Positions 1 through 64,000 of a DNA stretch of 64,000 nt are shown here, in pieces. The position numbers and the translations under genes are program-made. Numbering within the stretch: position 1 is the first letter of the stretch; the number at the start of each line of letters is the position of its first letter. This DNA is from a virus. Lineage: Duplodnaviria > Heunggongvirae > Uroviricota > Caudoviricetes. The notes under the pieces were generated by a model, which worked only from the letters and a program-made list of their open reading frames with translations, was not told the origin of the DNA and ran no database searches. The stretch lies in the IMG/VR virus record IMGVR_UViG_2880389630_000005; one strand, written 5' to 3'.

Positions 1-747
1 ATGAATCATCTTTACGAACAACTGACCGCACTTAAACTCACCGGCTTCCGTGATGCGCTTAAAAAGCAACTTGCTCAACCGGGCACATACCAGGAGCTGG
101 GCTTCGAAGAACGCCTGTCATTACTGACAGCAGAAGAACTAACCTGCCGTGAAAACAGGAAGGCAGAGCGTCTGATCAAACATGCACGGTTCAGACTTAA
201 TGCTGAGTTATCAAAGCTGGATTATCGTAACAATAGAGGGCTGGACAGGGCCCTCATCCGTTCACTCAGTCAGGGAAACTGGTTAACCCTGAAACAAAAT
301 ATTTTACTGACCGGGGCCACCGGCAGCGGTAAAACGTTCCTGGCATGTGCACTTGGTCATAATGCCTGCCGACAGGGATACAAGGTCTACTATTATCGCC
401 TTAAAGCGCTGATGGAACAGTGCTATCAGGGGCATGCTGATGGAAGATACAGCAAACTTTTGACCAGGCTGAATAATAGCGATCTGCTGCTTCTGGATGA
501 CTGGGGGCTGGAACCTCTCTCATCAGAACAGCGTAGCGACCTGCTGGAAATAGTGGATCTGATGTACCAACGAGGCTCAATCATCGTAGTGAGCCAGTTG
601 CCGGTGGAAAACTGGTACAAAATGATCGGAGACTCCACACATGCGGATGCCATCCTAGATCGACTGGTTCATGGCAGTATCAAGATCGAACTTAAAGGAG
701 AATCAATGCGGAAAATACAATCTCCGTTGACCGAAGGAGATCAGTGA
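1..747 (+). CDS. istB: IS21-family transposition helper ATPase IstB
   Basis: 248 aa; Walker A GATGSGKT, Walker B LLLLDDWG; typical IstB size. Confidence 0.8.
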   Translation: MNHLYEQLTALKLTGFRDALKKQLAQPGTYQELGFEERLSLLTAEELTCRENRKAERLIKHARFRLNAELSKLDYRNNRGLDRALIRSLSQGNWLTLKQNILLTGATGSGKTFLACALGHNACRQGYKVYYYRLKALMEQCYQGHADGRYSKLLTRLNNSDLLLLDDWGLEPLSSEQRSDLLEIVDLMYQRGSIIVVSQLPVENWYKMIGDSTHADAILDRLVHGSIKIELKGESMRKIQSPLTEGDQ

Positions 748-800
748 AGGTAATTTAAAAACGGTTCTGTGAAAGTGACACGAACCGATCTCCATCGATG
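1..800 (+). mobile_element. IS21-family insertion sequence, 3' portion (istB plus right end); istA expected upstream of window; right boundary approximate
   Basis: Complete IstB-like ORF at 1-747, then ~90 bp before next ORF; terminal repeat cannot be verified without the left end. Confidence 0.5.
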
Positions 801-841
801 TTACTCACCGATCTCCTTCACGGTAATACGCAACGTACGAG

Positions 842-1180
842 TTGTACGAAGGTGACGCTGCCTACAAAGCTGCGCTTGACAAAGCATTAAAACCGGTCGG
901 ACTGAGCGGCATGTTCGGTAAAGGCGGGTATATGGATGGCCCTGGCGGAAACGTAACGCCAGTAACCATTAACGGTACAGTCTGGCTCCAGGGCGACGGT
1001 TGCAAAGCCAATACCTGCGGCTGGGACTTTATCGTAACACTCTATAACCCAAAAACCCATGAAGTCGTTGGCTACCGCTACTTTGGTTTAGATGACCCGG
1101 CCTACCTGGTTTGGTTCGGCGAAATTGGCGTGCATGAATTCGCGTATCTGGTGAAAAACTACGTAGCTGCGGTTAACTAA
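842..1180 (+). CDS. Hypothetical protein, possibly a 5'-truncated remnant next to the IS end
   Basis: 112-aa ORF with TTG start; in-frame stop only 15 nt upstream; contains a CKxxxCG motif; function unknown. Confidence 0.3.
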   Translation: MYEGDAAYKAALDKALKPVGLSGMFGKGGYMDGPGGNVTPVTINGTVWLQGDGCKANTCGWDFIVTLYNPKTHEVVGYRYFGLDDPAYLVWFGEIGVHEFAYLVKNYVAAVN

Positions 1181-1195
1181 TTTAAGGAGTCTGTC

Positions 1196-1606
1196 ATGAA
1201 AACTTTTATCAAAACTTTACTCGTTGCTGTAACTATTCTGTTCTCTGTCTTCGCTGCGGCGAAACAAGTAAAACTGCCAAACAACATCAAATACGTTAAT
1301 ACTACAGAGGCGTTTTCCTGTACTGAGATTGACGGTATGAATTGCCAGACGAAGAATCCGTTCAACTATAAAGATAACAGCTATGTTTTCGTGCTTGAAC
1401 GTGGTGGTGCCTGGTGTTACGACTACACTGTCTCGGTACTTAACCTGAAAACCGGGAAAGAACAGATGCTCGAATACAAAGACAACCAGCTGTGCTCAGG
1501 TAGCAACAAACCGTTCTTCGAAATCAAAAATGGCGTACCGACGGTAGGAGTCATCGACACATCCGGAAAACCTGTCGTTGTGGCTCTGGACAAACTTAAA
1601 ACCTGA
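1196..1606 (+). CDS. Exported hypothetical protein (signal peptide)
   Basis: 136 aa; N-terminal MKTFIKTLLVAVTILFSVFAAA hydrophobic leader; RBS aaggag 8 nt upstream. Confidence 0.6.
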   Translation: MKTFIKTLLVAVTILFSVFAAAKQVKLPNNIKYVNTTEAFSCTEIDGMNCQTKNPFNYKDNSYVFVLERGGAWCYDYTVSVLNLKTGKEQMLEYKDNQLCSGSNKPFFEIKNGVPTVGVIDTSGKPVVVALDKLKT

Positions 1607-1826
1607 GGAGTAAACCATGCGTTTCTCTGCACATTATTAATATCAAAGGTAAATACAGCCCCAGCCATTGTTGCCGGAAAGCCGCTTAATGCGTGGCTCG
1701 CCAGTGAAAGGCTTCTCAGACAATAAACCTCATTCATTTCACCCGTCAGGCCGCGTCTTCTCCGGGAGACGTGGCTTTTTTCATTTATTACACCAGTAAA
1801 TCTTAACCACCGATAAGGAGCAAATC

Positions 1827-2645
1827 ATGCGATTAACCAGTCGTTTTGGTTATGTAAACCAGATACGCCGTGACCGTCCGCTGACACACGAAGAACTGAT
1901 GCACCATGTACCGGGTATTTTCGGTGAAGACCGGCATACCTCCTGCAGTGAACGCTATACGTACATCCCCACCATCACCGTACTGGAAAGCCTGCAGCGG
2001 GAAGGCTTTCATCCATTCTTCGCCTGCCAGACCCGCGTACGTGACCCGGACCGCCGGGAATACACCAAACACATGCTGCGTCTGCGCCGTAACGGAGAGA
2101 TAAACGGAGAACATGTCCCTGAAATTATTCTGCTCAACTCTCATGACGGTACCTCCAGCTACCAGATGCTGCCGGGTTACTTCAGGTTCGTCTGCCAGAA
2201 CGGATGCGTCTGTGGTCAGTCTCTGGGGGAAGTGCGTGTTCCGCACCGGGGAAATGTGGTGGACAGAGTCATTGAAGGGGCTTACGAGGTGGTGGGCGTG
2301 TTTGACCGGATAGAGGAGAAGCGTGATGCCATGCAGTCGCTGATTCTGCCGCCACCGGCACGCCAGGCGCTGGCACAGGCGGCACTGACTTACCGTTATG
2401 GTGACGAACATCGGCCCGTCACCACCGCCGACATTCTGACGCCACGACGCCGGGAGGATTACGGTAAGGACCTGTGGAGTACTTATCAGACCATCCAGGA
2501 GAATATGCTGAAAGGCGGGATTTCCGGTCGCAGTGCAAAAGGAAAACGTATCCACACCCGTGCCATTCACAGCATCGACACCGATATTAAGCTCAACCGC
2601 GCATTGTGGGTAATGGCAGAAACGCTGCTGGAGAGCCTGCGCTGA
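1827..2645 (+). CDS. DUF932-family protein (YfjQ/YafZ-like) of CP4-type islands
   Basis: 272 aa; RBS aaggag upstream; resembles CP4 cryptic-prophage DUF932 proteins (from memory). Confidence 0.75.
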   Translation: MRLTSRFGYVNQIRRDRPLTHEELMHHVPGIFGEDRHTSCSERYTYIPTITVLESLQREGFHPFFACQTRVRDPDRREYTKHMLRLRRNGEINGEHVPEIILLNSHDGTSSYQMLPGYFRFVCQNGCVCGQSLGEVRVPHRGNVVDRVIEGAYEVVGVFDRIEEKRDAMQSLILPPPARQALAQAALTYRYGDEHRPVTTADILTPRRREDYGKDLWSTYQTIQENMLKGGISGRSAKGKRIHTRAIHSIDTDIKLNRALWVMAETLLESLR

Positions 2646-2890
2646 TGCAGCATGTCCCTGAAGGCGTGATTCAGGCACCAGAATCACCCGACGCCCCGGA
2701 GGCGCTGCCGGGGTGTCGTTCCATTTCTGATGATGACCTGTGCGCCTGGTGTACCCGTCTGCTTTACCGTCCCGGAGAAATCAGTCTGTGCAGACTGAGT
2801 ACAGGCAATGGCATCTGGCCATCCGTCTGTGACCGGAACGGTTACGCGTACGGCTGTCCGGAATTTCAGCCGAATATCATTCATCCCTGA
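2645..2890 (+). CDS. Small hypothetical protein, translationally coupled to DUF932 gene
   Basis: ATG overlaps upstream stop (TGATG); 81 aa; Cys-rich. Confidence 0.4.
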   Translation: MQHVPEGVIQAPESPDAPEALPGCRSISDDDLCAWCTRLLYRPGEISLCRLSTGNGIWPSVCDRNGYAYGCPEFQPNIIHP

Positions 2891-2983
2891 TATTACCGGG
2901 TCTCACGGTCAGTGATGAACGTGATGTTGCCAGCTCCCGACCTTTACTCCCTCTCATTTATTCACATTACAAGGATTTCATAC

Positions 2984-3457
2984 ATGAAAACATTGTCTCA
3001 GAACACCACCTCTTCGGCCTGTGCACCGGAGACTGGCCTGCAACAACTGGTTGCCACCATAGTCCCTGATGAACAGCGCATCAGCTTCTGGCCGCAGCAT
3101 TTTGGCCTCATTCCACAGTGGGTGACCCTGGAGCCCCGTGTCTTCGGCTGGATGGACCGTCTGTGCGAAAACTACTGCGGTGGTATCTGGAATCTGTACA
3201 CCCTGAACAACGGCGGGGCATTTATGGCCCCTGAACCGGATGACTATGATGACGAAACATGGGTACTGTTCAATGCCATGAACGGTAACCGCGCTGAAAT
3301 GAGCCCGGAAGCCGCCGGCATTGCCGCCTGTCTGATGACGTACAGTCATCACGCCTGCCGTACGGAGTGTTATGCCATGACGGTTCATTATTACCGTCTG
3401 CGGGATTACGCCCTGCAGCATCCGGAATGCAGCGCCATTATGCGCATTATTGACTGA
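2984..3457 (+). CDS. Antirestriction protein (YfjX/YafX-like)
   Basis: 157 aa from ATG 2984 (MKTLSQNTTSS...); position upstream of radC-like gene as in CP4 islands. Confidence 0.75.
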   Translation: MKTLSQNTTSSACAPETGLQQLVATIVPDEQRISFWPQHFGLIPQWVTLEPRVFGWMDRLCENYCGGIWNLYTLNNGGAFMAPEPDDYDDETWVLFNAMNGNRAEMSPEAAGIAACLMTYSHHACRTECYAMTVHYYRLRDYALQHPECSAIMRIID

Positions 3458-3472
3458 AAGGGGGCCGGAACA

Positions 3473-3949
3473 ATGCAACAGATTTCCTTTCTGCCCGGAG
3501 AAATGACAACCAGAGAGCGCAGCCTCATTCAGCGGGCCCTGAAAACCCTGGACCGCCATCTTCATGAACCCGGCGTGGCCTTCACCTCCACCCGTGCGGC
3601 ACGGGAATGGCTGATTCTGAACATGGCGGGACTGGAGCGTGAAGAATTCCGGGTGCTGTATCTGAATAACCAGAATCAGCTGATTGCCGGTGAAACCCTC
3701 TTCACCGGCACCATCAACCGCACGGAAGTCCATCCCCGGGAAGTGATTAAACGCGCCCTGTATCACAATGCCGCAGCCGTGGTGCTGGCGCACAATCACC
3801 CGTCCGGTGAAGTCACACCCAGTAAGGCAGACCGGCTTATCACCGAACGTCTGGTACAGGCACTGGGCCTGGTGGATATCCGGGTGCCGGACCATCTGAT
3901 AGTCGGTGGCAGCCAGGTTTTCTCCTTTGCCGAACATGGTCTGCTTTAA
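3473..3949 (+). CDS. yeeS: RadC-like JAB/MPN-domain protein (YeeS/YfjY family)
   Basis: 158 aa; JAMM motif HNHPSG; synteny with yeeT-cbeA-cbtA. Confidence 0.85.
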   Translation: MQQISFLPGEMTTRERSLIQRALKTLDRHLHEPGVAFTSTRAAREWLILNMAGLEREEFRVLYLNNQNQLIAGETLFTGTINRTEVHPREVIKRALYHNAAAVVLAHNHPSGEVTPSKADRLITERLVQALGLVDIRVPDHLIVGGSQVFSFAEHGLL

Positions 3950-4011
3950 CCCGTCACAACCACATCACACCTGTTTTCACTTTTATCTTCTGTCTTCAGA
4001 GGTATCCCACT

Positions 4012-4233
4012 ATGAAAATCATCACCCGTGGCGAAGCCATGCGTATTCACCGTCAGCATCCTGCATCCCGTCTTTTTCCGTTCTGTACCGGCAAATACCG
4101 CTGGCACGGCAGTGCTGAAGCGTATACCGGTCGTGAAGTGCAGGATATTCCCGGTGTGCTGGCCGTGTTTGCTGAACGCCGTAAGGACAGTTTTGGCCCG
4201 TATGTCCGGCTGATGAGCGTCACTCTGAACTGA
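4012..4233 (+). CDS. yeeT: DUF987 protein YeeT
   Basis: 73 aa MKIITRGEAMRIH...; matches YeeT family from memory. Confidence 0.8.
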   Translation: MKIITRGEAMRIHRQHPASRLFPFCTGKYRWHGSAEAYTGREVQDIPGVLAVFAERRKDSFGPYVRLMSVTLN

Positions 4234-4251
4234 GTCAGTAAGGGCATTCTG

Positions 4252-4329
4252 ATGAGCAGAATTATCACCACCACCGTGTATACACTGCATGAGCTATCCT
4301 CCACCGCACAGGAAAAAGCCCGCGACTGG
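4252..4329 (+). pseudogene. 5' fragment of an island gene (~205 aa when restored) disrupted by the Mu-like prophage
   Basis: ATG 4252 with RBS aaggg; frame continues exactly into 40148-40718 when the prophage and one repeat copy are removed. Confidence 0.7.
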
Positions 4330-4490
4330 TGTGGGGTAGTGATCAATTCTGGGCGGAGTTAGTGCAGCCTGGTAGAACCAGCAAGCCTTGTGTGGCGCGG
4401 GGTGTGGTGATTTAGTGTGATTCTGGGCGGATTTGTGAGAAATGACCAAAAACGCTTTTTTTGCGCTTTTTTCTGGGCGCTTTTGATCTG
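4330..4490 (+). repeat. Prophage left end with three direct copies of TTCTGGGCG (candidate transposase-binding sites)
   Basis: TTCTGGGCGG at 4347 and 4421, TTCTGGGCGC at 4471; same motif inverted at right end. Confidence 0.55.
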
Positions 4491-4640
4491 GTTCTGCTAC
4501 AAACTTAACGGGTTTTAAATGCTTTTAAAAAAGTGTTTTATCCTTACCCGTTTTCCTCAATTTGTTCTCATCTGTGTGTTCGGTTTTGTTGTGGTTATTG
4601 CTGATTAGCTAACAGCACACGCCCCGCCAAAACGAGGCGC

Positions 4641-5288
4641 TTATGCTGATTTCTTGTTTACAGGCTTAGTTTCTTGCTCCGGTGTGACGGGAACGCGATC
4701 ACCTGGTGTTCCAGCACAGAAAATAGCTTTGGCGCGGCGCAAAATCTCTTTGTCATTTTCCTCATCGCCAGCTAATGCCATGCAAACAGCGTCTTTAAGC
4801 GATTGCCTGATGTTCAGGCTTTGAATGGCCTTCCTTTGTTCCTCAAGTTCGCTATCGGCTTGCTTGGTTTGCCTGGTGGGTTGCTGTAGGCGTTCCAGGA
4901 CTCCTTTGATGCCAATACAACACAGCATATCAATAAGACGCTCTCTATCTTCTGGAGTAGCTCGCCTTAGTATTTCATCGACAATACTTGTGTTTGGGCG
5001 GTTAACGTCTTCTGTAGGCACCTTTTTTTCTATTATTGGATCATGCCTGCTCTCACCGTAGACCAACCATTCCAGTGATACATTCTCTAATTTTGCTATC
5101 GTAGCGACCACATTTAGGCCGGGAGTGGTGCCTTTCTCAAAGTAGTTATTTATGGTCGAGTACGGCAACCCCCAGTCTGAGGTGGCTTTACGCAGACTCC
5201 TAGTGCCAACCAGTTGCTTGATTCTGTCCTGAATGCTTTCTTTTCTATTCTGAGAAAAGGAAAAATCATCGGCGGTTTGTTTACTCAT
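4641..5288 (-). CDS. Prophage repressor (Mu c-like position), HTH DNA-binding
   Basis: 215 aa from ATG 5288 with RBS gaggaa; divergent from ner; N-terminal HTH-like segment. Confidence 0.7.
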   Translation of the reverse strand: MSKQTADDFSFSQNRKESIQDRIKQLVGTRSLRKATSDWGLPYSTINNYFEKGTTPGLNVVATIAKLENVSLEWLVYGESRHDPIIEKKVPTEDVNRPNTSIVDEILRRATPEDRERLIDMLCCIGIKGVLERLQQPTRQTKQADSELEEQRKAIQSLNIRQSLKDAVCMALAGDEENDKEILRRAKAIFCAGTPGDRVPVTPEQETKPVNKKSA

Positions 5289-5407
5289 TTTCTTTCCTCG
5301 CAATCTATTGATTTACAATGTATTTCTGCAAAAAGACTTTCTTTTCACCAAAGAAAGAAAAGAAAGCTTGTAATTTTCTATTTGTGGATCAATACTTATA
5401 TCCGAAG

Positions 5408-5429
5408 GGATAACACGGCGGTGTTATCC
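5408..5429. promoter_or_regulatory. Candidate operator: 9-bp inverted repeat GGATAACAC-N4-GTGTTATCC plus adjacent GGATAAC half-sites
   Basis: Palindrome in the c-ner intergenic region; extra half-site at 5434-5440. Confidence 0.5.
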
Positions 5430-5456
5430 GCACGGATAACTTTTAAGGGTAACCTA

Positions 5457-5693
5457 ATGATGGTTAGAAATGAAGTAATGAACAAAGACTGGCACCGCGA
5501 GTACATCGTTGCCGCTGTGCACACCAAAGGTTTTACATTGCGTGAACTTTCTGAACGCGCTGGTCTAAAAAAAGACTCTTTAAAAAATGCACTGTATCGC
5601 TCATGCCCTAAATATGAACGCATCATAGCCGATGCTATTGGTGTGGAACCTGCGGAGATCTGGCCAAGCCGGTATGCCAGTAAGGCGGCTTAA
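5457..5693 (+). CDS. ner: Ner-like DNA-binding protein
   Basis: 78 aa; resembles Mu Ner (…KDWHREYI…EIWPSRY…); immediately upstream of transposase. Confidence 0.8.
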   Translation: MMVRNEVMNKDWHREYIVAAVHTKGFTLRELSERAGLKKDSLKNALYRSCPKYERIIADAIGVEPAEIWPSRYASKAA

Positions 5694-7735
5694 TGTTTTA
5701 TTCAGCCAATGAGCTGGCCGGTCTTCCTGGTTTGCCCGGTACAGTTCAGGGGGTGCGCTGGACGCTCAATCGGATCACAGAGACGCACCCGGAATGGAAG
5801 CGCAAGCGTGAAGGCACCAAAGCATTCGAGTATCACATCGACTGCCTGCCCGCTGAAGCGCAGAAAGTTTTACGTAAGCGCCTGACCCATCAGGTCCTGG
5901 AAGATACGCAACTGCCCGCCGTGGTTGAGCAGAAGGCAGTTAAAAACGTCGCCGTTCGCGATGAACTGGAGGTGATGGTCAAATGCCCGGAACTGGCATT
6001 ACGCGAAGTCCAGGCACTGACTGACAAGCAAAAGGCCATCGCTGATGCGCGGATATTGCTGGCTACTGAAGTGCATAAACTGCGCGAATACGCCGGAATG
6101 ACCAGGAAGGCCGCGTTAAAGCACATCGTTGATGGTGTGCGCATGGGGGCGTTACCTGACCGCATTATCGAAGCAGCGAATACTGCAAATGCACGTCAGG
6201 GAAAGCGAACCGGTGTCAGCACCGGCAGCCTGGATAGCTGGTACTCCAGCTGGGTGATGGCGCGCGGTGATGCCAATCAGTTACTGGCGTTACTGGCTCC
6301 CGGTCATCATAAGGGAACACCGTGGGAGCAGGTCTGGTGGTTGAGCGATTTCTTTATGTTCTATCGCTCATGGAAGCGCCCGACCGTTGAATACGCGTAT
6401 CGCGAGTTTTCAGCCTGGTGGCATGAAAAACACGCGAATGATGCGGGAATGCTGGCAGTACTGCCTTCAGTTCACGCAGTCAGACGGGTGTTAAGCAGCG
6501 TCCCGGTGATTGTTAAAGAGCGTTTCCGCTCCACCGGTTCAGCCTGGCGTTCGCTCAATCCCTTTGTGCGGCGCGACTGGAGCACATTACCGGTTAATGC
6601 GGTATGGGTCGGGGATGGTCACTGTATGAAAATGACCGCGTTTAACCCACTGACCGGCAATATTTTCCGGCCAGAAGTGACGCTGGTTATGGATGCGGGT
6701 CAACGCTTTGTTGTGGGCTGGTCACTGTCCCTGTCGGAGAACGTGATAGCCGTTGCTGATGCGTTACGTTACGGCATGGCGCAGCACGGGATACCGCTGA
6801 TTTATTACTCCGATAACGGGGGCGGCGAAAAAAACCGGGTGCTTGACGCCGATATTACCGGGATTTTGCCCCGGCTGGGTGTGGAGCATCACACGGGGAT
6901 ACCAGGTAACCCACAGGGGCGCGGGGTGATTGAAAGGCTTAACAAGGAAATTCCCCGGGATGTGGCCCTGAGTTTCCAGACGTACTGCTCAAAGGGAGCA
7001 GACAAGGAAACCGTAATGATGCAGCAACGGATTATGCAGTCAGCCATTAAGGCCACCCACAAAGGGAAAGAACTGACAAAACGGCAGGTTAAGGCGAGGG
7101 ATGAAGTCCCCACCTTTGAGCAACTGATGGCAGCCATAGAACTGGAAGTCAGACGCTATAACAACCGGCCACACAGCAGCCTTCCTCGCAAAGAGGATGG
7201 CGAGCATTACAGCCCGGCAGCGTATCGCCGGAAACTGATAAAAGAGCAGAATGTTGAAATTGATTTCTTGTCGCCGGAAGAACTGCATGAAATGTTCAGA
7301 CCGGAGGTGACGCGCAAAACATTTCGCGGGGAAATTCAGTTATTCAACAATATTTATTACTCGTATGAGCTGGCCGCAGAGCACGGGAATGAAGTCAGGG
7401 TCAGTTACGATATTCATGATGCAAACAGCGTCATTGTCCGGCGGGCTGATGGCTCTTATATCTGCGATGCCATCTGGAACGGTAACAAGGTTGATGCCTT
7501 CGCTAAACCAGTTATCGAGCAAAAACTGGAGAAACGCGTCAGAGGCCGCATTGCACGGGCCACGCAGAAAATCGAAGAGGCTAAACGCGAGCTTACCCCG
7601 GCTATTACGCAGAAGCCTGACTTTAATCTGGGATATGGACTGGAACGCCCGGAGAAAAAGGAAAAAGAAGAACTTTATTTATTCGCATCTGAACGCGAAC
7701 GCAATTTAAAGAAAAACGGCACAAACAACCGTTAA
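5693..7735 (+). CDS. Mu A-like DDE transposase
   Basis: 680 aa; start overlaps ner stop (TAATG); size and position as Mu A. Confidence 0.9.
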   Translation: MFYSANELAGLPGLPGTVQGVRWTLNRITETHPEWKRKREGTKAFEYHIDCLPAEAQKVLRKRLTHQVLEDTQLPAVVEQKAVKNVAVRDELEVMVKCPELALREVQALTDKQKAIADARILLATEVHKLREYAGMTRKAALKHIVDGVRMGALPDRIIEAANTANARQGKRTGVSTGSLDSWYSSWVMARGDANQLLALLAPGHHKGTPWEQVWWLSDFFMFYRSWKRPTVEYAYREFSAWWHEKHANDAGMLAVLPSVHAVRRVLSSVPVIVKERFRSTGSAWRSLNPFVRRDWSTLPVNAVWVGDGHCMKMTAFNPLTGNIFRPEVTLVMDAGQRFVVGWSLSLSENVIAVADALRYGMAQHGIPLIYYSDNGGGEKNRVLDADITGILPRLGVEHHTGIPGNPQGRGVIERLNKEIPRDVALSFQTYCSKGADKETVMMQQRIMQSAIKATHKGKELTKRQVKARDEVPTFEQLMAAIELEVRRYNNRPHSSLPRKEDGEHYSPAAYRRKLIKEQNVEIDFLSPEELHEMFRPEVTRKTFRGEIQLFNNIYYSYELAAEHGNEVRVSYDIHDANSVIVRRADGSYICDAIWNGNKVDAFAKPVIEQKLEKRVRGRIARATQKIEEAKRELTPAITQKPDFNLGYGLERPEKKEKEELYLFASERERNLKKNGTNNR

Positions 7736-7753
7736 TTTAAAAGGTATTTAATT

Positions 7754-8647
7754 ATGAGTTTAATTACGCAATTAAATGACGTAATGGCCCGTCGCGGCTA
7801 TACGCAGACCCACGTCGCCCGTGCCATTGGTCGTAGCAGCGCCGTTATCAGCCAGTATTTACAGGGTAAATATCAGGGCGATATGGCTGATATTGAAGAA
7901 CGCATTTCTACCTTTGTGACCCGTGAGCGGGAAAAGGAAAACAGCCGCCGTATTAAAGCAAAGTTTGTGACCACCGGTATGGCTGCCAAAGGACTGGAGG
8001 TGCTGGCCTACGCTCACCTGGAATGTGAAATCTGTGTGCTGTATGGCGCAGCAGGTCTTGGCAAAACAATGATTCTGCGTGAATACGCCGCCAGAAACCG
8101 GGATGCGCTCCTGATTGAGGCTGACCCGGGCTATACAGCCAGAACACTGCTTGAGGAGTTGTGCCGCCAGCTGGGGGTAAAGGTTCGCGGCAACATTCAC
8201 GAACTGATAGATGCCTGTGTGCGCGAACTGCGTGATTCCGGTCGTCTGCTAATGGTGGACGAGGCTGAACTGCTCCCCTATCGCGCACTGGAGGTTCTGC
8301 GCCGTCTGCATGACAAAGCGGGTATCGGGGTTGTTCTGGCGGGTATGCCTCGTCTTCTGATTAACCTCAAGGGGCGTCGTGGTGAGTTCGCCCAGTTATA
8401 CAGCCGTGTGGCGCTGGCGCTTAACCTGGGCGATACGCTGGCGCAGGAAGATTTTAACCAGATAGCCACCGGGCTGATGCCGGAAGCAGCAGAACCGGAA
8501 ATCAGCGAGGCGCTTTATACACGTTCGCTGGGTAATGCCCGCCGCCTGTTCAAACTGGCGCGTGGTGTGTACCGGATTTGTGATATCAGCGATGCGCCGG
8601 TCAGTGTGCAGGCCATTGATAAATTCGCGGAAATGTTAATTCACTGA
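7754..8647 (+). CDS. Mu B-like AAA+ transposition/target-DNA activator
   Basis: 297 aa; Walker A GAAGLGKT; follows transposase. Confidence 0.9.
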   Translation: MSLITQLNDVMARRGYTQTHVARAIGRSSAVISQYLQGKYQGDMADIEERISTFVTREREKENSRRIKAKFVTTGMAAKGLEVLAYAHLECEICVLYGAAGLGKTMILREYAARNRDALLIEADPGYTARTLLEELCRQLGVKVRGNIHELIDACVRELRDSGRLLMVDEAELLPYRALEVLRRLHDKAGIGVVLAGMPRLLINLKGRRGEFAQLYSRVALALNLGDTLAQEDFNQIATGLMPEAAEPEISEALYTRSLGNARRLFKLARGVYRICDISDAPVSVQAIDKFAEMLIH

Positions 8648-8886
8648 TGGAGAACAAGACGATGGACAAGCAGACCATTAACGCCGTCCGTTCCCGTGCC
8701 CGTGTGGCCATCCACACCACCGGTGGTCGTGTAACGGGACAGCATCACCGTTTACCTGTGGTTTATGCCTGCCCACCTGTGGGTGGTCCTGTATGGCCGG
8801 TAACGGAAATCATCCAGACATTCAGCGGCCTGCGCCGCGTGGTGAAAACATCCTGTATCGACGGCTGCACCGTCGTATGGCAATGA
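8647..8886 (+). CDS. Hypothetical early protein
   Basis: 79 aa; ATG overlaps B stop (TGATG). Confidence 0.35.
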   Translation: MENKTMDKQTINAVRSRARVAIHTTGGRVTGQHHRLPVVYACPPVGGPVWPVTEIIQTFSGLRRVVKTSCIDGCTVVWQ

Positions 8887-8898
8887 GAGGAAATCAGA

Positions 8899-9114
8899 AT
8901 GGCGGTTAAGTTAGAAGTAATTATCTATACCGATGAAAAAGGCTGTGTTTTAACCCAGACCACGGGGAGTTATTCGAAGGACGGAGCTTCCGAAAAGGAG
9001 TTTCAGGTGGCAACAAGATTACATGATGCTATCAAGGAAACGCTCAGAAATGACTATAACGGCGTGAATCTTTTTTCTGAAAATGTTGCGCCTCGCGCAC
9101 ATAACACACATTAA
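8899..9114 (+). CDS. Hypothetical early protein
   Basis: 71 aa; RBS agaggaaa upstream. Confidence 0.45.
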   Translation: MAVKLEVIIYTDEKGCVLTQTTGSYSKDGASEKEFQVATRLHDAIKETLRNDYNGVNLFSENVAPRAHNTH

Positions 9115-9143
9115 TCTGTAAATATCACTGAGGTAATTTAATT

Positions 9144-9788
9144 ATGACGACTGAAAATAAAGTTAAGCAATACACGAAAACTCAAGCGCCTGAAGGTTAC
9201 TGGGTGGATGCCCGTGGCGTAATGACACCTGAAAGCCTTATCAAAGATATTGACCGCGACCGCGAGCAGCTGGTCGGTGAGCTTGTGGAGATGGTGATTG
9301 CTGCCTCCGCCTCACTGCGGGAACTGAAACTGCGTGCGTTTGGTGATATCCAGGCATTTATTGACCTGTCGGCGGAGAAATACGGTGCTGTGAAAGGCGG
9401 CAAAAAAGGGAATATCACGCTTTACAGCTTTGACGGGCGTTACAAGATTCAGCGCGCCATGCAGGACCGTATCGCGTTTGATGAACGCATTCAGACCGCG
9501 AAGGCGCTGATTGACGACTGTCTGGCTGACTGGACGGAAGGTGCGCGCCCTGAAATTAAAGCCATCATCAGTGAGGCATTCAGCACGGACAAGGAAGGCA
9601 ACATCAACACCGGGCGCGTTCTGGCCCTGCGTCGCCTCGAAATTGAGGACGAACGCTGGAATAACGCCATGTCGCTGATTGGTGAAGCCGTCCAGGTGAT
9701 TGGCAGCAAGAGCTATATTCGTGTGTATGAGCGCGTTGGTGATTCTGATGAATACCGCGCAATCCCTCTTGATATTGCAGGGGTTTAA
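9144..9788 (+). CDS. Conserved Mu-like early protein (possibly DUF3164-like)
   Basis: 214 aa; RBS gagg upstream; family assignment tentative, from memory. Confidence 0.6.
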   Translation: MTTENKVKQYTKTQAPEGYWVDARGVMTPESLIKDIDRDREQLVGELVEMVIAASASLRELKLRAFGDIQAFIDLSAEKYGAVKGGKKGNITLYSFDGRYKIQRAMQDRIAFDERIQTAKALIDDCLADWTEGARPEIKAIISEAFSTDKEGNINTGRVLALRRLEIEDERWNNAMSLIGEAVQVIGSKSYIRVYERVGDSDEYRAIPLDIAGV

Positions 9789-9789
9789 T

Positions 9790-10023
9790 ATGCATCAGAA
9801 TATCAAAGAGTACAGAGCCGGAAATAGTTGCGCGGCGTATTCGCTGGGCGCGTCCAGAGCAGAACAACGCGGCGATTATGACGAGGCAGAAAAACTGTGG
9901 CGCAAGGCAGCGCAAAGCCCGTGTAGCACCCTGCGCCGCATCTGGGCTGAACATCGTGCGGAGTTCTGCGCTAACGCTCACCTGAAGGGCTGGAGGCCAC
10001 GCCATGAATGCGAAGAACTTTAA
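9790..10023 (+). CDS. Hypothetical early protein
   Basis: 77 aa from ATG 9790 directly after upstream stop. Confidence 0.4.
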   Translation: MHQNIKEYRAGNSCAAYSLGASRAEQRGDYDEAEKLWRKAAQSPCSTLRRIWAEHRAEFCANAHLKGWRPRHECEEL

Positions 10024-10195
10024 TAAGCAGTATCCGGTAGGGGCTCGCTTCATGCACACTGCACATCCGGCGTTGCGTGGTGGTCGTGTGGTGAAAACCG
10101 TTTCACCTGCCAGAGATTTTAAATGTGGTTGTGTGGTTGAAATTAATGTCGAGCCTTATTTCGTTAAAGTCGAAACACTGAAAGCAGCGCATTAA
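10004..10195 (+). CDS. Hypothetical early protein
   Basis: 63 aa; RBS ggagg upstream. Confidence 0.4.
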   Translation: MNAKNFNKQYPVGARFMHTAHPALRGGRVVKTVSPARDFKCGCVVEINVEPYFVKVETLKAAH

Positions 10196-10269
10196 TTTAA
10201 TTCAATTTTAATTGTTATTTAAAACAGGCGTAAACCCGCCGGGGCTGGCTTACGCCTGAATCTAGAGAA

Positions 10270-10662
10270 ATGAAAATGAGTGTTACCGTTATCAATGAAA
10301 TGCTTGGGCGTACATTTAAAGAAGTAGTTAAGAATGAAAACGATGAACTTGTTTTTCGTGGTGATTATTCCCGGGGAGTATGGGGAACCGTGTTTACATT
10401 TTTCCACTTTCAGGAGGGCTGCGAAAAAGTCTGGATTGAGGACATCGTCGGAGACCTTGACGACCTGAAAGATGAACCGCTGACAGAGGCTGAAGTGGTT
10501 ACCGAAGAATGTGATGTTGGGGAAGGTCATCAGACATGGAGTTTCTTTAAGTTCGGCACATCAAAAGGCTGTGTAGTCGTCAGATGGTGCGGTGAGAGCG
10601 AGGGCTTTTATTCTGAGTGCGTTTCACTGAAGCGGGAATTAACTGACGTCTTCGATTTTTAA
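10270..10662 (+). CDS. Hypothetical acidic early protein
   Basis: 130 aa; strongly acidic (many D/E); no recognisable motif. Confidence 0.5.
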   Translation: MKMSVTVINEMLGRTFKEVVKNENDELVFRGDYSRGVWGTVFTFFHFQEGCEKVWIEDIVGDLDDLKDEPLTEAEVVTEECDVGEGHQTWSFFKFGTSKGCVVVRWCGESEGFYSECVSLKRELTDVFDF

Positions 10663-10725
10663 CTCTGACTTCGTTTTTTTATGGCGCAGGTAAACAGGTC
10701 TGCGCCTGAATAAGAGAAATTCATT

Positions 10726-11454
10726 ATGGAAAATAAAAGCAAATACATTGCCAAAATTAAAAAGCTGTTACGCCTTGCCAAAGGAACATCAAGCCCGGAA
10801 GAAGCCGCTAACGCTATTGCAAAAGCCCAGGCTTATATGCGCCAGCATGGTATCAGCGAAAACGACGCTGAATTGTTCGACATTCAGGAAGCTGCCAGCG
10901 CGGGTGCACCGAGTGATGCCAGTACGCCGCCGCTTTATATGCACATCCTGTGTGACCTGGTCTGTAAAGCCTTCGGCGTCGAGTGTTACATCTCCGGTGA
11001 GTACCGGGCTTCTGGTTTACTCAAACGTTACGTGCGTTTTTATGGCCCTGACAGCCGCCCGGAAATCGCGGCTTACGCGTTTGATGTGCTTTCCCGTCAG
11101 ATGATGGCTGAACGCAAGAAATATCAGGATAAACACTGCAAACGTTGCGGCCCGTCCACGCGGGTGGCCCGTGGCGACCAGTTCTGCGAAGGCTGGGTCT
11201 TTGGTGCCCGTGATGTCATTGCGGTGTATGACGTCTCCCCGGAAGAAAAAAGCCGCCTTGAGCTTTACAGAAAGAACCTGCACAGCACTAAAGGACTGCG
11301 CGACGGGGATATGCGTACGGCTAAAGCGTGCCGGGGTGCAGAGTTTGCCGCTACTGCCGGTTTTATCGCCGGGAAAAACGCCAGGCTGCATCAGGGGGTT
11401 AATGGTCAGAGCAACAGACCGCTGGCACTGGGAGGGTGTAACGATGGCTTTTAA
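10726..11454 (+). CDS. DUF2786-like phage protein
   Basis: 242 aa; N-terminal IAKIKKLLRLAKGTSSPEEAANAIAKAQAYMRQH matches the DUF2786 signature (from memory). Confidence 0.65.
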   Translation: MENKSKYIAKIKKLLRLAKGTSSPEEAANAIAKAQAYMRQHGISENDAELFDIQEAASAGAPSDASTPPLYMHILCDLVCKAFGVECYISGEYRASGLLKRYVRFYGPDSRPEIAAYAFDVLSRQMMAERKKYQDKHCKRCGPSTRVARGDQFCEGWVFGARDVIAVYDVSPEEKSRLELYRKNLHSTKGLRDGDMRTAKACRGAEFAATAGFIAGKNARLHQGVNGQSNRPLALGGCNDGF

Positions 11455-11671
11455 ACTTCTTAGTGTTACCGAAGCAATATACCAGCCTCCTGGAGAACGC
11501 CACGAATACAGGATGAATGACGGTAGCGCGGTGGTTGAGTTCCCCGGATATCCGGGGGCTTCCCGGTGGCGGTTCTACGACAGTGTGGGACGTCGGATTA
11601 TTAAAAGAACCGTGCACAACAATATGAAGGCTGCCGTAGAACGTCATAAGAGAAGGTTTAACTGCAAATGA
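11444..11671 (+). CDS. Hypothetical early protein
   Basis: 75 aa; RBS ggaggg upstream of ATG 11444. Confidence 0.4.
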   Translation: MAFKLLSVTEAIYQPPGERHEYRMNDGSAVVEFPGYPGASRWRFYDSVGRRIIKRTVHNNMKAAVERHKRRFNCK

Positions 11672-11898
11672 AAATTGAATTTTATGACCATGGGGTCACC
11701 GCAACTATCACTATTTCTTGTTGGTTCTGGGAGTTCCACCGTTACTTCAGAGTTGTAGATGCTGCGCTGTTTGTTGCACCGGGAGCGTTACATCACAGTG
11801 GAATCGGTATTGTTATGAACACTGTCATCAGCGGTAAAACGGTCCCGATGTTGCGGGCGTTTAAAGTGGCAAAACAGGAGGCTGGCAATGGTCATTGA
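11668..11898 (+). CDS. Hypothetical early protein
   Basis: 76 aa; start overlaps upstream stop. Confidence 0.3.
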   Translation: MKIEFYDHGVTATITISCWFWEFHRYFRVVDAALFVAPGALHHSGIGIVMNTVISGKTVPMLRAFKVAKQEAGNGH

Positions 11899-12178
11899 TA
11901 AAACGATAACGATAGATGTAGCCATGAATACAGGTCTGGCGCTTATCGGTTATGGCTATATCACTTTTATGTCATTCAGGTGGTTGATTTCTTCGATCTT
12001 TAAGCAGCGTGAAAAACGTCGTTGTAAAGACAAGCGCGCGAAGGCGCTAAATACGTTTAATGACGCTTTTGATATTGACCGTATGCAACAGGGCGACCCC
12101 GCACGTGTAATTACCCGGGGAGATATCGTGATTTTGGTATACCGGAGTGAAAAAAATGAGCAGGAGGCGGCGCAGTGA
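11888..12178 (+). CDS. Hypothetical small membrane protein
   Basis: 96 aa; hydrophobic segment LALIGYGYITFMSF; RBS ggagg. Confidence 0.45.
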   Translation: MVIDKTITIDVAMNTGLALIGYGYITFMSFRWLISSIFKQREKRRCKDKRAKALNTFNDAFDIDRMQQGDPARVITRGDIVILVYRSEKNEQEAAQ

Positions 12179-12483
12179 ACCAGCAAACCAGAATAAGCGA
12201 TAAGAGCCTGACCAGACTGATTGCCGATGCTGACAAAATGCTTGATATGCGCGGGCTGATTGTAGACAGAGAGTGGTGGACGCTTTTACGTCAGTCCCTG
12301 ACTGAACTTCAGGAGCGCCGCAAAAACAGCATTTCCGAATCTGGAATCCGTGCTGAAACCCTGAATGATTTAATCCGACATATTGACAGAAACGTGGATA
12401 TTGATGCGATGAAATCGCCGTTTGAACTGTCATCTGAAATTGTGGATTACGTTAATAAGCAACTGCACAAGGAGAATACGTAA
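12175..12483 (+). CDS. Hypothetical early protein
   Basis: 102 aa; GTG start with RBS aggagg. Confidence 0.45.
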   Translation: MNQQTRISDKSLTRLIADADKMLDMRGLIVDREWWTLLRQSLTELQERRKNSISESGIRAETLNDLIRHIDRNVDIDAMKSPFELSSEIVDYVNKQLHKENT

Positions 12484-12844
12484 TGCAGGTGGCATTTGTT
12501 GGCTTATTACCACATCCGATCCGTTTTTGGCTGTCATCGTCACTCATAAAGTCGCATGTTTTTACTGATGACAACGGCATCCCGCCCCCAAAGCGTCGTA
12601 CAGGTATTGCAGCTGCACGACGTGCAGCAAAGAAACGCAGGAGAGCAAAACGATGAAAAACCGTAAAGCAAGACTGCTGATAGCAAAACCCGGGCAGCTT
12701 ATCCGTATCTCAAATCGGCTTGTTGTTCGCTATAGATATCTTGGTTTTAGGGAGTGGTCCTCTATTCGTTTTTACGGTGTCTGGCGAAACAGAAGCGCAG
12801 CCCAAAACCGCTGGAAAAATCACGGTATGTAAAGGAGGTACCAA

Positions 12845-13255
12845 GTGAAGAAAATGATTTTTGTGGCGGCATTGCTAACCATTACCCAACATACGCAGGC
12901 TTCAGCAGTTATTGTGGCATCTACCGCTGCGACCACTGCTGCCGCAGCTGCAGCGAACTCTGCGAATATCGCAAACCAACAGGCACAGCGTGCTGCTAAT
13001 GCATCAGCCAGTGCTCTCCCGATTTCTGTTAAGGGCAGTAAGCAAAATCTGGGGTTCATAACGTGCGGTAAGCGTTCTTATGAAGCTGTAGGATCACTGG
13101 GATGTACGGTATATGGCGACAGTGAGAGCAGAGAAATTCCATGGAAAACGTGGCCCGGATACGTTCTTGGCTCGAAGCTCCCGGCCAGTTATGAGGTAAA
13201 CGCCGTGTCGTTTGATCACTATAACGACGTGGCAACTGTCTATTTCACATACTGA
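12845..13255 (+). CDS. Exported hypothetical protein (signal peptide), candidate moron
   Basis: 136 aa; RBS aaggagg; leader MKKMIFVAALLTITQHTQA; followed by hairpin at 13361-13386. Confidence 0.55.
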   Translation: MKKMIFVAALLTITQHTQASAVIVASTAATTAAAAAANSANIANQQAQRAANASASALPISVKGSKQNLGFITCGKRSYEAVGSLGCTVYGDSESREIPWKTWPGYVLGSKLPASYEVNAVSFDHYNDVATVYFTY

Positions 13256-13360
13256 GGCCCGGCATGAAATTTTCTGAATCACGGAGCAACAACACGATGA
13301 AAGCCATCACCGTAACTCGACGTTCCTGATTTCGCGAGTTGTTTAAACAGTAATCAAATG

Positions 13361-13386
13361 CAGACCAAAACATGTTTTTTGGTCTG
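13361..13386 (+). terminator. Hairpin CAGACCAAAA-loop-TTTTGGTCTG, terminator-like
   Basis: 10-bp perfect stem; T-rich 3' arm. Confidence 0.45.
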
Positions 13387-13409
13387 CCAAAAGTAGTGTT
13401 TTGGTCATT

Positions 13410-13688
13410 ATGAAGATTGAACAAATCGGAATGGCAGCCTTCCGGCAACAGGCTGAAAGCGGTGGCATGGATGAGTTCGTCGTGCAGCGGTTCGGTGGTG
13501 TGTATCACCTCTTCGCTGTGAATCGCCGCGCCGGGGTATCCTATTTTCTACAGGAACGCCGGGGCGATTACAAGACGTGGCTGTCTCTTGACCGTGCCGC
13601 CGCGTTCCTGTCAGGGATTGGCGTTTCACGTTTTACCGTGCGTTTTGAGGATAACAAACATGCTGAAAAAGATGATCGGGGCCATTAA
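13410..13688 (+). CDS. Hypothetical protein
   Basis: 92 aa from ATG 13410; overlaps start of GemA-like gene. Confidence 0.3.
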   Translation: MKIEQIGMAAFRQQAESGGMDEFVVQRFGGVYHLFAVNRRAGVSYFLQERRGDYKTWLSLDRAAAFLSGIGVSRFTVRFEDNKHAEKDDRGH

Positions 13689-14058
13689 AGCTGGTCAGGC
13701 GTATCTGGGGTGGGATGATGCCCTTTATCGCCAGACGCTGGCCCGCCTGACCGGTAAAACCAGCACCACACGCTGCAATCTCGATGAACTGCGCATCATC
13801 CGGGAATACATGCACGAACAGGGATTCCCGCGCAAGGCACCCACCGGTAAAGGTCGCCGCCCTCGTGTTGCAATGAGCAGAAAATCAGTATTATCCAAAA
13901 TTGAAGCGTTGCTGGCTGATGCAGGTCGTTCCTGGGCGTATGCAGAAGGACTGGCATCTCACATGTATAAGCAACATGTGATCGAATGGCTGACGGATGA
14001 ACAGCTTTTTGGAGTGATGGTGGCGCTGGTTAAAGATTCAAGAAGGAGAAATCAATGA
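13660..14058 (+). CDS. GemA-like protein (Mu gp16 family)
   Basis: 132 aa from ATG 13660 with RBS gagga; position just upstream of mor-like gene. Confidence 0.65.
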   Translation: MLKKMIGAIKAGQAYLGWDDALYRQTLARLTGKTSTTRCNLDELRIIREYMHEQGFPRKAPTGKGRRPRVAMSRKSVLSKIEALLADAGRSWAYAEGLASHMYKQHVIEWLTDEQLFGVMVALVKDSRRRNQ

Positions 14059-14531
14059 TGAAAAAATGGTTGTTTTGTTTAGTAGGGGTTATTTTCTCTT
14101 GTTCTGTGCTGGCACAGACAGAGGAACAGGCGCAAAAGGAACTGAAACGTTATCAGGATATGAAGCCATTGGCTGAACAGATGCTTCGGGAAAGTGGAAA
14201 ACTTTATTACGCTATGCCAGAAGCTGCATCGCAGTATCAGCAGGGAAATATTGAAGAGTGGAAGAATATCAAAAAAGGACTAAAACAACTGGATGAACAG
14301 GCCAGTAAACTGGGGGACGACCCGCTTGATCCTGTGTATGGTTCCTGCATAAAAATGAAAAACCAGCTACAGGATTACTGGTCTAACGTTATCAGGGATG
14401 ACAGGCAGTTTCTGGAACGTTCAAGAAATCAGTTTAAAGAATATCGTATGGATTGTTTTGATTCGTTTGTTTTTGGTAAAGAGCAAATAGAATCAAGAAA
14501 AGGCCTGGTTATTCTAGACCTGACTAAATAA
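14055..14531 (+). CDS. Exported hypothetical protein (signal peptide), candidate moron
   Basis: 158 aa; leader MMKKWLFCLVGVIFSCSVLA; strong terminator immediately downstream. Confidence 0.55.
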   Translation: MMKKWLFCLVGVIFSCSVLAQTEEQAQKELKRYQDMKPLAEQMLRESGKLYYAMPEAASQYQQGNIEEWKNIKKGLKQLDEQASKLGDDPLDPVYGSCIKMKNQLQDYWSNVIRDDRQFLERSRNQFKEYRMDCFDSFVFGKEQIESRKGLVILDLTK

Positions 14532-14543
14532 GACTTAGTTTAG

Positions 14544-14568
14544 CCCCTGCCATGCAGGGGATTTTTTT
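14544..14568 (+). terminator. Rho-independent terminator
   Basis: Stem CCCCTGC/GCAGGGG followed by TTTTTTT. Confidence 0.8.
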
Positions 14569-14631
14569 GTGGTCTGTACAGGCGATCATGTATGGCTATA
14601 ATAACAGTAAGTTACTACCGGAGACGCCATC

Positions 14632-15099
14632 ATGCAGACCTTCAGTGAAACAGATCTTCGCGATGCGCAGGCACTGCTGCCCGATTCCGTGCAGCAACTG
14701 ATTAGCGTGATTGGCTTCCCCGCCCTGACCCGGTTAATCCGTTCTTTTGGTGGTGTGACGTTAAGCGGTAAAACCGGCGCACACGCCGAACGCACCGGCG
14801 GTGTCCATGCCCTGTTACATGACGTGCTGACCGAAGACGAAATCAACAAACTGATCCGCTTTCTTGGCGGTGCACCGTTTTACATTCCCCGTTGTGATCA
14901 TGCTTTACGTGCCCTGCGTAACACCCGTTTTATGGCTGATTTACAGCAGCATGTAAAAGGCGGATGCTCACACCGACAGGCGCTGGCACTGCTCTGTCCC
15001 CGTTACGGCATTTCAGACCGGTACGCATGGCAACTGATACACCGACGACAAAAACAGACTTCGCTGAAAAGCCCCACCCAGGTGGGGCTTTTTGATTAA
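14632..15099 (+). CDS. Mor/C-family transcription activator (middle operon regulator-like)
   Basis: 155 aa; FYIPRCD and C-terminal RYGIS...AWQLIHRR resemble Mu Mor (from memory). Confidence 0.65.
   Translation: MQTFSETDLRDAQALLPDSVQQLISVIGFPALTRLIRSFGGVTLSGKTGAHAERTGGVHALLHDVLTEDEINKLIRFLGGAPFYIPRCDHALRALRNTRFMADLQQHVKGGCSHRQALALLCPRYGISDRYAWQLIHRRQKQTSLKSPTQVGLFD
15071..15093 (+). terminator. Rho-independent terminator overlapping the mor-like stop
   Basis: Stem GCCCCACC/GGTGGGGC followed by TTTTT. Confidence 0.65.
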
Positions 15100-15124
15100 T
15101 GGGCCTCAGAAAAAGGAGACACTT

Positions 15125-15403
15125 ATGACCAACTATACGGCACTTGGCGAGTATACGGCCTACTCAGAGCAGGCACGGGATGCTGCCGGACGCCGCTTCG
15201 CTTATATGAAAAACCTGGCCAACCAACTAAACCGAATGGCCGAACAACCGGATATGGTTGTTCAGGAAGAAGCGTTACAGTGTGCCATTGCTGACATCAT
15301 CGCCAGCGAAAACGAGATGCGCGCAGCGATGGAAAAGGCGAACGCCTCTGCTCCGCTTTGTAATAAACCTCTTATTACGCCGGATTCTCTTTCCCGCTTC
15401 TGA
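15125..15403 (+). CDS. Hypothetical protein
   Basis: 92 aa from ATG 15125; RBS aaaaaggaga. Confidence 0.4.
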   Translation: MTNYTALGEYTAYSEQARDAAGRRFAYMKNLANQLNRMAEQPDMVVQEEALQCAIADIIASENEMRAAMEKANASAPLCNKPLITPDSLSRF

Positions 15404-15585
15404 TTTAGCACCCCGCCGCCGCGGGGTGCTGAACTCCCCCAGCAGTACCCACCACACCAGACCGTTTACCCTGTCCACTCAGACCACAAGGCACCTTAAG
15501 GGATAGCGCCCTGCAAAAGGCTTTTGTGCCTTTGACAGGGTGTTATTTACGGGCCGTCAGTGGCTCAGATTTACAGGAGAAACTC

Positions 15586-15978
15586 ATGTCTGAACCCTTA
15601 TCAGGCGGCGGAGCTGTGGCAGTCACCATCGGTGGTGCCAGTGTGTTTGGCCTTCTCACCAATACCGATTTCGGGGTCGTGGTGGGCGCGTTTGCCGGGG
15701 CGCTTTTTGTTGTCACGCAGCAGAAAGAAATCCCGGTATGGCGAATGGCTATTCATCTGCTCGTCGCGTTTGTGGTTGGCGTTCTGGGGGCTGGCGTGGC
15801 TGCGTCACTGATGCAGTGGCTGACCCACTACAACGACAAGCCGCTCGATGCATTGTGTGCGGTCGGTGTCTCGGCGTTATCCATCAAGATACTGACCTTT
15901 CTTTATCAACAGGAAATTTCATCGCTGTTCGGCCTGTTTTCCAGACTGCGCGGCGGAGGGGGTGGAAATGGAAAGTAG
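15586..15978 (+). CDS. Putative holin-like membrane protein
   Basis: 130 aa from ATG 15586 with RBS aggaga; 3-4 predicted TM segments; upstream of endolysin. Confidence 0.5.
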   Translation: MSEPLSGGGAVAVTIGGASVFGLLTNTDFGVVVGAFAGALFVVTQQKEIPVWRMAIHLLVAFVVGVLGAGVAASLMQWLTHYNDKPLDALCAVGVSALSIKILTFLYQQEISSLFGLFSRLRGGGGGNGK

Positions 15979-16264
15979 CCTTGCCGGTATCGTGAACGTC
16001 TGGCTGTGTCTCGCCATTGTGCTGGGGTTGTTTGTGTATCGCCGCCACGGTGCGGCGCATAAACCGATGATTACCTGGCTGGCGTACTGGCTGATGCTCG
16101 GCTACGTCATCATCCCGTTCCGCTGGCTGTCCGGTACATACACGCACTCCAGCTGGCTGGTTGTGGCGCTGAATCTGGTTTTCTGTGCGCTTATCGTGTG
16201 GGCGCACGGGAATTTGTCAAAAATCCTTTCGTTACTGAGGCATCCACATGAAATCAAAAGATAA
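15968..16264 (+). CDS. Small membrane protein (holin/antiholin-like)
   Basis: ~98 aa; three hydrophobic segments; lies between holin-like gene and endolysin. Confidence 0.4.
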   Translation: MESSLAGIVNVWLCLAIVLGLFVYRRHGAAHKPMITWLAYWLMLGYVIIPFRWLSGTYTHSSWLVVALNLVFCALIVWAHGNLSKILSLLRHPHEIKR

Positions 16265-16793
16265 AATTTTTGATGAAGTCCTGGGCAAAGAAGGCGGTTA
16301 TGTCAATCACCCGGATGATAAGGGCGGTCCGACCAAATGGGGCATTACGGAAAAAGTCGCCCGCGCCCACGGATACCGTGGCGATATGCGCGATTTAACC
16401 CGCGAACAGGCGCTGGACATCCTTGAAGCCGATTACTGGTATGGCCCGCGATTTGACCAGATCGCCGCATTATCCCCTGATATTGCCGCAGAGCTGTGTG
16501 ATACCGGTGTGAATATGGGGCCAACCGTGGCGTCCAGAATGCTTCAGCGCTGGCTGAATGTGTTCAATCTGCGCGGCAGGCTGTACCCGGATATGGACGC
16601 AGACGGACGCATCGGGCCTCGTACCATCAGTGCATTGCGCGCCTTCCTGAATAATCGCGGTCAGGACGGTGAACGGGTGATGCTGACGGCCCTGAACTGT
16701 ACGCAGGGGGACCGCTATCTGGAACTGGCGGAGAAACGCGAGGCTAATGAATCGTTTGTTTATGGCTGGCTGAAGGAGCGCGTGGCGATATGA
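16248..16793 (+). CDS. Endolysin, GH108-type muramidase with peptidoglycan-binding domain
   Basis: 181 aa; GGYVNHPDDKGGPTKWGIT N-terminus typical of GH108/PG_binding_3 proteins. Confidence 0.85.
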   Translation: MKSKDKIFDEVLGKEGGYVNHPDDKGGPTKWGITEKVARAHGYRGDMRDLTREQALDILEADYWYGPRFDQIAALSPDIAAELCDTGVNMGPTVASRMLQRWLNVFNLRGRLYPDMDADGRIGPRTISALRAFLNNRGQDGERVMLTALNCTQGDRYLELAEKREANESFVYGWLKERVAI

Positions 16794-16972
16794 CGCGTCA
16801 GCACTGGACCCACAGAACGCCACGTAAAGCCGCGCGCTGTGTTCTGGCCCTGTTTCTGGTGATGTTGCTTCCGGTGGGATGCACAGACATTAACAGAACG
16901 GGACAGCTGTTAGACGCGGCGGCGCAGGTCTGCCGGATTATTGACGGCATCCGGCAGTGTTCACAGAACTGA
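16790..16972 (+). CDS. Putative lipoprotein (possible spanin component)
   Basis: 60 aa; hydrophobic leader ending LLPVGC; start overlaps endolysin stop. Confidence 0.4.
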   Translation: MTRQHWTHRTPRKAARCVLALFLVMLLPVGCTDINRTGQLLDAAAQVCRIIDGIRQCSQN

Positions 16973-17199
16973 TTTTTCGAAGGTCTGACACAGTGAGCAT
17001 TATCAGATTTACAGAATACAGAGGTTCAGGAGGTGCTGGCGCTGTCATGGTGCTCGCTGAACGCATCACCCATTTTTACCGTCAGTACGGTACACATGAT
17101 GGCACGGTCATTGAACTGGATACCGGGAAAAACGTGTTTGTTCTTGAAAATCCCGACGAAGTTCAGCGCAGGATTGAACAGGCTCAGAAGGACACTTAA
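16957..17199 (+). CDS. Hypothetical protein
   Basis: 80 aa ORF; start uncertain (alternative GTG 16993). Confidence 0.3.
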   Translation: MFTELIFRRSDTVSIIRFTEYRGSGGAGAVMVLAERITHFYRQYGTHDGTVIELDTGKNVFVLENPDEVQRRIEQAQKDT

Positions 17200-17699
17200 T
17201 GGCGTGGTCACAGGATATCAGGGACAAAGTCCGTAACGGGTACATCTTTGACCAGCTTCCGCTGGATATCGTCGCCATGAAATACGCCGTGCCGCACGAT
17301 ACCGCGCGGCGCTGGAAAACGCAGGCGATGAAGAACGGCGACGACTGGGACAAGCTGCGGGCCGCTCACGCGCTCGCCGGTGACGGGCTGGAAAGTGTCG
17401 CCCGCACCGTACTTATCAGTCTGGTGGTGAAGTGTCAGACGACGCTTGAGCGGCTGAACCAGAACCCGGACATCCCGCCGCAGGAGTCCGTCGAACTGCT
17501 GGCGAGTCTGTCTGACAGTCTCAGTAAGGCGGTGGCCAGCAGCAAAAAAATCCTGCCGGAAACCGATCGGCTCGCCACGGCACTGGAAGTGGTGCAGCGG
17601 CTCGGCGCGTTCATCAAGGAGCGTCACCCGGCACAGTATGCCCCGTTTCTTGAGGTGCTCGAAGGCTTCGCTAAAGAGCTTGAGGATAATTTCAGTTAA
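17199..17699 (+). CDS. Mu gp27-like protein (putative terminase small subunit)
   Basis: 166 aa; position and N-terminal similarity to Mu gp27. Confidence 0.65.
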   Translation: MAWSQDIRDKVRNGYIFDQLPLDIVAMKYAVPHDTARRWKTQAMKNGDDWDKLRAAHALAGDGLESVARTVLISLVVKCQTTLERLNQNPDIPPQESVELLASLSDSLSKAVASSKKILPETDRLATALEVVQRLGAFIKERHPAQYAPFLEVLEGFAKELEDNFS

Positions 17700-17745
17700 C
17701 CACAGCGGCCCGGTTTTCCGGGCCGTCTGATATTCGGGATTTGTA

Positions 17746-18486
17746 ATGCAAAAACAGATTATTGGTAACGCAACGTTGTATTGCGGTGATGTTCTTGATG
17801 TGCTGCCGGCGTTATCTGAACGTTTTGATGCCGTCATTACCGACCCGCCTTACAGCAGTGGTGGCACACACAAATCAGACCGCAGCATGGCCCCTTCGGA
17901 CAAGTATGTCGGTCACACCCAGTATGCCGAGTTCAGCGGGGATAACCGCGACCAGCGCAGCTGGGCATACTGGAGCACCCTGTGGATGTCCGGGGCTGCC
18001 CGCCTTGTGCGCCCCGGTGGTTATGTCATGGTGTTCAGTGACTGGCGACAGCTTCCCACCATGACCGACGTTTTTCAGGCCGGTGGTGTGCTGTGGCGTG
18101 GTCTTGTTGTCTGGGATAAAACGCAGGCTTCCCGTGCGCCACACACCGGCTATTTCCGGCATCAGGCCGAGTATGTGGTCTGGGGCAGCAACGGAAAACT
18201 CGACAAATGTCCGCACGGTGGCCCGTTCCCGGGTGTGATTACGCAGCGTGTTGTCCCGTCCGAAAAACTGCACATGACCGCAAAGCCGGTTCAGCTGATG
18301 GCCGAGCTGGTTAAACCGCTGGCACCGGATGCGCACGTTCTCGATCCGTTTATGGGAAGCGGCACCACCGCCATCCCTGTACTTGCCCGTGGCGGACGGT
18401 TTACCGGCATTGAAATGACTAACCAGTATTTTGATATCGCCTGCGCACGTATTGAAAAAGCGCAGGCAGAAGCAGCGCAGGTGTGA
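17746..18486 (+). CDS. Orphan DNA methyltransferase (N6-adenine or N4-cytosine; beta-class)
   Basis: 246 aa; catalytic DPPY (ITDPPYSSGG) precedes AdoMet motif FMGSGTT; no adjacent restriction gene. Confidence 0.9.
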   Translation: MQKQIIGNATLYCGDVLDVLPALSERFDAVITDPPYSSGGTHKSDRSMAPSDKYVGHTQYAEFSGDNRDQRSWAYWSTLWMSGAARLVRPGGYVMVFSDWRQLPTMTDVFQAGGVLWRGLVVWDKTQASRAPHTGYFRHQAEYVVWGSNGKLDKCPHGGPFPGVITQRVVPSEKLHMTAKPVQLMAELVKPLAPDAHVLDPFMGSGTTAIPVLARGGRFTGIEMTNQYFDIACARIEKAQAEAAQV

Positions 18487-18487
18487 C

Positions 18488-20128
18488 GTGGCAAAACGTA
18501 AACTTTCCATTAAAGAGTTTCAGAGAAGCCTGCAGGAGTACATCGCCAACCTCCGCCAGACCATCGAGGCTGAATGTCTGGGGTTCGATGTTAACCCGCA
18601 GGCCACACAGGCCCGCCGGGCGGCAGTCTGCGACCCGGTGACGGGCTACGATTATTTTGTCGAAAACTATTTCCCGCATTACGTCCGCAACCCGGCAAAA
18701 AGTGAGCTGCATAAATACCTGTTCAGCCGTCTGCCACAGGTTGTGGCAAGCCCGGACCCGGAGAACGACGCCATCGCCGCCCCCCGTGGTGAAGCAAAAT
18801 CCACGCTGGTGACTCAGCTGTTTACCCTGTGGAACATTATCCGGGCCATTAAACATTATCCGGTCATCATTATGGACAGTATCGACCAGGCTTATCCGAT
18901 GCTGGAAGCCATCAAGGCTGAACTGGAATTTAACCCCCGTTTAAAAAACGATTTCCCGGAAGTGTGCGGGCAGGGTCGCGTCTGGCGTATGGGGACCATC
19001 GTCACGGCCAACAATATCAAGGTGACCGTTGCCGGTAGTGGTAAAAAGCTGCGTGGTCTGCGCCACGGTCCGTACCGTCCTGACCTGGTTATCCTCGACG
19101 ACATCGAGAACGACGAGATGGTGCGTAACCCGGAGCAGCGCGACAAGCTGCATGACTGGCTCACCAAAACCGTGATGCCGCTGGGCGAGGCTGGCGGTAA
19201 AACCGATATTATTTATATCGGGACCATCCTGCATTACGACTCCGTACTGTCACGCACGCTGAATAACCCGATGTGGAAAACGGCCCGCTTTAAGGCTGTC
19301 ATTCAGTGGCCTGCCAATATGAAGCTGTGGGACGAGTGGGAAGAACTCATCCGCAACAAACAGCCGGAAGCAGCAGAGGCACTTTACCGACAGAACGAAG
19401 CCGACATGCTCGCCGGGTCGGTGGTGTCATGGGCGGCGCGTCCCCTGCTGGCACTGATGAAAATCCGTGTCCGTGACGGTCATGACACCTTTGATTCTGA
19501 ATACCAGAACGACCCGGTCAGCGGTGAAGATGCGCTGTTTGCGGGCTGCATTAAGTTCTGGGTTAACCGTCTTGATGAATGGGTGTTTTATGGTGCTGTT
19601 GACCCCAGTCTCGGGAAGAAAAACAAAAACCGCGACCCGTCGGCCATTCTCGTGGGGGGCTTTAACCGCTTTACCGGCATTCTGGATGTGGTTGAAGCCG
19701 ATATCCGCCGACGTCTGCCAAACAAACTTATCGAAGACGTGATTAAGTATCAGCGGGAATACCACTGTCTGTGCTGGTCGTTTGAGTCCGTCCAGTTTCA
19801 GGAGTTTCTGCGTACCGTGCTGGTTGAGCGTTCGGCGGCGCTGGGCGTGCCGGTTCCGGCGCTGCCGGTCATCCCGCTGGAGGATAAAGCGCTGCGTATT
19901 GAGTCCCTTCAGCCGCATATGGCCAATGGCCTGATCCGCATCAGTCCGGCACATCAGACGCTGATTGACCAGCTGCGCCACTACCCCAAAGCCGACCACG
20001 ATGATGGCCCGGACTGTCTGCACATGCTGTGGACGCTGGCGGTATCGCGCAGCGCAAAATTTCAGATACACACCCCACGCAGCAGCGGGCGTGACCGTGG
20101 CGGGCGTTTTGGTTCAGGAGGATGGTAA
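18488..20128 (+). CDS. Terminase large subunit (Mu gp28-like)
   Basis: 546 aa from GTG 18488; longest ORF 18431-20128; position before portal. Confidence 0.85.
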   Translation: MAKRKLSIKEFQRSLQEYIANLRQTIEAECLGFDVNPQATQARRAAVCDPVTGYDYFVENYFPHYVRNPAKSELHKYLFSRLPQVVASPDPENDAIAAPRGEAKSTLVTQLFTLWNIIRAIKHYPVIIMDSIDQAYPMLEAIKAELEFNPRLKNDFPEVCGQGRVWRMGTIVTANNIKVTVAGSGKKLRGLRHGPYRPDLVILDDIENDEMVRNPEQRDKLHDWLTKTVMPLGEAGGKTDIIYIGTILHYDSVLSRTLNNPMWKTARFKAVIQWPANMKLWDEWEELIRNKQPEAAEALYRQNEADMLAGSVVSWAARPLLALMKIRVRDGHDTFDSEYQNDPVSGEDALFAGCIKFWVNRLDEWVFYGAVDPSLGKKNKNRDPSAILVGGFNRFTGILDVVEADIRRRLPNKLIEDVIKYQREYHCLCWSFESVQFQEFLRTVLVERSAALGVPVPALPVIPLEDKALRIESLQPHMANGLIRISPAHQTLIDQLRHYPKADHDDGPDCLHMLWTLAVSRSAKFQIHTPRSSGRDRGGRFGSGGW

Positions 20129-20131
20129 TTA

Positions 20132-21727
20132 ATGGCACAGCTTGTTGATATTTACGGACGCCCGCTGAAACGTGAGGCACTCAAAACAACGCAGTCGGTC
20201 AGAGTGGCGGAACGACTGCGCATCTATCCCGATCACCCGTCCCGTGGTCTGAACATCAGAAAACTGCCGCGTATTCTGGAAGCAGCCGAACGCGGTTATC
20301 TTCCGGCGCAGGCGATGCTGTTTGCGGATATGGAAGAACGTGATGGCCATCTGTTCGCCGAGATGGAAAAGCGCAAAAAAGCGTTGCTGACGCTGGACTG
20401 GTCGGTGGAGCCGCCCCGCAATGCCTCGAAGGCAGAAAAGGAGCTGGCCGCCGCCGTGGATGAATGGCTGCACGGCATCCCGGACATGGAGGACATCATC
20501 CTCAACGGGATGAGCGGTGTCGGTTACGGCTTCAGCTGTCAGGAAATCAGCTGGGCGTTCGTGGATAAAACATGGTTACCGGATGCGGTGACGCTGCGCC
20601 CGCATAACTGGTTCATAACTCTGCCGGAACACAATGACGAACTCCGGCTGGATGACGGCAACCGTGGGGAAGACGGTAAGGACGGTTCCGCATTGTGGCC
20701 GTTCGGCTGGCTGGTTCACCGTTACAACGCCCGGTCGGGGTTCCTGGGTTCATCCGGCCTGTTCCGCGTACTGGTCTGGCCGTATCTGTTTAAAAACTTC
20801 GCGCTGCGTGATATGGCGGAATTTCTGGAGATTTACGGTCTTCCAGCGCGCATTGCGTACTATGCACAGGGCACCAGTGACGCGGACCGGGACAACATTC
20901 TTGAGGCGCTGGTCAATCTGGGGCATGAAGCGGTGGCAGCCCTGCCGCAGGGTAACGAAATCGAGTTCAAGGAAGCCGCATCCGGCGGACCGGAGGCATT
21001 CATGTCGATGGTGGAATGGGCGGAGCGTACCACCTCAAAAGTGATTCTGGGCAGTACGCTGACCAGCCAGGCCGACGGTAAAACCTCCACCAACGCACTG
21101 GGTAATGTCCATAACGAGGTCCGGCACGACATTCTGACCGCTGATGCACGCCAGCTGTCCGGCATGTTCAGCAGTCTGATACAGATGATGGCCAGTCTCA
21201 ACGGCTGGCAGGATATCCCGTCACGCCGTCTTCCGCGACTGGTGTTTGATGTGCAGCAGGAAGCCGACATTAAGGGCGTGGCGGAAGCCGTCAGCGTGCT
21301 GCTCAACAATGTGGGGATGAAGGATATCCCGGCGTCGTGGGTACGCAAAAAAACCGGTATCCCCACCCCGAAAGACGGCGAAGAGGTACTGGTGCCGGTG
21401 GCACAGCGTCTCCCTGTGCAGGCGGGCCTCAGCCAGTTGCGTGAGCGGCTGAATGTCGTCGCACTCAGTCAGCAGGACAACGGGGAGGACGACCCGGCAC
21501 AGAACGCCATCGACCGGGCAGAGCTTCCGGCAGAGGCCATCGCGCAGGGGATGAACGAACTGGTGGCCCCACTGGTGCAGGCCATACAGGAAGGCCGGGA
21601 TGCAGACGAGGCTATGAACGTACTGGCGGAAGCGTGGCCGGAGCTGCCGGATGAAACGCTGCGGCAGTTGCTGACACAGGCATTCTTTGTGGCGGATATC
21701 TGGGGGCGACTGAATGCCGACAGCTGA
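20132..21727 (+). CDS. Portal protein (Mu gp29-like)
   Basis: 531 aa; follows terminase; Mu portal-like. Confidence 0.9.
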   Translation: MAQLVDIYGRPLKREALKTTQSVRVAERLRIYPDHPSRGLNIRKLPRILEAAERGYLPAQAMLFADMEERDGHLFAEMEKRKKALLTLDWSVEPPRNASKAEKELAAAVDEWLHGIPDMEDIILNGMSGVGYGFSCQEISWAFVDKTWLPDAVTLRPHNWFITLPEHNDELRLDDGNRGEDGKDGSALWPFGWLVHRYNARSGFLGSSGLFRVLVWPYLFKNFALRDMAEFLEIYGLPARIAYYAQGTSDADRDNILEALVNLGHEAVAALPQGNEIEFKEAASGGPEAFMSMVEWAERTTSKVILGSTLTSQADGKTSTNALGNVHNEVRHDILTADARQLSGMFSSLIQMMASLNGWQDIPSRRLPRLVFDVQQEADIKGVAEAVSVLLNNVGMKDIPASWVRKKTGIPTPKDGEEVLVPVAQRLPVQAGLSQLRERLNVVALSQQDNGEDDPAQNAIDRAELPAEAIAQGMNELVAPLVQAIQEGRDADEAMNVLAEAWPELPDETLRQLLTQAFFVADIWGRLNADS

Positions 21728-22880
21728 CGATGTTGACCTGGGTTATGCGTACACCCTGAAGCCGGAAGAAGCGATTAAGTATTTCGAAAGCAAGGGATAC
21801 GTTATCGGCTTCCGCTGGCACGATGTGAAGGACATCGCCAACGCCCGGGCGTTCACTGTGGCGGGCGTGCTGAAACTGGATGTGCTGAAGGATATCCGTG
21901 ATGGCCTGACGGCCACACTGGCTGACGGCGGGACGTTCCGGGAGTTTGCTGCACAACTGGAACCACTGCTGGAATCAAAAGGCTGGCTGGGTAAAAAACT
22001 GATTGTGGACGAGGACACCGGCGAACTGCACGGCAGACAACTGACGCCGCGCCGGTTGCGCACGATATTTGATACCAACATTCAGTCGTCATATAACGCC
22101 GGGCGTTATCAGCAACAGATGGCGAACGTGGCTGACCGGCCTTATTTTGAGCGCGTGGCGGTGATGGACCTTCACACCCGCCCGAAACACGCCGCCCTGA
22201 ACGGTTTTACCGCCCGGGCGGATGACCCTGTCTGGGAGTATTTCTACGCGCCGGACGGATACGGATGCCGCTGCCGTATCCGTGCGCGTTCGGCGTCTGA
22301 TGTGGAGAAATACGGCCTGACGGTGCAGAGCAGCGAGGGGCGACTGGTTGAGGTTGAACAGGAATATGACCAGCCGGGCCAGACCATCAGAACGATGGGG
22401 CTGAAGATGCCGGATGGCTCCGTGTATACCGCCGACCCGGGCTTCGGATTTAATCCCGGTCGGGTGGCATGGCAGCCGGAACTGGAAAAATATGATTACC
22501 GTAGCGCCCGCCAGTATGTCACCGGCACCCTGACCGGGCCGGATTTTGCCCGGGGACTGGCGAACGTCAGCGAACTGGATGCGCGCCAGCGATATCCGCT
22601 GGCCATCCGTTCACCGGAACAGGTCGCTGCCACGGGCGCTGCACGGCAGACGGTAAACCTTACGGCTGACGTCATGAAACGCCTCAGTGCAACAAACACA
22701 CCCCCGACCGCCGCCGACTATGTGCTGATGCAGCAGACCATCGAACGGGCGGAGCATGTCACACAGGACGGCAACGCGTGGCGGTATGCGTTACAGTCGG
22801 GCGACCGCTGGTCGGTGGTGACAGTTGAGGATGACGCGCTGACAGACTGGGTTATGCAGGATACCCCGGAGGCATCATGA
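21714..22880 (+). CDS. Head morphogenesis protein (Mu F-like)
   Basis: 388 aa; HTRPKHAALNGF...GYGCRCRIRA motif of the Mu F family. Confidence 0.9.
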   Translation: MPTADDVDLGYAYTLKPEEAIKYFESKGYVIGFRWHDVKDIANARAFTVAGVLKLDVLKDIRDGLTATLADGGTFREFAAQLEPLLESKGWLGKKLIVDEDTGELHGRQLTPRRLRTIFDTNIQSSYNAGRYQQQMANVADRPYFERVAVMDLHTRPKHAALNGFTARADDPVWEYFYAPDGYGCRCRIRARSASDVEKYGLTVQSSEGRLVEVEQEYDQPGQTIRTMGLKMPDGSVYTADPGFGFNPGRVAWQPELEKYDYRSARQYVTGTLTGPDFARGLANVSELDARQRYPLAIRSPEQVAATGAARQTVNLTADVMKRLSATNTPPTAADYVLMQQTIERAEHVTQDGNAWRYALQSGDRWSVVTVEDDALTDWVMQDTPEAS

Positions 22881-23428
22881 GCAACGGTAAACTGGATATT
22901 AAGATTGATTTAAGCGCGTATAACACCACGCTGGGGAAACTGATTCGTTCCGTGAAGGACCGGCACGACCTGATGACGGCACTTGCGGGTTCCATGCTGG
23001 ATGCGGTTGAGACTAACTTTGAACAACAGGGTCGCCCGAAATGGATGGGCTGGAGTCCGGCTTATGCGAAGCGACGCGGCCCCGGGCAAATCCTTCAGAA
23101 GTCCGGGCGACTGGCTGCCAGTATCCGCTCTGCGGTTAACAATAACGAGGCCACGGTCGGGACAAACGTCCGTTATGCCCGTATCCACAACGAAGGCGGC
23201 GAAATCCGCCATCAGGCACGGACGCAGAACCTGTATTTTAAACAGTACAAAAACGGCAGCGTCAGCACCCGCTTTGTGAAAAAGCGCAACAGTAATTTTG
23301 TGCAGAGCGCAACTGTCGGGGCATATACGGTCAACATGCCCGCGCGCCCCTTCCTTCAGCTCGTGCAGGACGACATCGACGAGCTGGAGAACACCGCAAA
23401 CCGCTATTTTGCGCGTGTGATTGACTGA
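22877..23428 (+). CDS. Virion morphogenesis protein (Mu G-like)
   Basis: 183 aa; position after F; ARPFL C-terminal motif. Confidence 0.8.
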   Translation: MSNGKLDIKIDLSAYNTTLGKLIRSVKDRHDLMTALAGSMLDAVETNFEQQGRPKWMGWSPAYAKRRGPGQILQKSGRLAASIRSAVNNNEATVGTNVRYARIHNEGGEIRHQARTQNLYFKQYKNGSVSTRFVKKRNSNFVQSATVGAYTVNMPARPFLQLVQDDIDELENTANRYFARVID

Positions 23429-23583
23429 ATGGCGACAAACGCGCTGTAATCGGCTGTGACGGCATAAACGCCTCACGGATGAGGCATAACAGCACCGCGC
23501 CCCATAAATGCCGTCAGAATCGTTTTTAAAAGGGTTTTAAAAACGGTTTTATTTCCCTTTTTATCCTTTCGCGTTATGGCAGG

Positions 23584-24753
23584 GTGCTGAACACCCTCCA
23601 CAGTACCCCGGCTTCCCCTTCCGTCATCATGCCGCGTATGAAACTGAAAATTGCGGCGTTAAGCCTCGAAATTACTAAAGCAACCCACAGCGAAATCCAG
23701 CTGTTACCGGCAGGCGAGTTCAGCGCGGTGGATGGTCGCCCACATACCGATGAAGTCGAAAGCGGTAAATGGGTGCTGACTGCCGAACTGGCCGCGCAGC
23801 TTGTCGCACAGGTGGCCGCCCGCGCCACGCCTTTTGTCATTGATTACGAACATCAGACGCTGCGCGCCGTAAACAACGGCAAGCCCGCCCCGGCGGCGGG
23901 CTGGTTCAGCCAGGTGGAATGGCGTGAAGGTTCGGGCTTGTATGCCACCGGTGTGGAGTGGACGGAGAACGCGGCGGCCATGATTGCCGCCGGTGAGTAC
24001 AAATTTATTTCCCCGGTATTTGGATACAACCGGCGCGGCGAAGTCATTGAACTGTTACACGCCGCACTGACCAATACCCCGGCGCTGGACGGTATGGACG
24101 CGGTCATGCTGGCTGCGGCCAGCCGTCTGGCGAGTCTGTCAACTGAAACGGAGACCACAACAGTGGATGAAGAACTGTTAAACGATTTGCTGTCCAGTCT
24201 GCGCTGGATGCTTAACCTCCCGGTTACCTCAACGGCGGAAGATATCAAAAACGAGCTGCAAAAGGTCGTTGACATGATTTCGAACGGTCAGGGAACGGCG
24301 GCGGCATCCGTCAGCCTGCTGGCCCTGCTGAATCAGAAAGATGAGCAAATCGCCAGCCTGTCAGCCAGTGCCTATGACCCGTCAAAACACATTTCCCTTG
24401 CTGCCTTCGAAGAACTTCAGGGGCGTTATGCCGCACTGGCGCAACAGTCCGGTGAGGCCGAAGCCGGGACACTGATTCAGGCGGCGCTGTCTGACGGGCG
24501 ACTGCTTCCGGCACAGGAAGACTGGGCGAAAGATTACGCCAGCCGCGATATCAACGGCTTTAAGTCCTGGCTGGAGAACGCACCGAAACTTGTTGCGCTC
24601 AGTCAGACACAGACCGGCGGCAAAGCCCCCAAAACGCCGTCGCCTGCCCCGGCGCAGATTAAAACCGGCGATGACGTCGATGTCGATATCGCCATTTGTT
24701 CAATGATGGGCGTCGATCCAGAGGATGTCGCCCGTTACGCAGGAGATGAGTAA
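23584..24753 (+). CDS. Head maturation protease/scaffold (Mu I-like)
   Basis: Up to 389 aa; true start may be ATG 23629 or 23638; position between G and major head. Confidence 0.8.
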   Translation: MLNTLHSTPASPSVIMPRMKLKIAALSLEITKATHSEIQLLPAGEFSAVDGRPHTDEVESGKWVLTAELAAQLVAQVAARATPFVIDYEHQTLRAVNNGKPAPAAGWFSQVEWREGSGLYATGVEWTENAAAMIAAGEYKFISPVFGYNRRGEVIELLHAALTNTPALDGMDAVMLAAASRLASLSTETETTTVDEELLNDLLSSLRWMLNLPVTSTAEDIKNELQKVVDMISNGQGTAAASVSLLALLNQKDEQIASLSASAYDPSKHISLAAFEELQGRYAALAQQSGEAEAGTLIQAALSDGRLLPAQEDWAKDYASRDINGFKSWLENAPKLVALSQTQTGGKAPKTPSPAPAQIKTGDDVDVDIAICSMMGVDPEDVARYAGDE

Positions 24754-25149
24754 ATGGATCGCAATACCCCCTACCGTGACGGCGAACTGAACCCGGTGCC
24801 GGTTGCCGCTGCGACCGAAATTTTTGGTGGTCATATGGTGGCCGTTAACGCATCCGGTTATGCCGTTCCGGCCAGTGCCACGGCCTCACAGATTACGCTG
24901 GGCGTGTCTGATGGCTGGGCGGATAACAGTACCGGCAGCGATGGCGATGTCACCGTTCTGGTGCGTTGCGGCAAAGATTTTCTGATGGTGAACAGCACCT
25001 CAGACCCGGTCACACAATCGCAGGTCGGCAAGCTGTGCTACGTGGAAGACAGCGTAACCGTGGCAAAAACCGACAACAGCAGCGCCCGTCCTGTCGCCGG
25101 GAAAGTGATCGGCATCTGTGGCGATGGCGTCTGGGTTCATTTCAGTTAA
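24754..25149 (+). CDS. Hypothetical head-associated protein
   Basis: 131 aa; between protease/scaffold and major head genes. Confidence 0.55.
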   Translation: MDRNTPYRDGELNPVPVAAATEIFGGHMVAVNASGYAVPASATASQITLGVSDGWADNSTGSDGDVTVLVRCGKDFLMVNSTSDPVTQSQVGKLCYVEDSVTVAKTDNSSARPVAGKVIGICGDGVWVHFS

Positions 25150-25159
25150 GGAGCAAAAC

Positions 25160-26068
25160 GTGTTAGTCAACGTTAAAAACGTCAAACAGATTTTTATCAA
25201 TCTGAAGGCCACCTTCCAGAAAGCCTTCGACCAGTCGCCAACTGACTGGCAGAAGGTGGCAATGGAAGTGCCATCAAACGGCAAGGAAAACGACTACAGC
25301 TGGTTAAGTCGTTTCCCGAAAATGCGCGAGTGGATTGGCGACAAGGTCGTTAAATCACTGGCGGCATTTAACTACACCATCCGTAACAAGGACTGGGAAG
25401 CCACGGTTGAAGTCGATCGTAACGACATCGAGGACGACCAGATTATGGGCTATGCCCTTCAGGCAAAAGGAGCCGGACAGTCGGCGGCAGAACTCCCGGC
25501 AGATATTGTGGCGTCCCTTATCAGTAACGGTTTTACCAATCCCTGTTACGACGGCCAGATGTTCTTTGATACCGACCACCTGGTCGCCGGTAAATCGGTG
25601 TCCAATAAAGGCACCAAAAAACTCAAAGTTGGCTCGCTTGCCGAGGCGAAAGCCTCCTACGGTGCCGCCCGTACTGCCATGCGCAGCCTGAAAGATGACG
25701 AAGGCGCATCCCTCAAAATTCGCCCGAATCTGCTGGTTGTGCCACCGGCGCTGGAAGATGACGCGAACTACCTGATGACCGCCGAGAAGTTCCCGGACGG
25801 TACGCCGAACCCGTACCGCAGTACCGCCGACGTGCTGGTGATGCCGGAGCTGGCGTCGGATTCTGCGTGGTTCCTGTTTGACACCACCAAACCGGTGAAA
25901 CCGCTGATTTATCAGCTGCGTAAAAAGCCTGTTTTTGTGGAGCAGACGGACTACAACAGCGACAACGTGTTCAAGCGTAAGAAGTTCCTGTTTGGTGCCG
26001 AAGCGCGCTGTAACGGCGGTTACGGCTTCTGGCAGATGGCATTTGGTTCTGATGGTACGACGGAGTAA
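25160..26068 (+). CDS. Major head subunit (Mu T-like)
   Basis: 302 aa from GTG 25160 with RBS aaggagcaaaac; longest ORF begins 25118. Confidence 0.9.
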   Translation: MLVNVKNVKQIFINLKATFQKAFDQSPTDWQKVAMEVPSNGKENDYSWLSRFPKMREWIGDKVVKSLAAFNYTIRNKDWEATVEVDRNDIEDDQIMGYALQAKGAGQSAAELPADIVASLISNGFTNPCYDGQMFFDTDHLVAGKSVSNKGTKKLKVGSLAEAKASYGAARTAMRSLKDDEGASLKIRPNLLVVPPALEDDANYLMTAEKFPDGTPNPYRSTADVLVMPELASDSAWFLFDTTKPVKPLIYQLRKKPVFVEQTDYNSDNVFKRKKFLFGAEARCNGGYGFWQMAFGSDGTTE

Positions 26069-26071
26069 TGC

Positions 26072-26413
26072 ATGGAAAAGGTGATTGAAATTACCGCCCG
26101 CCGCGAGGGTTTTCGCCGCTGCGGTGTGGCACACAGCGCAACCACGAAGGCATGGCCTGTGGATGCGTTCACCCCGGAACAGCTGGCGGTGCTGAAGGCT
26201 GACCCCATGCTGATTGTGGTGGAGCGCGATAAAGCGTCCGGTCAGAACGACGCGGTCCGGGGTGATGAACTGGCCGCACAGCTGGATGCCGAACGTCAGA
26301 AAGTCAGCGAACTGACGGCGCAGCTGGAAGAAGAACGCCAGAAAGTCAGTGAACTGACCGCACAGCTGAACGCCGCACAGAAAACACAAAAAGCGGAGAA
26401 AAAGGAGAAGTAA
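26072..26413 (+). CDS. Hypothetical coiled-coil protein with internal tandem repeat
   Basis: 113 aa; ERQKVSELTAQL repeated twice; K/E-rich tail. Confidence 0.5.
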   Translation: MEKVIEITARREGFRRCGVAHSATTKAWPVDAFTPEQLAVLKADPMLIVVERDKASGQNDAVRGDELAAQLDAERQKVSELTAQLEEERQKVSELTAQLNAAQKTQKAEKKEK

Positions 26414-26416
26414 CCC

Positions 26417-26848
26417 ATGTCTTACGCCACACCGGAACAGTTCATCAGGGCGTTCAGTGAACGCGAGGCGTGCACACTGACGGATGAAGAGATGACCGGG
26501 CTTATCAACGAGGAAAAGCTGGCCTCCGCGCTTGCGCGTGCCAGTGCCCAGATTGATGGCTATCTGGTGGGGCGTTACCGGACCCCGTGGCCTGACAGCC
26601 CGGGGATTCTGGTGGGTTACTGCTGCGATATCGCCCGTTATCACCTGGCGACCGATTACCGTATCTGCTCAGAAGAAATTCAGATGCGCTACCGGGACGC
26701 CATCCGCTTTCTGGAGAAAGTCGCGGCAGGACAAATCAACCTCGGGCGGGATACGTCCGGCAGCGTGATCCCGTCATCGTCACAGGTGCGTATCCGCTCC
26801 GGCTCCCGTCAGTTCGGGCGTGAGTCCACGCGGGGAGGTGCATTCTGA
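26417..26848 (+). CDS. Mu gp36-like head-tail connector protein
   Basis: 143 aa; position and similarity to Mu gp36 family. Confidence 0.75.
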   Translation: MSYATPEQFIRAFSEREACTLTDEEMTGLINEEKLASALARASAQIDGYLVGRYRTPWPDSPGILVGYCCDIARYHLATDYRICSEEIQMRYRDAIRFLEKVAAGQINLGRDTSGSVIPSSSQVRIRSGSRQFGRESTRGGAF

Positions 26849-26901
26849 TTACTGAAATTGAACGGGCGCTGGTTGAACGTCTGCGTTGTGGTCTGGGGAA
26901 A

Positions 26902-27483
26902 ATGGTGCGGGAAGTCCGCACCTATGCCGGTGAACTGGATGAAGACCCGGGCCGGATTGTTCGCAGCCTTCCGGCAGCCTGGGTGACGTTCGGCGGCATC
27001 GCGAAAACCGAACGCTATTCCACGTCACGCCAGAAATACATTGCCACCGGACGCTTTGTGGTTGTGGTGGGTGATTACAACACCCGCAGCGAACAGAGCG
27101 CCAGACAGGGAGGCACCGTCCGGGATGAGGTCGGTACAAACCTGCTGGTTGAATCCGTCCGTCGCCTGCTGACCGGTCAGGATTTGGGGCTGGAGATTGA
27201 TTATTTCGAACCCGGGCGTGTCAGGACGCTGTTTAACACCGGCGTGGCAGAGCGGGCAATGTCCGTGTTTGCCTGTGAGTTTGATACCCGCTGGGTGGAG
27301 CACGCGCTGGAGAACGGCAAATGGCCGGAGCGCGGTGCAGAAGCGGATATGGCTTTCAACCGTTACCACGGCCGTCTGTCAGACCCCGACCCGGATTTAC
27401 TGCGAATTGGTACGCAATACGGCGCAGATATCTGTGGTCTGGATGAATTAAGAGAGCAACAGCATGAACAAAATGAAGGTTAA
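26902..27483 (+). CDS. Mu gp37-like protein
   Basis: 193 aa; start may lie upstream (frame open from 26848). Confidence 0.7.
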   Translation: MVREVRTYAGELDEDPGRIVRSLPAAWVTFGGIAKTERYSTSRQKYIATGRFVVVVGDYNTRSEQSARQGGTVRDEVGTNLLVESVRRLLTGQDLGLEIDYFEPGRVRTLFNTGVAERAMSVFACEFDTRWVEHALENGKWPERGAEADMAFNRYHGRLSDPDPDLLRIGTQYGADICGLDELREQQHEQNEG

Positions 27484-27697
27484 GGCGGCTCCCGGGATGA
27501 AGTTCCCGATGGAGGATAACGCCCGGAAATACATCACCACGGAAGCGGTGATCGTTGAAAACACCGCTTATTACCGGCGCGCTGTTCAGGATGGTGACCT
27601 GATTCTGGTGGCTGAAGAGCCTGAAACGGCAGAACAGGACACCGGACCAGAAAAAGCGAAGGTGAAGAAAGAGAAACAGGTGGGCTCCGATGAGTGA
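27464..27697 (+). CDS. Mu gp38-like small protein
   Basis: 77 aa; immediately upstream of sheath gene. Confidence 0.55.
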   Translation: MNKMKVKAAPGMKFPMEDNARKYITTEAVIVENTAYYRRAVQDGDLILVAEEPETAEQDTGPEKAKVKKEKQVGSDE

Positions 27698-29111
27698 AAT
27701 TCAGTTTGACACCATTTCGGGCAGTATCCGTAAGCCCGGTGTGCATTTTGAGTTTAATACCCGGCTGGCCGTTAACACGTTGCCGGGTAACGAACAGCGT
27801 GTTCTGGTGATTGGCCCGATGCTGCCTGATGGCACCGCCACCCCCCTGAATGCGGTTTCTGTGTATTCCGAAGACGAAGCGGATTTGTATTTCGGGGCCG
27901 GTTCACTGGCCGCAGCAATGGCGCGCGCGGCCATTAACGCCAACAGCTATCTGCAACTGGATGTTATCGGTATTGCAGACGGTGGTGCAGGAAAAGCAGC
28001 AACAGGCGCAGTTAAAGTCACCGGCACTGCAACCAGCAGCGGTACGCTGTCGGTATGGATTGCTGGCGAGCAGATCGCCATTAATGTGGACGTCGGGGAT
28101 GAACCGTCGAAAATCATTCCGGCACTGGTGACGGCAATGACGCAGACGCCATCGCTTCTGGTCACGGGGGAATACAAATCTGACACCTCTCAACTGACAG
28201 TGACCGCCCGGACCAAAGGTACCTGGGGGAATGATATCACCCTGTCGGTATCCACCACTGCAACCGGCCTTGTAGTGGCTACCACGCCGATGGCGAGCGG
28301 CGAAATGGACCCGGATATTCAGCCCGCACTTGATGCGGTCTTTGCTGCCGGTCACAACATTCTGATTTGTCCGTTCAGTACCACGCCAGCCCTTGCCGCC
28401 CTGAAGCAGCACCTGGAGAAAACCGGGAACGCGATGGAACAGCGTGGCGCGATTGGTTGTGCGGGCTGGACAGGTAGTCTGGGAAACGGGATCACCCTGG
28501 CAGCCGGTGTGAACAGCGGGCGCGTGTCTGTCCCCTGGTATCGTGGTTCTGTGATGCTTCCTGCTGTGCTGGCCGCCATCTACGGCGCAGTAATGGCGAG
28601 CGAAGAAGACCCGGCACGCCCGCTGAACTCGCTGGCGCTGTCCGGGCTGGATGTGGTCGCCATGTCACAGCGCGAAAGCCGTAACGAGCAGGAAAGCGCC
28701 CTGCATAACGGCCTGACACCGGTTGAGGTTGGACCGGGTAATACGGTGCAGATTGTGCGTGCGGTCAGTACCTACACGGTGAACGCTCAGGGTGTGGCTG
28801 ATGTCTCGTTACTGGATATCACGTCCATCAGAACACTGGACTACACCCGCAAGGCGTGCCGCGAACGTATCAGCCTTCGCTTCCCGCGTGAAAAACTCAG
28901 CACCCGAACCATCGCAAAAGTGGAAAGCGAACTGTATGACGTGCTGCTCAAGCTGGAGGAGTCTGAAATTCTGGAGAATGTGGAAGCGAATAAGGCAAAA
29001 CTGCGCGTTCAGCGAAACGGGAAAGATGCAAATCGCCTGGACTGCGCGATCCCTGCCGACGTGGTTAACGGCCTGCATGTGTTTGCCGGTCGCATCGACA
29101 TGATTTTGTAA
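27690..29111 (+). CDS. Tail sheath protein (Mu L-like)
   Basis: 473 aa; contractile-tail sheath size and position. Confidence 0.9.
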   Translation: MSEIQFDTISGSIRKPGVHFEFNTRLAVNTLPGNEQRVLVIGPMLPDGTATPLNAVSVYSEDEADLYFGAGSLAAAMARAAINANSYLQLDVIGIADGGAGKAATGAVKVTGTATSSGTLSVWIAGEQIAINVDVGDEPSKIIPALVTAMTQTPSLLVTGEYKSDTSQLTVTARTKGTWGNDITLSVSTTATGLVVATTPMASGEMDPDIQPALDAVFAAGHNILICPFSTTPALAALKQHLEKTGNAMEQRGAIGCAGWTGSLGNGITLAAGVNSGRVSVPWYRGSVMLPAVLAAIYGAVMASEEDPARPLNSLALSGLDVVAMSQRESRNEQESALHNGLTPVEVGPGNTVQIVRAVSTYTVNAQGVADVSLLDITSIRTLDYTRKACRERISLRFPREKLSTRTIAKVESELYDVLLKLEESEILENVEANKAKLRVQRNGKDANRLDCAIPADVVNGLHVFAGRIDMIL

Positions 29112-29123
29112 GGAGCCTGATAA

Positions 29124-29498
29124 ATGTCCCTGAAAGAATATATCGGCTCGATTGTGTTGGAAATTGACAGCCAGGAAATCGAGATCACCGACCTTGATGT
29201 TCAGATCAACACCGGGCGAAAGCTGGTCAAGACCATGAACAAAACCGGCAGGGCTAAAGGCTTTGCCCGTGGCATTGCCACCTACGAACTGTCCGTTTCG
29301 GCGGTTATTCCTGATACCAACGAGCCGGACTGGGAAAATCTGGAAGGTGTGAAAATCTCGCTGTACCCGCTCAGTAACAGCGGCAAACGCACCTCTTATC
29401 TGGACTGCTTCACAACCGAAGTGGGTGAGAAATACACCGTCGATAATGAAGCGAAAATTGATATCAAAATGGCTGCACTCAGGAAGGTGGAAGGATGA
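29124..29498 (+). CDS. Tail tube protein (Mu M-like)
   Basis: 124 aa; follows sheath. Confidence 0.85.
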   Translation: MSLKEYIGSIVLEIDSQEIEITDLDVQINTGRKLVKTMNKTGRAKGFARGIATYELSVSAVIPDTNEPDWENLEGVKISLYPLSNSGKRTSYLDCFTTEVGEKYTVDNEAKIDIKMAALRKVEG

Positions 29499-29878
29499 CG
29501 ATTATCGCTACACAGACCGGCGAACTGTCCGATGGCCTGGTTTTTAACGGCACCATTCATAAAAACTTTGAGCTGCGTCTGCCGGTCATGCGTGATAACG
29601 GGCAGGCACTGGAAGAAACTGAAGAACGCTTTCAGACAGTGGACGGCTTCGCGGCGGATTATTACTACCGCTGTGCGGTGATGGCGGCAACGCTGGTCCG
29701 TCTGGGGGATATTCCGCAGGAAGAACTGACGGCGGAGCTGTTGCACGACAACATGACGCCGGAAGATTTTAATATTCTGCTGGCATCACGCAACGTCCTG
29801 AAGGTAAAGCGGAACGGCGGGAATCCCGGCTCGCCGGACTCCGGCTCGCAGTCCTTATCCTCGGGCGCTACGGAATAA
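29495..29878 (+). CDS. Tail assembly chaperone (Mu gp41-like)
   Basis: 127 aa; between tube and tape measure. Confidence 0.65.
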   Translation: MTIIATQTGELSDGLVFNGTIHKNFELRLPVMRDNGQALEETEERFQTVDGFAADYYYRCAVMAATLVRLGDIPQEELTAELLHDNMTPEDFNILLASRNVLKVKRNGGNPGSPDSGSQSLSSGATE

Positions 29879-29892
29879 CCGAAGAACAAATC

Positions 29893-30051
29893 ATGACCAT
29901 GAGCCGTCCCGAGCTGGACGGCTGGCTTGCCGCCGTTGACAGGCTGAACGGCGGCGGCTCAGGAAGAAAGGACACCTCACAGACCACCCGCCAGTCATTT
30001 AAATCCCTCAGAAAGAAACGCAGAAAAGGTAAACAGAAAAATGGCCGGTAA
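29893..30051 (+). CDS. Small basic ORF between chaperone and tape measure (possible frameshift extension)
   Basis: 52 aa, very basic tail; overlaps tape-measure start. Confidence 0.25.
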   Translation: MTMSRPELDGWLAAVDRLNGGGSGRKDTSQTTRQSFKSLRKKRRKGKQKNGR

Positions 30052-32314
30052 TTTCAAAGTTGGCATGACCCTGACTGCGAAGGACGAAGCCTCGCAGGTT
30101 CTGGAAAAGGGACAAAAACAGGTTATCAAAGCCACCGAAGGTGTAACAAAGGCAACCCGGAAGGCAGGCGCAGAGCAGACGCGTACCGGGCAGGAAAGCG
30201 TTAACAGCACGAAAAAGGCGGCAAAAGAGATACAGCGTGCCGCCCGTGCCCGGGAAACGCTCGGTATTCGTGCAGAACGTGAAATCCGGCGTGAAATTTA
30301 TCAGACGGTTGCCAGCTATAACCGTCTGGCCCGCGCCGGTTTTGAATCTGCGCAGGAGCAGGAGCGCGCCATGCAGGCCACCCGGGAAAAAGCCCGGGCA
30401 CTCAAGCGTGAACTGGATGGCGTTACTCAGGCACAGATGAAGATGGCGAAAACGCCTGTTATCCCCGAACGGGGGCGTTTTGCGCGTGCGGCTGCATTTG
30501 GCGGGAATGCCATGACAATAGGCGGCGGAATTATGGCAGGAGCCGCCATTATGACGCAACCAGTCAGAAATCAAATGAGTTATGAACGTCAGCTCAGCAT
30601 GATGGCGAACACGGAGTTCAGTGATGGTGGTCTGGAAGGCAGGCAGTTTGGGCGTGAAAAGCTGAAAAACAGTATCCGCGCGGCGGTAACGTATGGTGGC
30701 GGAACGAAAGAGGATGCAGCTGAAGCAATGAATGAGATGTTGGCCAGCGGCGCTTTTTCCTGGGATACCGCGAATAATCTCTTACCGCAGATTATGAAAT
30801 TTGCTACTGCATCCGGCGCATCTCCACGCGATCTGGTCACTATGGCGGCCAAAGCTAAACAAACATTTGGACTGACAGATGACGACCTCCCGGCCATGTT
30901 TAATATGGCTGTCGCAGCAGGTAAAGCGGGTAATTTTGAGCTACGGGATATGGCGGAATATCTTGGACCTCAGATGGCATTAGCTGGTAACGCCGGAATG
31001 AAAGGACTGGATGGACTCCAGAAATTACTGGCATTTAATGAGGTCGCAGGGATTGCCGCAGGCAGCAGCAGTGAAGCAGGTAATAACGTTGTAAACCTGC
31101 TGGCCAAACTTTTCAGTAGTGAATCAGCAACAAGGGCGAAAAGCATCACGATTGATGGCAAAGGTATTGATCTACCTGGTACGTTGACCCGAGCTATGGA
31201 AAACGGCATTGATCCGATAGAAGCATTTTCACGCCTCACTGATAAAGTCACCGCGAACAACAAACAATATCAGGAGCTTCAGAAGCGTCTGGCAGCAACA
31301 AAAGACAAAGGCCAGCAGGACAAAATCCTAGAGTCTATGGCGAAAATTCTTGAGGGGTTCGGTGTTGGTGAGCTTGTTGGTGATATGCAGGCACTGAAGG
31401 CAATCCTGGCTTACAGGAATAACCCGGAATACCTAAAGCAGGTCGAAACTGAAATCAGTCAGCAACGCACCCTGCCGGAAGGTCAGCGCGCCGGAGATCT
31501 GGATTTTAAATTCATGTCAGGTACGAATGATTTTAAAACCGAACAGGCTAAAAACACGCTTGAATTTTCACAAATGGACAGCGTGAAAAAGCTGGCTGAT
31601 GCGTCCGGTACTGTGGCCGATGCCATAAGCTGGGCGGGTGAAAAGTTTCCGGGGCTGACCACGGCAGTGGTGGGTGCTACGACCGCAATTGAAGCGATGA
31701 CCGCAGCGGCTCTGACATGGGCCGGGATCAAAATCCTGACCGGGGGTAAACCCGGTGGCAAGGCTGGCGAGGTTGTTGGTGATGTAATTGAAAACACGGT
31801 CAAAAAAGGCAAAGGATTTAAATTCCCCGGTATTGCCGGTGGCCTGCTTTCTTTAGGTGGCACTGTTACGGCACTGGCCACCGCAACCAGCCCGGAAGAA
31901 GACGCCGCCGTCGAAGGAAGCGAAGAACGCTGGAAACGCATCCGCGCCCGATACACCCAGGAAGAAATCGACGCCGCCCGCAAAAAATACCAGCCATGGT
32001 GGCAGTTTGGGGAAGGCTATTCCACCGAAAACGAAGAATGGTTGAGGCGCTGGGAGGAAGACAGGAAAAAAGCCGCAGCTGATGCCCTGCCATCACCGGC
32101 GCAGGTTAACAAAGCCGCAGGAAACACAAAGCCTGAACCGGCATCAACACAACCCGGACGCATCACCCAGCCGGAATACCTCACGCACTGGGGGCCACCT
32201 GCCAGCCCCATTAATTTCACCACACAACTGGTGCTCGATGGTCAGGTCGTGGCGGAGGCAGTGAACAAATACAACCTTCAGGACGGTAACAGAGGTACGG
32301 GAGGAACTTACTGA
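30041..32314 (+). CDS. Tail tape measure protein
   Basis: 757 aa; Ala/Gly-rich helical protein at the tape-measure position. Confidence 0.9.
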   Translation: MAGNFKVGMTLTAKDEASQVLEKGQKQVIKATEGVTKATRKAGAEQTRTGQESVNSTKKAAKEIQRAARARETLGIRAEREIRREIYQTVASYNRLARAGFESAQEQERAMQATREKARALKRELDGVTQAQMKMAKTPVIPERGRFARAAAFGGNAMTIGGGIMAGAAIMTQPVRNQMSYERQLSMMANTEFSDGGLEGRQFGREKLKNSIRAAVTYGGGTKEDAAEAMNEMLASGAFSWDTANNLLPQIMKFATASGASPRDLVTMAAKAKQTFGLTDDDLPAMFNMAVAAGKAGNFELRDMAEYLGPQMALAGNAGMKGLDGLQKLLAFNEVAGIAAGSSSEAGNNVVNLLAKLFSSESATRAKSITIDGKGIDLPGTLTRAMENGIDPIEAFSRLTDKVTANNKQYQELQKRLAATKDKGQQDKILESMAKILEGFGVGELVGDMQALKAILAYRNNPEYLKQVETEISQQRTLPEGQRAGDLDFKFMSGTNDFKTEQAKNTLEFSQMDSVKKLADASGTVADAISWAGEKFPGLTTAVVGATTAIEAMTAAALTWAGIKILTGGKPGGKAGEVVGDVIENTVKKGKGFKFPGIAGGLLSLGGTVTALATATSPEEDAAVEGSEERWKRIRARYTQEEIDAARKKYQPWWQFGEGYSTENEEWLRRWEEDRKKAAADALPSPAQVNKAAGNTKPEPASTQPGRITQPEYLTHWGPPASPINFTTQLVLDGQVVAEAVNKYNLQDGNRGTGGTY

Positions 32315-33663
32315 TGGGCTGGGCTGAAAACCTGCAAAACGCTTCCTTTCGTGGCGTGCAGTTTGAGGTGCTGAATACTGACGAACAAATCAGCCGCGAC
32401 CATGCGGTCTATGAATACCCGTTTGTTGACGGGGCGGATTTGCACGACCTCGGACGCAAGGCGCGACCGTTCCGCATGACGGCGTTCCTGTGGGGCGATG
32501 ACTATGAATATAAACTCGGGAAACTGACCGCCGCCCTGGATGAAGGCGGCGATGGTGAACTGATTCATCCGGTTTATGGCTCTGTGCCGTCGGTGATTGT
32601 GACCGGCTACAACATCCGCCATGACGCAGAAAGCCCGGACAGCTGCACCATTGACATGAGTTTTCTGGAAAACCGCACCGGTAGCGCGTTGTTCAGCACC
32701 CCGTTACCGGAGCTGTTCGCGCAACAGTTGTTTGATGAACTGGACACTTTACAGGCGCGGTTAAGTGATTTTTTTGATGCCGTTACTGCACCTTTAAATA
32801 CCGTTAACGGCATGATTAAAAAAGCCCAGACAGTGCGTGCCACACTGGTGAATACCCTGCTGTCGTTCAAAAGTGATTTTGTCTCCACTGTCGATAATAT
32901 CGTGTCACTGGCAGGCGAACCCGGAAAATTTATCAATGAACTGGCAGAGGTGCTGGAAATCCACACATCAGATGTCGGGCAACCGGTGCAGGTTCTGCAA
33001 CGTGTTGATTCTGCCACCCGGACCGGGTTGGCAGGAGAGACGACCGTCGCCAGTTCTGCGACAGTGATGAACTGCTGGAATAAGGTCATCACTGATATGG
33101 ATGAATTTGTTGCGTTGCCTGTTACCCTGGTCAGTGGCGATAAAGTAGCGGAGGTGGCACTTCCTGCGGATGCCTCGCCAGACGATGTGCAGGATGTGAA
33201 AGCAGTTTACGCAACACAGGCCGCATCTGAACTGGCCAGTGTTGCAATGGCGATACTGGTTGATGATGCGCAGTCAGAACAGCTTATACCGGCGGATATC
33301 GGGCGACTGGTCGGGGATGTGCGCACCCGCTTACAGGCTGCCATCACGCTGTTCCGTGAACGCTATGAAGGCGAACGCGAACGGATAACCGAAACCGCAT
33401 CACCGCTGGGGCTGATGTACCCGGAAATCATTCAGAGCATGAAAAACGTGGCGGCAACCGTGCAGGATGTCGGCCTGCTGGTTCTGTCACGCCGCCCACC
33501 GCTGACGCAGAAACAGGTGCAGGCGGACAGCTGTCTGCTGTTGCTGGCGTGGCAGTGGTACGGCGATTACAGTCGTGCGGCAGAACTGCAACGCCTGAAC
33601 CCGCAGTTACGTGACCCGAACAACATAACCGCCGGGGTGGTAATTAATGCCTACGCCAAATAA
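32314..33663 (+). CDS. DNA circularisation protein (Mu N-like)
   Basis: 449 aa; position after tape measure; Mu N-like N-terminus. Confidence 0.8.
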   Translation: MGWAENLQNASFRGVQFEVLNTDEQISRDHAVYEYPFVDGADLHDLGRKARPFRMTAFLWGDDYEYKLGKLTAALDEGGDGELIHPVYGSVPSVIVTGYNIRHDAESPDSCTIDMSFLENRTGSALFSTPLPELFAQQLFDELDTLQARLSDFFDAVTAPLNTVNGMIKKAQTVRATLVNTLLSFKSDFVSTVDNIVSLAGEPGKFINELAEVLEIHTSDVGQPVQVLQRVDSATRTGLAGETTVASSATVMNCWNKVITDMDEFVALPVTLVSGDKVAEVALPADASPDDVQDVKAVYATQAASELASVAMAILVDDAQSEQLIPADIGRLVGDVRTRLQAAITLFRERYEGERERITETASPLGLMYPEIIQSMKNVAATVQDVGLLVLSRRPPLTQKQVQADSCLLLLAWQWYGDYSRAAELQRLNPQLRDPNNITAGVVINAYAK

Positions 33664-34858
33664 CGAAGACAAAATTAGCCTGGTCATTGCCGGAAGGTCG
33701 CATTCTGACTGGAGCAGTTATCGTATTGACAGCGATTTCCTGAAAGCTGCCGACGGCTGGCAGCTTCAGCTGGGGCTGCCTGAAAAGGTGTTCCCGGCGG
33801 ATATCGTCCGGGGCGCACAAATCCGGTTGCAGGTGGGAGATGAAACGGTGCTCAGTGGGCGCATAGACAGCGTGCGCCGTAGTGTGTCCCGTCAGAGCTG
33901 CACGCTGGCCCTGTCCGGGCGTGATGATGCCGCCATCCTGGTGGACTGTGCCGCGCCGGTGTTCAGCGCCAACCAGCTGACGCTGGACGAGGTCATCGAC
34001 AGGATAGTCAGACCACTGGGGATACAGCGCATCCGTATACAGGCGTCCGGTGTGTCACGTAATGACAAAGTTGTTATTGAGCCGGGGATGCGTGCGTGGG
34101 ATGCACTGGCCAAAGCTGCCGCCGGTCGCGGCTTATGGCCGTGGTTTGAGCCTGACGGGACGCTGGTTGTGGGTGGCCCTGACTACACCACCACGCCGGT
34201 GGATACGCTGATTCTGAAGCTGAACGGCACCGGGAACAACGTGATGGAGCTGGACGATACCCGATCCATTAACGGCTGTTTCTCCGAACTGACGGTGCTG
34301 GCCCAGAGCCACGCCCGCCGCGCAGACAGCAAGAAACAGGTGGCCGTGGTGCCGCTGGATATCTGGAACGAGGACGGCAGCGTGCGCACATTATCCGGGC
34401 AGGACAGCGGTAATACGGACTGTGGTCAGACAGGCATTCATAACATGAAAGCCGTGGCCACCGACCCCACCGTGGATTATTACCGCCCGCAGATTATCAC
34501 CCAGGGCGACACCAGCAATCTGGAGCAGGTGAGCTGGCGCGCAAAAAAAATGATGAGTGATGCCCGCCTGTCGGGGCTGGATATCGTCGCACTGGTTGCA
34601 GGTCATCGCACGGCAGATGGTGTTCTGTGGCAGCCCGGCCAGCGGGTGCGGATTGTCAGCGAACTCCACGGCATTGATGCCATCTTTTTCCTGATGGGGC
34701 GTGAGTTCAGCGGAGGCCGGAACGGGCAGACAACCCGGCTTCGCTTTAAGGAGGACGGCGTGTGGATACCTGACGCCTTCCCGCGCGAGAAGAAACGCCA
34801 TCACCGCAGGGGCAAAAAGAAAAAAGAGGTCGCCATTGTTAAGGTCTGGGAGAAATGA
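33647..34858 (+). CDS. Tail/baseplate hub protein (Mu P-like)
   Basis: 403 aa; position. Confidence 0.8.
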   Translation: MPTPNNEDKISLVIAGRSHSDWSSYRIDSDFLKAADGWQLQLGLPEKVFPADIVRGAQIRLQVGDETVLSGRIDSVRRSVSRQSCTLALSGRDDAAILVDCAAPVFSANQLTLDEVIDRIVRPLGIQRIRIQASGVSRNDKVVIEPGMRAWDALAKAAAGRGLWPWFEPDGTLVVGGPDYTTTPVDTLILKLNGTGNNVMELDDTRSINGCFSELTVLAQSHARRADSKKQVAVVPLDIWNEDGSVRTLSGQDSGNTDCGQTGIHNMKAVATDPTVDYYRPQIITQGDTSNLEQVSWRAKKMMSDARLSGLDIVALVAGHRTADGVLWQPGQRVRIVSELHGIDAIFFLMGREFSGGRNGQTTRLRFKEDGVWIPDAFPREKKRHHRRGKKKKEVAIVKVWEK

Positions 34859-35508
34859 TGTGGGACAAGGTTAATCAGCGCGTACAGCAGGCACTGGCCG
34901 CCGTTCGCCAGGCATTCAGGGTGGTGATCGGTACGGTGGACAGTTCGACCAAAGTACAGCTGCTTCAGCTGAACGGGCTGGCAGGCGAACAGCTGGATGG
35001 TGCGGAGTATTTTCAGCATTACGGCCTCACCACATCCCCGCCGCCCGGCTCAATGGGTATTGCCGTTCCGCTGAATGGCAATACCTCCCATACCGTCATC
35101 GTGGCCACAGAGCACGGCGCATATCGCCTGACGGAACTGAAACCCGGCGAGGTGGCCCTGTATACCGACGAAGGCGCGAAAATCGTATTGAAGCGCGGGC
35201 GGATTATTGAAACAGAATGTGACGTTTACCGGGTGAAATGCAAACGCTATGAGGTTGAGGCAGAGGAGAACGCCGCATTCACGACACCGTTACTGACGGC
35301 CAGCGATAAGCTGACGGTGGAAGGTAAAATCACCGGCAACGGTGGCATGGCCATCCGTGGCGGCAAGGAATACGCCGCCACTTTTGAAGGCAACATCAAC
35401 CATGTGGGTGGTGTGCTTACCTCCGTTGATGTCACCATTAATGGCATTAAAATCGGAACACACAAACACCCAACCCCACACGGCATGTCTGACACGCCGG
35501 TTAATTAA
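34855..35508 (+). CDS. Baseplate assembly protein V-like (spike)
   Basis: 217 aa; gpV-like C-terminus. Confidence 0.8.
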   Translation: MMWDKVNQRVQQALAAVRQAFRVVIGTVDSSTKVQLLQLNGLAGEQLDGAEYFQHYGLTTSPPPGSMGIAVPLNGNTSHTVIVATEHGAYRLTELKPGEVALYTDEGAKIVLKRGRIIETECDVYRVKCKRYEVEAEENAAFTTPLLTASDKLTVEGKITGNGGMAIRGGKEYAATFEGNINHVGGVLTSVDVTINGIKIGTHKHPTPHGMSDTPVN

Positions 35509-35561
35509 GTGCTGAACACCCTCACCTGATTCTGACCTGTCCATGCTGCCAGACTGGCGGC

Positions 35562-35912
35562 ATGGACCAGACGATTTCACCTGCAACCGGCGACTACGAA
35601 CGCCGCCGGATTTATACACTCCATAACGCGGTTTATCTGCGACTGGCGACACCGCTTGGCAGTTACTGGGCGGATGCGTTGCTGGGGTCACGCCTGCACG
35701 AACTGAAGCGGGAAAAAGACGTTTCCCGTGTTCACAGGCTGGCGGCGCAGTATGCCAGCCAGGCACTTCAGCCCCTGCTTGATGACGGGCGGGCAAAATC
35801 CATTACTGTTGACACGAAACCGGGTCAGCGCGGCTGGCTGTTGCTGTTAATCACCGTCACGGATAACGCGGGCACACCGCAGACATTTGAACACCCTGTG
35901 AGGATTATGTAA
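35562..35912 (+). CDS. Baseplate protein (Mu gp46-like)
   Basis: 116 aa; position. Confidence 0.7.
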   Translation: MDQTISPATGDYERRRIYTLHNAVYLRLATPLGSYWADALLGSRLHELKREKDVSRVHRLAAQYASQALQPLLDDGRAKSITVDTKPGQRGWLLLLITVTDNAGTPQTFEHPVRIM

Positions 35913-36991
35913 TGCCGTTTCCTGTTCCGGGCGTTGCTGAAAACACAGAACGCCAGCTACGTGATATCGCTAACGCCCTGCCGGGAGAAACCATCGACAC
36001 CAGCGCTGACAGCGATTACCGCATTCGTGCAAATGCCGTATCCGGTGTGGCTGACGGGCTTTATATGCATCAGGGGTGGATACTCCGTCAGGTGTTTCCT
36101 GACACGGCAGACCCTGAATATCTGGAGCTGCACTGCCGCACGCGCAATGTTTTTCGTAAAAAAGCGACCGCCTCATCCGGTCCGGTGGTGATTACCGGCA
36201 CTCCCGGTAAGACACTGCCAGCCGGTGCGGAAATTCGTGGTGAAGGTGTCAGCGTGTCCACCACAGCAGACTGCACCATCGGCCACGAAGGCAGCGCAGA
36301 GGTGACGGTAAAAAGCACTGCCACGGGGGCACTGACGAATGCATCCACGACGCAGACGGCAACGCTGGTCAGTCCGCCGGAAGGCATCAACAGCACGGTG
36401 ACGATTAAATCCCTGACCGGTGGAACAGACAGGGAAAGCAACGCCGACCTGCTGGCGCGTTATCTGGACATTCTGCGCAGGCCGCCCGCTGGCGGTAATA
36501 AATATGATTACAAACGCTGGGCGCTGGAAGTGGATGGCGTTACCTCGGCATATGTGGAGCCATTACGTCGTGGACTGGGGACGGTTGATGTGGCCATTAC
36601 GTCAGCCAATGACCTTCCCTCGCAGGAACTGATTAATGCCGTGCTGGCACATATTGAGGAAGTCTGCCCGGTCACAGCAAAGGACACGATGGTACTGGCC
36701 CCGACGAAAAAAGCCGTTGATTTCGTTGTCCGGGTAAAAACCAGCGGCCTGACCGTTGAGCAGATAAAACCACAGATAACTGAAGTTATCACGGATTTTA
36801 TGAACCGACTGGAGCCGGGGCAGGAATTAATTATTTCACAACTGGAAACTCAGATTTCATTAATTTCTGGCGTCAGTGACCGGCGGATTATTATGCCGTC
36901 AGATAATGTAAAAGCAGTTGTCAATGAATCCACATGGGAGTGGCTGCGTCCGGGGAGTATTGATATCCAGCCATTTCCCCGGGAGAGTTAA
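35912..36991 (+). CDS. Baseplate J-like protein (Mu gp47-like)
   Basis: 359 aa; position and size. Confidence 0.85.
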   Translation: MPFPVPGVAENTERQLRDIANALPGETIDTSADSDYRIRANAVSGVADGLYMHQGWILRQVFPDTADPEYLELHCRTRNVFRKKATASSGPVVITGTPGKTLPAGAEIRGEGVSVSTTADCTIGHEGSAEVTVKSTATGALTNASTTQTATLVSPPEGINSTVTIKSLTGGTDRESNADLLARYLDILRRPPAGGNKYDYKRWALEVDGVTSAYVEPLRRGLGTVDVAITSANDLPSQELINAVLAHIEEVCPVTAKDTMVLAPTKKAVDFVVRVKTSGLTVEQIKPQITEVITDFMNRLEPGQELIISQLETQISLISGVSDRRIIMPSDNVKAVVNESTWEWLRPGSIDIQPFPRES

Positions 36992-36994
36992 TAC

Positions 36995-37567
36995 ATGAAT
37001 ACGGTTGATTTATTTCGTGCCATGTTACCACCGGTCAGCTATGACCCGAACGGGAAATATATTTCAACAGAACTGAACGCAGAAGCAGCCATTATGGATG
37101 AAGTAAAAGCGTCAGCTGCACGAGTGCTTGCATCTGTCACACCATTTTACGCATCCATGACACTGTCTGACTGGGAACGAGTGTATGAAGTAATACCCCG
37201 CGATGGTGCCACACAGCAGGAACGCCGAGAAAATATTCTTATAAAGATGGCTGCAACTGGTGGGTTATCTATCCCTTATTTTAAACAACTTGCAGCCAGC
37301 CTCGGGTACACCATAACAATTACTGAACTCCATCCATTTAGAACGGGGGTAAACCGATGTGGTGATCGTCTCTATATAACAGATGCCCGATGGATTTGGC
37401 AGGTTAATGTCACAGGAAGCAAAACGCCAGCTTACAGATTCAGAACCGGAGTATCTGCTGCCGGGGAACCGTTACTTTCCTTTGGTGCCCCTGTACTGGA
37501 AGAAACATTTAAAGAGCTTAAACCCGCTTTTACTTATTGCCATTTCACATATAAGGAGGAGCAGTAA
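36995..37567 (+). CDS. Tail protein (Mu gp48-like)
   Basis: 190 aa; position. Confidence 0.75.
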
Positions 37568-39945
37568 TGCAAAATCTGATGCCCCCGATAAATACACCGG
37601 ATCAATTGTTTCATGATGGTGACCCCACTCAGGGGATAGAAGGAACCATCGTAACTGCTGATTATTTAAACAATCAGCAGGGGGCAATCCGTGATTTACA
37701 GCAGGAACTCCTTAATGTTCTTGGTAGTGTACATATTCAACCTGCCCCCCAAAAAACGGATCAGCTACTTACCGCGCTTCGTGCGCTGCTGTTAAGCCGC
37801 AAGAATCCGTTTGGCGATATCAAATCGGATGGCACGGTAGAACGCGCTCTTGAAAATCTGGGGTTACAGGATGTAAAAGCTGGTTCATTGAACAATCTGT
37901 ACACTAACCATTCCCGTAGTGTCTTAATGGAATTGCCGTTATTATTCCCGGACTACGATACGGTGCTGGCTGCTCAGTCTGGTGCGGAATATATGTATCC
38001 ACAGGGATTTGTGGTGACAGGAGAAAAAATCTATCTGAGTTATACCGTTGAGCCAAAGCAGACACGGAACGTTATAGTTCAGTACACAACATCCGGCGAA
38101 TATGAGGGATATTATTATGTCGATAATGGAGGTCGTGGCGTTGTCAGCGAAGGCCTTGTGGTGACAACGGATTACGGTGGATTACGTTTGTTCATGTCAG
38201 GAGAAAATGGATTACTGAAACAGTTTTCGCTTGATGGGGCAATTTCTGGTTCAGTATTGCCGTTAATTGATGAACATGATGTCGGTGTTTACAACCAGTT
38301 CAGCTATCGTAAAAACCGCTGGGTGGTTGAACAGTCAGCGCCGGAAGTGGGAGGCCTGATCACCCGCACAGTATTTGCGGTGTATGATTTTCAGTTTCGT
38401 CGGACAGGGACATTCACATTACCGTTGCATGATTCCGGATATATCACGGAAAGCACAGACAGCTATGCAAGACGCTTCACAAAACGTCAGGGAATTGCTG
38501 TGGGAGACGATTATATTGCCTGTTCTTATGGTGGCTATTTTAATACCGGGGCATCAGCCGGATTTAACCAGTTTCAGGGGGTTAAGGTCTTTTCTCCGGA
38601 TGGAGTAAAGCAGCAGGAATCCATTCTTCATCCCCAAAAAATGATAGATGTGCTTACCAGGCAGGGTTTTACACCTTCGCGCATTGAGAACGAAGGAATT
38701 TGTATTTCTGACGACGGCGGCAGTATATATTCGCTTTATATCTTTCTGGAGCGTGGGTTACCACAGGCTTATCAGAAAGGAATTGTTCTGATGAAAGAGT
38801 TCAGTACTGGCAGAGATGCTATTGATTTTCGTCAGGCAGCCTGGTTGTACACGGGGTTTGATGTGTCTCATGCCAGTATTGGAACATTTCCCCGTAGTGC
38901 CCAGGGGTTGGTAAACCCGGTGTTGGGGACGGTATTCACATCCCTGTCTGAAATTCTGGCATATATGCGTTCTGTGAGTCAGAAATGGTTTTGTCTGCAT
39001 ACAACCACGACACCGATTAAAGATCTGAGTGGAAATGACATTCCTGCTGACAATTATGTGTTCATCAAGAATGCTAATAACCAGACATTCTATATAACGC
39101 AGGAGTCAGCTGAAGGTGGAATAAAATATAAAGCTGTCACTACAGACAGCGGAGAATATGGTTTTCAGCGACAAAGAGAGGCAATCTGGTCCAATGTTAT
39201 CACCATCGCACAAAAGAGCGATGGTGAGGATCAGTTTAATCGTATTATCGCTGCCTCGAAAAGTGGTTCGGGTAAAAATCAGGATAAAATACTGGTAGTT
39301 GACCAACAGGCATCAGAGGGGAATAACACGCTGGTAATTGGCGGTGGTTCATCTGTGTTCAGGTCAGCGACAGTGATTGATTTTGCAACGAATCAGGATG
39401 CAAATGCCACAGGAGGAGAAAAGAGATGGCGCATAGATTCATCAGGAAATCTCCGCCCTTATACAGATAATACGTATTCGATCGGTTATGCCTCATGGCG
39501 ACCCGCACAGGTTTATTCAGCTACGGGAAGTATCAGTACATCAGACCGGACTCATAAACAGGACGAAACAATTCTGTCGGATGCAGAAAAAAGGGTTGCC
39601 AGAAAGCTGCTCGGGTATATCTGTCGGTTCCGTTTCAGGGATGCAGTGTCCAGCAAAGGGAACGCAGCCAGATGGCATGTAGGAGTGATTGCTCAGGACG
39701 TACAGAAGGTCTTCTCCGAGGAAGGGCTGGACGCTTTTGATTACGGTATTTTGTGTCGTGATGAATATCCGGCGGAATATGAAGTGGTTTACGGGACTCG
39801 TATGGAGCTTGGTTCTGACGGACTCCTTACAATGGAAGAATACGATACCGGAGAGCGCAAGCTGGTCAGGGAGGCTGGTGAAATAATGTCTGTAAGGAAT
39901 GATGAGCTGCATTATTTCATGCTGGCATCGCTGTCTGGCCAGTGA
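37567..39945 (+). CDS. Tail fibre protein with C-terminal intramolecular chaperone (peptidase S74-like) domain
   Basis: 792 aa; C-terminal SDRTHKQDE...[11 protein letters not shown] matches the self-cleaving chaperone signature; last gene before prophage right end. Confidence 0.8.
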
Positions 39946-40060
39946 ATAATATTAATGTAAGGAGCGATATAAGCTCCTTACATCATGCATTTTATGCTGC
40001 GATTATGCGTTCTCCTGTTGTTTGTTGCTGAGAGTGAAACACCGGAAACATAACTAATAA

Positions 40061-40147
40061 GTTAGCGCCCAATTCTGGGCTTTTTGGCTGAGATCTCCCC
40101 GCCCAGAATTGGGCGCTAATTAGCCCAGAAAAAAACGCGAAGTTACA
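40061..40147 (+). repeat. Prophage right end: 19-bp inverted repeat TTAGCGCCCAATTCTGGGC/GCCCAGAATTGGGCGCTAA plus inverted TTCTGGGC motif copies
   Basis: Perfect inverted repeat at 40061-40080 and 40101-40119; CCCAGAA at 40123-40130. Confidence 0.55.
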
Positions 40148-40718
40148 CTGGTACCGTCAGCATCATGCTGACAGCAACTGGTATGAAAACGTGTATGAGG
40201 ACTTCAGGGCGGTCTGTGGCATTTTCGGAATTGACCTCCGCCAGCGCGTTTTCCGGCTCAGCAACGGCAGGTTTATGGAAGAGGCGTGCATCTGGTTCAG
40301 CGGATTCTGCAGCCAGGGGGACGGAGCCTGTTTTGAAGGACGCTGGCACTGGCAGCCAGCAACAGCCAGAAGGCTCCGGGAGTATGCCACACAGGACCAT
40401 GAACTCCATCGTATCGCGGATGCCCTGCAGGCGGTGCAGAAACGTAACTTCTGGCAACTGCAGGCTGAAATCCACCACCGGGGACGTTACTGCCATCCGT
40501 ACAGCATGGATATCACTGTTACCCGGAACAGTCCGACTGGTCAGGCTATGACAGCCGATGCGGAAGCCGCTGTCAGCGAAGCCCTGCGCGACCTGGCCTT
40601 CTGGTTGTACCGTCAGCTGGAAAACGAGTACGACAGGCTGACCTCTGATGCCGCTGTGGATGAGGCCCTTCTCATCAACGAATACACCTTCACCGAAGCC
40701 GGTCTGCGCGCCGGCTGA
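40148..40718 (+). pseudogene. 3' fragment of the island gene disrupted by the Mu-like prophage
   Basis: Frame of 40191-40718 extends upstream to the junction and joins 4252-4329 in frame; stop TGA at 40716-40718. Confidence 0.7.
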
Positions 40719-40733
40719 CCTGAGGACTTTATC

Positions 40734-41102
40734 GTGTCAGACAAACTCCATGAGACAAATTATCCCGACGACCATAACGACCGCCTCTGGTGGGGACTGC
40801 CCTGCACCGTGACGCCCTGTTTCGGGGCACGTCTGGTGCAGGAGGGTAACCGGTTGCATTACCTTGCCGACCGCGCCGGTATCAGAGGCCTGTTCAGCGA
40901 TGCAGATGCGTACCACCTGGACCAGGCCTTTCCGCTGCTGATGAAACAACTGGAACTCATGCTCACCAGCGGTGAACTGAATCCCCGCCATCAGCATACC
41001 GTCACGCTGTATGCAAAAGGGCTGACCTGCAAAGCCGATACCCTCAGCAGTTGTGGTTACGTTTATCTGGCTGTTTATCCGACGCCCGAAATGAAAAATT
41101 AA
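40734..41102 (+). CDS. cbeA: Type IV antitoxin CbeA (YeeU)
   Basis: 122 aa; GTG start; near-identical to K-12 YeeU from memory (…WWGLPCTVTPCFGARLVQEGNRLHYLADRAG…). Confidence 0.9.
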   Translation: MSDKLHETNYPDDHNDRLWWGLPCTVTPCFGARLVQEGNRLHYLADRAGIRGLFSDADAYHLDQAFPLLMKQLELMLTSGELNPRHQHTVTLYAKGLTCKADTLSSCGYVYLAVYPTPEMKN

Positions 41103-41190
41103 CTCTCCAGAATAGCCTTCTGCTACGGCCTGGTGTTTTCACCACGCCACTTTTCCATTTTTATATCTGCATATCAGGAAAATCTTCAGT

Positions 41191-41565
41191 ATGAAAACAT
41201 TACCTGTATTACCCGGGCAGGCGGCCAGTTCTCGCCCGTCTCCTGTTGAAATCTGGCAGATACTGCTGTCCCGACTGCTGGACCAGCACTATGGCCTCAC
41301 ACTGAATGACACACCGTTTGCCGATGAACGTGTGATTGAGCAGCATATTGAGGCAGGCATTTCACTGTGTGATGCGGTGAACTTTCTCGTGGAAAAATAC
41401 GCGCTGGTGCGTACCGACCAGCCGGGATTCAGCGCCTGTACCCGCTCTCAGTTAATAAACAGCATCGATATCCTCCGGGCTCGCAGGGCGACCGGCCTGA
41501 TGACCAGCGACAATTACAGAACGGTAAATAACATTACCCTGGGTAAGTATCCGGAGGCGAAATGA
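41191..41565 (+). CDS. cbtA: Type IV toxin CbtA (YeeV)
   Basis: 124 aa; MKTLPVLPGQAASSRPSPVEIWQILLSRLL... matches YeeV from memory. Confidence 0.9.
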   Translation: MKTLPVLPGQAASSRPSPVEIWQILLSRLLDQHYGLTLNDTPFADERVIEQHIEAGISLCDAVNFLVEKYALVRTDQPGFSACTRSQLINSIDILRARRATGLMTSDNYRTVNNITLGKYPEAK

Positions 41566-41756
41566 TGACACTGGAAGCCGACAGCGTTAACGTACAGGCG
41601 CTGGATATGGGGCACATTGTCGTTGACATTGATGGTGTTAATATCACTGAACTGATTAATAAGGCCGCTGAAAACGGTTATTCACTCCGCGTGGTGGATG
41701 ACCGTGACTCTACCGAAACACCGGCAACTTATGCCAGCCCTCACCAGTTGCTGTAA
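41562..41756 (+). CDS. yeeW: YeeW-like small protein
   Basis: 64 aa; start overlaps cbtA stop. Confidence 0.7.
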   Translation: MMTLEADSVNVQALDMGHIVVDIDGVNITELINKAAENGYSLRVVDDRDSTETPATYASPHQLL

Positions 41757-41912
41757 GACAATGCAGTGATACAGGGTATAGTGCCATTAACCACAGAAAC
41801 AGCACTGTTGTCCTGTATTAAGCAGGCAAGAGAAGATGTCCTTACCCTGCGCCATCTGCAGCTTCTGCACCAGAACCGGTGAATCTCACTCAACAGGCTT
41901 CATTTCCCCTGA

Positions 41913-41941
41913 CGCCAGCCTGAATACAGCTGGCGTTTTCA
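41913..41941 (+). terminator. Rho-independent terminator
   Basis: Stem CGCCAGC/GCTGGCG followed by TTTTCATTT. Confidence 0.6.
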
Positions 41942-42196
41942 TTTATAAACAGAAAGGAAAACCGATAATAATGGAATGGACGCCCCGACCATGAAGCAAC
42001 GGTAGGATATTACTGATAAACCTTCCAGTGGAGGTGCGTTATGGCCGTTTTAACGATTAGCATTGACCTGACAAAAAATGAATTCCAAATCCACGGTCTG
42101 GGTAGGAACAGAAAAATCTAAGCTCAGAAAACGGATTAAAGTAAGCGTCAACGGAGCACCGTATTGACGCTTATTTATTGGTGAGAACTACGTTCC

Positions 42197-42553
42197 ATGG
42201 CAGGAGTTCGTCAACACGGTTGGAGGGCCATTCCGGCAGTATGCTCAGAATATGGCGCAGATACGCTTCCGGATCGATACCGTTCAGACGGCAGGTGCCT
42301 GCTTTTCCGGCAACAAGCAGGAATCTCAGCGCTGAAGCAGGAATTAGAGGTAAAAACGCCCTACCGGGCCATGAATCACCCGGTCATTGGAGTAGTAACC
42401 AAAGCAGATTTAGCCAGCATGGAACAAATATCTTTGGTGACAAGTTGGTTACGGGAAGCTGGAGCGCACAACGTGTTAGTAACCAGTGCAGTTAATAACA
42501 ATGGAGTTACAGAACTTTTTGCCTTGCTGCATACAGAAGAAGGCTGTTGTTAA
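42197..42553 (+). pseudogene. yoeF: YoeF-like remnant (C-terminal fragment of a P-loop GTPase-like protein)
   Basis: 118-aa ORF with no convincing start; position matches the K-12 yoeF pseudogene (from memory). Confidence 0.35.
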
Positions 42554-42653
42554 TTTCGATTGGTTCTCAGATGAGAATGATGACGGTGATACACAGATAA
42601 GAATCAATGAGCAATGAGGGTTGCCGGGCAACCCTCATTGAATAAAACGGGAA

Positions 42654-42983
42654 TTACTTCGCTTCGCCGTTTTTCATTTCGCCCATAGCTTTCAGCTTTT
42701 TGGAGATATCGCGGCGTTCTTTGGAGAGCTCGGCATTTTTGATGATGTAATCGTCAACGCGATCTTCATAGTCACCTTTCATGCTGGCGATGATGCCCTG
42801 GATTGCTTCAACGCTCATCCCTGGCTTGATGTAATCGCTCAGGTTGTCCAGCAACAGGACGCGCTTCTGGTTGTCACGGATCTTTTTCTCAACGTCCTGA
42901 ATTTCACGTTGCAGTTTGTTCTTACGACGGAACAGACGAACAAATTCCAGTACGTCCTGGAATGAAGGCTTGGTAGTTTCCAT
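42654..42983 (-). CDS. yeeX: UPF0265/DUF496 protein YeeX
   Basis: 109 aa from [15 protein letters not shown]...; matches K-12 YeeX. Confidence 0.9.
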
Positions 42984-43154
42984 TTTTATACCCCTGATAA
43001 TGTGAGAGTCGGATTCGTTTAAGCAACCGCTATTCGTTAGGGCCAACATTACTCATAGCTGCCGCAGATGACAATGCTTTTATCCCTTTTCACTATCATA
43101 CCCTTTATCCTTGCTGAATCGAAGCAGCAGCAAGATGATTCTGAAGTTCAGGAA

Positions 43155-44213
43155 TTATTTGCGCAAGGCCCGGCAAATCAGATTCGATAGCAACTCAAGC
43201 TGATGTGCCGTTTCCATGTTCAGCCACACATAACCATAGATTGGTGTTTCCAAGACTTTCAGGTCATGGTGGTTATCGAGCAACTGACGCAGCTCTTCCA
43301 CAGCATCGTTCAATTTTTCCGTATTGGCAAAAACCGGCTGCGGATTACCTTCGTACAGCGCATGAACAAGGCTCAGCAGTATTTGCTGCATCATGTGCTG
43401 GGTATCACGAAGTTTTTGCGCGTTCAATAACACGAAATGGCTGGGGCGCGTGGCCCAGTATGCATTGATTTGCAACTCCAGCATACAAACCAGATTGCGA
43501 TTAATGGTCTGGATACCTTCATATATCGATTTGGGAATACGGGTTTCTTTGCTGGCGGGCGCAATCAGCCCACGCATTTTCACGGCATCGGTCAGGAGTT
43601 TTTGTAGATGGCTTTCCAGACGTGGGCGTTCGAGTAAGTTCGGTGAGAATGCAGATTGATAGACCCGATTATACTCGGTCAGACTTTTCGCCAGTTGAAT
43701 GCGCCAGTGGATGAACGCCCGTTGTGGCCAGATACCGGTAAACAACATTGCCAGTAAAGAGCCGAGGATCACATCGCCGCTTCGCCATAACGCCGTATCA
43801 ATTTCACCTGTCGGGGAACCCACAACAATTGCCAGCGTCACCCCAATCAATAATCCTTGATACGGTTTCTTGCCCAGCGCCAGCCAACCGCAAAGAAACA
43901 TCGCCGCCGCGCACCAGACTAACATCAGCGGTAACGAAATTAACTCCAGTTGCAGAGCGATAAGACCTAAAATCGAACCCAACACCGTACCGCCAATACG
44001 TTCGAAGGCACGAGGGACAACGTTCCCCCAGAACGAGATTGGCCCCATAATCACCACCATGGTGACCAGCGGCCAGGTGCTTTCCGGGATAGTAAACAGG
44101 CGGATAATGAGAAAAGTGAGCAGGAATGCCAGCGCGACCCGAGTACCATGCACAATGCGGTAATGGCGGTATACCCGGATTTCAAACGGGCTTAATGACT
44201 TATCGGCACGCAC
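43155..44213 (-). CDS. yeeA: FUSC-family inner membrane protein YeeA
   Basis: 352 aa from GTG 44213; multiple TM segments; matches K-12 YeeA. Confidence 0.85.
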   Translation of the reverse strand: MRADKSLSPFEIRVYRHYRIVHGTRVALAFLLTFLIIRLFTIPESTWPLVTMVVIMGPISFWGNVVPRAFERIGGTVLGSILGLIALQLELISLPLMLVWCAAAMFLCGWLALGKKPYQGLLIGVTLAIVVGSPTGEIDTALWRSGDVILGSLLAMLFTGIWPQRAFIHWRIQLAKSLTEYNRVYQSAFSPNLLERPRLESHLQKLLTDAVKMRGLIAPASKETRIPKSIYEGIQTINRNLVCMLELQINAYWATRPSHFVLLNAQKLRDTQHMMQQILLSLVHALYEGNPQPVFANTEKLNDAVEELRQLLDNHHDLKVLETPIYGYVWLNMETAHQLELLSNLICRALRK

Positions 44214-44410
44214 GCAGAAACTCCGTAATGAAGATGAAAAGCGCTCATAACACATCTGTCGGCCAGAAGGCGCGCCTCTGAGTTATCCGACGGACATACC
44301 GGGAACAGTGTAATTTCCCGGCAGGAGCGAAAAATTTGAAAGGCGCATCTTACTCTTTTCGCTTTCAAAAAAAGAGTGGTCTTCGCGTTAACACACCGCC
44401 CTGAGATGAA

Positions 44411-44884
44411 TTAGTGATGTTTTGGCTGCACCGCAACATACATTTCGATATCCCAGTACCCATCTTCCGCGCCATTGTTCAAGTAAACCTCGAAGCAGGG
44501 CTTTGGTAACATTTCATAAGCACTGTCCTGCAAGAGGCTATTAAAGAACTGATACCAGGGTTTAGCAAAATCATCACCGACTACACGAGCCACCGCCACC
44601 GCATACTGACCACCTGAAATTTCTGTCAGAATGACGCCCTCACTGTTTTCGGGGAGCGTAAAGTTATTCGGTACCGTCACGACGGTGTCGCAGCGTAATT
44701 TTTCGGCGGGTGTTTCATCTGGATTGTCGTAATAGACAGCAACCCACTCCTTCGGCACAATATTTTTGCTATCTATCCACATCATCAACTGCTCAAAACC
44801 TTTCTTTACCATCTGCTCCCACGGGCCAACAAGATGGAAACCTGCAACGGTACGTTTATCTTCCTGCTTAATCTCGTAGTTCAT
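44411..44884 (-). CDS. sbmC: DNA gyrase inhibitor SbmC (GyrI)
   Basis: 157 aa; [24 protein letters not shown]... matches SbmC. Confidence 0.9.
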
Positions 44885-44899
44885 GACGCCTCCACTAAC

Positions 44900-44919
44900 A
44901 CTGTTTTTATATACAGTAT
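44900..44919. promoter_or_regulatory. LexA (SOS) box upstream of sbmC
   Basis: ACTGTTTTTATATACAGTAT fits the CTGT-N8-ACAG consensus; sbmC is SOS-inducible. Confidence 0.75.
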
Positions 44920-45002
44920 AGTTGCAATATTAAAACCACAAGGAATGAGTGTTGATTATGCGAGCAGACTCGCACTCCTGCCAGTCTGCTGCAAAAGAAA
45001 GG

Positions 45003-46175
45003 TCAGGCCTTATGGTGGAAATAATCACTCAGGCGGGAAAACATGCTGCCTTCCCCGACAGATTCCAGGGTAACCAGCGGCCAGTGCGCCACCTGTTTAT
45101 CACGGTCGTAAAGTTCAATTTCCCCTACCCGCTGATGGGCGCTAATTGGCGCGGTGAGTTCTTTACCATCAAGGGTATATTTGGCTTTGATATGTGGAAT
45201 TTCGGCTTTCGGTAGCACCATCCAGAACTCTTGTTCCGTTCCCAGGGCGATATTTTCTTTATCACCATACCAGATGCGTTCCGTACCGACCTTTTTCCCA
45301 CGGTGCAAAATTTGCACCGTAGTAAAGTTTTGTTGCCCCCAACGCAGTAATTTTCTTGCCTCTTCCTCACGACCTTTTGCGCTGTCAGCCCCCATTACCA
45401 CTGCAATGAGGCGACGCTGCCCGTCTACAGCCGAAGCAATAAGATTAAACCCGGCACCAGAAGTATGGCCCGTTTTCAGGCCGTCAACATTCATGGTTTT
45501 ATCCCACAATAACCCGTTACGGTTTTGCTGGGTGATACCGTTCCAGGTGAGGCTTTTCTCACTGTACATATGATAAAACTCGGGCTCGCCGTGGATGATA
45601 GCGCGAGAAAGCACGGCTAAATCATAAGCCGAGCTATGCTGGCCAGGTGCATCCAGACCATGCACTGTTTCAAAATGCGTATCCTTGAGATGCAGCTTCT
45701 CGGCATAGTTGTTCATCATTTCAACAAACTGCCGTTGCCCACCGGCAATATAGTCAGCCAGAGCAACACAAGCGTCATTTCCGGAATCCACAATTAAACC
45801 ACGGCTTAAATCACGTACCGATACGCGATCGCCCTCTTTCAAAAACATCAGTGAAGAACCGACAAACACCGGATTATCTTTCGCCCACGCATCACGCCCC
45901 ACGGTGACAATATCGTCTGGCGTAATGCGATGACTATCGATAGCGCGATCCACGACATAGCCCGTCATCAGCTTTGTCAGGCTGGCGGGATTGCGCTGTT
46001 GATGCTCATTACCCGCGGTGAGAATCTGACCGGTGGTGTAATCCATCAATACCCAGGACCCGGCATGAATCTCTGGAGGCTGAGGTGAAAAAGGAATGTT
46101 TTCCGCCGCAAAACCAGACGATAAATTAAAAACGAACAAAGAAGCAGCAATAATAAGACGGCGTTTCAACAGCAA
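45003..46175 (-). CDS. dacD: D-alanyl-D-alanine carboxypeptidase DacD (PBP6b)
   Basis: ~388-390 aa; signal peptide; matches DacD from memory. Confidence 0.9.
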   Translation of the reverse strand: MLLKRRLIIAASLFVFNLSSGFAAENIPFSPQPPEIHAGSWVLMDYTTGQILTAGNEHQQRNPASLTKLMTGYVVDRAIDSHRITPDDIVTVGRDAWAKDNPVFVGSSLMFLKEGDRVSVRDLSRGLIVDSGNDACVALADYIAGGQRQFVEMMNNYAEKLHLKDTHFETVHGLDAPGQHSSAYDLAVLSRAIIHGEPEFYHMYSEKSLTWNGITQQNRNGLLWDKTMNVDGLKTGHTSGAGFNLIASAVDGQRRLIAVVMGADSAKGREEEARKLLRWGQQNFTTVQILHRGKKVGTERIWYGDKENIALGTEQEFWMVLPKAEIPHIKAKYTLDGKELTAPISAHQRVGEIELYDRDKQVAHWPLVTLESVGEGSMFSRLSDYFHHKA

Positions 46176-46377
46176 ACCCTCAGGTGTTTCAAATAGCTGT
46201 TCTTTTTACGGAAATACTTATGAACTGGCTGGAATAAAGTGCAAGAAAATGTGACTACTATCTCATTTTTATCTGACATGATCTGTTGCCACTCGCTGCC
46301 AAATTGTCGCGCTAAAGCTGATTAGCACGGTGATATTTGATACTCTGGCAGACAGCAGAAATAACGGATTTAACCTA

Positions 46378-46425
46378 ATGATGAATGACGGTAAGCAACA
46401 ATCTACCTTTTTGTTTCACGATTAC
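46378..46425 (+). pseudogene. sbcB: sbcB (exonuclease I) 5' stump, truncated by P22-like prophage insertion
   Basis: Encodes MMNDGKQQSTFLFHDY (SbcB N-terminus from memory), then diverges and stops at 46438-46440. Confidence 0.8.
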
Positions 46426-46962
46426 GCGCAACACCCCTGAGAACCGCCATGAACAAGGGTTTCATGATTTGTGATTTTAGTTTGGTACGCAATTTGGTAC
46501 ACAACACAATTTTCACTTCAGCGGGTAGTCATCAAACTCACCATAACGAGCATCGTTGATGATGTATGTGATCACCACAAATATCACATCTGGACTAGTT
46601 CCGTCTTCATGCGCAGGTATTTGTTCACGCCTCCCTTTCTGCAAATCCTAAAGATGAGATTTTGGGGTTTTGGGATATCTTTTTATCCTCAGTTCTCTAT
46701 CCATTCTACAAAGCAGTAATGAACCATCACCGTGTGATAGTGAGGCATCCGCTACGTTAAGCGCAGAGAAATGATGCAGTGGTGGTCGGACTGGATTGAT
46801 GAAAAGGTGTAGCAACCAACATTGCTATATCTCAGATAGCACAAAGCCTTGCAATCCAGTGCAAAGCTTTGTGTGTCTCAGTTTTTATAAATTCTTAAGC
46901 AAGAATTATAGTTATAACTATTATGTAAATTTTATGATATATATTGTATTTAAATGCTGGTT

Positions 46963-64000: not shown

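Follow-up and report, generated by a model that had tools for sequence, protein, structure and literature searches.

In phage Mu, adenines are modified late, before packaging and as a defence against restriction, by Mom, as the sequence-only reading of the locus described below correctly stated. Mom belongs to an acyltransferase superfamily unrelated to the DNA methyltransferases, uses another chemistry (carbamoylmethyl/acetamido), is under the control of Com and Dam and is encoded at the right end of Mu. Mu-like prophages in which adenine methyltransferases are found instead, at the mom position of Mu, have been documented, with DNA protected from many restriction endonucleases (REases), and D194A mutants of the DPPY motif have been described for two of these enzymes, Hia5 and Hin1523 (PMC3299994). 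In lysogens, the prophage enzymes M.EcoGI and M.EcoGII are silent; unregulated hypermethylation by M.EcoGII is toxic, and RNA is methylated by this enzyme as well (PMC5778455). M.EcoGIX generates m6A promiscuously at SAY and methylates single strands during plasmid entry, apparently in conjunction with DNA polymerase I (PMC7736820). Finally, a recurrent arrangement known as the ParB-Tls locus has DNA-modification genes adjoining the large terminase gene (terL), and modification around the time of packaging is predicted for it (Iyer et al. 2013, cited in PMC6536676 and PMC4738411).

The gene analysed here is found in a window of 64 000 nucleotides (the whole stretch of DNA examined), within a Mu-like prophage of ~35.8 kb (4331..40149, plus strand) that is inserted in cirA. 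Its limits were set from the junctions, where a shared ACTGGT represents a short target duplication, and from the annotated genes of the corresponding region in strain S13; the gene annotation was likewise read from S13, which is 100% identical over positions 16800–19600 of the window. Core E. coli genes (cirA, yeiG, folE and lysP) flank the element, and its right end comes directly after a tail-fibre gene. The prophage encodes a repressor, a Mu transposase, an AAA ATPase, GemA, Mor, lysis proteins, a DUF1804 protein, a DNA methyltransferase (MTase), the large terminase, a Mu-type portal, MuF and tail proteins. A megablast search with positions 17000–20200 gave no match among cultivated phage genomes, and the lineage is known from bacterial genomes only.

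The MTase gene (17746..18486, plus strand) extends from ATG to TGA and codes for a 246 amino acid protein that is present in RefSeq as WP_021536553.1, 'DNA-methyltransferase'. Mor, the holins and the endolysin are encoded upstream on the same strand, and terL, portal and MuF downstream; the gene is part of the late lysis–packaging run of the prophage. Identification of the downstream gene as the large terminase proved correct (18488..20128, plus strand; RefSeq; TIGR01630, E = 2.4e-24; NF033889; PHROG 38, E = 5e-143). Its GTG start lies 2 nt past the MTase stop and its AGGTG Shine-Dalgarno sequence is embedded in the last MTase codons, an arrangement that probably results in translational coupling. 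No sigma-70-like promoter was found by a promoter scan between 14603 and 18700. The claim that the enzyme has no partner REase was also borne out, since none was annotated or detected in the prophage (its 50-odd annotated genes are accounted for or small) and the flanks are core E. coli genes; in addition, PADLOC gave 0 matches for 9 ORFs of no assigned function, which leaves a slight chance that one of the unannotated ORFs encodes a small nuclease of a new type. Neither Mom nor Com was found in the prophage, and the upstream spacer of 47 nt is too short to hold a com gene directly before the MTase gene.

The gene on the other side of this spacer (17199..17699, plus strand) encodes a 166 amino acid HTH DNA-binding protein (DUF1804; PF08822, E = 2.8e-52; PHROG 756, 'DNA binding protein'). 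It had been taken for the small terminase, a designation that comparison did not sustain: the DUF1804 protein shows no homology to Mu gp27 (PF11985) and no sequence match among PDB entries, and a Foldseek search with its model returned nothing at E ≤ 0.001 (best E = 1.9). The model consists of an N-terminal HTH and long helices, an architecture common to many TerS proteins, and the protein can be considered a candidate small terminase on the basis of position only.

The description of the enzyme as a beta-class amino-methyltransferase with DPPY ahead of FMGSGTT was confirmed from the ORF itself, from Pfam, from the alignment and from structural modelling. The protein matches PF01555 (N6_N4_Mtase; 82.3 bits against a gathering threshold of 26.7), PHROG 67 'DNA methyltransferase' (E = 1e-55) and, over the full length of the model, the PADLOC type II profile PDLC03321 (MTase_II; E = 1.6e-64, 215 bits). 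Catalytic motif IV (DPPY, amino acids 33–36, in ITDPPYSSGG; 17842..17853, plus strand) is N-terminal to the AdoMet-binding motif I (FMGSGTT, amino acids 202–208, in DPFMGSGTTA; 18349..18369, plus strand), which is the order of the beta class and is identical in 33 out of 33 aligned relatives. No mutated catalytic residue was found: both motifs are intact, and T32, D33, P34, P35, Y36, S38 and G39, as well as D200, F202, G204 and S205, are invariant in these 33 family members, which come from phages of Proteobacteria and Actinobacteria. Alignment also revealed a motif X-like H-x-T-x-K-P element (HMTAKP, amino acids 176–181; 18271..18288, plus strand), which is aligned with HPTQKP of M1.HpyAVI and HPTEKP of M.EcoGIX and of which H176, T178, K180 and P181 are invariant in the alignment of family members. 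Only ~50 residues separate the WDK strand from this element, and no target-recognition domain is inserted there. Column conservation and pLDDT together singled out a loop at amino acids 127–140 (QASRAPHTGYFRHQ; 18124..18165, plus strand): its mean column conservation, 0.84, is exceeded only by that of motif IV, and residues 131–137 have a pLDDT below 50 in the AF2 model. This loop likely contacts DNA. The model as a whole is confident (pLDDT 84.9, pTM 0.85). Its top Foldseek matches are CcrM (6pbd), M1.HpyAVI (5hfj) and M.BceJIV (8urk), followed by MboIIA, PvuII and RsrI, the whole set having E-values from 1e-15 to 1e-10. The best sequence matches among solved structures are adenine enzymes; judging from these nearest relatives and from the invariance of DPPY, adenine is the likely target of the MTase. 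The pattern [DNS]PP[YFW] occurs only once in all open frames of at least 80 amino acids of the 64 kb window, namely in the MTase. Yersinia and Serratia orthologues occupy the identical slot, the arrangement DUF1804–MTase–terL being kept in these relatives, and comparison with them gave dN/dS values of 0.04–0.09, which indicate that the gene is under strong purifying selection. It is carried by 35 E. coli genomes, lysogens such as S13 and E2348/69 being examples, and is intact and annotated in 15 out of the 15 records listed.

The family to which the MTase belongs comprises 404 clusters at 50% identity (E ≤ 1e-30) and is spread over phages of Proteobacteria and Actinobacteria. Full-length homologues of ~250 amino acids, all with the N6_N4_Mtase domain, include Bpm of Bordetella phage BPP-1, gp20 of Burkholderia phage KS5, the methyltransferase of Escherichia phage Chuche and gp04 of Stenotrophomonas phage Smp131; identity with the MTase over the whole length is 55% for Chuche, 52% for Bpm and 46% for Smp131. 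These four enzymes and the MTase have TDPPYSSGG, DWRQL, HxTxKP and DPFxGSG in common, and all are solitary. Their genes are differently placed: that of Bpm comes after cro and those of the P2-like phages stand behind Com, a zinc-ribbon regulator of translation, whereas the MTase gene lies between DUF1804 and terL. Among P2-like phages, where homologues have 46–59% identity to the MTase, Com was seen to precede the gene in Chuche, Smp131 and KS5, and it does so in one Delftia prophage as well. Other homologues are located between holin and lysozyme genes in a Salmonella Mu-like prophage, and before HNH–TerS–TerL in an E. coli prophage. This occupation of differing late or packaging-proximal slots in unrelated phages points to mobility of the gene. 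A literature search for target, activity or timing data on homologues above 40% identity found none, and no target sequence was found for the BPP-1, KS5, Chuche and Smp131 enzymes. The signature DPPYSSGG had no match in the literature, papers on Shewanella, Paracoccus and Mannheimia phages concerned methyltransferases of other families, and no methylome paper on E2348/69 was among the matches listed. For the PF01555 gene of Propionibacterium freudenreichii (strain JS7, with a PFR1-like phage), the available part of the methylome paper contains no motif assignment.

The closest characterised full-length relative that we found is M.EcoGIX, which is collinear with the MTase at 26% identity (E = 1e-23). 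M.EcoGIX and M.BceJIII (PRK13699-type, from the leading regions of IncI/IncF plasmids) are beta-class enzymes of 227 amino acids and, like the MTase, are of minimal size and have no inserted recognition domain. They are anti-restriction cargo of mobile elements and silent in the resident state, and the same probably holds for the MTase. However, its NF010253 (PRK13699) score of 75.6 bits is below the curated cut-off of 244, and it therefore falls outside the M.EcoGIX/PRK13699 family. M.EcoGII, which comes from prophages of E. coli O104:H4 and methylates adenine non-specifically, is also beta-class (DPPY before FxGxG), prophage-borne and solitary, but it is a 349 amino acid protein with ~170 residues between the motif IV and the motif X–I regions that are missing from the MTase. 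When its sequence, obtained from the machine-read supplement of PMC11551740, was compared with the MTase by BLASTP, only amino acids 6–55 (E = 3e-4) and 176–230 (E = 3e-5) aligned, and the MTase was rejected as a homologue of M.EcoGII.

The biological setting is that of Hia5, Hin1523, Nma1821 and phage B3 ORF48, which belong to Mu-like elements that have an AdoMet-dependent adenine methyltransferase and no Mom. Nevertheless, these enzymes are Dam-related, with DPPY near residues 180–194 (178–181 in B3 ORF48) instead of 33–36. A Com gene precedes each of them, at the mom position for Hia5, Hin1523 and Nma1821 and upstream of the tape-measure gene for B3 ORF48, whereas the MTase gene is located mid-genome without Com. 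The MTase was therefore rejected as a Mom substitute of the Hia5/Hin1523 type, its BLASTP alignment with B3 ORF48 being confined to the DPPY motif. Location beside the terminase genes, to which attention had been drawn, is real insofar as the MTase gene adjoins terL, but it is not unusual: in the ParB-Tls locus too (PMC6536676, PMC4738411), a modification gene stands immediately upstream of terL. That locus has ParB, whereas in the prophage the upstream neighbour is DUF1804, no ParB gene is present upstream and the MTase itself has no ParB_N domain (a fusion with ParB_N is seen in some distant members of its family). The fold is shared with CcrM, M1.HpyAVI and M.BceJIV (Foldseek E ~1e-15, query-normalised TM 0.67–0.73); M1.HpyAVI aligns with the MTase over its full length, whereas CcrM possesses an extra C-terminal domain. 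Since identity to these three enzymes is only 22–23%, their target sequences are not transferable.

Comparison with closely related prophages showed that the MTase gene is an optional and dispensable cargo. In ~19 E. coli genomes the DUF1804–terL stretch is ~97% identical, but 7 nt (TGTATAC) replace a 743-bp cassette (17735..18477, plus strand) made up of an 11-nt leader and of the MTase gene minus its last three codons. In these MT-less sister prophages, of which that of strain 47-1826 is an example, the DUF1804 protein has the same accession (WP_000312575.1) and the start context of terL is unchanged. With ~19 near-identical prophages lacking the MTase, any benefit that it confers must be conditional. 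The spacer 3' of DUF1804 also contains a GC-rich hairpin, CGGCCCGG-TTTT-CCGGGCCG (17706..17725, plus strand), detected by RNA folding; the segment 17690–17770 has a folding energy of −29.2 kcal/mol (z = −4.1). The terminator scan did not call this hairpin, and a comparable one exists at the equivalent site in Yersinia and Serratia. It was considered as a component of the cassette, with the function of a moron terminator or of a control element like that of Com, and this was rejected: because MT-less prophages keep it, as do the backbones of Yersinia and Serratia, the hairpin is a backbone element.

The reading that we favour, with a probability of roughly 0.7, is that the MTase is a solitary beta-class N6-adenine methyltransferase which, as late cargo, methylates phage DNA before packaging and thereby counters restriction. 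Being promoterless, the gene would be transcribed only together with the late genes, after induction, and its translation would take place just ahead of that of terL. Adenines of replicated phage DNA would then be methylated, with AdoMet as donor, shortly before headful packaging; host DNA receiving transposed Mu-type copies would unavoidably be methylated too. As methylation would precede packaging, progeny genomes would arrive already methylated in the next cell and could resist those REases that are blocked by m6A at the target sites of the MTase, which would thus do the job of Mom in Mu. Escape from restriction had been put forward for both phage and host DNA; for phage DNA we infer the same, as the most economical reading. 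Mu-type phages have other means of protection at entry, so that it is uncertain how much methylation adds.

A refinement of this reading, which we regard as possible but on the whole unlikely, is that the MTase hypermethylates adenines promiscuously or with almost no regard to sequence, as a beta-class functional counterpart of Mom, Hia5/Hin1523 and M.EcoGII, so that protection would be broad and not confined to a single site. For scale, Hia5 methylates 61% of adenines on lambda DNA. The absence of an inserted recognition domain, at the place where M.EcoGII has its extra residues, is in line with this proposal, and so is the promiscuity of M.EcoGIX, its nearest characterised full-length relative. 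Moreover, the P2-like homologues are found behind Com, as are Mom and the non-specific Hin1523 and Hia5, and the conservation of putative DNA loops between E. coli and Mycobacterium phages, at 46–48% overall identity, suggests a host-independent target. However, M1.HpyAVI is similarly compact (232 amino acids) and has a defined recognition site, the full-length match to PDLC03321 is such that close relatives of the MTase may belong to ordinary site-specific systems, and the copy in this prophage is without Com. Hypermethylation of the M.EcoGII kind is toxic if unregulated, a difficulty that late lytic expression would remove. Extension of the proposal to the whole phage family is rather doubtful; its members would be minimal beta-class adenine enzymes with very relaxed or no specificity and, next to Mom and the Dam-like Hia5 family, a third and independent way for transposable and P2-like phages to cover their DNA with modified adenine. 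If it were correct, the translational control of the P2-like relatives by Com would be explained, the Mom-substitute theme of Mu-like phages would gain a new enzyme class, and a very small m6A enzyme could become available as a compact tool, for instance for chromatin-footprinting methods.

Other roles or substrates would set aside part of the favoured reading. It is improbable that the MTase is made in the lysogen and works there as an epigenetic regulator, altering host expression as reported for pamA of a S. aureus prophage. [quoted passage not shown] The suggestion of the sequence-only reading that host methylation could be altered in the lysogen runs against the same evidence on expression. 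Proximity to terL, with its 2-nt gap and probable coupling, could also be explained by a role in packaging itself, in which methylation marks or regulates the pac site or the terminase, or in which modification is physically coupled to packaging. In phage P1, Dam methylation regulates pac cleavage. In the ParB-Tls literature, modification is predicted to be a packaging step. We nevertheless consider such a role very improbable, since the MT-less sisters keep the same DUF1804 and ~97% identical terL DNA, so that packaging would be independent of the MTase, assuming that those prophages are viable; in addition, the homologues of Salmonella Mu-like prophages and of BPP-1 do not adjoin terL, and the MTase has no ParB domain. 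PF01555 includes N4C as well as N6A enzymes, the structural matches comprise a rotifer N4C methyltransferase and M.PvuII, and M.EcoGII methylates RNA too; yet it is hardly to be expected that the MTase modifies cytosine at N4 in DNA, or RNA adenines, given that DPPY is invariant in the family, that beta-class N4C enzymes typically have SPPY/F and that the proteins most similar in sequence methylate adenine in DNA. The rRNA-methyltransferase of STEC prophages was rejected as a precedent, as it is of another family (MT-A70-like, with DPPW) and requires a partner subunit. Lastly, absence from ~19 sister prophages might be viewed as a sign that the gene is decaying and has lost its function, an explanation that is scarcely credible in view of the intact ORF (in all 15 listed records), the conserved motifs, the low dN/dS and the confident model.

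Most likely, then, the MTase is anti-restriction cargo of a phage, as predicted here, and an ordinary phage trick; the gene is already annotated in RefSeq. The prophages with and without it, which have ~97% identical flanks and reside in sequenced E. coli, constitute a natural isogenic pair for a host-range effect. Furthermore, as the family consists of hundreds of clusters for which no published target was found, a single motif assignment would annotate many of its members. Restriction sites were also counted in the prophage: GATC has 49 occurrences where 151 would be expected, and there is no copy of GAATTC, GGCGCC or GCATGC. Such avoidance of restriction sites implies that methylation is not the sole defence of this element.

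The methyltransferase (MTase) gene (17746-18486, + strand) is an unbroken ORF of 246 codons from ATG to TGA, already annotated in RefSeq (WP_021536553.1) and placed in a protein cluster of 440 member sequences. The catalytic motif IV, DPPY, occupies residues 33-36, within FDAVITDPPYSSGG, and the AdoMet motif I, FMGSGTT, residues 202-208, within LDPFMGSGTTA; since motif IV is N-terminal to motif I, the enzyme belongs to the beta class of amino-methyltransferases. The translation, the motif positions and a match to Pfam PF01555 N6_N4_Mtase (82.3 bits; gathering threshold 26.7) thus bear out the sequence-only reading, which had described an ORF with DPPY ahead of FMGSGTT. The protein also matches PHROG 67 'DNA methyltransferase' (E=1e-55) and the PADLOC type II methyltransferase model PDLC03321 (E=1.6e-64, model covered end to end), and it holds the sole [DNS]PP[YFW] motif of the 64-kb window, counting all open frames that reach 80 aa. 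Invariant positions in a 33-member alignment are TDPPYSSGG, K53-Y54, F-DWRQL, WRG..W.K, H.T.KP and D.F.GS; mutation of the catalytic residues, a possibility raised earlier, was therefore not found.

An AlphaFold model of the MTase, built on 36 homologues (pLDDT 84.9, pTM 0.85), matched in the PDB, by Foldseek, CcrM, M1.HpyAVI, M.BceJIV, a rotifer N4C methyltransferase, TTHA0409, M.MboIIA, M.PvuII and M.RsrI (E 1e-15 to 1e-10), and the predicted fold is confirmed as that of solved amino-methyltransferases. Because identity to these enzymes is just 17-23%, their target sequences are not transferable. There is no inserted recognition domain (the WDK strand to H.T.KP spans ~50 residues). Residues 38-41, 58-66 and 131-137 are modelled with low confidence and may be loops that become ordered upon DNA contact; outside the motifs, conservation peaks at aa 127-140 (0.84), which overlaps these low-confidence segments.

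The window corresponds to E. coli chromosome (strain S13, NZ_CP107117.1, matches 16800-19600 at 100% identity), in which a Mu-like prophage of ~35.8 kb (~4331-40149) interrupts cirA, leaving annotated pseudogene pieces on the - strand on either side (about 3347-4330 and 40150-41160). ACTGGT is common to both junctions (window 4250-4460 and 39930-40230), consistent with a 5-bp target duplication from transposition (ACTGG or CTGGT). On the + strand the prophage encodes a repressor, Mu-type transposase, AAA ATPase and small early genes, followed by GemA, Mor, two holins and a GH108 endolysin, then two small ORFs, DUF1804, the MTase and the large terminase (terL), and lastly a Mu-type portal, MuF, protease, gpT-like capsid, tail genes and one 792-aa tail-fibre ORF, directly 3' of which it ends. 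Its gene content includes neither mom, com nor a restriction endonuclease, and PADLOC gave no match for its nine unassigned ORFs. The MTase is therefore solitary, in agreement with the earlier statement that it lacks a partner restriction enzyme.

The same reading had placed the gene between small and large terminase genes, which holds on the 3' side. There the neighbour is terL (TIGR01630, E=2.4e-24; PHROG 38, E=5e-143), whose GTG start at 18488 (+) lies 2 nt past the MTase stop and whose ribosome-binding site, AGGTG, sits inside the final MTase codons; direct BLASTP against Mu gp28 found no significant similarity. On the 5' side, the small terminase label reflects position: this gene encodes DUF1804 (PF08822, E=2.8e-52; 'DNA binding protein' in PHROGs), which has no homology to the Mu small terminase gp27 (PF11985). 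Its AlphaFold model (pLDDT 75.8) predicts an HTH of three helices at the N-terminus with long helices after it, a layout compatible with a small terminase, and Foldseek and phmmer comparisons of DUF1804 with the PDB gave nothing significant. A GC-rich hairpin, CGGCCCGG-TTTT-CCGGGCCG (17706-17725; fold z=-4.1), lies just 3' of the DUF1804 stop. Since it is kept in prophages that do not carry the MTase, with comparable hairpins at the same spot in Yersinia and Serratia relatives, it belongs to the backbone. It has no clear T-tract and may act in RNA stability, attenuation or protein binding.

The MTase is optional cargo of this Mu-like prophage. A search with window 16800-19600 matched 54 genomes, and in about 19 of them DUF1804 and terL are ~97% identical and the MTase is absent. 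Junction alignment delimits a 743-bp cassette (17735-18477) made of an 11-nt leader and the MTase gene minus its last three codons; sister prophages without it have 7 nt, TGTATAC, at this spot. The heptamer recurs in the leader of the Serratia MTase orthologue. Such pairs of prophages with and without the gene are natural material for measuring its benefit. Neither a promoter nor a terminator is carried by the cassette itself, and a consensus scan of 14603-18700 revealed no sigma-70-like site. Of the 5,426 complete E. coli genomes searched, the gene is found in 35 at 90-100% identity, EPEC E2348/69 being one of them, and in two cases it resides on a plasmid record. Near-identical genes occur in the records NZ_CP043265.1 (a 200-kb plasmid of E. 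albertii) and NZ_OZ547097.1 (E. coli, 249 kb), the latter with DUF1804 and terL on either side; copies on such large plasmid records are consistent with Mu-type transposition into plasmids. Mu-like prophages of Yersinia (83% aa identity) and Serratia (77%) keep the DUF1804-MTase-terL order, including the 2-nt gap. MTase divergence from these orthologues roughly matches that of the flanks, dN/dS is 0.04-0.09 (dS being saturated), and the gene is neither a recent nor a decaying passenger.

A word-indexed search found 7,598 related proteins at E<=1e-5, and when representatives at 50% identity were searched exhaustively with HMMER, 404 clusters passed E<=1e-30 and 4,022 passed E<=1e-10; some members are fused to ParB_N, relaxase or HTH domains. 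The best cultivated-phage matches are Escherichia phage Chuche (55% identity) and Bpm of Bordetella phage BPP-1 (52%), with Propionibacterium phage PFR1 (49%), mycobacteriophages such as Bernal13 (47%) and Stenotrophomonas phage Smp131 (46%) further down. The family behaves as a mobile accessory gene, usually in late or packaging-proximal slots: a Salmonella Mu-like prophage has its homologue flanked by the holin and lysozyme genes, in an E. coli prophage one precedes HNH-TerS-TerL, in BPP-1 the gene follows cro, and in three P2-like phages (Chuche, Smp131 and KS5) it lies directly 3' of a gene for a Com zinc ribbon. In a Delftia P2-like prophage (L008, Logan contig ERR1314973_508) the homologue is directly behind a Com ORF absent from the gene calls, so that Com-methyltransferase pairs are commoner in P2-like phages than gene calls suggest. 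This ORF (L008 4802-5098; ...IRCGQCGRKLA...IKCPRCGTMN...) overlaps the start of the methyltransferase gene.

A solitary phage methyltransferase beside terminase is of a kind already well described. Two sources on the ParB-Tls locus (PMC6536676, PMC4738411) place phage DNA-modification genes just 5' of the large terminase; the position beside terL fits this pattern, although ParB is absent here. The published adenine methyltransferases of Mom-less Mu-like (pro)phages, Hia5, Hin1523 and Nma1821 (PMC3299994), and B3 ORF48 are Dam-like, with a C-terminal DPPY, and lie behind Com; the MTase is not homologous to them, and assignment to the Hia5/Hin1523 type was rejected. Homology to M.EcoGII, a non-specific beta-class prophage enzyme with ~170 additional central residues, was likewise rejected, since similarity does not extend beyond the surroundings of motifs IV and X-I. 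Among characterised enzymes, the nearest relative found with similarity over the full length was M.EcoGIX of plasmid pESBL (227 aa, 26% identity, collinear, E=1e-23), which performs promiscuous m6A methylation at SAY on single strands as the plasmid enters by conjugation (PMC7736820). As the score against the NCBIfam model of the M.EcoGIX family (75.6) is far under its cut-off (244), the MTase is a relative and not a member. Weak homologues occur on thousands of conjugative plasmids.

We propose, as the most likely reading, that the MTase protects progeny DNA from restriction. After induction, a Mor-dependent late transcript would span the lysis genes, DUF1804, MTase and terL, as indicated by the tightly packed same-strand gene order and the lack of a nearby promoter. 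The enzyme would bind AdoMet via FMGSGTT and flip the adenine to be methylated into the pocket formed by DPPY; of this, motifs and fold are evident and the chemistry is proposed. Methylation would reach the replicated copies of the phage, together with the surrounding host DNA, ahead of headful packaging, and progeny DNA would then resist m6A-sensitive restriction in the next host, as Mom serves Mu and experimentally verified methyltransferases serve FluMu-type prophages (PMC3299994). N4-cytosine or RNA as substrate is very unlikely given the invariant DPPY, and the STEC prophage rRNA methyltransferase is of a different family.

Promiscuous hypermethylation would refine this proposal rather than replace it. 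The minimal architecture, the kinship to M.EcoGIX, the Com control of P2-like relatives and the putative DNA loops conserved across phyla speak for it; on the other side are the high-scoring hit to a type II methyltransferase model and the site specificity of beta-class enzymes of comparable size, such as M1.HpyAVI, and we consider promiscuity a tentative, rather improbable extension. [quoted passage not shown] Participation in packaging itself is at least as doubtful, since sisters without the MTase retain an unchanged DUF1804 and a terL that is nearly identical, and a dead gene is extremely improbable in view of the purifying selection.

Some minor observations concern the surroundings of the gene. 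In Salmonella relatives (L005-L007, 7042-8759) the DUF1804-terL junction is filled by other small genes, one on the opposite strand, whereas the homologous methyltransferase gene lies between those for holin and lysozyme; the junction resembles a general hot spot for cargo. One database protein (P0025, 217 aa), 100% identical across 70% of the query with recorded domains holin PF05449 and PF01555, probably reflects a gene-calling error or a prophage copy that has been rearranged. CirA is the colicin I/catecholate-siderophore receptor, so the lysogen, with cirA split, should be without functional CirA. The tail-fibre ORF (37567-39945) is single and uninterrupted in the window, and RefSeq splits its S13 counterpart into a truncated pseudogene and a further fragment, with a gap of 1.1 kb. 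Finally, GATC is far rarer in the prophage than expected (49 observed versus 151.5 expected under a Markov model, z=-8.3), and several 6-bp palindromes are missing or almost missing (GAATTC, GGCGCC and GCATGC 0 each, GCCGGC 1, CTGCAG 2), so that restriction-site avoidance is also used by this phage.

Follow-up and report, generated by a model that had tools for sequence, protein, structure and literature searches.

A chimeric receptor-binding gene with a predicted self-removing chaperone in the inversion slot of a Mu-type Escherichia coli prophage

The last gene of a Mu-type transposable prophage, contained in a 64-kb stretch of DNA (the window), raises the question of how such a phage presents its receptor-binding protein when the invertible fibre segment of its relatives is missing. 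The explanation that, taken as a whole, we consider likely is that of a chimeric receptor-binding gene on an intact Mu-type prophage, with an S74-dependent, self-removing chaperone and a single specificity. Residues 1 to 100 would represent the lineage's own baseplate attachment, and residues 101 to 792, together with 107 bp of downstream DNA, would form a horizontally acquired cassette, in which a phi11 Gp45-like five-bladed propeller is followed by a small beta domain, then by a trimeric stalk and, at the C-terminus, by an S74 chaperone. This chaperone would template trimerization of the stalk and then, most likely, remove itself at T658-S659 in a Ser659/Lys664-dependent manner, leaving a 72-kDa mature subunit and making a separate tail-fibre assembly protein unnecessary. 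The positions of all features are collected in Table 1.

Table 1. Features of the prophage and its receptor-binding gene (positions within the 64-kb window)
Feature	Position	Strand	Basis or remark
Mu-type transposable prophage of E. coli, 35.8 kb	about 4330..40147	+	each end uncertain by one base
Three direct copies of TTCTGGGCG, left end, likely transposase-binding sites	4347..4479	+	motif search
CI-type repressor, divergent, left end	4641-5303	-	Pfam
DDE transposase (Mu-transpos_C, HTH_Tnp_Mu_1, rve)	5693-7735		Pfam
MuB-like AAA+ partner (AAA_22)	7754-8647		Pfam
Mu gp48-like baseplate wedge gene, directly upstream of fibre gene	36995..37567	+	Pfam Phage_Mu_Gp48 1e-29; phrog_203
Receptor-binding protein gene	37567..39945	+	792 codons plus stop, single uninterrupted frame (ORF listing)
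N-terminal constant (baseplate-attachment) region, aa 1-100	37567..37865	+	native to Mu-like backbone
107-bp stretch common to Mu-like backbone, e14-like prophage and K-12 e14 stfP	37759..37865	+	
Position equivalent to relatives' Din-invertase crossover site	37854..37872	+	degenerate, AAATCTGGGGTTACAGGAT vs AAACCTTGGTTTGGGAGAA; peptide ENLGL kept
Imported cassette, coding for receptor-binding domains and S74 chaperone, plus 107 non-coding bp on its 3' side	37866..40052	+	
Five-bladed beta-propeller, aa about 115-430	37909..38856	+	putative receptor-binding/active-site domain
Small beta-rich domain, aa about 445-535, 3' of propeller	38899..39171	+	model pLDDT about 60-79; conserved in family alignment
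Predicted trimeric stalk, aa about 540-658, ends at predicted cleavage site	39184..39540	+	T5 pb1 alignment
Peptidase_S74 intramolecular chaperone domain, aa 659-792	39541..39942	+	Pfam PF13884 and alignment to 3gud, 4uw8, 3gw6
Predicted mature part, aa 1-658			72.4 kDa
Predicted released chaperone, aa 659-792			15.3 kDa
Terminator-like hairpin, part of cassette	39955..39983	+	inside the 99.65% identical block
Mu-type right end, native to backbone	40053..40147	+	92% identical to E2348/69 right end, 79-90% to two further relatives

The first-pass annotation had placed the fibre gene last before the prophage end, with no separate assembly gene, invertible segment or gin, and all of this is borne out. 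Only 202 bp separate the fibre stop from the right end at 40147, and a search of this interval for a small chaperone ORF found all six frames closed or trivially short. We probed the 64-kb window by tblastn with Mu Gin, with PinE as given in the K-12 record, and with a set of four Tfa/fibre proteins of related prophages. For a serine invertase, Gin gave no match better than E = 6 and PinE none at E ≤ 1; the same probes do pick up stubs of 31 codons in the relative in E2348/69 and of 20 codons in the e14-like prophage described below. No homologue of Tfa or of an alternative fibre was found in the window except residues 1 to 100 of the fibre itself. Between 37400 and 40160 there are no inverted repeats of at least 16 nt other than the right-end hairpin, and the crossover-site equivalent is degenerate. 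A retained crossover site was also sought with AAACCNNGGTTT, which at up to one mismatch has no match in the prophage and two chance matches elsewhere.

The closest comparison is the prophage of E2348/69, whose baseplate genes are 96% identical and which carries in the same slot a short fibre and tfa, together with tfa' and a fibre C-terminus in inverted orientation. Inverted repeats of 19 nt, the same in sequence as the crossover sites of the e14 P segment, bracket this arrangement, and the 31-codon gin remnant follows on the 3' side. The proposal that the gene stands in for Mu G-inversion is supported by this comparison, with one correction: as gin is a stub in this nearest relative, the cassette replaced a decaying inversion system and not a working Mu-type one. 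Since the cassette lies exactly where relatives have a Din-type segment with two tips and Tfa chaperones, the phage presents a single specificity, and its host range would be fixed.

Across 36995-37865, the backbone is 96.2% identical overall to the E2348/69 prophage at the DNA level, and this homology ends at 37865; for the fibre gene, the figure is 95.8% in 37567-37758 and 87.9% in 37759-37865, and the first 100 residues are 90% identical to those of the E2348/69 fibre. The cassette itself is absent from the E2348/69 relative and has a GC content of 45.5%, versus 54% for the backbone. Conversely, 37759-40052 is 99.65% identical to an e14-like prophage (L002), with 8 mismatches in 2,294 nt, five of which fall within 37866-40052. 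Homology to L002 thus begins at 37759, that to L003 stops at 37865, and e14 matches 37759-37865 at 87%, a pattern from which the left crossover most likely lay within this shared 107-bp stretch. In the e14-like prophage, the same cassette has replaced the P segment and most of pin, and it is accompanied there by roughly 220 additional bp. It is carried by 57 of 5,426 complete E. coli genomes, in every case at 99% identity or more, including strains labelled O25b:H4-ST131; strains labelled ST131 are likewise among the E. coli genomes in which the e14-like prophage with the cassette was found. Conservation is stronger for the cassette than for the backbone. A recombination module had been anticipated here at about 38000-39400, and we find that it exists but is larger, covering 37866-40052 and taking in the chaperone domain and the terminator.

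With respect to the domains that the cassette encodes, the gene product had been called a tail fibre, and its receptor-binding role is upheld, but in place of a thin fibre we find a globular, propeller-type protein that is closer to a tailspike. The two best structural matches of the propeller are phi11 Gp45 and NF5 Gp17, both of them receptor-binding proteins, and as in phi11 Gp45-type proteins a five-bladed propeller platform follows an N-terminal stem. The propeller residues K306, Q308, E374 and E376 are invariant and common to the proteins of Gram-positive phages. The region 3' of the propeller consists of the stalk and the S74 domain and is not recognizably a Gp45 tower. Our monomer AlphaFold model is uninformative for residues 1-113 and 535-669, with pLDDT below 50 for the latter stretch; stalk and chaperone are modelled poorly as a monomer, and for the stalk, which should be an obligate trimer, this can be expected. 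A pocket for GlcNAc has been proposed in phi11 Gp45 (PMC4901313). Because the host here is Gram-negative and E. coli lacks wall teichoic acid, wall teichoic acid cannot be the receptor, unlike for phi11-type proteins. Specificity is probably for a surface glycan of the carrying E. coli lineage.

A doubtful but possible alternative is that the propeller is not lectin-like but an enzyme (a glycan depolymerase, esterase or phosphodiesterase), in which case the protein would be a true tailspike with O-antigen or capsule as its substrate. This would change solely the part of our explanation that concerns how the protein binds. Against it, phi11 Gp45 and NF5 Gp17 are receptor-binding proteins without reported catalysis, the protein matches no Pfam enzyme family, sialidase or other (Pfam reports PF13884 alone), and the 'endo-N-acetylneuraminidase' and phosphodiesterase labels of homologues are unsupported in the aligned region. 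Both labels were rejected. The PF12217-type six-bladed propeller is absent and the fold is five-bladed, and homologues seem to owe the name 'endosialidase' to nothing but the chaperone domain that they have in common. As for 'glycerophosphoryl diester phosphodiesterase', the match to phrog_22693 covers the propeller part only (profile positions 445-856 of 968) and there is no Pfam phosphodiesterase domain, so that we regard this label as carried over from another domain. The literature on ST131/O25b phages and the Kayfunavirus collection offered nothing on this propeller module from which a receptor could be predicted, and the beta-propeller protein of a strain-level prediction preprint is the K1 endosialidase, a different domain.

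A more far-reaching reading, which we hold to be unlikely, would have the cassette as a 'plug-in' module for host range, with Din-invertase crossover sites as its points of entry into fibre genes, and the propeller as an uncharacterized class of five-bladed enzymes acting on the surface glycan of the carrying E. coli lineage. Entry would possibly proceed by invertase-mediated or site-guided recombination, turning switchable prophages with two specificities into prophages with one. We do observe that the left boundary of the cassette coincides to the base with the crossover site in both the Mu-like and the e14-like backbone, which are unrelated, and that the invertible segment and most or all of the invertase gene are gone in both kinds of carrier.

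The preferred explanation, a chimeric gene with a self-removing chaperone, also depends on the C-terminal domain, for which the peptidase S74 assignment made in the first-pass annotation is well founded. PF13884 matches residues 659-721 over its full profile (positions 1-58) with E = 1.3e-9 and 38.6 bits, above the cut-off of 22, and phmmer against PDB sequences retrieves the intramolecular-chaperone regions of T5 pb1 (4uw8, 8e-17), phi29 gp12 (3gud, 1e-14) and the K1F endosialidase (3gw6, 8e-14). The domain lies at the extreme C-terminus (659-792 of 792), directly after the predicted trimeric stalk, and starts with a Ser/Lys pair five residues apart, S659 (codon 39541-39543) and K664 (codon 39556-39558), both of which belong to the motif SDRTHKQDE that had been quoted for it; the second quoted motif, of 11 residues, is found in the protein as well. 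S659 aligns with the first residue of 3gud and with the Ala of TADARLK in 4uw8 and of TANGERK in 3gw6, and K664 aligns with the Lys of the latter two; these alanines we take to be non-cleaving Ser-to-Ala mutants made for crystallization. Residues 604-658 align to the final 54 residues of mature T5 pb1 (4uw7), whose end faces residue 658. S659 and K664 thus sit at the catalytic Ser/Lys positions of the solved homologues from K1F, T5 and phi29, so that T658|S659 is the predicted site of cleavage; autocleavage and trimer assembly would both follow from this homology.

It is very unlikely, in our judgement, that the S74 domain is instead retained as a folding and trimerization module, uncleaved or inactive, so that the mature fibre keeps its C-terminus. 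Such retention would fit with cleavage being so far a sequence-based prediction, and with two family members (P0011 and P0012) that have no S74 domain, indicating that the propeller module can exist alone. However, S659 and K664 are both present and aligned to the catalytic positions, conservation spans the whole domain relative to four solved self-cleaving homologues, and in the family alignment S659 is at least 90% conserved and D660 invariant.

This intact Mu-type transposable myophage has no receptor-binding protein besides the gene product. Pfam detects in the prophage a CI-type repressor, a Mu transposase, an AAA+ MuB-like protein, Mor, Mu portal, Mu F, sheath, tape measure, DNA_circ_N and gp45/46/47/48, with the late genes in Mu-type order (Mor, portal, F, sheath, tape measure, N, gp44-48, fibre). 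The prophage is mobile, with at least four insertion sites across strains from different countries, all with clean ends; the other copies, in S13/AVS0151, SCAID WND1 and Ec55, disrupt genes for a TonB-dependent receptor, a prophage prohead protease and an M24 peptidase. Alignment to the empty site in AVS0753 gives a 5-bp target duplication, ACTGG or CTGGT, and agrees with the right end deduced from five genomes with different flanks, in which homology is lost at 40147/40148. In addition to the three direct copies at the left end, a fourth, inverted copy of TTCTGGGCG lies at 40100-40108; these four are the only occurrences in the window, solely at the two prophage ends, and none of 100 shuffles reached four. 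The right end also holds a 19-nt perfect inverted repeat (40062-40080/40101-40119) that contains the end motif. We looked at the left end for an exact counterpart of the right end in inverted orientation, but TGTAACTTCGCGTTTTTTT with up to three mismatches matches the right end alone; the ends have the short motif TTCTGGGCG in common instead.

The fibre ATG shares bases with the stop of the gp48-like gene (TAATG) and is preceded by an AAGGAGG ribosome-binding site. RefSeq (PGAP) nevertheless divides the ORF into an 'incomplete' 5' part, called a pseudogene fragment, and a CDS with an internal start, a split that we regard as an annotation artefact, since no stop interrupts the frame. That the prophage is defective and the chimeric gene a non-functional recombination scar is very unlikely, for although PGAP accepts only the internal CDS and no isolated phage in the phage collection is closely related in DNA sequence, the frame of 792 codons is open, has its ribosome-binding site and is translationally coupled to gp48, the full-length cluster at 98% identity counts 365 member sequences, the Mu-type gene set is complete, clean ends recur at the different insertion sites, and the cassette is more strongly conserved than the backbone.

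Compared with known systems, the gene combines features of several. Like K1F endoNF, T5 pb1 and phi29 gp12, it has an S74 domain (homologous at E 1e-14 to 1e-17) with Ser and Lys at the same aligned positions, at the extreme C-terminus after a trimeric stalk. Its order of propeller, stalk and chaperone parallels that of endoNF, which however has a six-bladed sialidase where we find a five-bladed phi11-type propeller and no sialidase Pfam domain. It further differs from these systems in its Mu-type N-terminal adaptor, in belonging to a transposable myophage and in that its cleavage is predicted only. Relative to the Staphylococcus phages phi11 (Gp45), 80alpha, NF5 and P68, the C-terminal 'tower' of Gp45 is replaced by the stalk and the S74 chaperone. 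With the Mu G segment/gin and the e14 P segment/pin it shares the slot, after gp48/ymfQ and inside the fibre gene, and both slot and cassette begin at the end of the constant region encoding ENLGL; close relatives still carry the Din-type segment, and its crossover sites are the same as in e14. In contrast to both, there is here no second tip, tfa, invertase or intact crossover site, one specificity stands for two, and the chaperone would act in cis and not in trans.

The same module of propeller, stalk and S74 domain is present in tailspikes of E. coli podoviruses (the Kayfunavirus phages EcoIv39_Milel, EcoIv41_Bia and LI10P1, as well as HC6, vB_EcoP-U8 and EK8), which are 37-46% identical to fibre residues 109-787, and 52% within the propeller, and have other N-terminal adaptors, of T7 or TSP1 type. 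A propeller cassette common to podovirus tailspikes would here serve a contractile Mu-type baseplate. As no sequenced phage reaches 60% identity, the specificity is probably different. Several of the podovirus homologues are mislabelled as endosialidases. The backbone is only distantly related to Mu; the closest isolated phages, SuMu, Mannheimia 3927AP2 and Klebsiella ST405-OXA48phi1.1, share the Mu-type organization and 43-49% identity in the gp47-like protein, without similarity at the DNA level.

These results correct database labels, both the RefSeq pseudogene and split calls and the 'endosialidase' and 'phosphodiesterase' names on homologues. A lineage-specific reagent for binding or typing could be made from the mature trimer (residues 1-658) or from the cassette by itself. 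The case is a clean but ordinary swap of a host-range module and does not overturn current understanding. It shows, resolved to the base, temperate phages trading host-range determinants: one 2.2-kb cassette, preserved at no less than 99.7% identity across the 57 complete E. coli genomes, has taken the place of invertible fibre systems in two types of prophage that are unrelated. It also shows that a receptor-binding fold known from Staphylococcus phages also serves enterobacterial phages and prophages.

The gene under study is a single uninterrupted reading frame of 792 codons (ORF listing and translation), whose start codon lies behind an AAGGAGG ribosome-binding site and shares bases with the stop of the preceding gene (TAATG). 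RefSeq/PGAP splits this intact frame into an "incomplete" N-terminal pseudogene and a separate internal-start CDS (326 aa in some genomes, 672 aa in others); since the frame is open throughout, chimeric fibre genes seem to be systematically misannotated in this way. The sole Pfam domain in the protein is Peptidase_S74 (PF13884; aa 659-721, E = 1.3e-9, 38.6 bits, where the curated cut-off is 22 bits), and a PDB sequence search returned matches in the intramolecular-chaperone regions of three solved proteins, namely T5 L-shaped fibre pb1 (4uw8, E = 8e-17), phi29 appendage gp12 (3gud, E = 1e-14) and K1F endosialidase (3gw6, E = 8e-14). These matches bear out the S74-type C-terminal domain proposed in the first-pass annotation, and both peptide motifs cited there are found in the protein. 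S659 aligns with the first residue of the released phi29 fragment (3gud), T658 with the last residue of the mature T5 fibre fragment (4uw7), and K664 with a conserved Lys of the T5 pb1, phi29 gp12 and K1F endosialidase structures, while the counterpart of S659 in 4uw8 and 3gw6 is Ala; we take these two to be non-cleaving Ser-to-Ala crystallisation mutants. The chemistry predicted from these alignments is cleavage between T658 and S659, which would leave a mature chain of 72.4 kDa and set free a chaperone of 15.3 kDa. Two homologues in the protein family alignment (P0011 and P0012, 29% identity, alignment A1) have propeller and stalk, lack S74 and end soon after the cleavage-site position, indicating that the propeller-stalk module can exist without a cis chaperone.

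From about aa 105 on, the module is found in other organisms behind N-termini of the T7 type (PF03906), P22 head-binding type (PF09008), TSP1 type (PF18668) and P2 tail-collar type (PF12571), and the phage proteins that match it best come from the tails of Kayfunavirus (46% identity overall, 52% in the propeller). An AlphaFold model built from 13 sequences gives pLDDT values of mostly 80-95 for aa 115-430, with about twenty strands in five four-stranded groups, and Foldseek against the PDB places Staphylococcus phage receptor-binding proteins on top, with phi11 Gp45 (5efv, 7e-14) followed by those of 80alpha, NF5 and P68. phi11 Gp45 is described as having a stem, a platform and a tower, the platform being a five-bladed propeller for which a GlcNAc pocket has been proposed (PMC4901313). 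The propeller domain of the fibre protein is uncommon: it occurs in 52 of 50,697 phage records, of which 18 belong to enterobacterial phages and 34 to phages of Staphylococcus, Mammaliicoccus or Weissella, and has 287 cluster representatives among 1.84 billion proteins. Across 157 propeller representatives with a median identity of 31%, K306, Q308, E374 and E376 are essentially invariant, which points to a putative conserved ligand-binding or catalytic site; that the propeller is an enzyme degrading a surface glycan, as opposed to binding only, is possible, though less likely than not. Labels of "endo-N-acetylneuraminidase" and "glycerophosphoryl diester phosphodiesterase" occur on homologues in phage records (H143-H153, e.g., PP213477, OQ469755 and MT862763; NC_047767; NC_018270). 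The aligned region holds no sialidase or phosphodiesterase Pfam domain, and these labels are likely annotation transfer errors.

With respect to genomic context, the upstream neighbours of the fibre gene are homologues of Mu gp45, gp46, gp47 and gp48 (Pfam), with DNA_circ_N (Mu N), tape measure, sheath, Mu F, Mu portal and Mor genes farther upstream and a Mu-type transposase, an AAA+ MuB-like protein and a divergent CI-type repressor at the left end. In all five complete E. coli genomes compared that carry the same fibre region (99.2-100% identity), homology is lost at 40147/40148 and the flanking genes differ. Other insertion sites are a TonB-dependent receptor gene adjoining lysP (S13, AVS0151), the prohead protease gene of another prophage (SCAID WND1) and an M24 peptidase gene adjoining ypdE (Ec55). 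In the window, the prophage sits inside a hypothetical gene of 214 codons, located between yeeT and cbeA in a CP4-44-like island, and alignment to the uninterrupted gene of AVS0753 (WP_000086752.1) reveals a 5-bp target duplication, ACTGG or CTGGT with a one-base ambiguity. The nonamer TTCTGGGCG has four copies in the 64 kb, only at the prophage ends, a number that was not reached in any of 100 shuffles. The copies at both ends probably serve this Mu-like lineage as binding sites for its transposase, and those at the right end make up a perfect hairpin of 19 nt that is kept in relatives. Mu-type genes, varied flanks, target duplication and end nonamers together indicate that the 35.8-kb element is a Mu-type transposable prophage that was recently mobile. 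Mu itself is only distant kin: judged by the gp47-like protein, the isolated phages that come closest (43-49% identity) are Klebsiella ST405-OXA48phi1.1, Mannheimia 3927AP2 and Haemophilus SuMu, and we observe no DNA-level match to the prophage among sequenced phages. A second, P22-like prophage region (GC about 40%) adjoins dacD and encodes a classical tailspike, so that the window holds two different prophage host-recognition proteins. AVS0753 has an ISEc52 element between the P22-like tailspike and antirepressor genes that the window lacks.

Coordinates of the features in the window and in related loci
Feature	Locus	Position	Strand	Remark
Mu-type prophage	window	about 4330-40147		
Fibre ORF	window	37567-39945	+	792 aa
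Same ORF, PGAP-split	L001	6668-9046		
Same ORF, PGAP-split	L006	3168-5546		
Same ORF, PGAP-split	L007	3139-5517		
Same ORF, PGAP-split	L008	3133-5511		
Same ORF, PGAP-split	L002 (THO-006)	7812-10187		
Imported cassette	window	37866-40052		
Terminator-like hairpin	window	39955-39983		
TTCTGGGCG copies, left end	window	4347-4355, 4421-4429, 4471-4479	+	direct
TTCTGGGCG copy, right end	window	40100-40108	-	inverted
TTCTGGGCG near-copy, right end	window	40072-40080		
Interrupted 214-codon gene	window	4254-4329, 40148-40718		two pieces
cbeA/cbtA toxin-antitoxin pair	window	40734-41565		
P22-like region	window	about 46.9-55 kb		
P22-like tailspike	window	46963-49044	-	693 aa; Head_binding, Beta_helix (Pfam)
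P22-type antirepressor	window	49254-50186	-	
Region of G-like invertible segment and invertase remnant	L003 (E2348/69)	10921-13401		
Invertase remnant	L003 (E2348/69)	13190-13282		31 codons; directly before prophage right end
Region of e14 homology break and pinE remnant	L002 (THO-006)	8107-10580		in-frame stop in pinE remnant

The fibre gene is the last one of the prophage, as the first-pass annotation had it, since only 202 bp separate its stop codon from the prophage end; this stretch holds a terminator-like hairpin and the end repeats and has no open frame. We searched the whole window by tblastn with the invertases Mu Gin and K-12 PinE, with the alternative fibre tip and two Tfa proteins of the E2348/69 relative, and with Tfa proteins, a second fibre and a DUF4376 protein from two further relatives. 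The sole significant match in the 64 kb was to the first 100 residues of the fibre. That nothing else was hit carries weight, since short remnants in related loci are picked up by the same probes. Within 37400-40160, the only inverted repeat of at least 16 nt is the internal hairpin of the right end. The claims that a separate fibre assembly gene, an invertible segment and gin are all missing thus hold for the regions searched.

Related Mu-like prophages occur in 59 of 5,426 complete E. coli genomes. The closest cassette-free backbone, that of EPEC E2348/69, is 96.2% identical over 36995-37865, after which homology returns only at 40053-40148 (92%). Its slot contains a 249-aa fibre followed by a tfa gene, then tfa' and an alternative fibre C-terminus, both in opposite orientation, with the segment bracketed by a 19-nt inverted-repeat pair, AAACCTTGGTTTGGGAGAA, identical in sequence to the repeats flanking the invertible P segment of K-12 e14. 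The downstream Gin/Pin-type invertase remnant is 87% identical to PinE residues 1-31. With the invertase cut down to this remnant, any inversion would need one in trans. Other Mu-like relatives have two tandem fibre-chaperone pairs in the slot instead. The fibre slot of this lineage is, from these comparisons, a variable region, with a decaying G/P-type inversion system in the nearest relative. The proposal that the fibre replaced the G-inversion system is supported in that E2348/69 has an inversion segment in the same slot and needs amending in that its gin is already a stub.

The segment 37759-40052 is 99.65% identical (8 mismatches in 2,294 nt) to a segment of an e14-like prophage whose E. 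coli carriers include strains labelled O25b:H4-ST131. This prophage matches K-12 e14 at 95% from jayE through ymfQ into stfP, up to e14 locus position 5797, inside the P segment's left crossover site; beyond that point, the final 64 nt of pinE are all that match again. In THO-006, about 220 bp separate the end of the shared cassette (10294) from the pin stub (10516). The break and return of e14 homology, together with the E2348/69 slot, indicate that, judging from sequence comparison, two unrelated backbones have each lost an invertible segment, along with most or all of the invertase belonging to it, to the same cassette. The left exchange probably took place by homologous recombination within the 107 bp at 37759-37865, which are common to all three backbones, while the right junction, 40052/40053, is abrupt and adjoins the 95-bp Mu-type end. 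At the crossover-site equivalent the window reads AAATCTGGGGTTACAGGAT, in which the ENLGL peptide is kept and the crossover core destroyed. The cassette has a GC content of 45.5%, versus about 54% in both backbones, and is found in 57 of the 5,426 genomes, every copy at 99% identity or more; among cassette-bearing Mu-like prophages it is 99.8-100% identical, versus 97.1-97.7% for the baseplate genes. Both prophage types co-occur in some genomes, and the right flank of the window is 100% identical over 11.8 kb to strains with the e14-like copy, making co-residence of the two prophages plausible. The recombination module suggested earlier is wider than 38000-39400 and takes in the chaperone domain and terminator.

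In the mechanism that we propose, the N-terminal 100 residues, conserved with relatives, would dock the trimer on the Mu-type baseplate; the S74 domain, by homology, would nucleate folding of the stalk trimer (aa about 540-658) and then cleave itself off; and three propellers would present the receptor site. A chaperone acting in cis would need no Tfa, and with a single tip and neither invertase nor crossover sites, specificity could not switch. Among related coliphages, one phage that uses an intramolecular chaperone and a close relative that uses a separate Mu-like Tfa have already been described (PMC11990801). The first-pass observation is confirmed, and the interpretation given there, once refined, is supported. 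All components belong to known types, and it is expected that receptor-binding proteins are exchanged as modules. What is new are the exact junctions, one cassette displacing two inversion systems in parallel, and a phi11-type propeller in E. coli prophages.

Follow-up and report, generated by a model that had tools for sequence, protein, structure and literature searches.

The window, i.e., the whole 64-kb stretch of DNA that was analyzed, has three mobile elements packed into it: a Mu-type prophage, a CP4-44-like island, and a P22-like prophage. The Mu-type prophage is inserted in a hypothetical ORF that lies between yeeT and cbeA of the CP4-44-like island. Its boundaries, the genes that bear on the present analysis, and the short direct repeats that flank it are as follows:

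4326 to 4329, no strand, left copy of the target-site duplication, CTGG
4330 to 40147, + strand, Mu-type transposable prophage of ~35.8 kb with the termini 5′-TGT...ACA-3′ (from the BLAST split, the empty site, and junction comparison)
4641 to 5303, − strand, CI-type repressor, reading leftward and adjoining the left end as in Mu (Pfam Phage_CI_repr)
5693 to 7735, + strand, Mu-type DDE transposase of 680 aa, the presumed site-binding protein (Pfam Mu-transpos_C 6e-17, HTH_Tnp_Mu_1 1.7e-10, and rve)
7754 to 8647, + strand, MuB-like AAA+ ATPase of 297 aa (Pfam AAA_22 and TniB)
37567 to 39945, + strand, tail-fiber gene of 792 aa with an S74 chaperone domain, final gene of the prophage
39955 to 39983, no strand, terminator-like hairpin with an 11-bp stem, directly after the tail-fiber stop codon
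40148 to 40151, no strand, right copy of the target-site duplication, CTGG

A Ner-like HTH protein (Pfam HTH_35) is also encoded near the left end, while baseplate J, Mu Gp48, and tail-fiber domains are recognized by Pfam near the right end. The transposase gives a weak direct match to the catalytic core of MuA (1BCO/4FCY, E ~4e-4). A few kilobases downstream of the CP4-44-like island, the P22-like prophage lies in the region 44000–64000 of the window, with a tailspike, gp10, and a P22-type capsid protein; a sar antisense RNA is present in this region at 50157–50224 (97 bits).

The right boundary was located by megablast of positions 39000–41200 against 5,426 complete E. coli genomes. The matches split at 40147/40148, with the left half matching the prophage end that carries the tail-fiber gene and the right half matching the CP4-44-like island, which continues beyond the junction with a hypothetical gene, cbeA, and cbtA. 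The end itself is invariant (...GTTACA), with flanks that differ at about a dozen independent insertions, so that the feature under study does lie just inside the right end of a prophage, as the preliminary description of this DNA had placed it. The two halves joined together (prophage and yeeT–cbeA intergenic ORF) are found in none of the 5,426 complete genomes, near-identical copies of the prophage being present in cirA and elsewhere among E. coli genomes; this particular insertion appears to be recent or strain-specific. The empty site, which is available from the island of strain SK1144 (L001), reads gcgaCTGGtaccg. In the window, the left junction consists of ...gcgaCTGG followed by the element sequence TGTGGGGTAG..., which starts at 4330, and the right junction of ...GAAGTTACA, ending at 40147, followed by CTGGtaccg. 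The base that precedes GTGGGG at the left end is T at 13 of 14 independent left junctions.

The element family is present in 59 of the 5,426 complete E. coli genomes (~1%), including EPEC E2348/69. Its insertions are found in the CP4-44-like island ORF, cirA, eutC (in EPEC E2348/69), phnJ, hyfB, and an HTH gene belonging to a dusA element, as well as in other prophages. Occupancy of so many different sites is the signature of transposition and not of site-specific integration; the prophage at 4330–40147 is a Mu-type transposable phage.

Eight insertions, including that of the window, offer both junctions for comparison (the others being L025+L002, L030, L031, L034+L035, L037+L018, L041+L013, and L038+L015). 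A 4-bp duplication with TG...CA termini fits all eight, and the duplicated bases are:

Window, CTGG
S13, in cirA, CATT
E2348/69, in eutC, CACT
CP082831, ACTT
IMG genome 2734482772, CATG
IMG genome 2778261064, CACG
IMG genome 2718217859, CTTG
L031, AATC, with a variant terminal base

The empty site predicted for S13, with a single CATT, is identical to intact cirA over 305 of 305 bases. Models with a 5-bp duplication were also considered, and each single model of this kind fails at one or more of the eight paired junctions. The family thus appears to make 4-bp target duplications, in contrast to Mu, which makes duplications of 5 bp. The literature searched yielded no Mu-like phage with a reported 4-bp duplication, which is weak evidence, and nothing relevant to the E2348/69 prophage either.

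Close to the right terminus, an inverted-repeat search of the window identifies two arms of 19 nt that are complementary at 19 of 19 positions and lie 20 nt apart, 28–85 bp inside position 40147. The parts of this repeat, labeled R3 and R2 for reasons given below, are as follows:

40062 to 40080, + strand, R3, left arm of the inverted repeat, TTAGCGCCCAATTCTGGGC, a complete candidate site in the orientation opposite to R1 and R2
40081 to 40100, no strand, R3–R2 spacer of 20 bp, invariant in length and variable in sequence among nine right-end variants
40101 to 40119, − strand, R2, right arm of the inverted repeat, GCCCAGAATTGGGCGCTAA, a complete candidate site oriented like R1

The perfect 19-bp inverted repeat announced in the preliminary description is therefore real. 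Its right arm (40101–40119) and gap of ~20 bp had been placed correctly, and its left arm starts one base later than the 40061 given there. In the lineage of the window, the spacer contains an 8-bp palindrome, GAGATCTC, at 40090–40097, a BglII site that includes a GATC for Dam. The element of SCAID, a close relative, has GAGCTCTC in its place; thus the spacer palindrome is not conserved.

Among perfect inverted repeats of the 64-kb window with a spacer of at most 60 nt, this one is the longest. The runner-up, at 42612–42640 downstream of the cbtA/yeeW region, has arms of 14 nt (CAATGAGGGTTGCC) separated by a single nucleotide. The longest arms in 40 dinucleotide-preserving shuffles of the window measure 9–13 nt, and the analytic expectation for arms of at least 19 nt is ~1.4e-5 per window. 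A chance palindrome, for which the palindromic form alone speaks, is hardly credible against these figures, and the same verdict extends to a dispersed element of the REP, BIME, or MITE kind. BLAST of 40062–40147 against the 5,426 E. coli genomes returns only right ends of this family or one type of decayed relic locus, and the dispersed repeat was rejected on this basis; the probability left to chance or dispersal together is close to nil.

What the arms are is suggested by a short motif that they share with other positions near the ends of the prophage. The 8-mer TTCTGGGC, which the preliminary description had noticed in both arms, is indeed present in each and occurs nine times in the window, where 2.2 copies are expected. 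Six of these copies are no farther than 150 bp from a prophage terminus (P ~9e-13), and the only copy internal to the prophage is at 21045. The six terminal copies are the cores of the following candidate transposase sites:

4330 to 4354, + strand, L1, terminal candidate site, TGTGGGGTAGTGATCAATTCTGGGC, core at 4347–4354, i.e., at offset 18–25 from the left terminus
4410 to 4428, + strand, L2, candidate site, core at 4421–4428
4460 to 4478, + strand, L3, candidate site, core at 4471–4478
40073, + strand, core of R3, inverted
40101, − strand, core of R2
40123 to 40147, − strand, R1, terminal candidate site, reading inward TGTAACTTCGCGTTTTTTTCTGGGC, core at 40123, i.e., at offset 18–25 from the right terminus

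The offset of the core from the terminus is identical for L1 and R1. When the sites are aligned on their cores, five of the six carry T-n-G-Y-G at positions −10 to −6, and in L2 the same element is shifted by 2 nt. This shared upstream element indicates that the site is bipartite and ~19 bp long, with the form T-n-G-Y-G-N5-TTCTGGGC, and each 19-nt arm of the inverted repeat corresponds to exactly one whole bipartite site. At the right end, R1 and R2 are direct and adjacent and R3 is inverted, while at the left end L1 stands apart from L2 and L3. L1 is conserved in six other left ends as well as in seven left ends from IMG/VR.

On the strength of this layout, the inverted repeat is, with good confidence, taken to be R2 together with an inverted R3, i.e., the inner transposase-binding sites of the attR of a Mu-type prophage. 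The suggestion of paired transposase sites in the preliminary description gains support from the sequence in that the same ~19-bp site is present singly at R1, L1, L2, and L3 in a Mu-like arrangement. By analogy with Mu, the DDE transposase encoded at 5693–7735 would bind as monomers to the six bipartite sites. The terminal sites L1 and R1 would form the catalytic core of the transpososome with R2, and R3, along with L2 and L3, would be accessory and aid assembly of the synapse. Both the binding of the sites by the transposase and this division of labor among them are thus proposals modeled on Mu.

An inverted repeat could also serve as an operator through which a dimeric regulator, such as the repressor or Ner-like protein of the prophage or a host factor, governs use of the end or late-gene read-out. 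Dimeric DNA-binding proteins typically use inverted repeats, and the element encodes two HTH regulators. However, the motif is single and non-palindromic at L1, L2, L3, and R1, where it has the end-specific orientation and offset expected of a transposase site, and it is this single, end-oriented occurrence at four other positions that makes an operator unlikely. Moreover, the centers of the two arms are 39 bp apart, which is atypical of a simple dimeric operator, and the repressor/ner intergenic region contains no copy of the motif. An operator at this position is consequently considered very improbable.

Related right ends were gathered by BLAST and by an IMG/VR search whose probe, the R1 terminus alone, has no overlap with the repeat and recovered 12 right ends. 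From these E. coli genomes and IMG/VR contigs, nine distinct variants of the right end were aligned. Species-representative genomes scanned with the R1 terminus and with the three-core layout gave no matches and hence no relatives from other species. In the comparison with related elements, which the preliminary description had advocated, core, orientation, and spacing are kept in all of the right ends examined, contrary to the lack of conservation that it had named as grounds for refutation. All nine variants retain the orientation of the arms and an R3–R2 spacing of exactly 20 bp. The 11-bp core CAATTCTGGGC is invariant in R3 (9/9) and nearly so in R2, for which one variant has TTCCGGGC. T-11, T-10, and C-7 are invariant in both arms, while the other outer positions and the sequence of the spacer vary. 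Perfect 19/19 arms are confined to the lineage of the window (S13, R4, AVS0151, Ec55, SCAID, and the window itself), and in every other variant the arms deviate from perfect pairing at the same three positions.

These data also bear on the possibility that the repeat functions as a nucleic-acid hairpin, either in RNA, as a terminator or insulator at the prophage boundary, or in DNA, as a cruciform or hairpin that takes part in end processing. Folding by itself would be compatible with such a role. The RNA of 39946–40147 folds with z = −6.3 relative to shuffles and has a stem of 19–21 bp in its MFE structure, and the repeat of the window folds as DNA with −22.5 kcal/mol (z = −7.0). A terminator scan additionally places a small hairpin, GCCCA-ATTC-TGGGC followed by T5, in the left arm (40067–40085; GCCCAATTCTGGGC + T5, with a weak 5-bp stem), and a terminator near the end is plausible given that read-through transcription is reported to disturb the function of Mu ends (PMC3145075). 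Against this stands the behavior of the stem across relatives. Covariation for the 19-bp stem in the nine sequences is 0.076, equal to the shuffled mean of 0.076, and the column pairs 12/65, 16/61, and 17/60 are unpaired in seven, four, and seven of the nine sequences, respectively. The hairpin-forming element envisaged in the preliminary description is hence disfavored, with no compensatory change, three pairs broken in 4–7 of nine sequences, and perfect pairing specific to one lineage. As single-stranded DNA, seven relatives reach −12.5 to −18 kcal/mol, nearly all of it through the 11-bp core, which is also conserved in the unpaired single sites. Neither strand has a T-run after the 19-bp stem. 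The small internal hairpin lacks conservation among relatives (the L007 group is devoid of a T-run after R3), and the tail-fiber module possesses a terminator-like hairpin of its own, at 39955–39983. No Rfam family matches at the inverted repeat. On the basis of covariation in the nine variants, folding, and the terminator scan, a hairpin or terminator is disfavored as the main function and regarded as improbable. A pair of protein-binding sites, unlike a hairpin, would be expected to conserve sequence, orientation, and spacing but not pairing, as is the case here.

With the arms read as the binding sites R2 and R3, their perfect complementarity calls for a separate explanation. Imperfection at the same three positions in every other variant marks the perfect state as derived, and the three changes, which all increase complementarity, are suggestive of templated (quasipalindrome) correction, or of gene conversion, between the two arms. 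Template-switch mutagenesis, on which this suggestion draws, is an established process. Two inverted sites that were imperfect at first were thus probably made perfect by templated correction or gene conversion, and their perfection probably has no function in itself.

The inner limit of the conserved end can be traced from the modules that adjoin it. Elements with at least four different tail-fiber/downstream modules have DNA in common only from 0–9 bp before R3 to the terminus. The modules next to R3 are:

S74-chaperone fiber, in the window
Invertible-segment remnant with a truncated invertase, in L005
GH55 protein, in L007
DUF4376-type genes, in L010, L015, and L031

Since the common DNA starts only at R3, this site marks the inner limit of the cis-acting end that is retained; R3 is the innermost part of the end that recombination never takes away. 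In the window, the 3′ part of the tail-fiber gene and the 107 bp that follow it (39946–40052) are 100% identical to a module of an e14-like element (L006 4001–4107, in a ymfQ–stfP context), which is without the inverted repeat. Only ~10 bp separate the mosaic boundary with this e14-like element from the start of the left arm, and the hairpin at 39955–39983 is part of the tail-fiber module and not of the conserved Mu-type end.

Two kinds of remnants were observed in the vicinity of such ends. The first is a decayed right end of 86 bp (R3–spacer–R2–R1, with mutated cores) that follows a DUF4376 tail-fiber-assembly pseudogene at the ends of lambdoid prophages. Several hundred genomes of E. coli have it, O157:H7 and ATCC 11775 among them. 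Copies lie at:

L003, 4001–4087, near a truncated ompW
L004, 4001–4086, near a truncated ompW
L008, 2501–2568, near a truncated ompW
L010, 2501–2586, near prfC

By its sequence, this decayed end looks like a fossil Mu-like attR that was carried along with a tail-fiber module. The second is a region adjoining R3 in L005 (3885–3977) and L030 (5534–7146) with opposed tail-fiber and assembly genes and the truncated N-terminus of a serine invertase (MFIGYVRASTNDQ...). It is the remnant of a G-segment-like invertible region, which the element of the window does not have.

The ends of Mu, read directly from NC_000929, offer the closest frame for comparison. Going inward from the right terminus of Mu, R1 (...CACGAAAAAC) and R2 (...ATGCGAAAAC) are direct, and after a further 5 bp comes CTTTCGCGCTTCAAATGAAACAG. 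The latter is the reverse complement of the site, which means that the R3 of Mu is inverted and faces R2. The right end of the window prophage and the attR of Mu therefore share three sites per end, with R1 terminal, R2 adjacent and direct, and R3 inverted and facing R2. The left ends are likewise similar, with L1 at the terminus followed by a gap of ~70–100 bp and then L2 and L3 (~100 bp farther in for Mu), as are the TG...CA termini and the left-end gene order of repressor, ner, A, and B. The attR sites R1, R2, and R3 for MuA were described by Craigie, Mizuuchi & Mizuuchi 1984, as summarized in PMC3145075. According to the same source, MuA has three sites per end with differing spacings, of which L1, R1, and R2 constitute the core and R3 is the least important (PMC3145075).

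The differences from Mu concern the sites themselves and their geometry. Mu sites end in ...RCGAAAR, whereas those of the window prophage have the unrelated form T-n-G-Y-G-N5-TTCTGGGC and do not match the 22-bp consensus of MuA. The gap between R2 and R3 is 20 bp in the window prophage vs 5 bp in Mu, and R2 and R3 are imperfect copies in Mu but identical over 19 bp in the lineage of the window. With a transposase distant from MuA and a site that bears no relation to the consensus of MuA, the mechanism may differ in its details. The inverted repeat most likely belongs, as a normal component and not as a special hairpin, to a familiar kind of element, a Mu-type attR with a different site sequence.

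Similar arrays have been described in other Mu-like phages. Six putative transposase sites are reported for Mu, FluMu, Pnm1, and Sp18 (PMC2628397), and Pseudomonas Mu-like phages have L1–L3 and R1–R3, with one right-end site inverted and TGT termini (PMC4378225). FluMu, Pnm1, and Sp18 and the D3112/PaMx73/H70 group thus resemble the window prophage in having six predicted sites, three per end (PMC2628397, PMC4378225), and the D3112/PaMx73/H70 group also in the inversion of one right-end site and in the 5′-TGT termini (PMC4378225). All of these arrays, like that of the window, are predictions from sequence, and they differ from it in site sequences and spacings. Furthermore, the inverted site is reported to be R1 in the Pseudomonas group, while it is R3 in the window prophage. 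The most similar transposases from sequenced phages are those of Pseudomonas phage VW-6B (49% amino acid identity), Yersinia phage Tongde (46%), Klebsiella phage ST405-OXA48phi1.1 (45%), and SuMu (40%). These phages share the transposase clade and the Mu-like genome plan. The sequence deposited for Klebsiella ST405-OXA48phi1.1 starts and stops at CDS boundaries, and for SuMu inverted repeats close to the ends are listed with no site analysis (PMC3447690).

A divergent relative, L031, provides a further view of the site model. Its left-end sites (42380–42520) carry TTCTGGAC, TTCTGGAT, and ATCTGGAC, while its right-end sites (5545–5640) have TTCTGGGC in all three; left-end sites of the form TTCTGGAC/T are found in L028/L031 and L029. 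The first base of the L031 element is A and not T, and some of its genes are frameshifted. Co-variation of the left and right cores, which was expected in L031, is not seen there. The mismatch therefore lends no additional support to the model and slightly complicates its simple form. Variation at the last two positions of the core may be tolerated, these positions may not be read by the transposase, or the L031 element may be a recombinant, mosaic, or defective one.

The conspicuous palindrome is accordingly accounted for as a normal part of a transposable phage end and introduces no new category of biology. What is gained is a set of exact boundaries (4330–40147), six candidate cis sites, and a target duplication for an E. 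coli prophage family. Among the genes that this family disrupts are cirA, eutC, phnJ, and hyfB. The site model could serve in prophage annotation and in the design of mini-elements. The strict conservation of R3 in the family goes somewhat beyond what the analogy with Mu predicts, R3 being the least important of the Mu sites (PMC3145075), and this conservation and that of the spacing, along with the 4-bp duplication, suggest testable departures from the Mu paradigm.

Of these features, the 4-bp target duplication may be more novel than the repeat itself. If the perfect R2/R3 palindrome did originate as proposed, it would represent a natural case in which functional protein-binding sites underwent templated (quasipalindrome) correction. 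The broader proposal that this lineage of E. coli forms a branch of transposable phages with a mechanism of its own, marked by a transposase only remotely akin to MuA, a separate bipartite end code, a strictly conserved inverted R3 exactly 20 bp from R2, and a 4-bp stagger, is put forward tentatively, its probability being judged slightly below even. If correct, such a distinct branch would imply a transpososome geometry different from that of Mu.

Follow-up and report, generated by a model that had tools for sequence, protein, structure and literature searches.

The question raised by this locus is whether a prophage that interrupts sbcB has deprived its host of exonuclease I (ExoI), or whether the gene is completed again at the other end of the prophage. 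The window, i.e. the whole analysed stretch of 64,000 nucleotides, contains the beginning of sbcB and the adjoining end of the prophage. The initial annotation had placed a P22-like prophage in the 5' part of sbcB and predicted that ExoI would be inactivated unless the far prophage end rebuilds the gene. The insertion was upheld, whereas the loss of the gene was not: the far end, as it stands in E. coli AREA_R485 and in strain S5, does rebuild sbcB. Taken together, the prophage has very probably been integrated site-specifically in sbcB, with its integrase-side arm restoring a 474-aa ExoI frame.

The sbcB stump and the att core

The stump at 46378–46440 consists of an ATG start and native sbcB codons 1–16 (MMNDGKQQSTFLFHDY, 46378–46425), followed by four phage-derived codons for AQHP and a TGA at 46438–46440. 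In the DNA, the native part is ATG ATG AAT GAC GGT AAG CAA CAA TCT ACC TTT TTG TTT CAC GAT TAC, which passes into GCG CAA CAC CCC TGA. Both the 16-codon ExoI N-terminus and the stop four codons after the change into phage DNA had been noticed already from the sequence itself. In the alignment with K-12 MG1655, agreement extends through the dacD–sbcB spacer and 49 nt into sbcB, and breaks off abruptly after 46426. The genes upstream of the stump, dacD, sbmC, yeeA and tmaR, are in K-12 order. The stump is the true start of sbcB and not a chance match, the possibility of a coincidental N-terminal similarity being ruled out by the base-for-base agreement with K-12 up to 46426.

Behind the native upstream region of sbcB there now follow the stump ORF and, beyond it, the tailspike gene in antisense orientation. 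When this region was scanned, no terminator-like site turned up, and the only two promoter-like sites, at 46126–46154 and 46884–46912, are both far from sbcB.

Alignment with the uninterrupted K-12 gene, which had been proposed as a check, defined the att core as 13 bp, TTTCACGATTACG (Table 1). It covers the sbcB codons F13-H14-D15-Y16 and the first base of E17. This was the sole identity block common to both junctions, attB and attP: left of the core the window matches K-12, and right of the core it is the integrase-side junction that matches K-12. The core is the reverse complement of CGTAATCGTGAAA, the 13-bp attP/attB core reported for Stx2c phage 2851 and Shigella phage Sf101 in PMC4159516, and in the GenBank record of phage mEp234 the 13 bp carry the misc_feature 'prophage attachment site (type 2851) ... 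similar to sbcB gene'. In O157 strains sbcB is among the four standard Stx-prophage sites (PMC8309913), and the two papers agree with the earlier statement that sbcB is a known integration site of lambdoid phages.

Only one junction lies within the window, as would also be seen if the stump had been left by a deletion or rearrangement, or resembled sbcB by chance, with no site-specific junction involved. However, the break in sbcB falls exactly at the published 13-bp core, both arms are contiguous, wholly or partly, in six free phage genomes, and the junction of the window type recurs in 489 of the 5426 complete E. coli genomes. The alignment of the core and the contiguity of the arms in free phages refute the deletion or chance reading, which retains practically no probability, and leave site-specific integration as the origin of the stump.

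When the two arms were joined in silico, the resulting attP was found contiguous in the free phages mEp234, Sf101, E212 and EC.P3 (92% coverage, 95–97% identity) and was partly matched in HK140, HK544 and APC_JM3.2. Five repeats of the form TTGGTAC[GA]C, all in the same orientation, are present on the arms, three of them beside int and two at 46482–46490 and 46494–46502. They are kept as xxGTACxC in relatives and are putative arm-type sites of the integrase (Int). The attB sequence around the core, GTTTC-ACGATTAC-GAAAC, forms a 5-bp inverted repeat flanking 8 bp, which plausibly represents a pair of core sites with the overlap between them. In HK140 an intact UmuD-like gene adjoins the same attP, at the place where the window has a decayed remnant.

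Table 1. Features of the window discussed in the text, with positions in the 64,000-nucleotide stretch.
Feature	Position	Strand	Basis or remark
Mu-type transposase	5693–7735		
MuB-like ATPase	7754–8647		
Mor	14632–15099		
Mu-like tail sheath	27690–29111		
Mu-like tape measure	30041–32314		
Mu-like tail fibre	37567–39945		
dacD	45003–46175	-	upstream neighbour of the stump
Native dacD–sbcB intergenic region (sbcB upstream region and 5'-UTR)	46176–46377	+	aligns with K-12; now cut off from the gene body
Stump ORF of sbcB	46378–46440	+	16 native and 4 phage-derived codons; no CDS annotated in RefSeq
13-bp att core TTTCACGATTACG	46414–46426	.	reverse complement of the published CGTAATCGTGAAA
Tailspike-side phage arm of attP	46427–46962	.	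holds two putative arm-type repeats and the S24 peptidase pseudogene
Decayed umuD/humD-like S24 peptidase pseudogene	46512–46763	-	internal stop; between att core and tailspike gene; annotated as pseudogene
Tailspike, P22-type head-binding N-terminal domain and beta-helix	46963–49044	-	PF09008 (E=3e-65), PF13229; RefSeq 'phage tailspike protein'
immI-like region	49254–50943	.	Pfam P22_AR_N, P22_AR_C; RefSeq annotation of identical sequence
Antirepressor Ant	49254–50156	-	in immI-like region; small ORF next
Arc	50440–50598	-	in immI-like region
Mnt-like Arc-family repressor	50689–50943	+	in immI-like region
P22-like virion genes	52826–64000	-	Pfam P22_gp7, Phage_stabilise, P22_Tail-4, P22_CoatProtein; RefSeq annotation
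gp16-like	52826–54934	-	
gp20-like DNA transfer (ejection-protein) gene	54934–55409 and 56660–57461	-	split by IS
ISEc52, IS3 family, 1250 bp	55410–56659	+	GAT target duplication; inserted in gp20-like gene, in comparison to the IS-free prophage of strain S5
gp7	57472–58164	-	
Tail needle	58622–59323	-	
gp10	59323–60741	-	
gp4	60751–61212	-	
Coat	61423–62676	-	
Scaffold	62695–63588	-	start of portal gene next, to window end

Reconstruction of sbcB at the integrase-side junction

The far end of the prophage, where the initial annotation had advised looking for the integrase and the remainder of sbcB, was read in E. coli AREA_R485 (NZ_CP123349.1), and both were present. There were 0 mismatches between this genome and the window over positions 45001–64000, and positions 40911–45000 were also identical. 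The AREA_R485 prophage measures 42.3 kb including two copies of ISEc52, and its end lies 24.8 kb past the end of the window. At this end xis is followed by the gene of a tyrosine integrase, which points away from the junction, then by 181 bp of spacer and by an sbcB of 1425 bp, which RefSeq annotates as an intact 474-aa exodeoxyribonuclease I (WP_001576845.1). Strain S5 carries the same prophage free of IS elements (39.8 kb) with the same rebuilt arrangement. By comparison with AREA_R485, int and the rebuilt sbcB are predicted to lie about 24.8 kb beyond the window, near window-equivalent position 88,762, also in the window's own molecule.

The phage arm beside int reads ATG ACA GAC ACA GAT AAA CAA CCT ACC TTC CTC TTT CAC GAT TAC G and encodes MTDTDKQPTFLFHDY, an ATG start with 15 codons on the arm, in frame with host sbcB from codon 17 onward. 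The rebuilt protein shares 464 of its 474 residues with K-12 ExoI, without gaps after the swapped part. All changes are confined to residues 2–9, and the protein is one residue shorter than the native one. The DYE motif is kept, the catalytic Asp and Glu and the remaining protein are unchanged, and the rebuilt protein aligns over its full length with solved ExoI crystal structures. Native D15 and E17 are taken here to be the first two catalytic carboxylates of the DEDDh site of ExoI. Within the TFLFHDY codons the phage arm differs from the host by three substitutions, all synonymous (TTT>TTC, TTG>CTC), which is what one expects of sequence kept as coding.

Because the far end restores the sbcB frame, loss of exonuclease I with recombination phenotypes is not expected. 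The gene at the integrase-side junction is complete and in frame and has its catalytic residues, as in gene-restoring integration, and the arrangement differs from disruptive integration or active lysogeny, in which the host gene is off while the element is integrated.

The change of residues 2–9 and the shortening by one residue could be thought to alter the stability, SSB interaction or activity of ExoI, giving an altered-function allele of the sbcB15 kind. However, the changed residues precede the exonuclease domain model, which begins in Pfam at residue 12 of the rebuilt protein, and the host sequence encodes the catalytic D and E and everything that follows them. Furthermore, the leader varies widely among species while the block TF[LY][FI]HDYETFG is constant. 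An altered function is therefore very improbable.

In the proposed course of events, the tyrosine integrase would recombine a type 2851 attP with attB inside sbcB, the crossover falling within TTTCACGATTACG, whose codons F-H-D-Y-(E) include that for the first catalytic Asp of ExoI. Codons 1–16 and the native DNA upstream of them would be displaced to the tailspike-side end and make up the stump of the window, while the arm of about 180 bp on the integrase side would bring a surrogate sbcB 5' end, MTDTDKQPTFLFHDY, fused to codon 17 onward. The far junction should then show int, next the arm of 181 bp, and then ATGACAGACACAGATAAACAACCTACCTTCCTCTTTCACGATTACG joined to codon 17 of sbcB. The prophage measures about 39.8 kb when free of IS elements, and 42.3 kb in this lineage.

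Phage 21 and e14 in icd and the phages of tRNA genes follow Campbell's rule: the phage carries a diverged copy of the segment that it displaces, and the gene of the lysogen is complete. The same restoration is found here, but it is the 5' end of the gene that is replaced instead of the 3' end. With the 5' end replaced, the phage must supply also the start codon, the ribosome-binding site and the promoter. In Listeria comK with phi10403S and in mutL of S. pyogenes with SpyCIM1, the gene is off while the element is integrated. The sbcB prophage resembles these two in being inserted in or near the 5' part of a DNA-metabolism gene, but differs from them in that the reading frame is restored.

The integrase and the type 2851 module

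The int gene was likewise read from AREA_R485, beyond the window. The encoded Int is identical to that of mEp234 in 385 of the 391 residues (98%) and has an arm-DNA-binding domain (PF13356) and a catalytic Phage_integrase domain (PF00589). With the N-terminal arm-binding domain, the C-terminal catalytic domain and the putative arm-type repeats on both arms of attP, the system has the features of lambda Int. The 5' part of int together with the arm is 98.5–99.1% identical to phages 2851 and 1717 and to Stx phages, and across 27 phage records the integrase-side arm keeps at least 98% identity. Among these records are long-tailed phages (mEp234, HK544, HK140), podoviruses (Sf101, E212) and Stx phages (2851, 1717). 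Because a near-identical arm is found in phages of such different kinds, int and attP form a module that is shuffled among lambdoid phages.

The 13-bp core of the type 2851 module, known from Stx2c phage 2851, Stx2 phage 1717, Sf101, mEp234, HK544 and HK140, is identical here. In comparison to the other phages with this module, it is here joined to a P22-type podovirus similar to CUS-3 and E212, which has neither stx nor oacB and is disrupted by IS elements. All the testable defining features were found, and the prophage is a P22-like phage carrying the published type 2851 module for integration in sbcB. The site, the core and the integrase type are already known, having been published and annotated in GenBank, and the arrangement as such is an ordinary one.

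Distribution and conservation of the rebuilt junction

The rebuilt integrase-side junction was present in 581 of the 5426 complete E. coli genomes, and among the matches listed the annotated feature at this place is sbcB, exodeoxyribonuclease I. The 474-aa protein in exactly this form occurs on at least 1000 contigs and has been named from O25b:H4-ST131.

A search with Int, limited to one genome per species, gave 35 loci. At 26 loci the sbcB DNA is oriented away from int, and at 24 of these it is of full length. The full-length loci come from another E. coli and from Buttiauxella, Klebsiella sp., Erwinia, an Erwiniaceae bacterium, Pantoea, Serratia, Chimaeribacter, Rahnella, Tatumella, Rosenbergiella, Orbus, Gilliamella, an Orbaceae bacterium, Photobacterium and Parendozoicomonas. 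All 24 have an open frame upstream of the FHDYE-type motif, and all have ATG, GTG or TTG at the same aligned position, 3–11 (mostly 8–10) codons before the motif. The distance from the int start to the motif was 200–211 nt in 22 of the 24 loci, with outliers at 228, 239 and 255 nt.

The fixed start and the open frame persist in arms whose integrases are only 39–74% identical and which are otherwise poorly conserved. A start codon fixed in such divergent phage arms is hard to explain unless translation of the rebuilt sbcB is selected, and this comparison of sequences argues for selection on sbcB restoration. The core lies on the most conserved codons of sbcB, which would explain how one integrase family can use the same site in distant hosts. 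Hosts as far apart as E. coli, Pantoea, Serratia, Gilliamella and Photobacterium share this layout. A literature search found no explicit statement of the restoration of the sbcB 5' end or of its conservation across Gammaproteobacteria, though such a statement may still have been published; RefSeq already annotates the rebuilt sbcB as intact.

Some of the Int loci deviated from this pattern. In Shigella flexneri SFBU1023 (L036) and E. coli ECMA0423 (L037), only the first 107 residues of Int are present and sbcB appears fragmented; the leader of the latter is a hybrid, MTDTDKQSTFLFHDY, with a host-type Ser within a phage-type leader. These two may be decayed remnants or assembly errors. In Yersinia pekkanenii (L018) and Rosenbergiella nectarea (L027), an sbcB-like leader (e.g. 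VKDKPIHKTFYIGDY...) enters DNA other than sbcB and stops, which may reflect insertion at a secondary site or an unintegrated attP. Rosenbergiella nectarea 8N4 has also a second copy (L014), correctly placed beside sbcB.

In four further loci (L022, L023, L024 and L026; Int identity 50–55%), int lies about 194 nt from a tRNA-Arg(CCU) gene reading away from it, in the same geometry as for sbcB. Their hosts are Xenorhabdus, Candidatus Erwinia dacicola, Proteus penneri and an uncultured gammaproteobacterium. Judged from these positions, the Int family seems to have switched between the argW-type tRNA and sbcB, with the phage arm still abutting the 5' side of the target.

Probable expression of the rebuilt gene

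Since int is transcribed away from sbcB, only the arm, or DNA still further upstream on the same strand, can hold the promoter for the restored sbcB. The scan of the 181-bp int–sbcB spacer for sigma-70 promoter and terminator consensus sites gave none, and the same strict scan gave none either within about 220 nt of the native sbcB start. By eye, the integrase-side arm includes the weak -10-like hexamers TATAAC and TAATTA and no convincing -35 element, and the Shine-Dalgarno sequence before the surrogate ATG is weak.

These observations bear on the alternative that sbcB is silenced or strongly reduced in the lysogen, i.e. that the ORF is intact but the arm has no working promoter or ribosome-binding site and the lysogens are ExoI-deficient or hypomorphic. 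The blank promoter scan, the weak Shine-Dalgarno sequence and the direction of int, which allows no read-through, all agree with silencing, as does the wording of published accounts, in which the sbcB site is 'occupied' or 'disrupted'. However, the promoter scan is equally blank at the native start. The prophage of this lineage has decayed, with two IS insertions and the pseudogenes humD, DUF2737 and ead, yet the rebuilt sbcB is intact and identical on at least 1000 contigs. Also the fixed start codon and the open frame would be unexpected in the divergent arms if the gene were not translated, and the codon differences in TFLFHDY would not be expected to be all synonymous. Silencing is for these reasons considered unlikely. 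From the conservation we infer instead that a promoter in the phage arm drives the rebuilt sbcB and that an active protein is made.

The least ordinary reading is an improbable one: the exchange of promoter and leader for about 180 bp of arm rich in putative Int arm-type sites would put ExoI under phage-supplied control, and could so change or condition its expression, in roughly 11% of the complete E. coli genomes, among them the ST131 lineage. The level of ExoI could be altered, or it could be tied to the state of the prophage through binding of Int, Xis or IHF. If this were true, RecF-pathway recombination could be tuned to the benefit of the phage, which encodes an anti-RecBCD protein as well. 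Since the arm restores a full-length gene, 'prophage in sbcB' should not be taken as an sbcB knockout.

Prophage content and neighbouring elements

The P22-like character of the prophage, also part of the first reading, was supported by Pfam matches (PF11651, PF11650, PF11134, PF25688, PF09008 and PF10547/PF10548) and by the virion genes, which are 95–96% identical at the DNA level to those of CUS-3, EC.P3 and E212, the value for CUS-3 being 95%. The P22-like features found include the coat, gp4, gp10 and gp7/gp20/gp16 genes, the head-binding domain of the tailspike and immI (mnt/arc/ant). In the Lederbergvirus-type phages CUS-3, E212 and EC.P3, the order at the tail end, with gp7/gp20/gp16, immI and the tailspike, is likewise that of P22. 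They differ from the prophage of the window in the receptor-binding part of the tailspike and in the moron region. E212 and EC.P3 have the same attP as the prophage here, whereas CUS-3 integrates at argW with a different integrase.

Three ORFs on the + strand at 50993–52801 occupy the sieA/moron position between mnt and gp16. They encode a 239-aa protein with no function assigned, a 182-aa PIN-domain protein and a 140-aa hypothetical protein. A PADLOC scan of these three ORFs gave no match to a defence model. They may constitute a candidate exclusion or toxin module.

The ISEc52 junction in the gp20-like gene was found in one of the 5426 complete genomes, namely AREA_R485. A second ISEc52 copy of that genome, beyond the window, splits ninG. 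This prophage copy is defective through ISEc52 and should not yield infectious particles; int and the att junctions are intact despite the damage.

A complete-looking Mu-like prophage, at about 4331–40145, interrupts a CP4-44-like island (yeeT/cbeA/cbtA) that directly precedes tmaR-yeeA-sbmC-dacD. AREA_R485 has no Mu-like prophage at this site, so that the window cannot be equated with that genome throughout: upstream of about 40,146 the equation fails because of the extra prophage. A large rearrangement or an assembly chimera upstream of the same point was rejected, the flanks being collinear with a short (~5–6 bp) repeat at the insertion point. The Mu-like prophage looks like a recent transposition. 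In strain S13 the same Mu-like prophage is located in a TonB-dependent receptor gene between yeiG and lysP.

Follow-up and report, generated by a model that had tools for sequence, protein, structure and literature searches.

In the window, the whole stretch of 64,000 nucleotides of DNA that was analysed, the segment between the attachment junction and the tailspike gene most probably consists of an attP arm followed by a humD relic, an IntS relic, a leftover terminator and a spacer. It would then be recombination debris rather than a new gene or RNA, and we put the probability of this reading at roughly 0.85. A P22-like prophage has entered the 5' end of sbcB by way of a tyrosine integrase of the 2851/Sf101 type, and the segment is its attR-proximal end. 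Only the first 85 bp or so of the segment (at most about 170 bp) are likely to be functional, as an att arm needed for excision. The debris past the arm would hitch-hike with the int/attP module. The features are as follows.

46378–46426, plus strand: 5' end of host sbcB, first 16 codons (MMNDGKQQSTFLFHDY), then interrupted by the prophage
46414–46426, no strand assigned: att core, 13 bp, TTTCACGATTACG, common to host sbcB and phage attP
46427–46512, no strand assigned: integrase-distal attP arm, that is, the phage arm of attR, recognised by homology with other sbcB-type phages
46481–46504, plus strand: two tandem 12-bp arm-type repeats, TTTGGTACGCAA and TTTGGTACACAA, candidate sites for the integrase N-terminal domain
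46513–about 46768, minus strand: HumD (UmuD'-like, S24 family) pseudogene, from PGAP annotation and an NCBIfam match
46759–46812, plus strand: 3'-terminal relic, last 17 codons, of an integrase gene of the IntS type (KplE1/HK620/Sf6)
46831–46886, plus strand: hairpin with T5 (stem-loop 46840–46873, extended stem 46831–46881, T5 46882–46886)
46886–46962, no strand assigned: spacer, 77 bp, 17% GC, part of the tailspike cassette, no ORF
46963–49044, minus strand: P22-type tailspike gene, 693 aa, which bounds the segment

The position of the prophage end was defined by the att core. In the window, sbcB begins at 46378 (plus strand) after yeeA, sbmC and dacD (45003–46175, minus strand), and the fused sbcB-phage reading frame ends at a TGA at 46438–46440. 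In the annotation of phage HK544 the core TTTCACGATTACG bears the label "attP, type 2851", and in Stx phage 1717 it is marked as the insertion duplication. It is also the published attP core of 2851 and Sf101, two phages with the 5' end of sbcB as their integration site (PMC4159516). A second copy was found at the opposite prophage junction in the isogenic E. coli S5 (L013 6165–6177), an identical short core thus being present in phage and host and at both prophage junctions. Since the core at 46414–46426 occurs at both junctions, the phage DNA begins at 46427, the phage/host boundary is 46426/46427, and the segment to be explained is 46427–46962. An earlier sequence-only reading had placed the start at 46441; the true start of the phage DNA lies 14 bp before that position. 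Its description of the segment as gene-poor was confirmed, because no intact gene is present in the roughly 520–540 bp that lead from the att junction to the stop codon of the tailspike gene at 46963.

E. coli S5 is identical to the window across the region, and its opposite prophage end is located about 39.8 kb away. That end carries an AlpA-like gene, a tyrosine integrase gene read away from att, the second core and the remaining part of sbcB. Just left of the attP core, the phage has its own, diverged version of the 5' end of sbcB (ATGACAGACACAGATAAACAACCTACCTTCCTC..., L013 6132–6177). In the integrated prophage, this version supplies the N-terminus of a rebuilt sbcB (MTDTDKQPTFLFHDY|ETFG...); in E. 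coli S5 the rebuilt gene is annotated as an intact exonuclease I. The original sbcB promoter and the first 16 codons are orphaned at 46378–46440, where they encode a 20-aa peptide, MMNDGKQQSTFLFHDYAQHP.

Homology of the arm with sbcB-type phages of different cargo extends to 46583–46594, inside the 3' end of humD. HK544, HK140 and APC_JM3.2 have only the integration module in common with the window and diverge after this point. The att module can therefore be no longer than about 170 bp. Within the arm, the tandem repeat unit at 46481–46504 reads TTTGGTACRCAA / TTTGGTAC. The motif TTTGGTACRCA is present in three copies upstream of int and in two copies in the arm of the window, all in the same orientation, and the three int-side copies all fall in the 214-bp interval that separates the core from the integrase start codon. 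This 3+2 split was seen in three independent attP sequences, namely those of HK544, Sf101 and the prophage itself (from attL). Repeated arm-type motifs outside the core are thus found on both arms. The shorter motif TGGTACRCA occurs four times in the 64-kb window against 0.94 expected, with two of the copies adjacent here, and both repeats at 46481–46504 are conserved in 12 of 13 variants. The IHF consensus WATCAANNNNTTR, which is a weak consensus, had no match in either arm of the reconstructed attP, nor had a relaxed form of it.

Five direct repeats spread over the two sides of a core form the classical arrangement of arm-type integrase sites. From this arrangement we infer that the integrase binds the repeats, and we propose them as candidate binding sites. 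With two repeats on this arm and three attL copies upstream of int, the N-terminal domain of the integrase would bridge the arms and the core during excision. The functional element present in the segment is the attR arm with its candidate arm-type sites.

The architecture of lambda attP, a core flanked by arm-type Int sites that include P'1–P'3, served as the basis for a comparison. As in lambda attP, five direct arm-type repeats are spread over both arms, and the tandem copies lie 55–78 bp from the core (cf. P'1–P'3). Unlike in lambda attP, the 3+2 split is oppositely assigned relative to int, and no match to the weak IHF consensus was recognisable. The attP of the window phage also differs from that of lambda in that int begins beside the site and points away from it.

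The start of the 2851-type integrase gene (L013 4772–6004) is 214 bp from the core; the gene points away from the core and has the three arm-type repeats 9–53 bp upstream of its start codon (also L008 2259–2312; L004 2758–2811). This gene has the same layout as the intS module of KplE1 (CPS-53), HK620 and Sf6. In KplE1, transcription of intS runs away from att, and arm-type sites extend over the region upstream of the gene (PMC2951348). The position of the repeats over the int upstream region suggests that the integrase may repress its own gene, which has been shown for KplE1 intS. The window differs from KplE1, however, in that intS is only a relic and the working integrase is of the sbcB 2851 type with a different integration site.

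The attP or attR sequences of 2851, Sf101, HK544, HK140 and mEp234 have the identical 13-bp core, a 91–99% identical arm and the same arm-type repeats as the window, and the integrases of this group are reported to be 99% identical to one another. We found no essential difference from the 2851/Sf101-type attP; the window has the attR half of it, next to another tailspike and lacking a cargo gene. The att region is of the published 2851/Sf101 type.

The next feature is the humD pseudogene. PGAP marks 46513–46764 (minus strand) as a pseudogene in genomes identical to the window. The conceptual translation matches positions 45–128 of the 129 positions of NCBIfam NF051876 (E=1.3e-26, 93.1 bits), which is below the curated cutoff of 120 bits, and no full-length uninterrupted ORF of about 129 aa is present. 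Codons 1–44 are missing, and an in-frame amber TAG is located at 46648–46650, a position that codes for Glu in the copy of Salmonella MG40. No CTGT-N8-ACAG with one mismatch or fewer, as expected for the LexA box of an SOS promoter, was found within 46427–46962. Intact HumD/UmuD' cargo genes (HK140, HK639 and E. coli sbcB prophages) occupy the same position beside attP in the same orientation; in HK140 and in one E. coli sbcB prophage (L020) an intact humD of 128–129 aa lies in the same place beside the same attP. The intact alleles have a perfect LexA box (TACTGTATA-N-TACAGTA), a ribosome-binding site and the N-terminus MGFPSPA. Unlike these genes, the copy in the window is truncated, interrupted by the amber codon and promoterless. 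In the Salmonella P22-like phages BTP1 and MG40, a full-length but frameshifted humD is located between a thrW-type attP and gtrA.

The amber codon and the same 5' truncation are present in 13 of 13 sbcB-type variants. A 1-bp deletion at 46680 is found in 6 of the 13, and two variants have private indels. The humD copy in the window is dead and still decaying. It would represent an SOS-regulated UmuD'-like cargo gene from which the promoter and codons 1–44 have been lost and which carries an amber stop. The longest ORFs in the segment are 82 aa (plus strand) and 55 and 43 aa (minus strand). The sequence-only reading took these for short, low-complexity ORFs, which was a misreading: the two on the minus strand are the halves of the amber-split HumD-family pseudogene, and the 82-aa ORF is its antisense shadow. 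A literature search found no paper describing the humD relic. In E. coli AH21C082 (L012 875–2258), ISEc52 is inserted within the relic and splits the module.

Past the missing humD codons, the relic of the integrase gene reads KRREMMQWWSDWIDEKV, compared with ...KRREMMQWWADWIDEKVE at the C-terminus of IntS in KplE1/CPS-53 and ST131 argW prophages. The junction between this relic and humD codon ~45 is the same in every variant, which points to a single scar of illegitimate recombination. The scar would have been formed when an argW-type integration module was replaced by the sbcB-type one. In E. coli ET776 (L016, about 1850–1900), the int relic continues into the 3' end of a P22-type int and then into a thrW-like core remnant (GACCTTCGCATTACGAATT), after which an exo-alpha-sialidase gene follows. 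The extra int/thrW-like piece of ET776 is a further layer of att-module replacement.

About 20 bp past the stop codon of the IntS relic, a core stem-loop is formed by CACAAAGCCTTGCA-ATCCAG-TGCAAAGCTTTGTG (46840–46873). The plus-strand RNA folds with -22.1 kcal/mol (z=-3.9), and U5 directly follows the extended stem. A stable stem-loop with an immediate U-tract on the plus strand is what is expected of a Rho-independent terminator, and the hairpin is predicted to be one. It was found by folding; a scan with a simple, strict terminator pattern did not call it, the stem being bulged. The same hairpin follows the intS stop codon in the argW prophages of K-12 and of the ST131 strain 4993, and it would therefore most simply be the intrinsic terminator of intS. 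In Salmonella P22-like phages, it is located on the other side of humD, beside the thrW core. We infer that the hairpin and its T-run may still stop transcripts coming from the orphaned sbcB promoter before they enter the tailspike gene in antisense. Stem changes are uncompensated in several relatives, and the hairpin is not clearly under selection in this context. A patch of about 25 bp at 46808–46832 (GTAGCAACCAACATTGCTATATCTCAGATAG), between the stop codon of the int relic and the hairpin, is unlike that of all other variants (consensus GGAGTGAnCnACCTTAACAACTATCGAATAG); it lengthens the stem in the window, where the T-run then follows directly.

The 3' edge of the hairpin is the divergence point of all cargo and tailspike cassettes, which comprise three tailspike types, oacB, gtrA/gtrB, an acyltransferase and lambda-like/Stx side-tail-fibre regions. 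The hairpin is a module boundary, the place where cargo and tailspike cassettes are exchanged. The suggestion that serotype-conversion morons are carried at this position by relatives proved to be correct. In Sf101, oacB lies between the attP-arm/humD module and the tailspike. The hairpin is followed by gtrA/gtrB in E. coli MB10 and by an acyltransferase in BEN2908. An O-antigen acyltransferase gene (L020) and gtrABC (L022) are found divergent from intact humD, and BTP1 and MG40 carry gtrA/gtrC. In the segment itself, no ORF of the GtrA, GtrB, other Gtr or acyltransferase type was found, and BLAST matches end at 46885. The cargo slot is empty in the prophage of the window, the hairpin being directly followed by the AT-rich tail of the tailspike cassette.

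This tail is the only part of the segment to which the description AT-rich applies. The last 77 bp (46886–46962) have 16.9% GC, whereas 46427–46885 have 43.1%; the interval of the sequence-only reading has 38.7% overall and the prophage part of the window 46.4%. The spacer is identical or differs by 1 nt after the same tailspike at argW (strain 4993, L010) and at ybhB (strain 317, L011). At both of these att sites the order is hairpin, spacer and tailspike with no cargo, and the spacer directly follows the hairpin each time. The spacer thus travels with the tailspike across three integration sites. No significant structure was detected in it (fold z=-0.3), and its sole promoter-like match is at chance level. 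We favour the reading that the spacer is the 3' flank native to a tailspike cassette of low GC. A MAFFT alignment to Salmonella phages had hinted at the remnant of a LexA box in the spacer; this was rejected, the local-alignment score being below the shuffle mean and no CTGT-N8-ACAG occurring in the region. Similarity of the spacer to the humD promoter region likewise did not exceed chance.

Several other explanations have to be weighed against this account. The humD frame retains a codon-position signal: variable sites fall 6/5/18 on codon positions 1/2/3 in 8 sequences (46513–46764, p=0.0045), and pN/pS is 0.1–0.36 in these first 8 variants. The excess at third positions is unexpected for a long-dead gene, and recombination with intact alleles of the same locus explains it only loosely. 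The 13 variants compared are visibly mosaic. The closest intact HumD proteins, however, are just 75–79% identical to the conceptual translation, and simple gene conversion from living alleles is therefore not well supported; no intact HumD that is more than 79% identical and could have been a donor was found among 5.8 billion sequences. If the signal were taken as function, the remnant would still be expressed as a useful truncated UmuD'-like peptide or as two peptides. We see a very slim chance of this, because every one of the 13 variants has the amber codon, the first 44 residues and the LexA-box promoter are absent, the 1-bp deletion (6/13) and other private indels break the frame, no intact protein close to it could be found, and the bias weakens to 13/14/26 (p=0.052) when 13 sequences are used. 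Since the amber codon is universal and the frameshifts are multiple, the excess is not read as function; it is a weak residual signal. That the relic is not fully dead, either because selection in lysogens acts on a fragment of it or on an RNA that starts at the orphaned sbcB promoter and crosses it, or because it is homogenised by recombination with intact humD, seems to us highly improbable. For the 82-aa ORF (46471–46719, plus strand), annotations as a hypothetical protein in Sf101 (ORF17) and BTP1 (BTP1_017) speak in favour of a real gene. It has no family match in Pfam or NCBIfam, however, the 46680 deletion frameshifts it in 6 of 13 variants, its variation (16/5/5) is concentrated at its own first codon position, and it lies exactly antisense to the humD relic. 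This ORF is the antisense shadow of the relic, and there is next to no chance that it is a gene.

The sbcB promoter and the first 16 codons point into the segment, and a plausible plus-strand terminator is located at 46831–46886. A transcript of about 500 nt that starts at the orphaned promoter, crosses the humD relic in antisense and stops at the hairpin might on these grounds be a small regulatory RNA, as the sequence-only reading had considered. No evidence for a small RNA was obtained. A scan of the segment against Rfam 15 at E<=10 gave a single chance match (E=5, 19 bits against a gathering score of 49), no tRNA or tmRNA was found, and promoter-like sites in a pattern scan were no commoner than chance. 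Past the hairpin there is no conserved structure, and the hairpin variants are not compensatory. Such a transcript could moreover exist with no function, and we consider a regulatory RNA to be a distant prospect. The suggestion of a deletion remnant was right in that the segment is made of remnants, but what remains comes from humD and from an older integrase gene of the IntS type rather than from gtr or oac. It could still be argued that the spacer, or perhaps the whole segment, was left when a gtr/oac operon once present between the hairpin and the tailspike was deleted, and relatives with the same module do carry oacB, gtrA/gtrB or an acyltransferase exactly here. In shuffle tests, however, the spacer was not significantly similar to the gtr/oac flanks of MG40, K-12, Sf101, mEp234 and 1717, being no closer to moron flanks than chance (0.37–0.99 of the shuffles scored as high or higher). 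The cargo-free order of hairpin, spacer and tailspike at two other att sites also makes the spacer look native rather than a fresh deletion scar. We therefore regard such a deletion as unlikely and retain the reading of the segment as an att arm followed by layered debris.

The sequence-only reading would have been weakened by a lack of conservation; comparison with related phages showed that the segment is widely conserved. The stretch 46441–46885 is present at a coverage of at least 80% in 472 of 5,426 complete E. coli genomes (identity 91–100% across genomes and phage records) and in 21 phage records at 91–95% identity. These phage records span several virion types, from P22-like Sf101 and lambda-like mEp234 to the Stx phages 1717, 2851 and WGPS. 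The conservation is attributed to linkage to the int/attP module and not to a new function.

The pseudogene has already been annotated by PGAP, and the proposed arm-type sites and the reading as layered scars are small additions. Beyond annotation hygiene, the segment is of little importance. The prophage boundary is fixed at 46426/46427, the "hypothetical protein" annotations of Sf101 ORF17 and BTP1_017 correspond to the antisense shadow of the pseudogene, and the 44-aa "error-prone repair protein" of mEp234 to a fragment of it. The candidate arm-type sites belong to the widespread sbcB-type integrase (that of Stx2c phage 2851) and may be of use in engineering or tracking prophages. The segment also provides an example of the swapping of integration modules and tailspike/cargo cassettes at a shared hairpin "linker", with layered scars.

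Two further observations concern the surroundings. A perfect LexA-box-like sequence, CTGTTTTTATATACAG, is located at 44901–44916, just upstream of sbmC (44411–44884, minus strand); sbmC is an SOS gene, which fits this sequence. On the other side, an antirepressor (Ant-like) ORF at 49254–50186 lies immediately upstream of the tailspike gene, as in the immI region of P22, and related prophages with the same tailspike have Arc in place of the Ant-like ORF.
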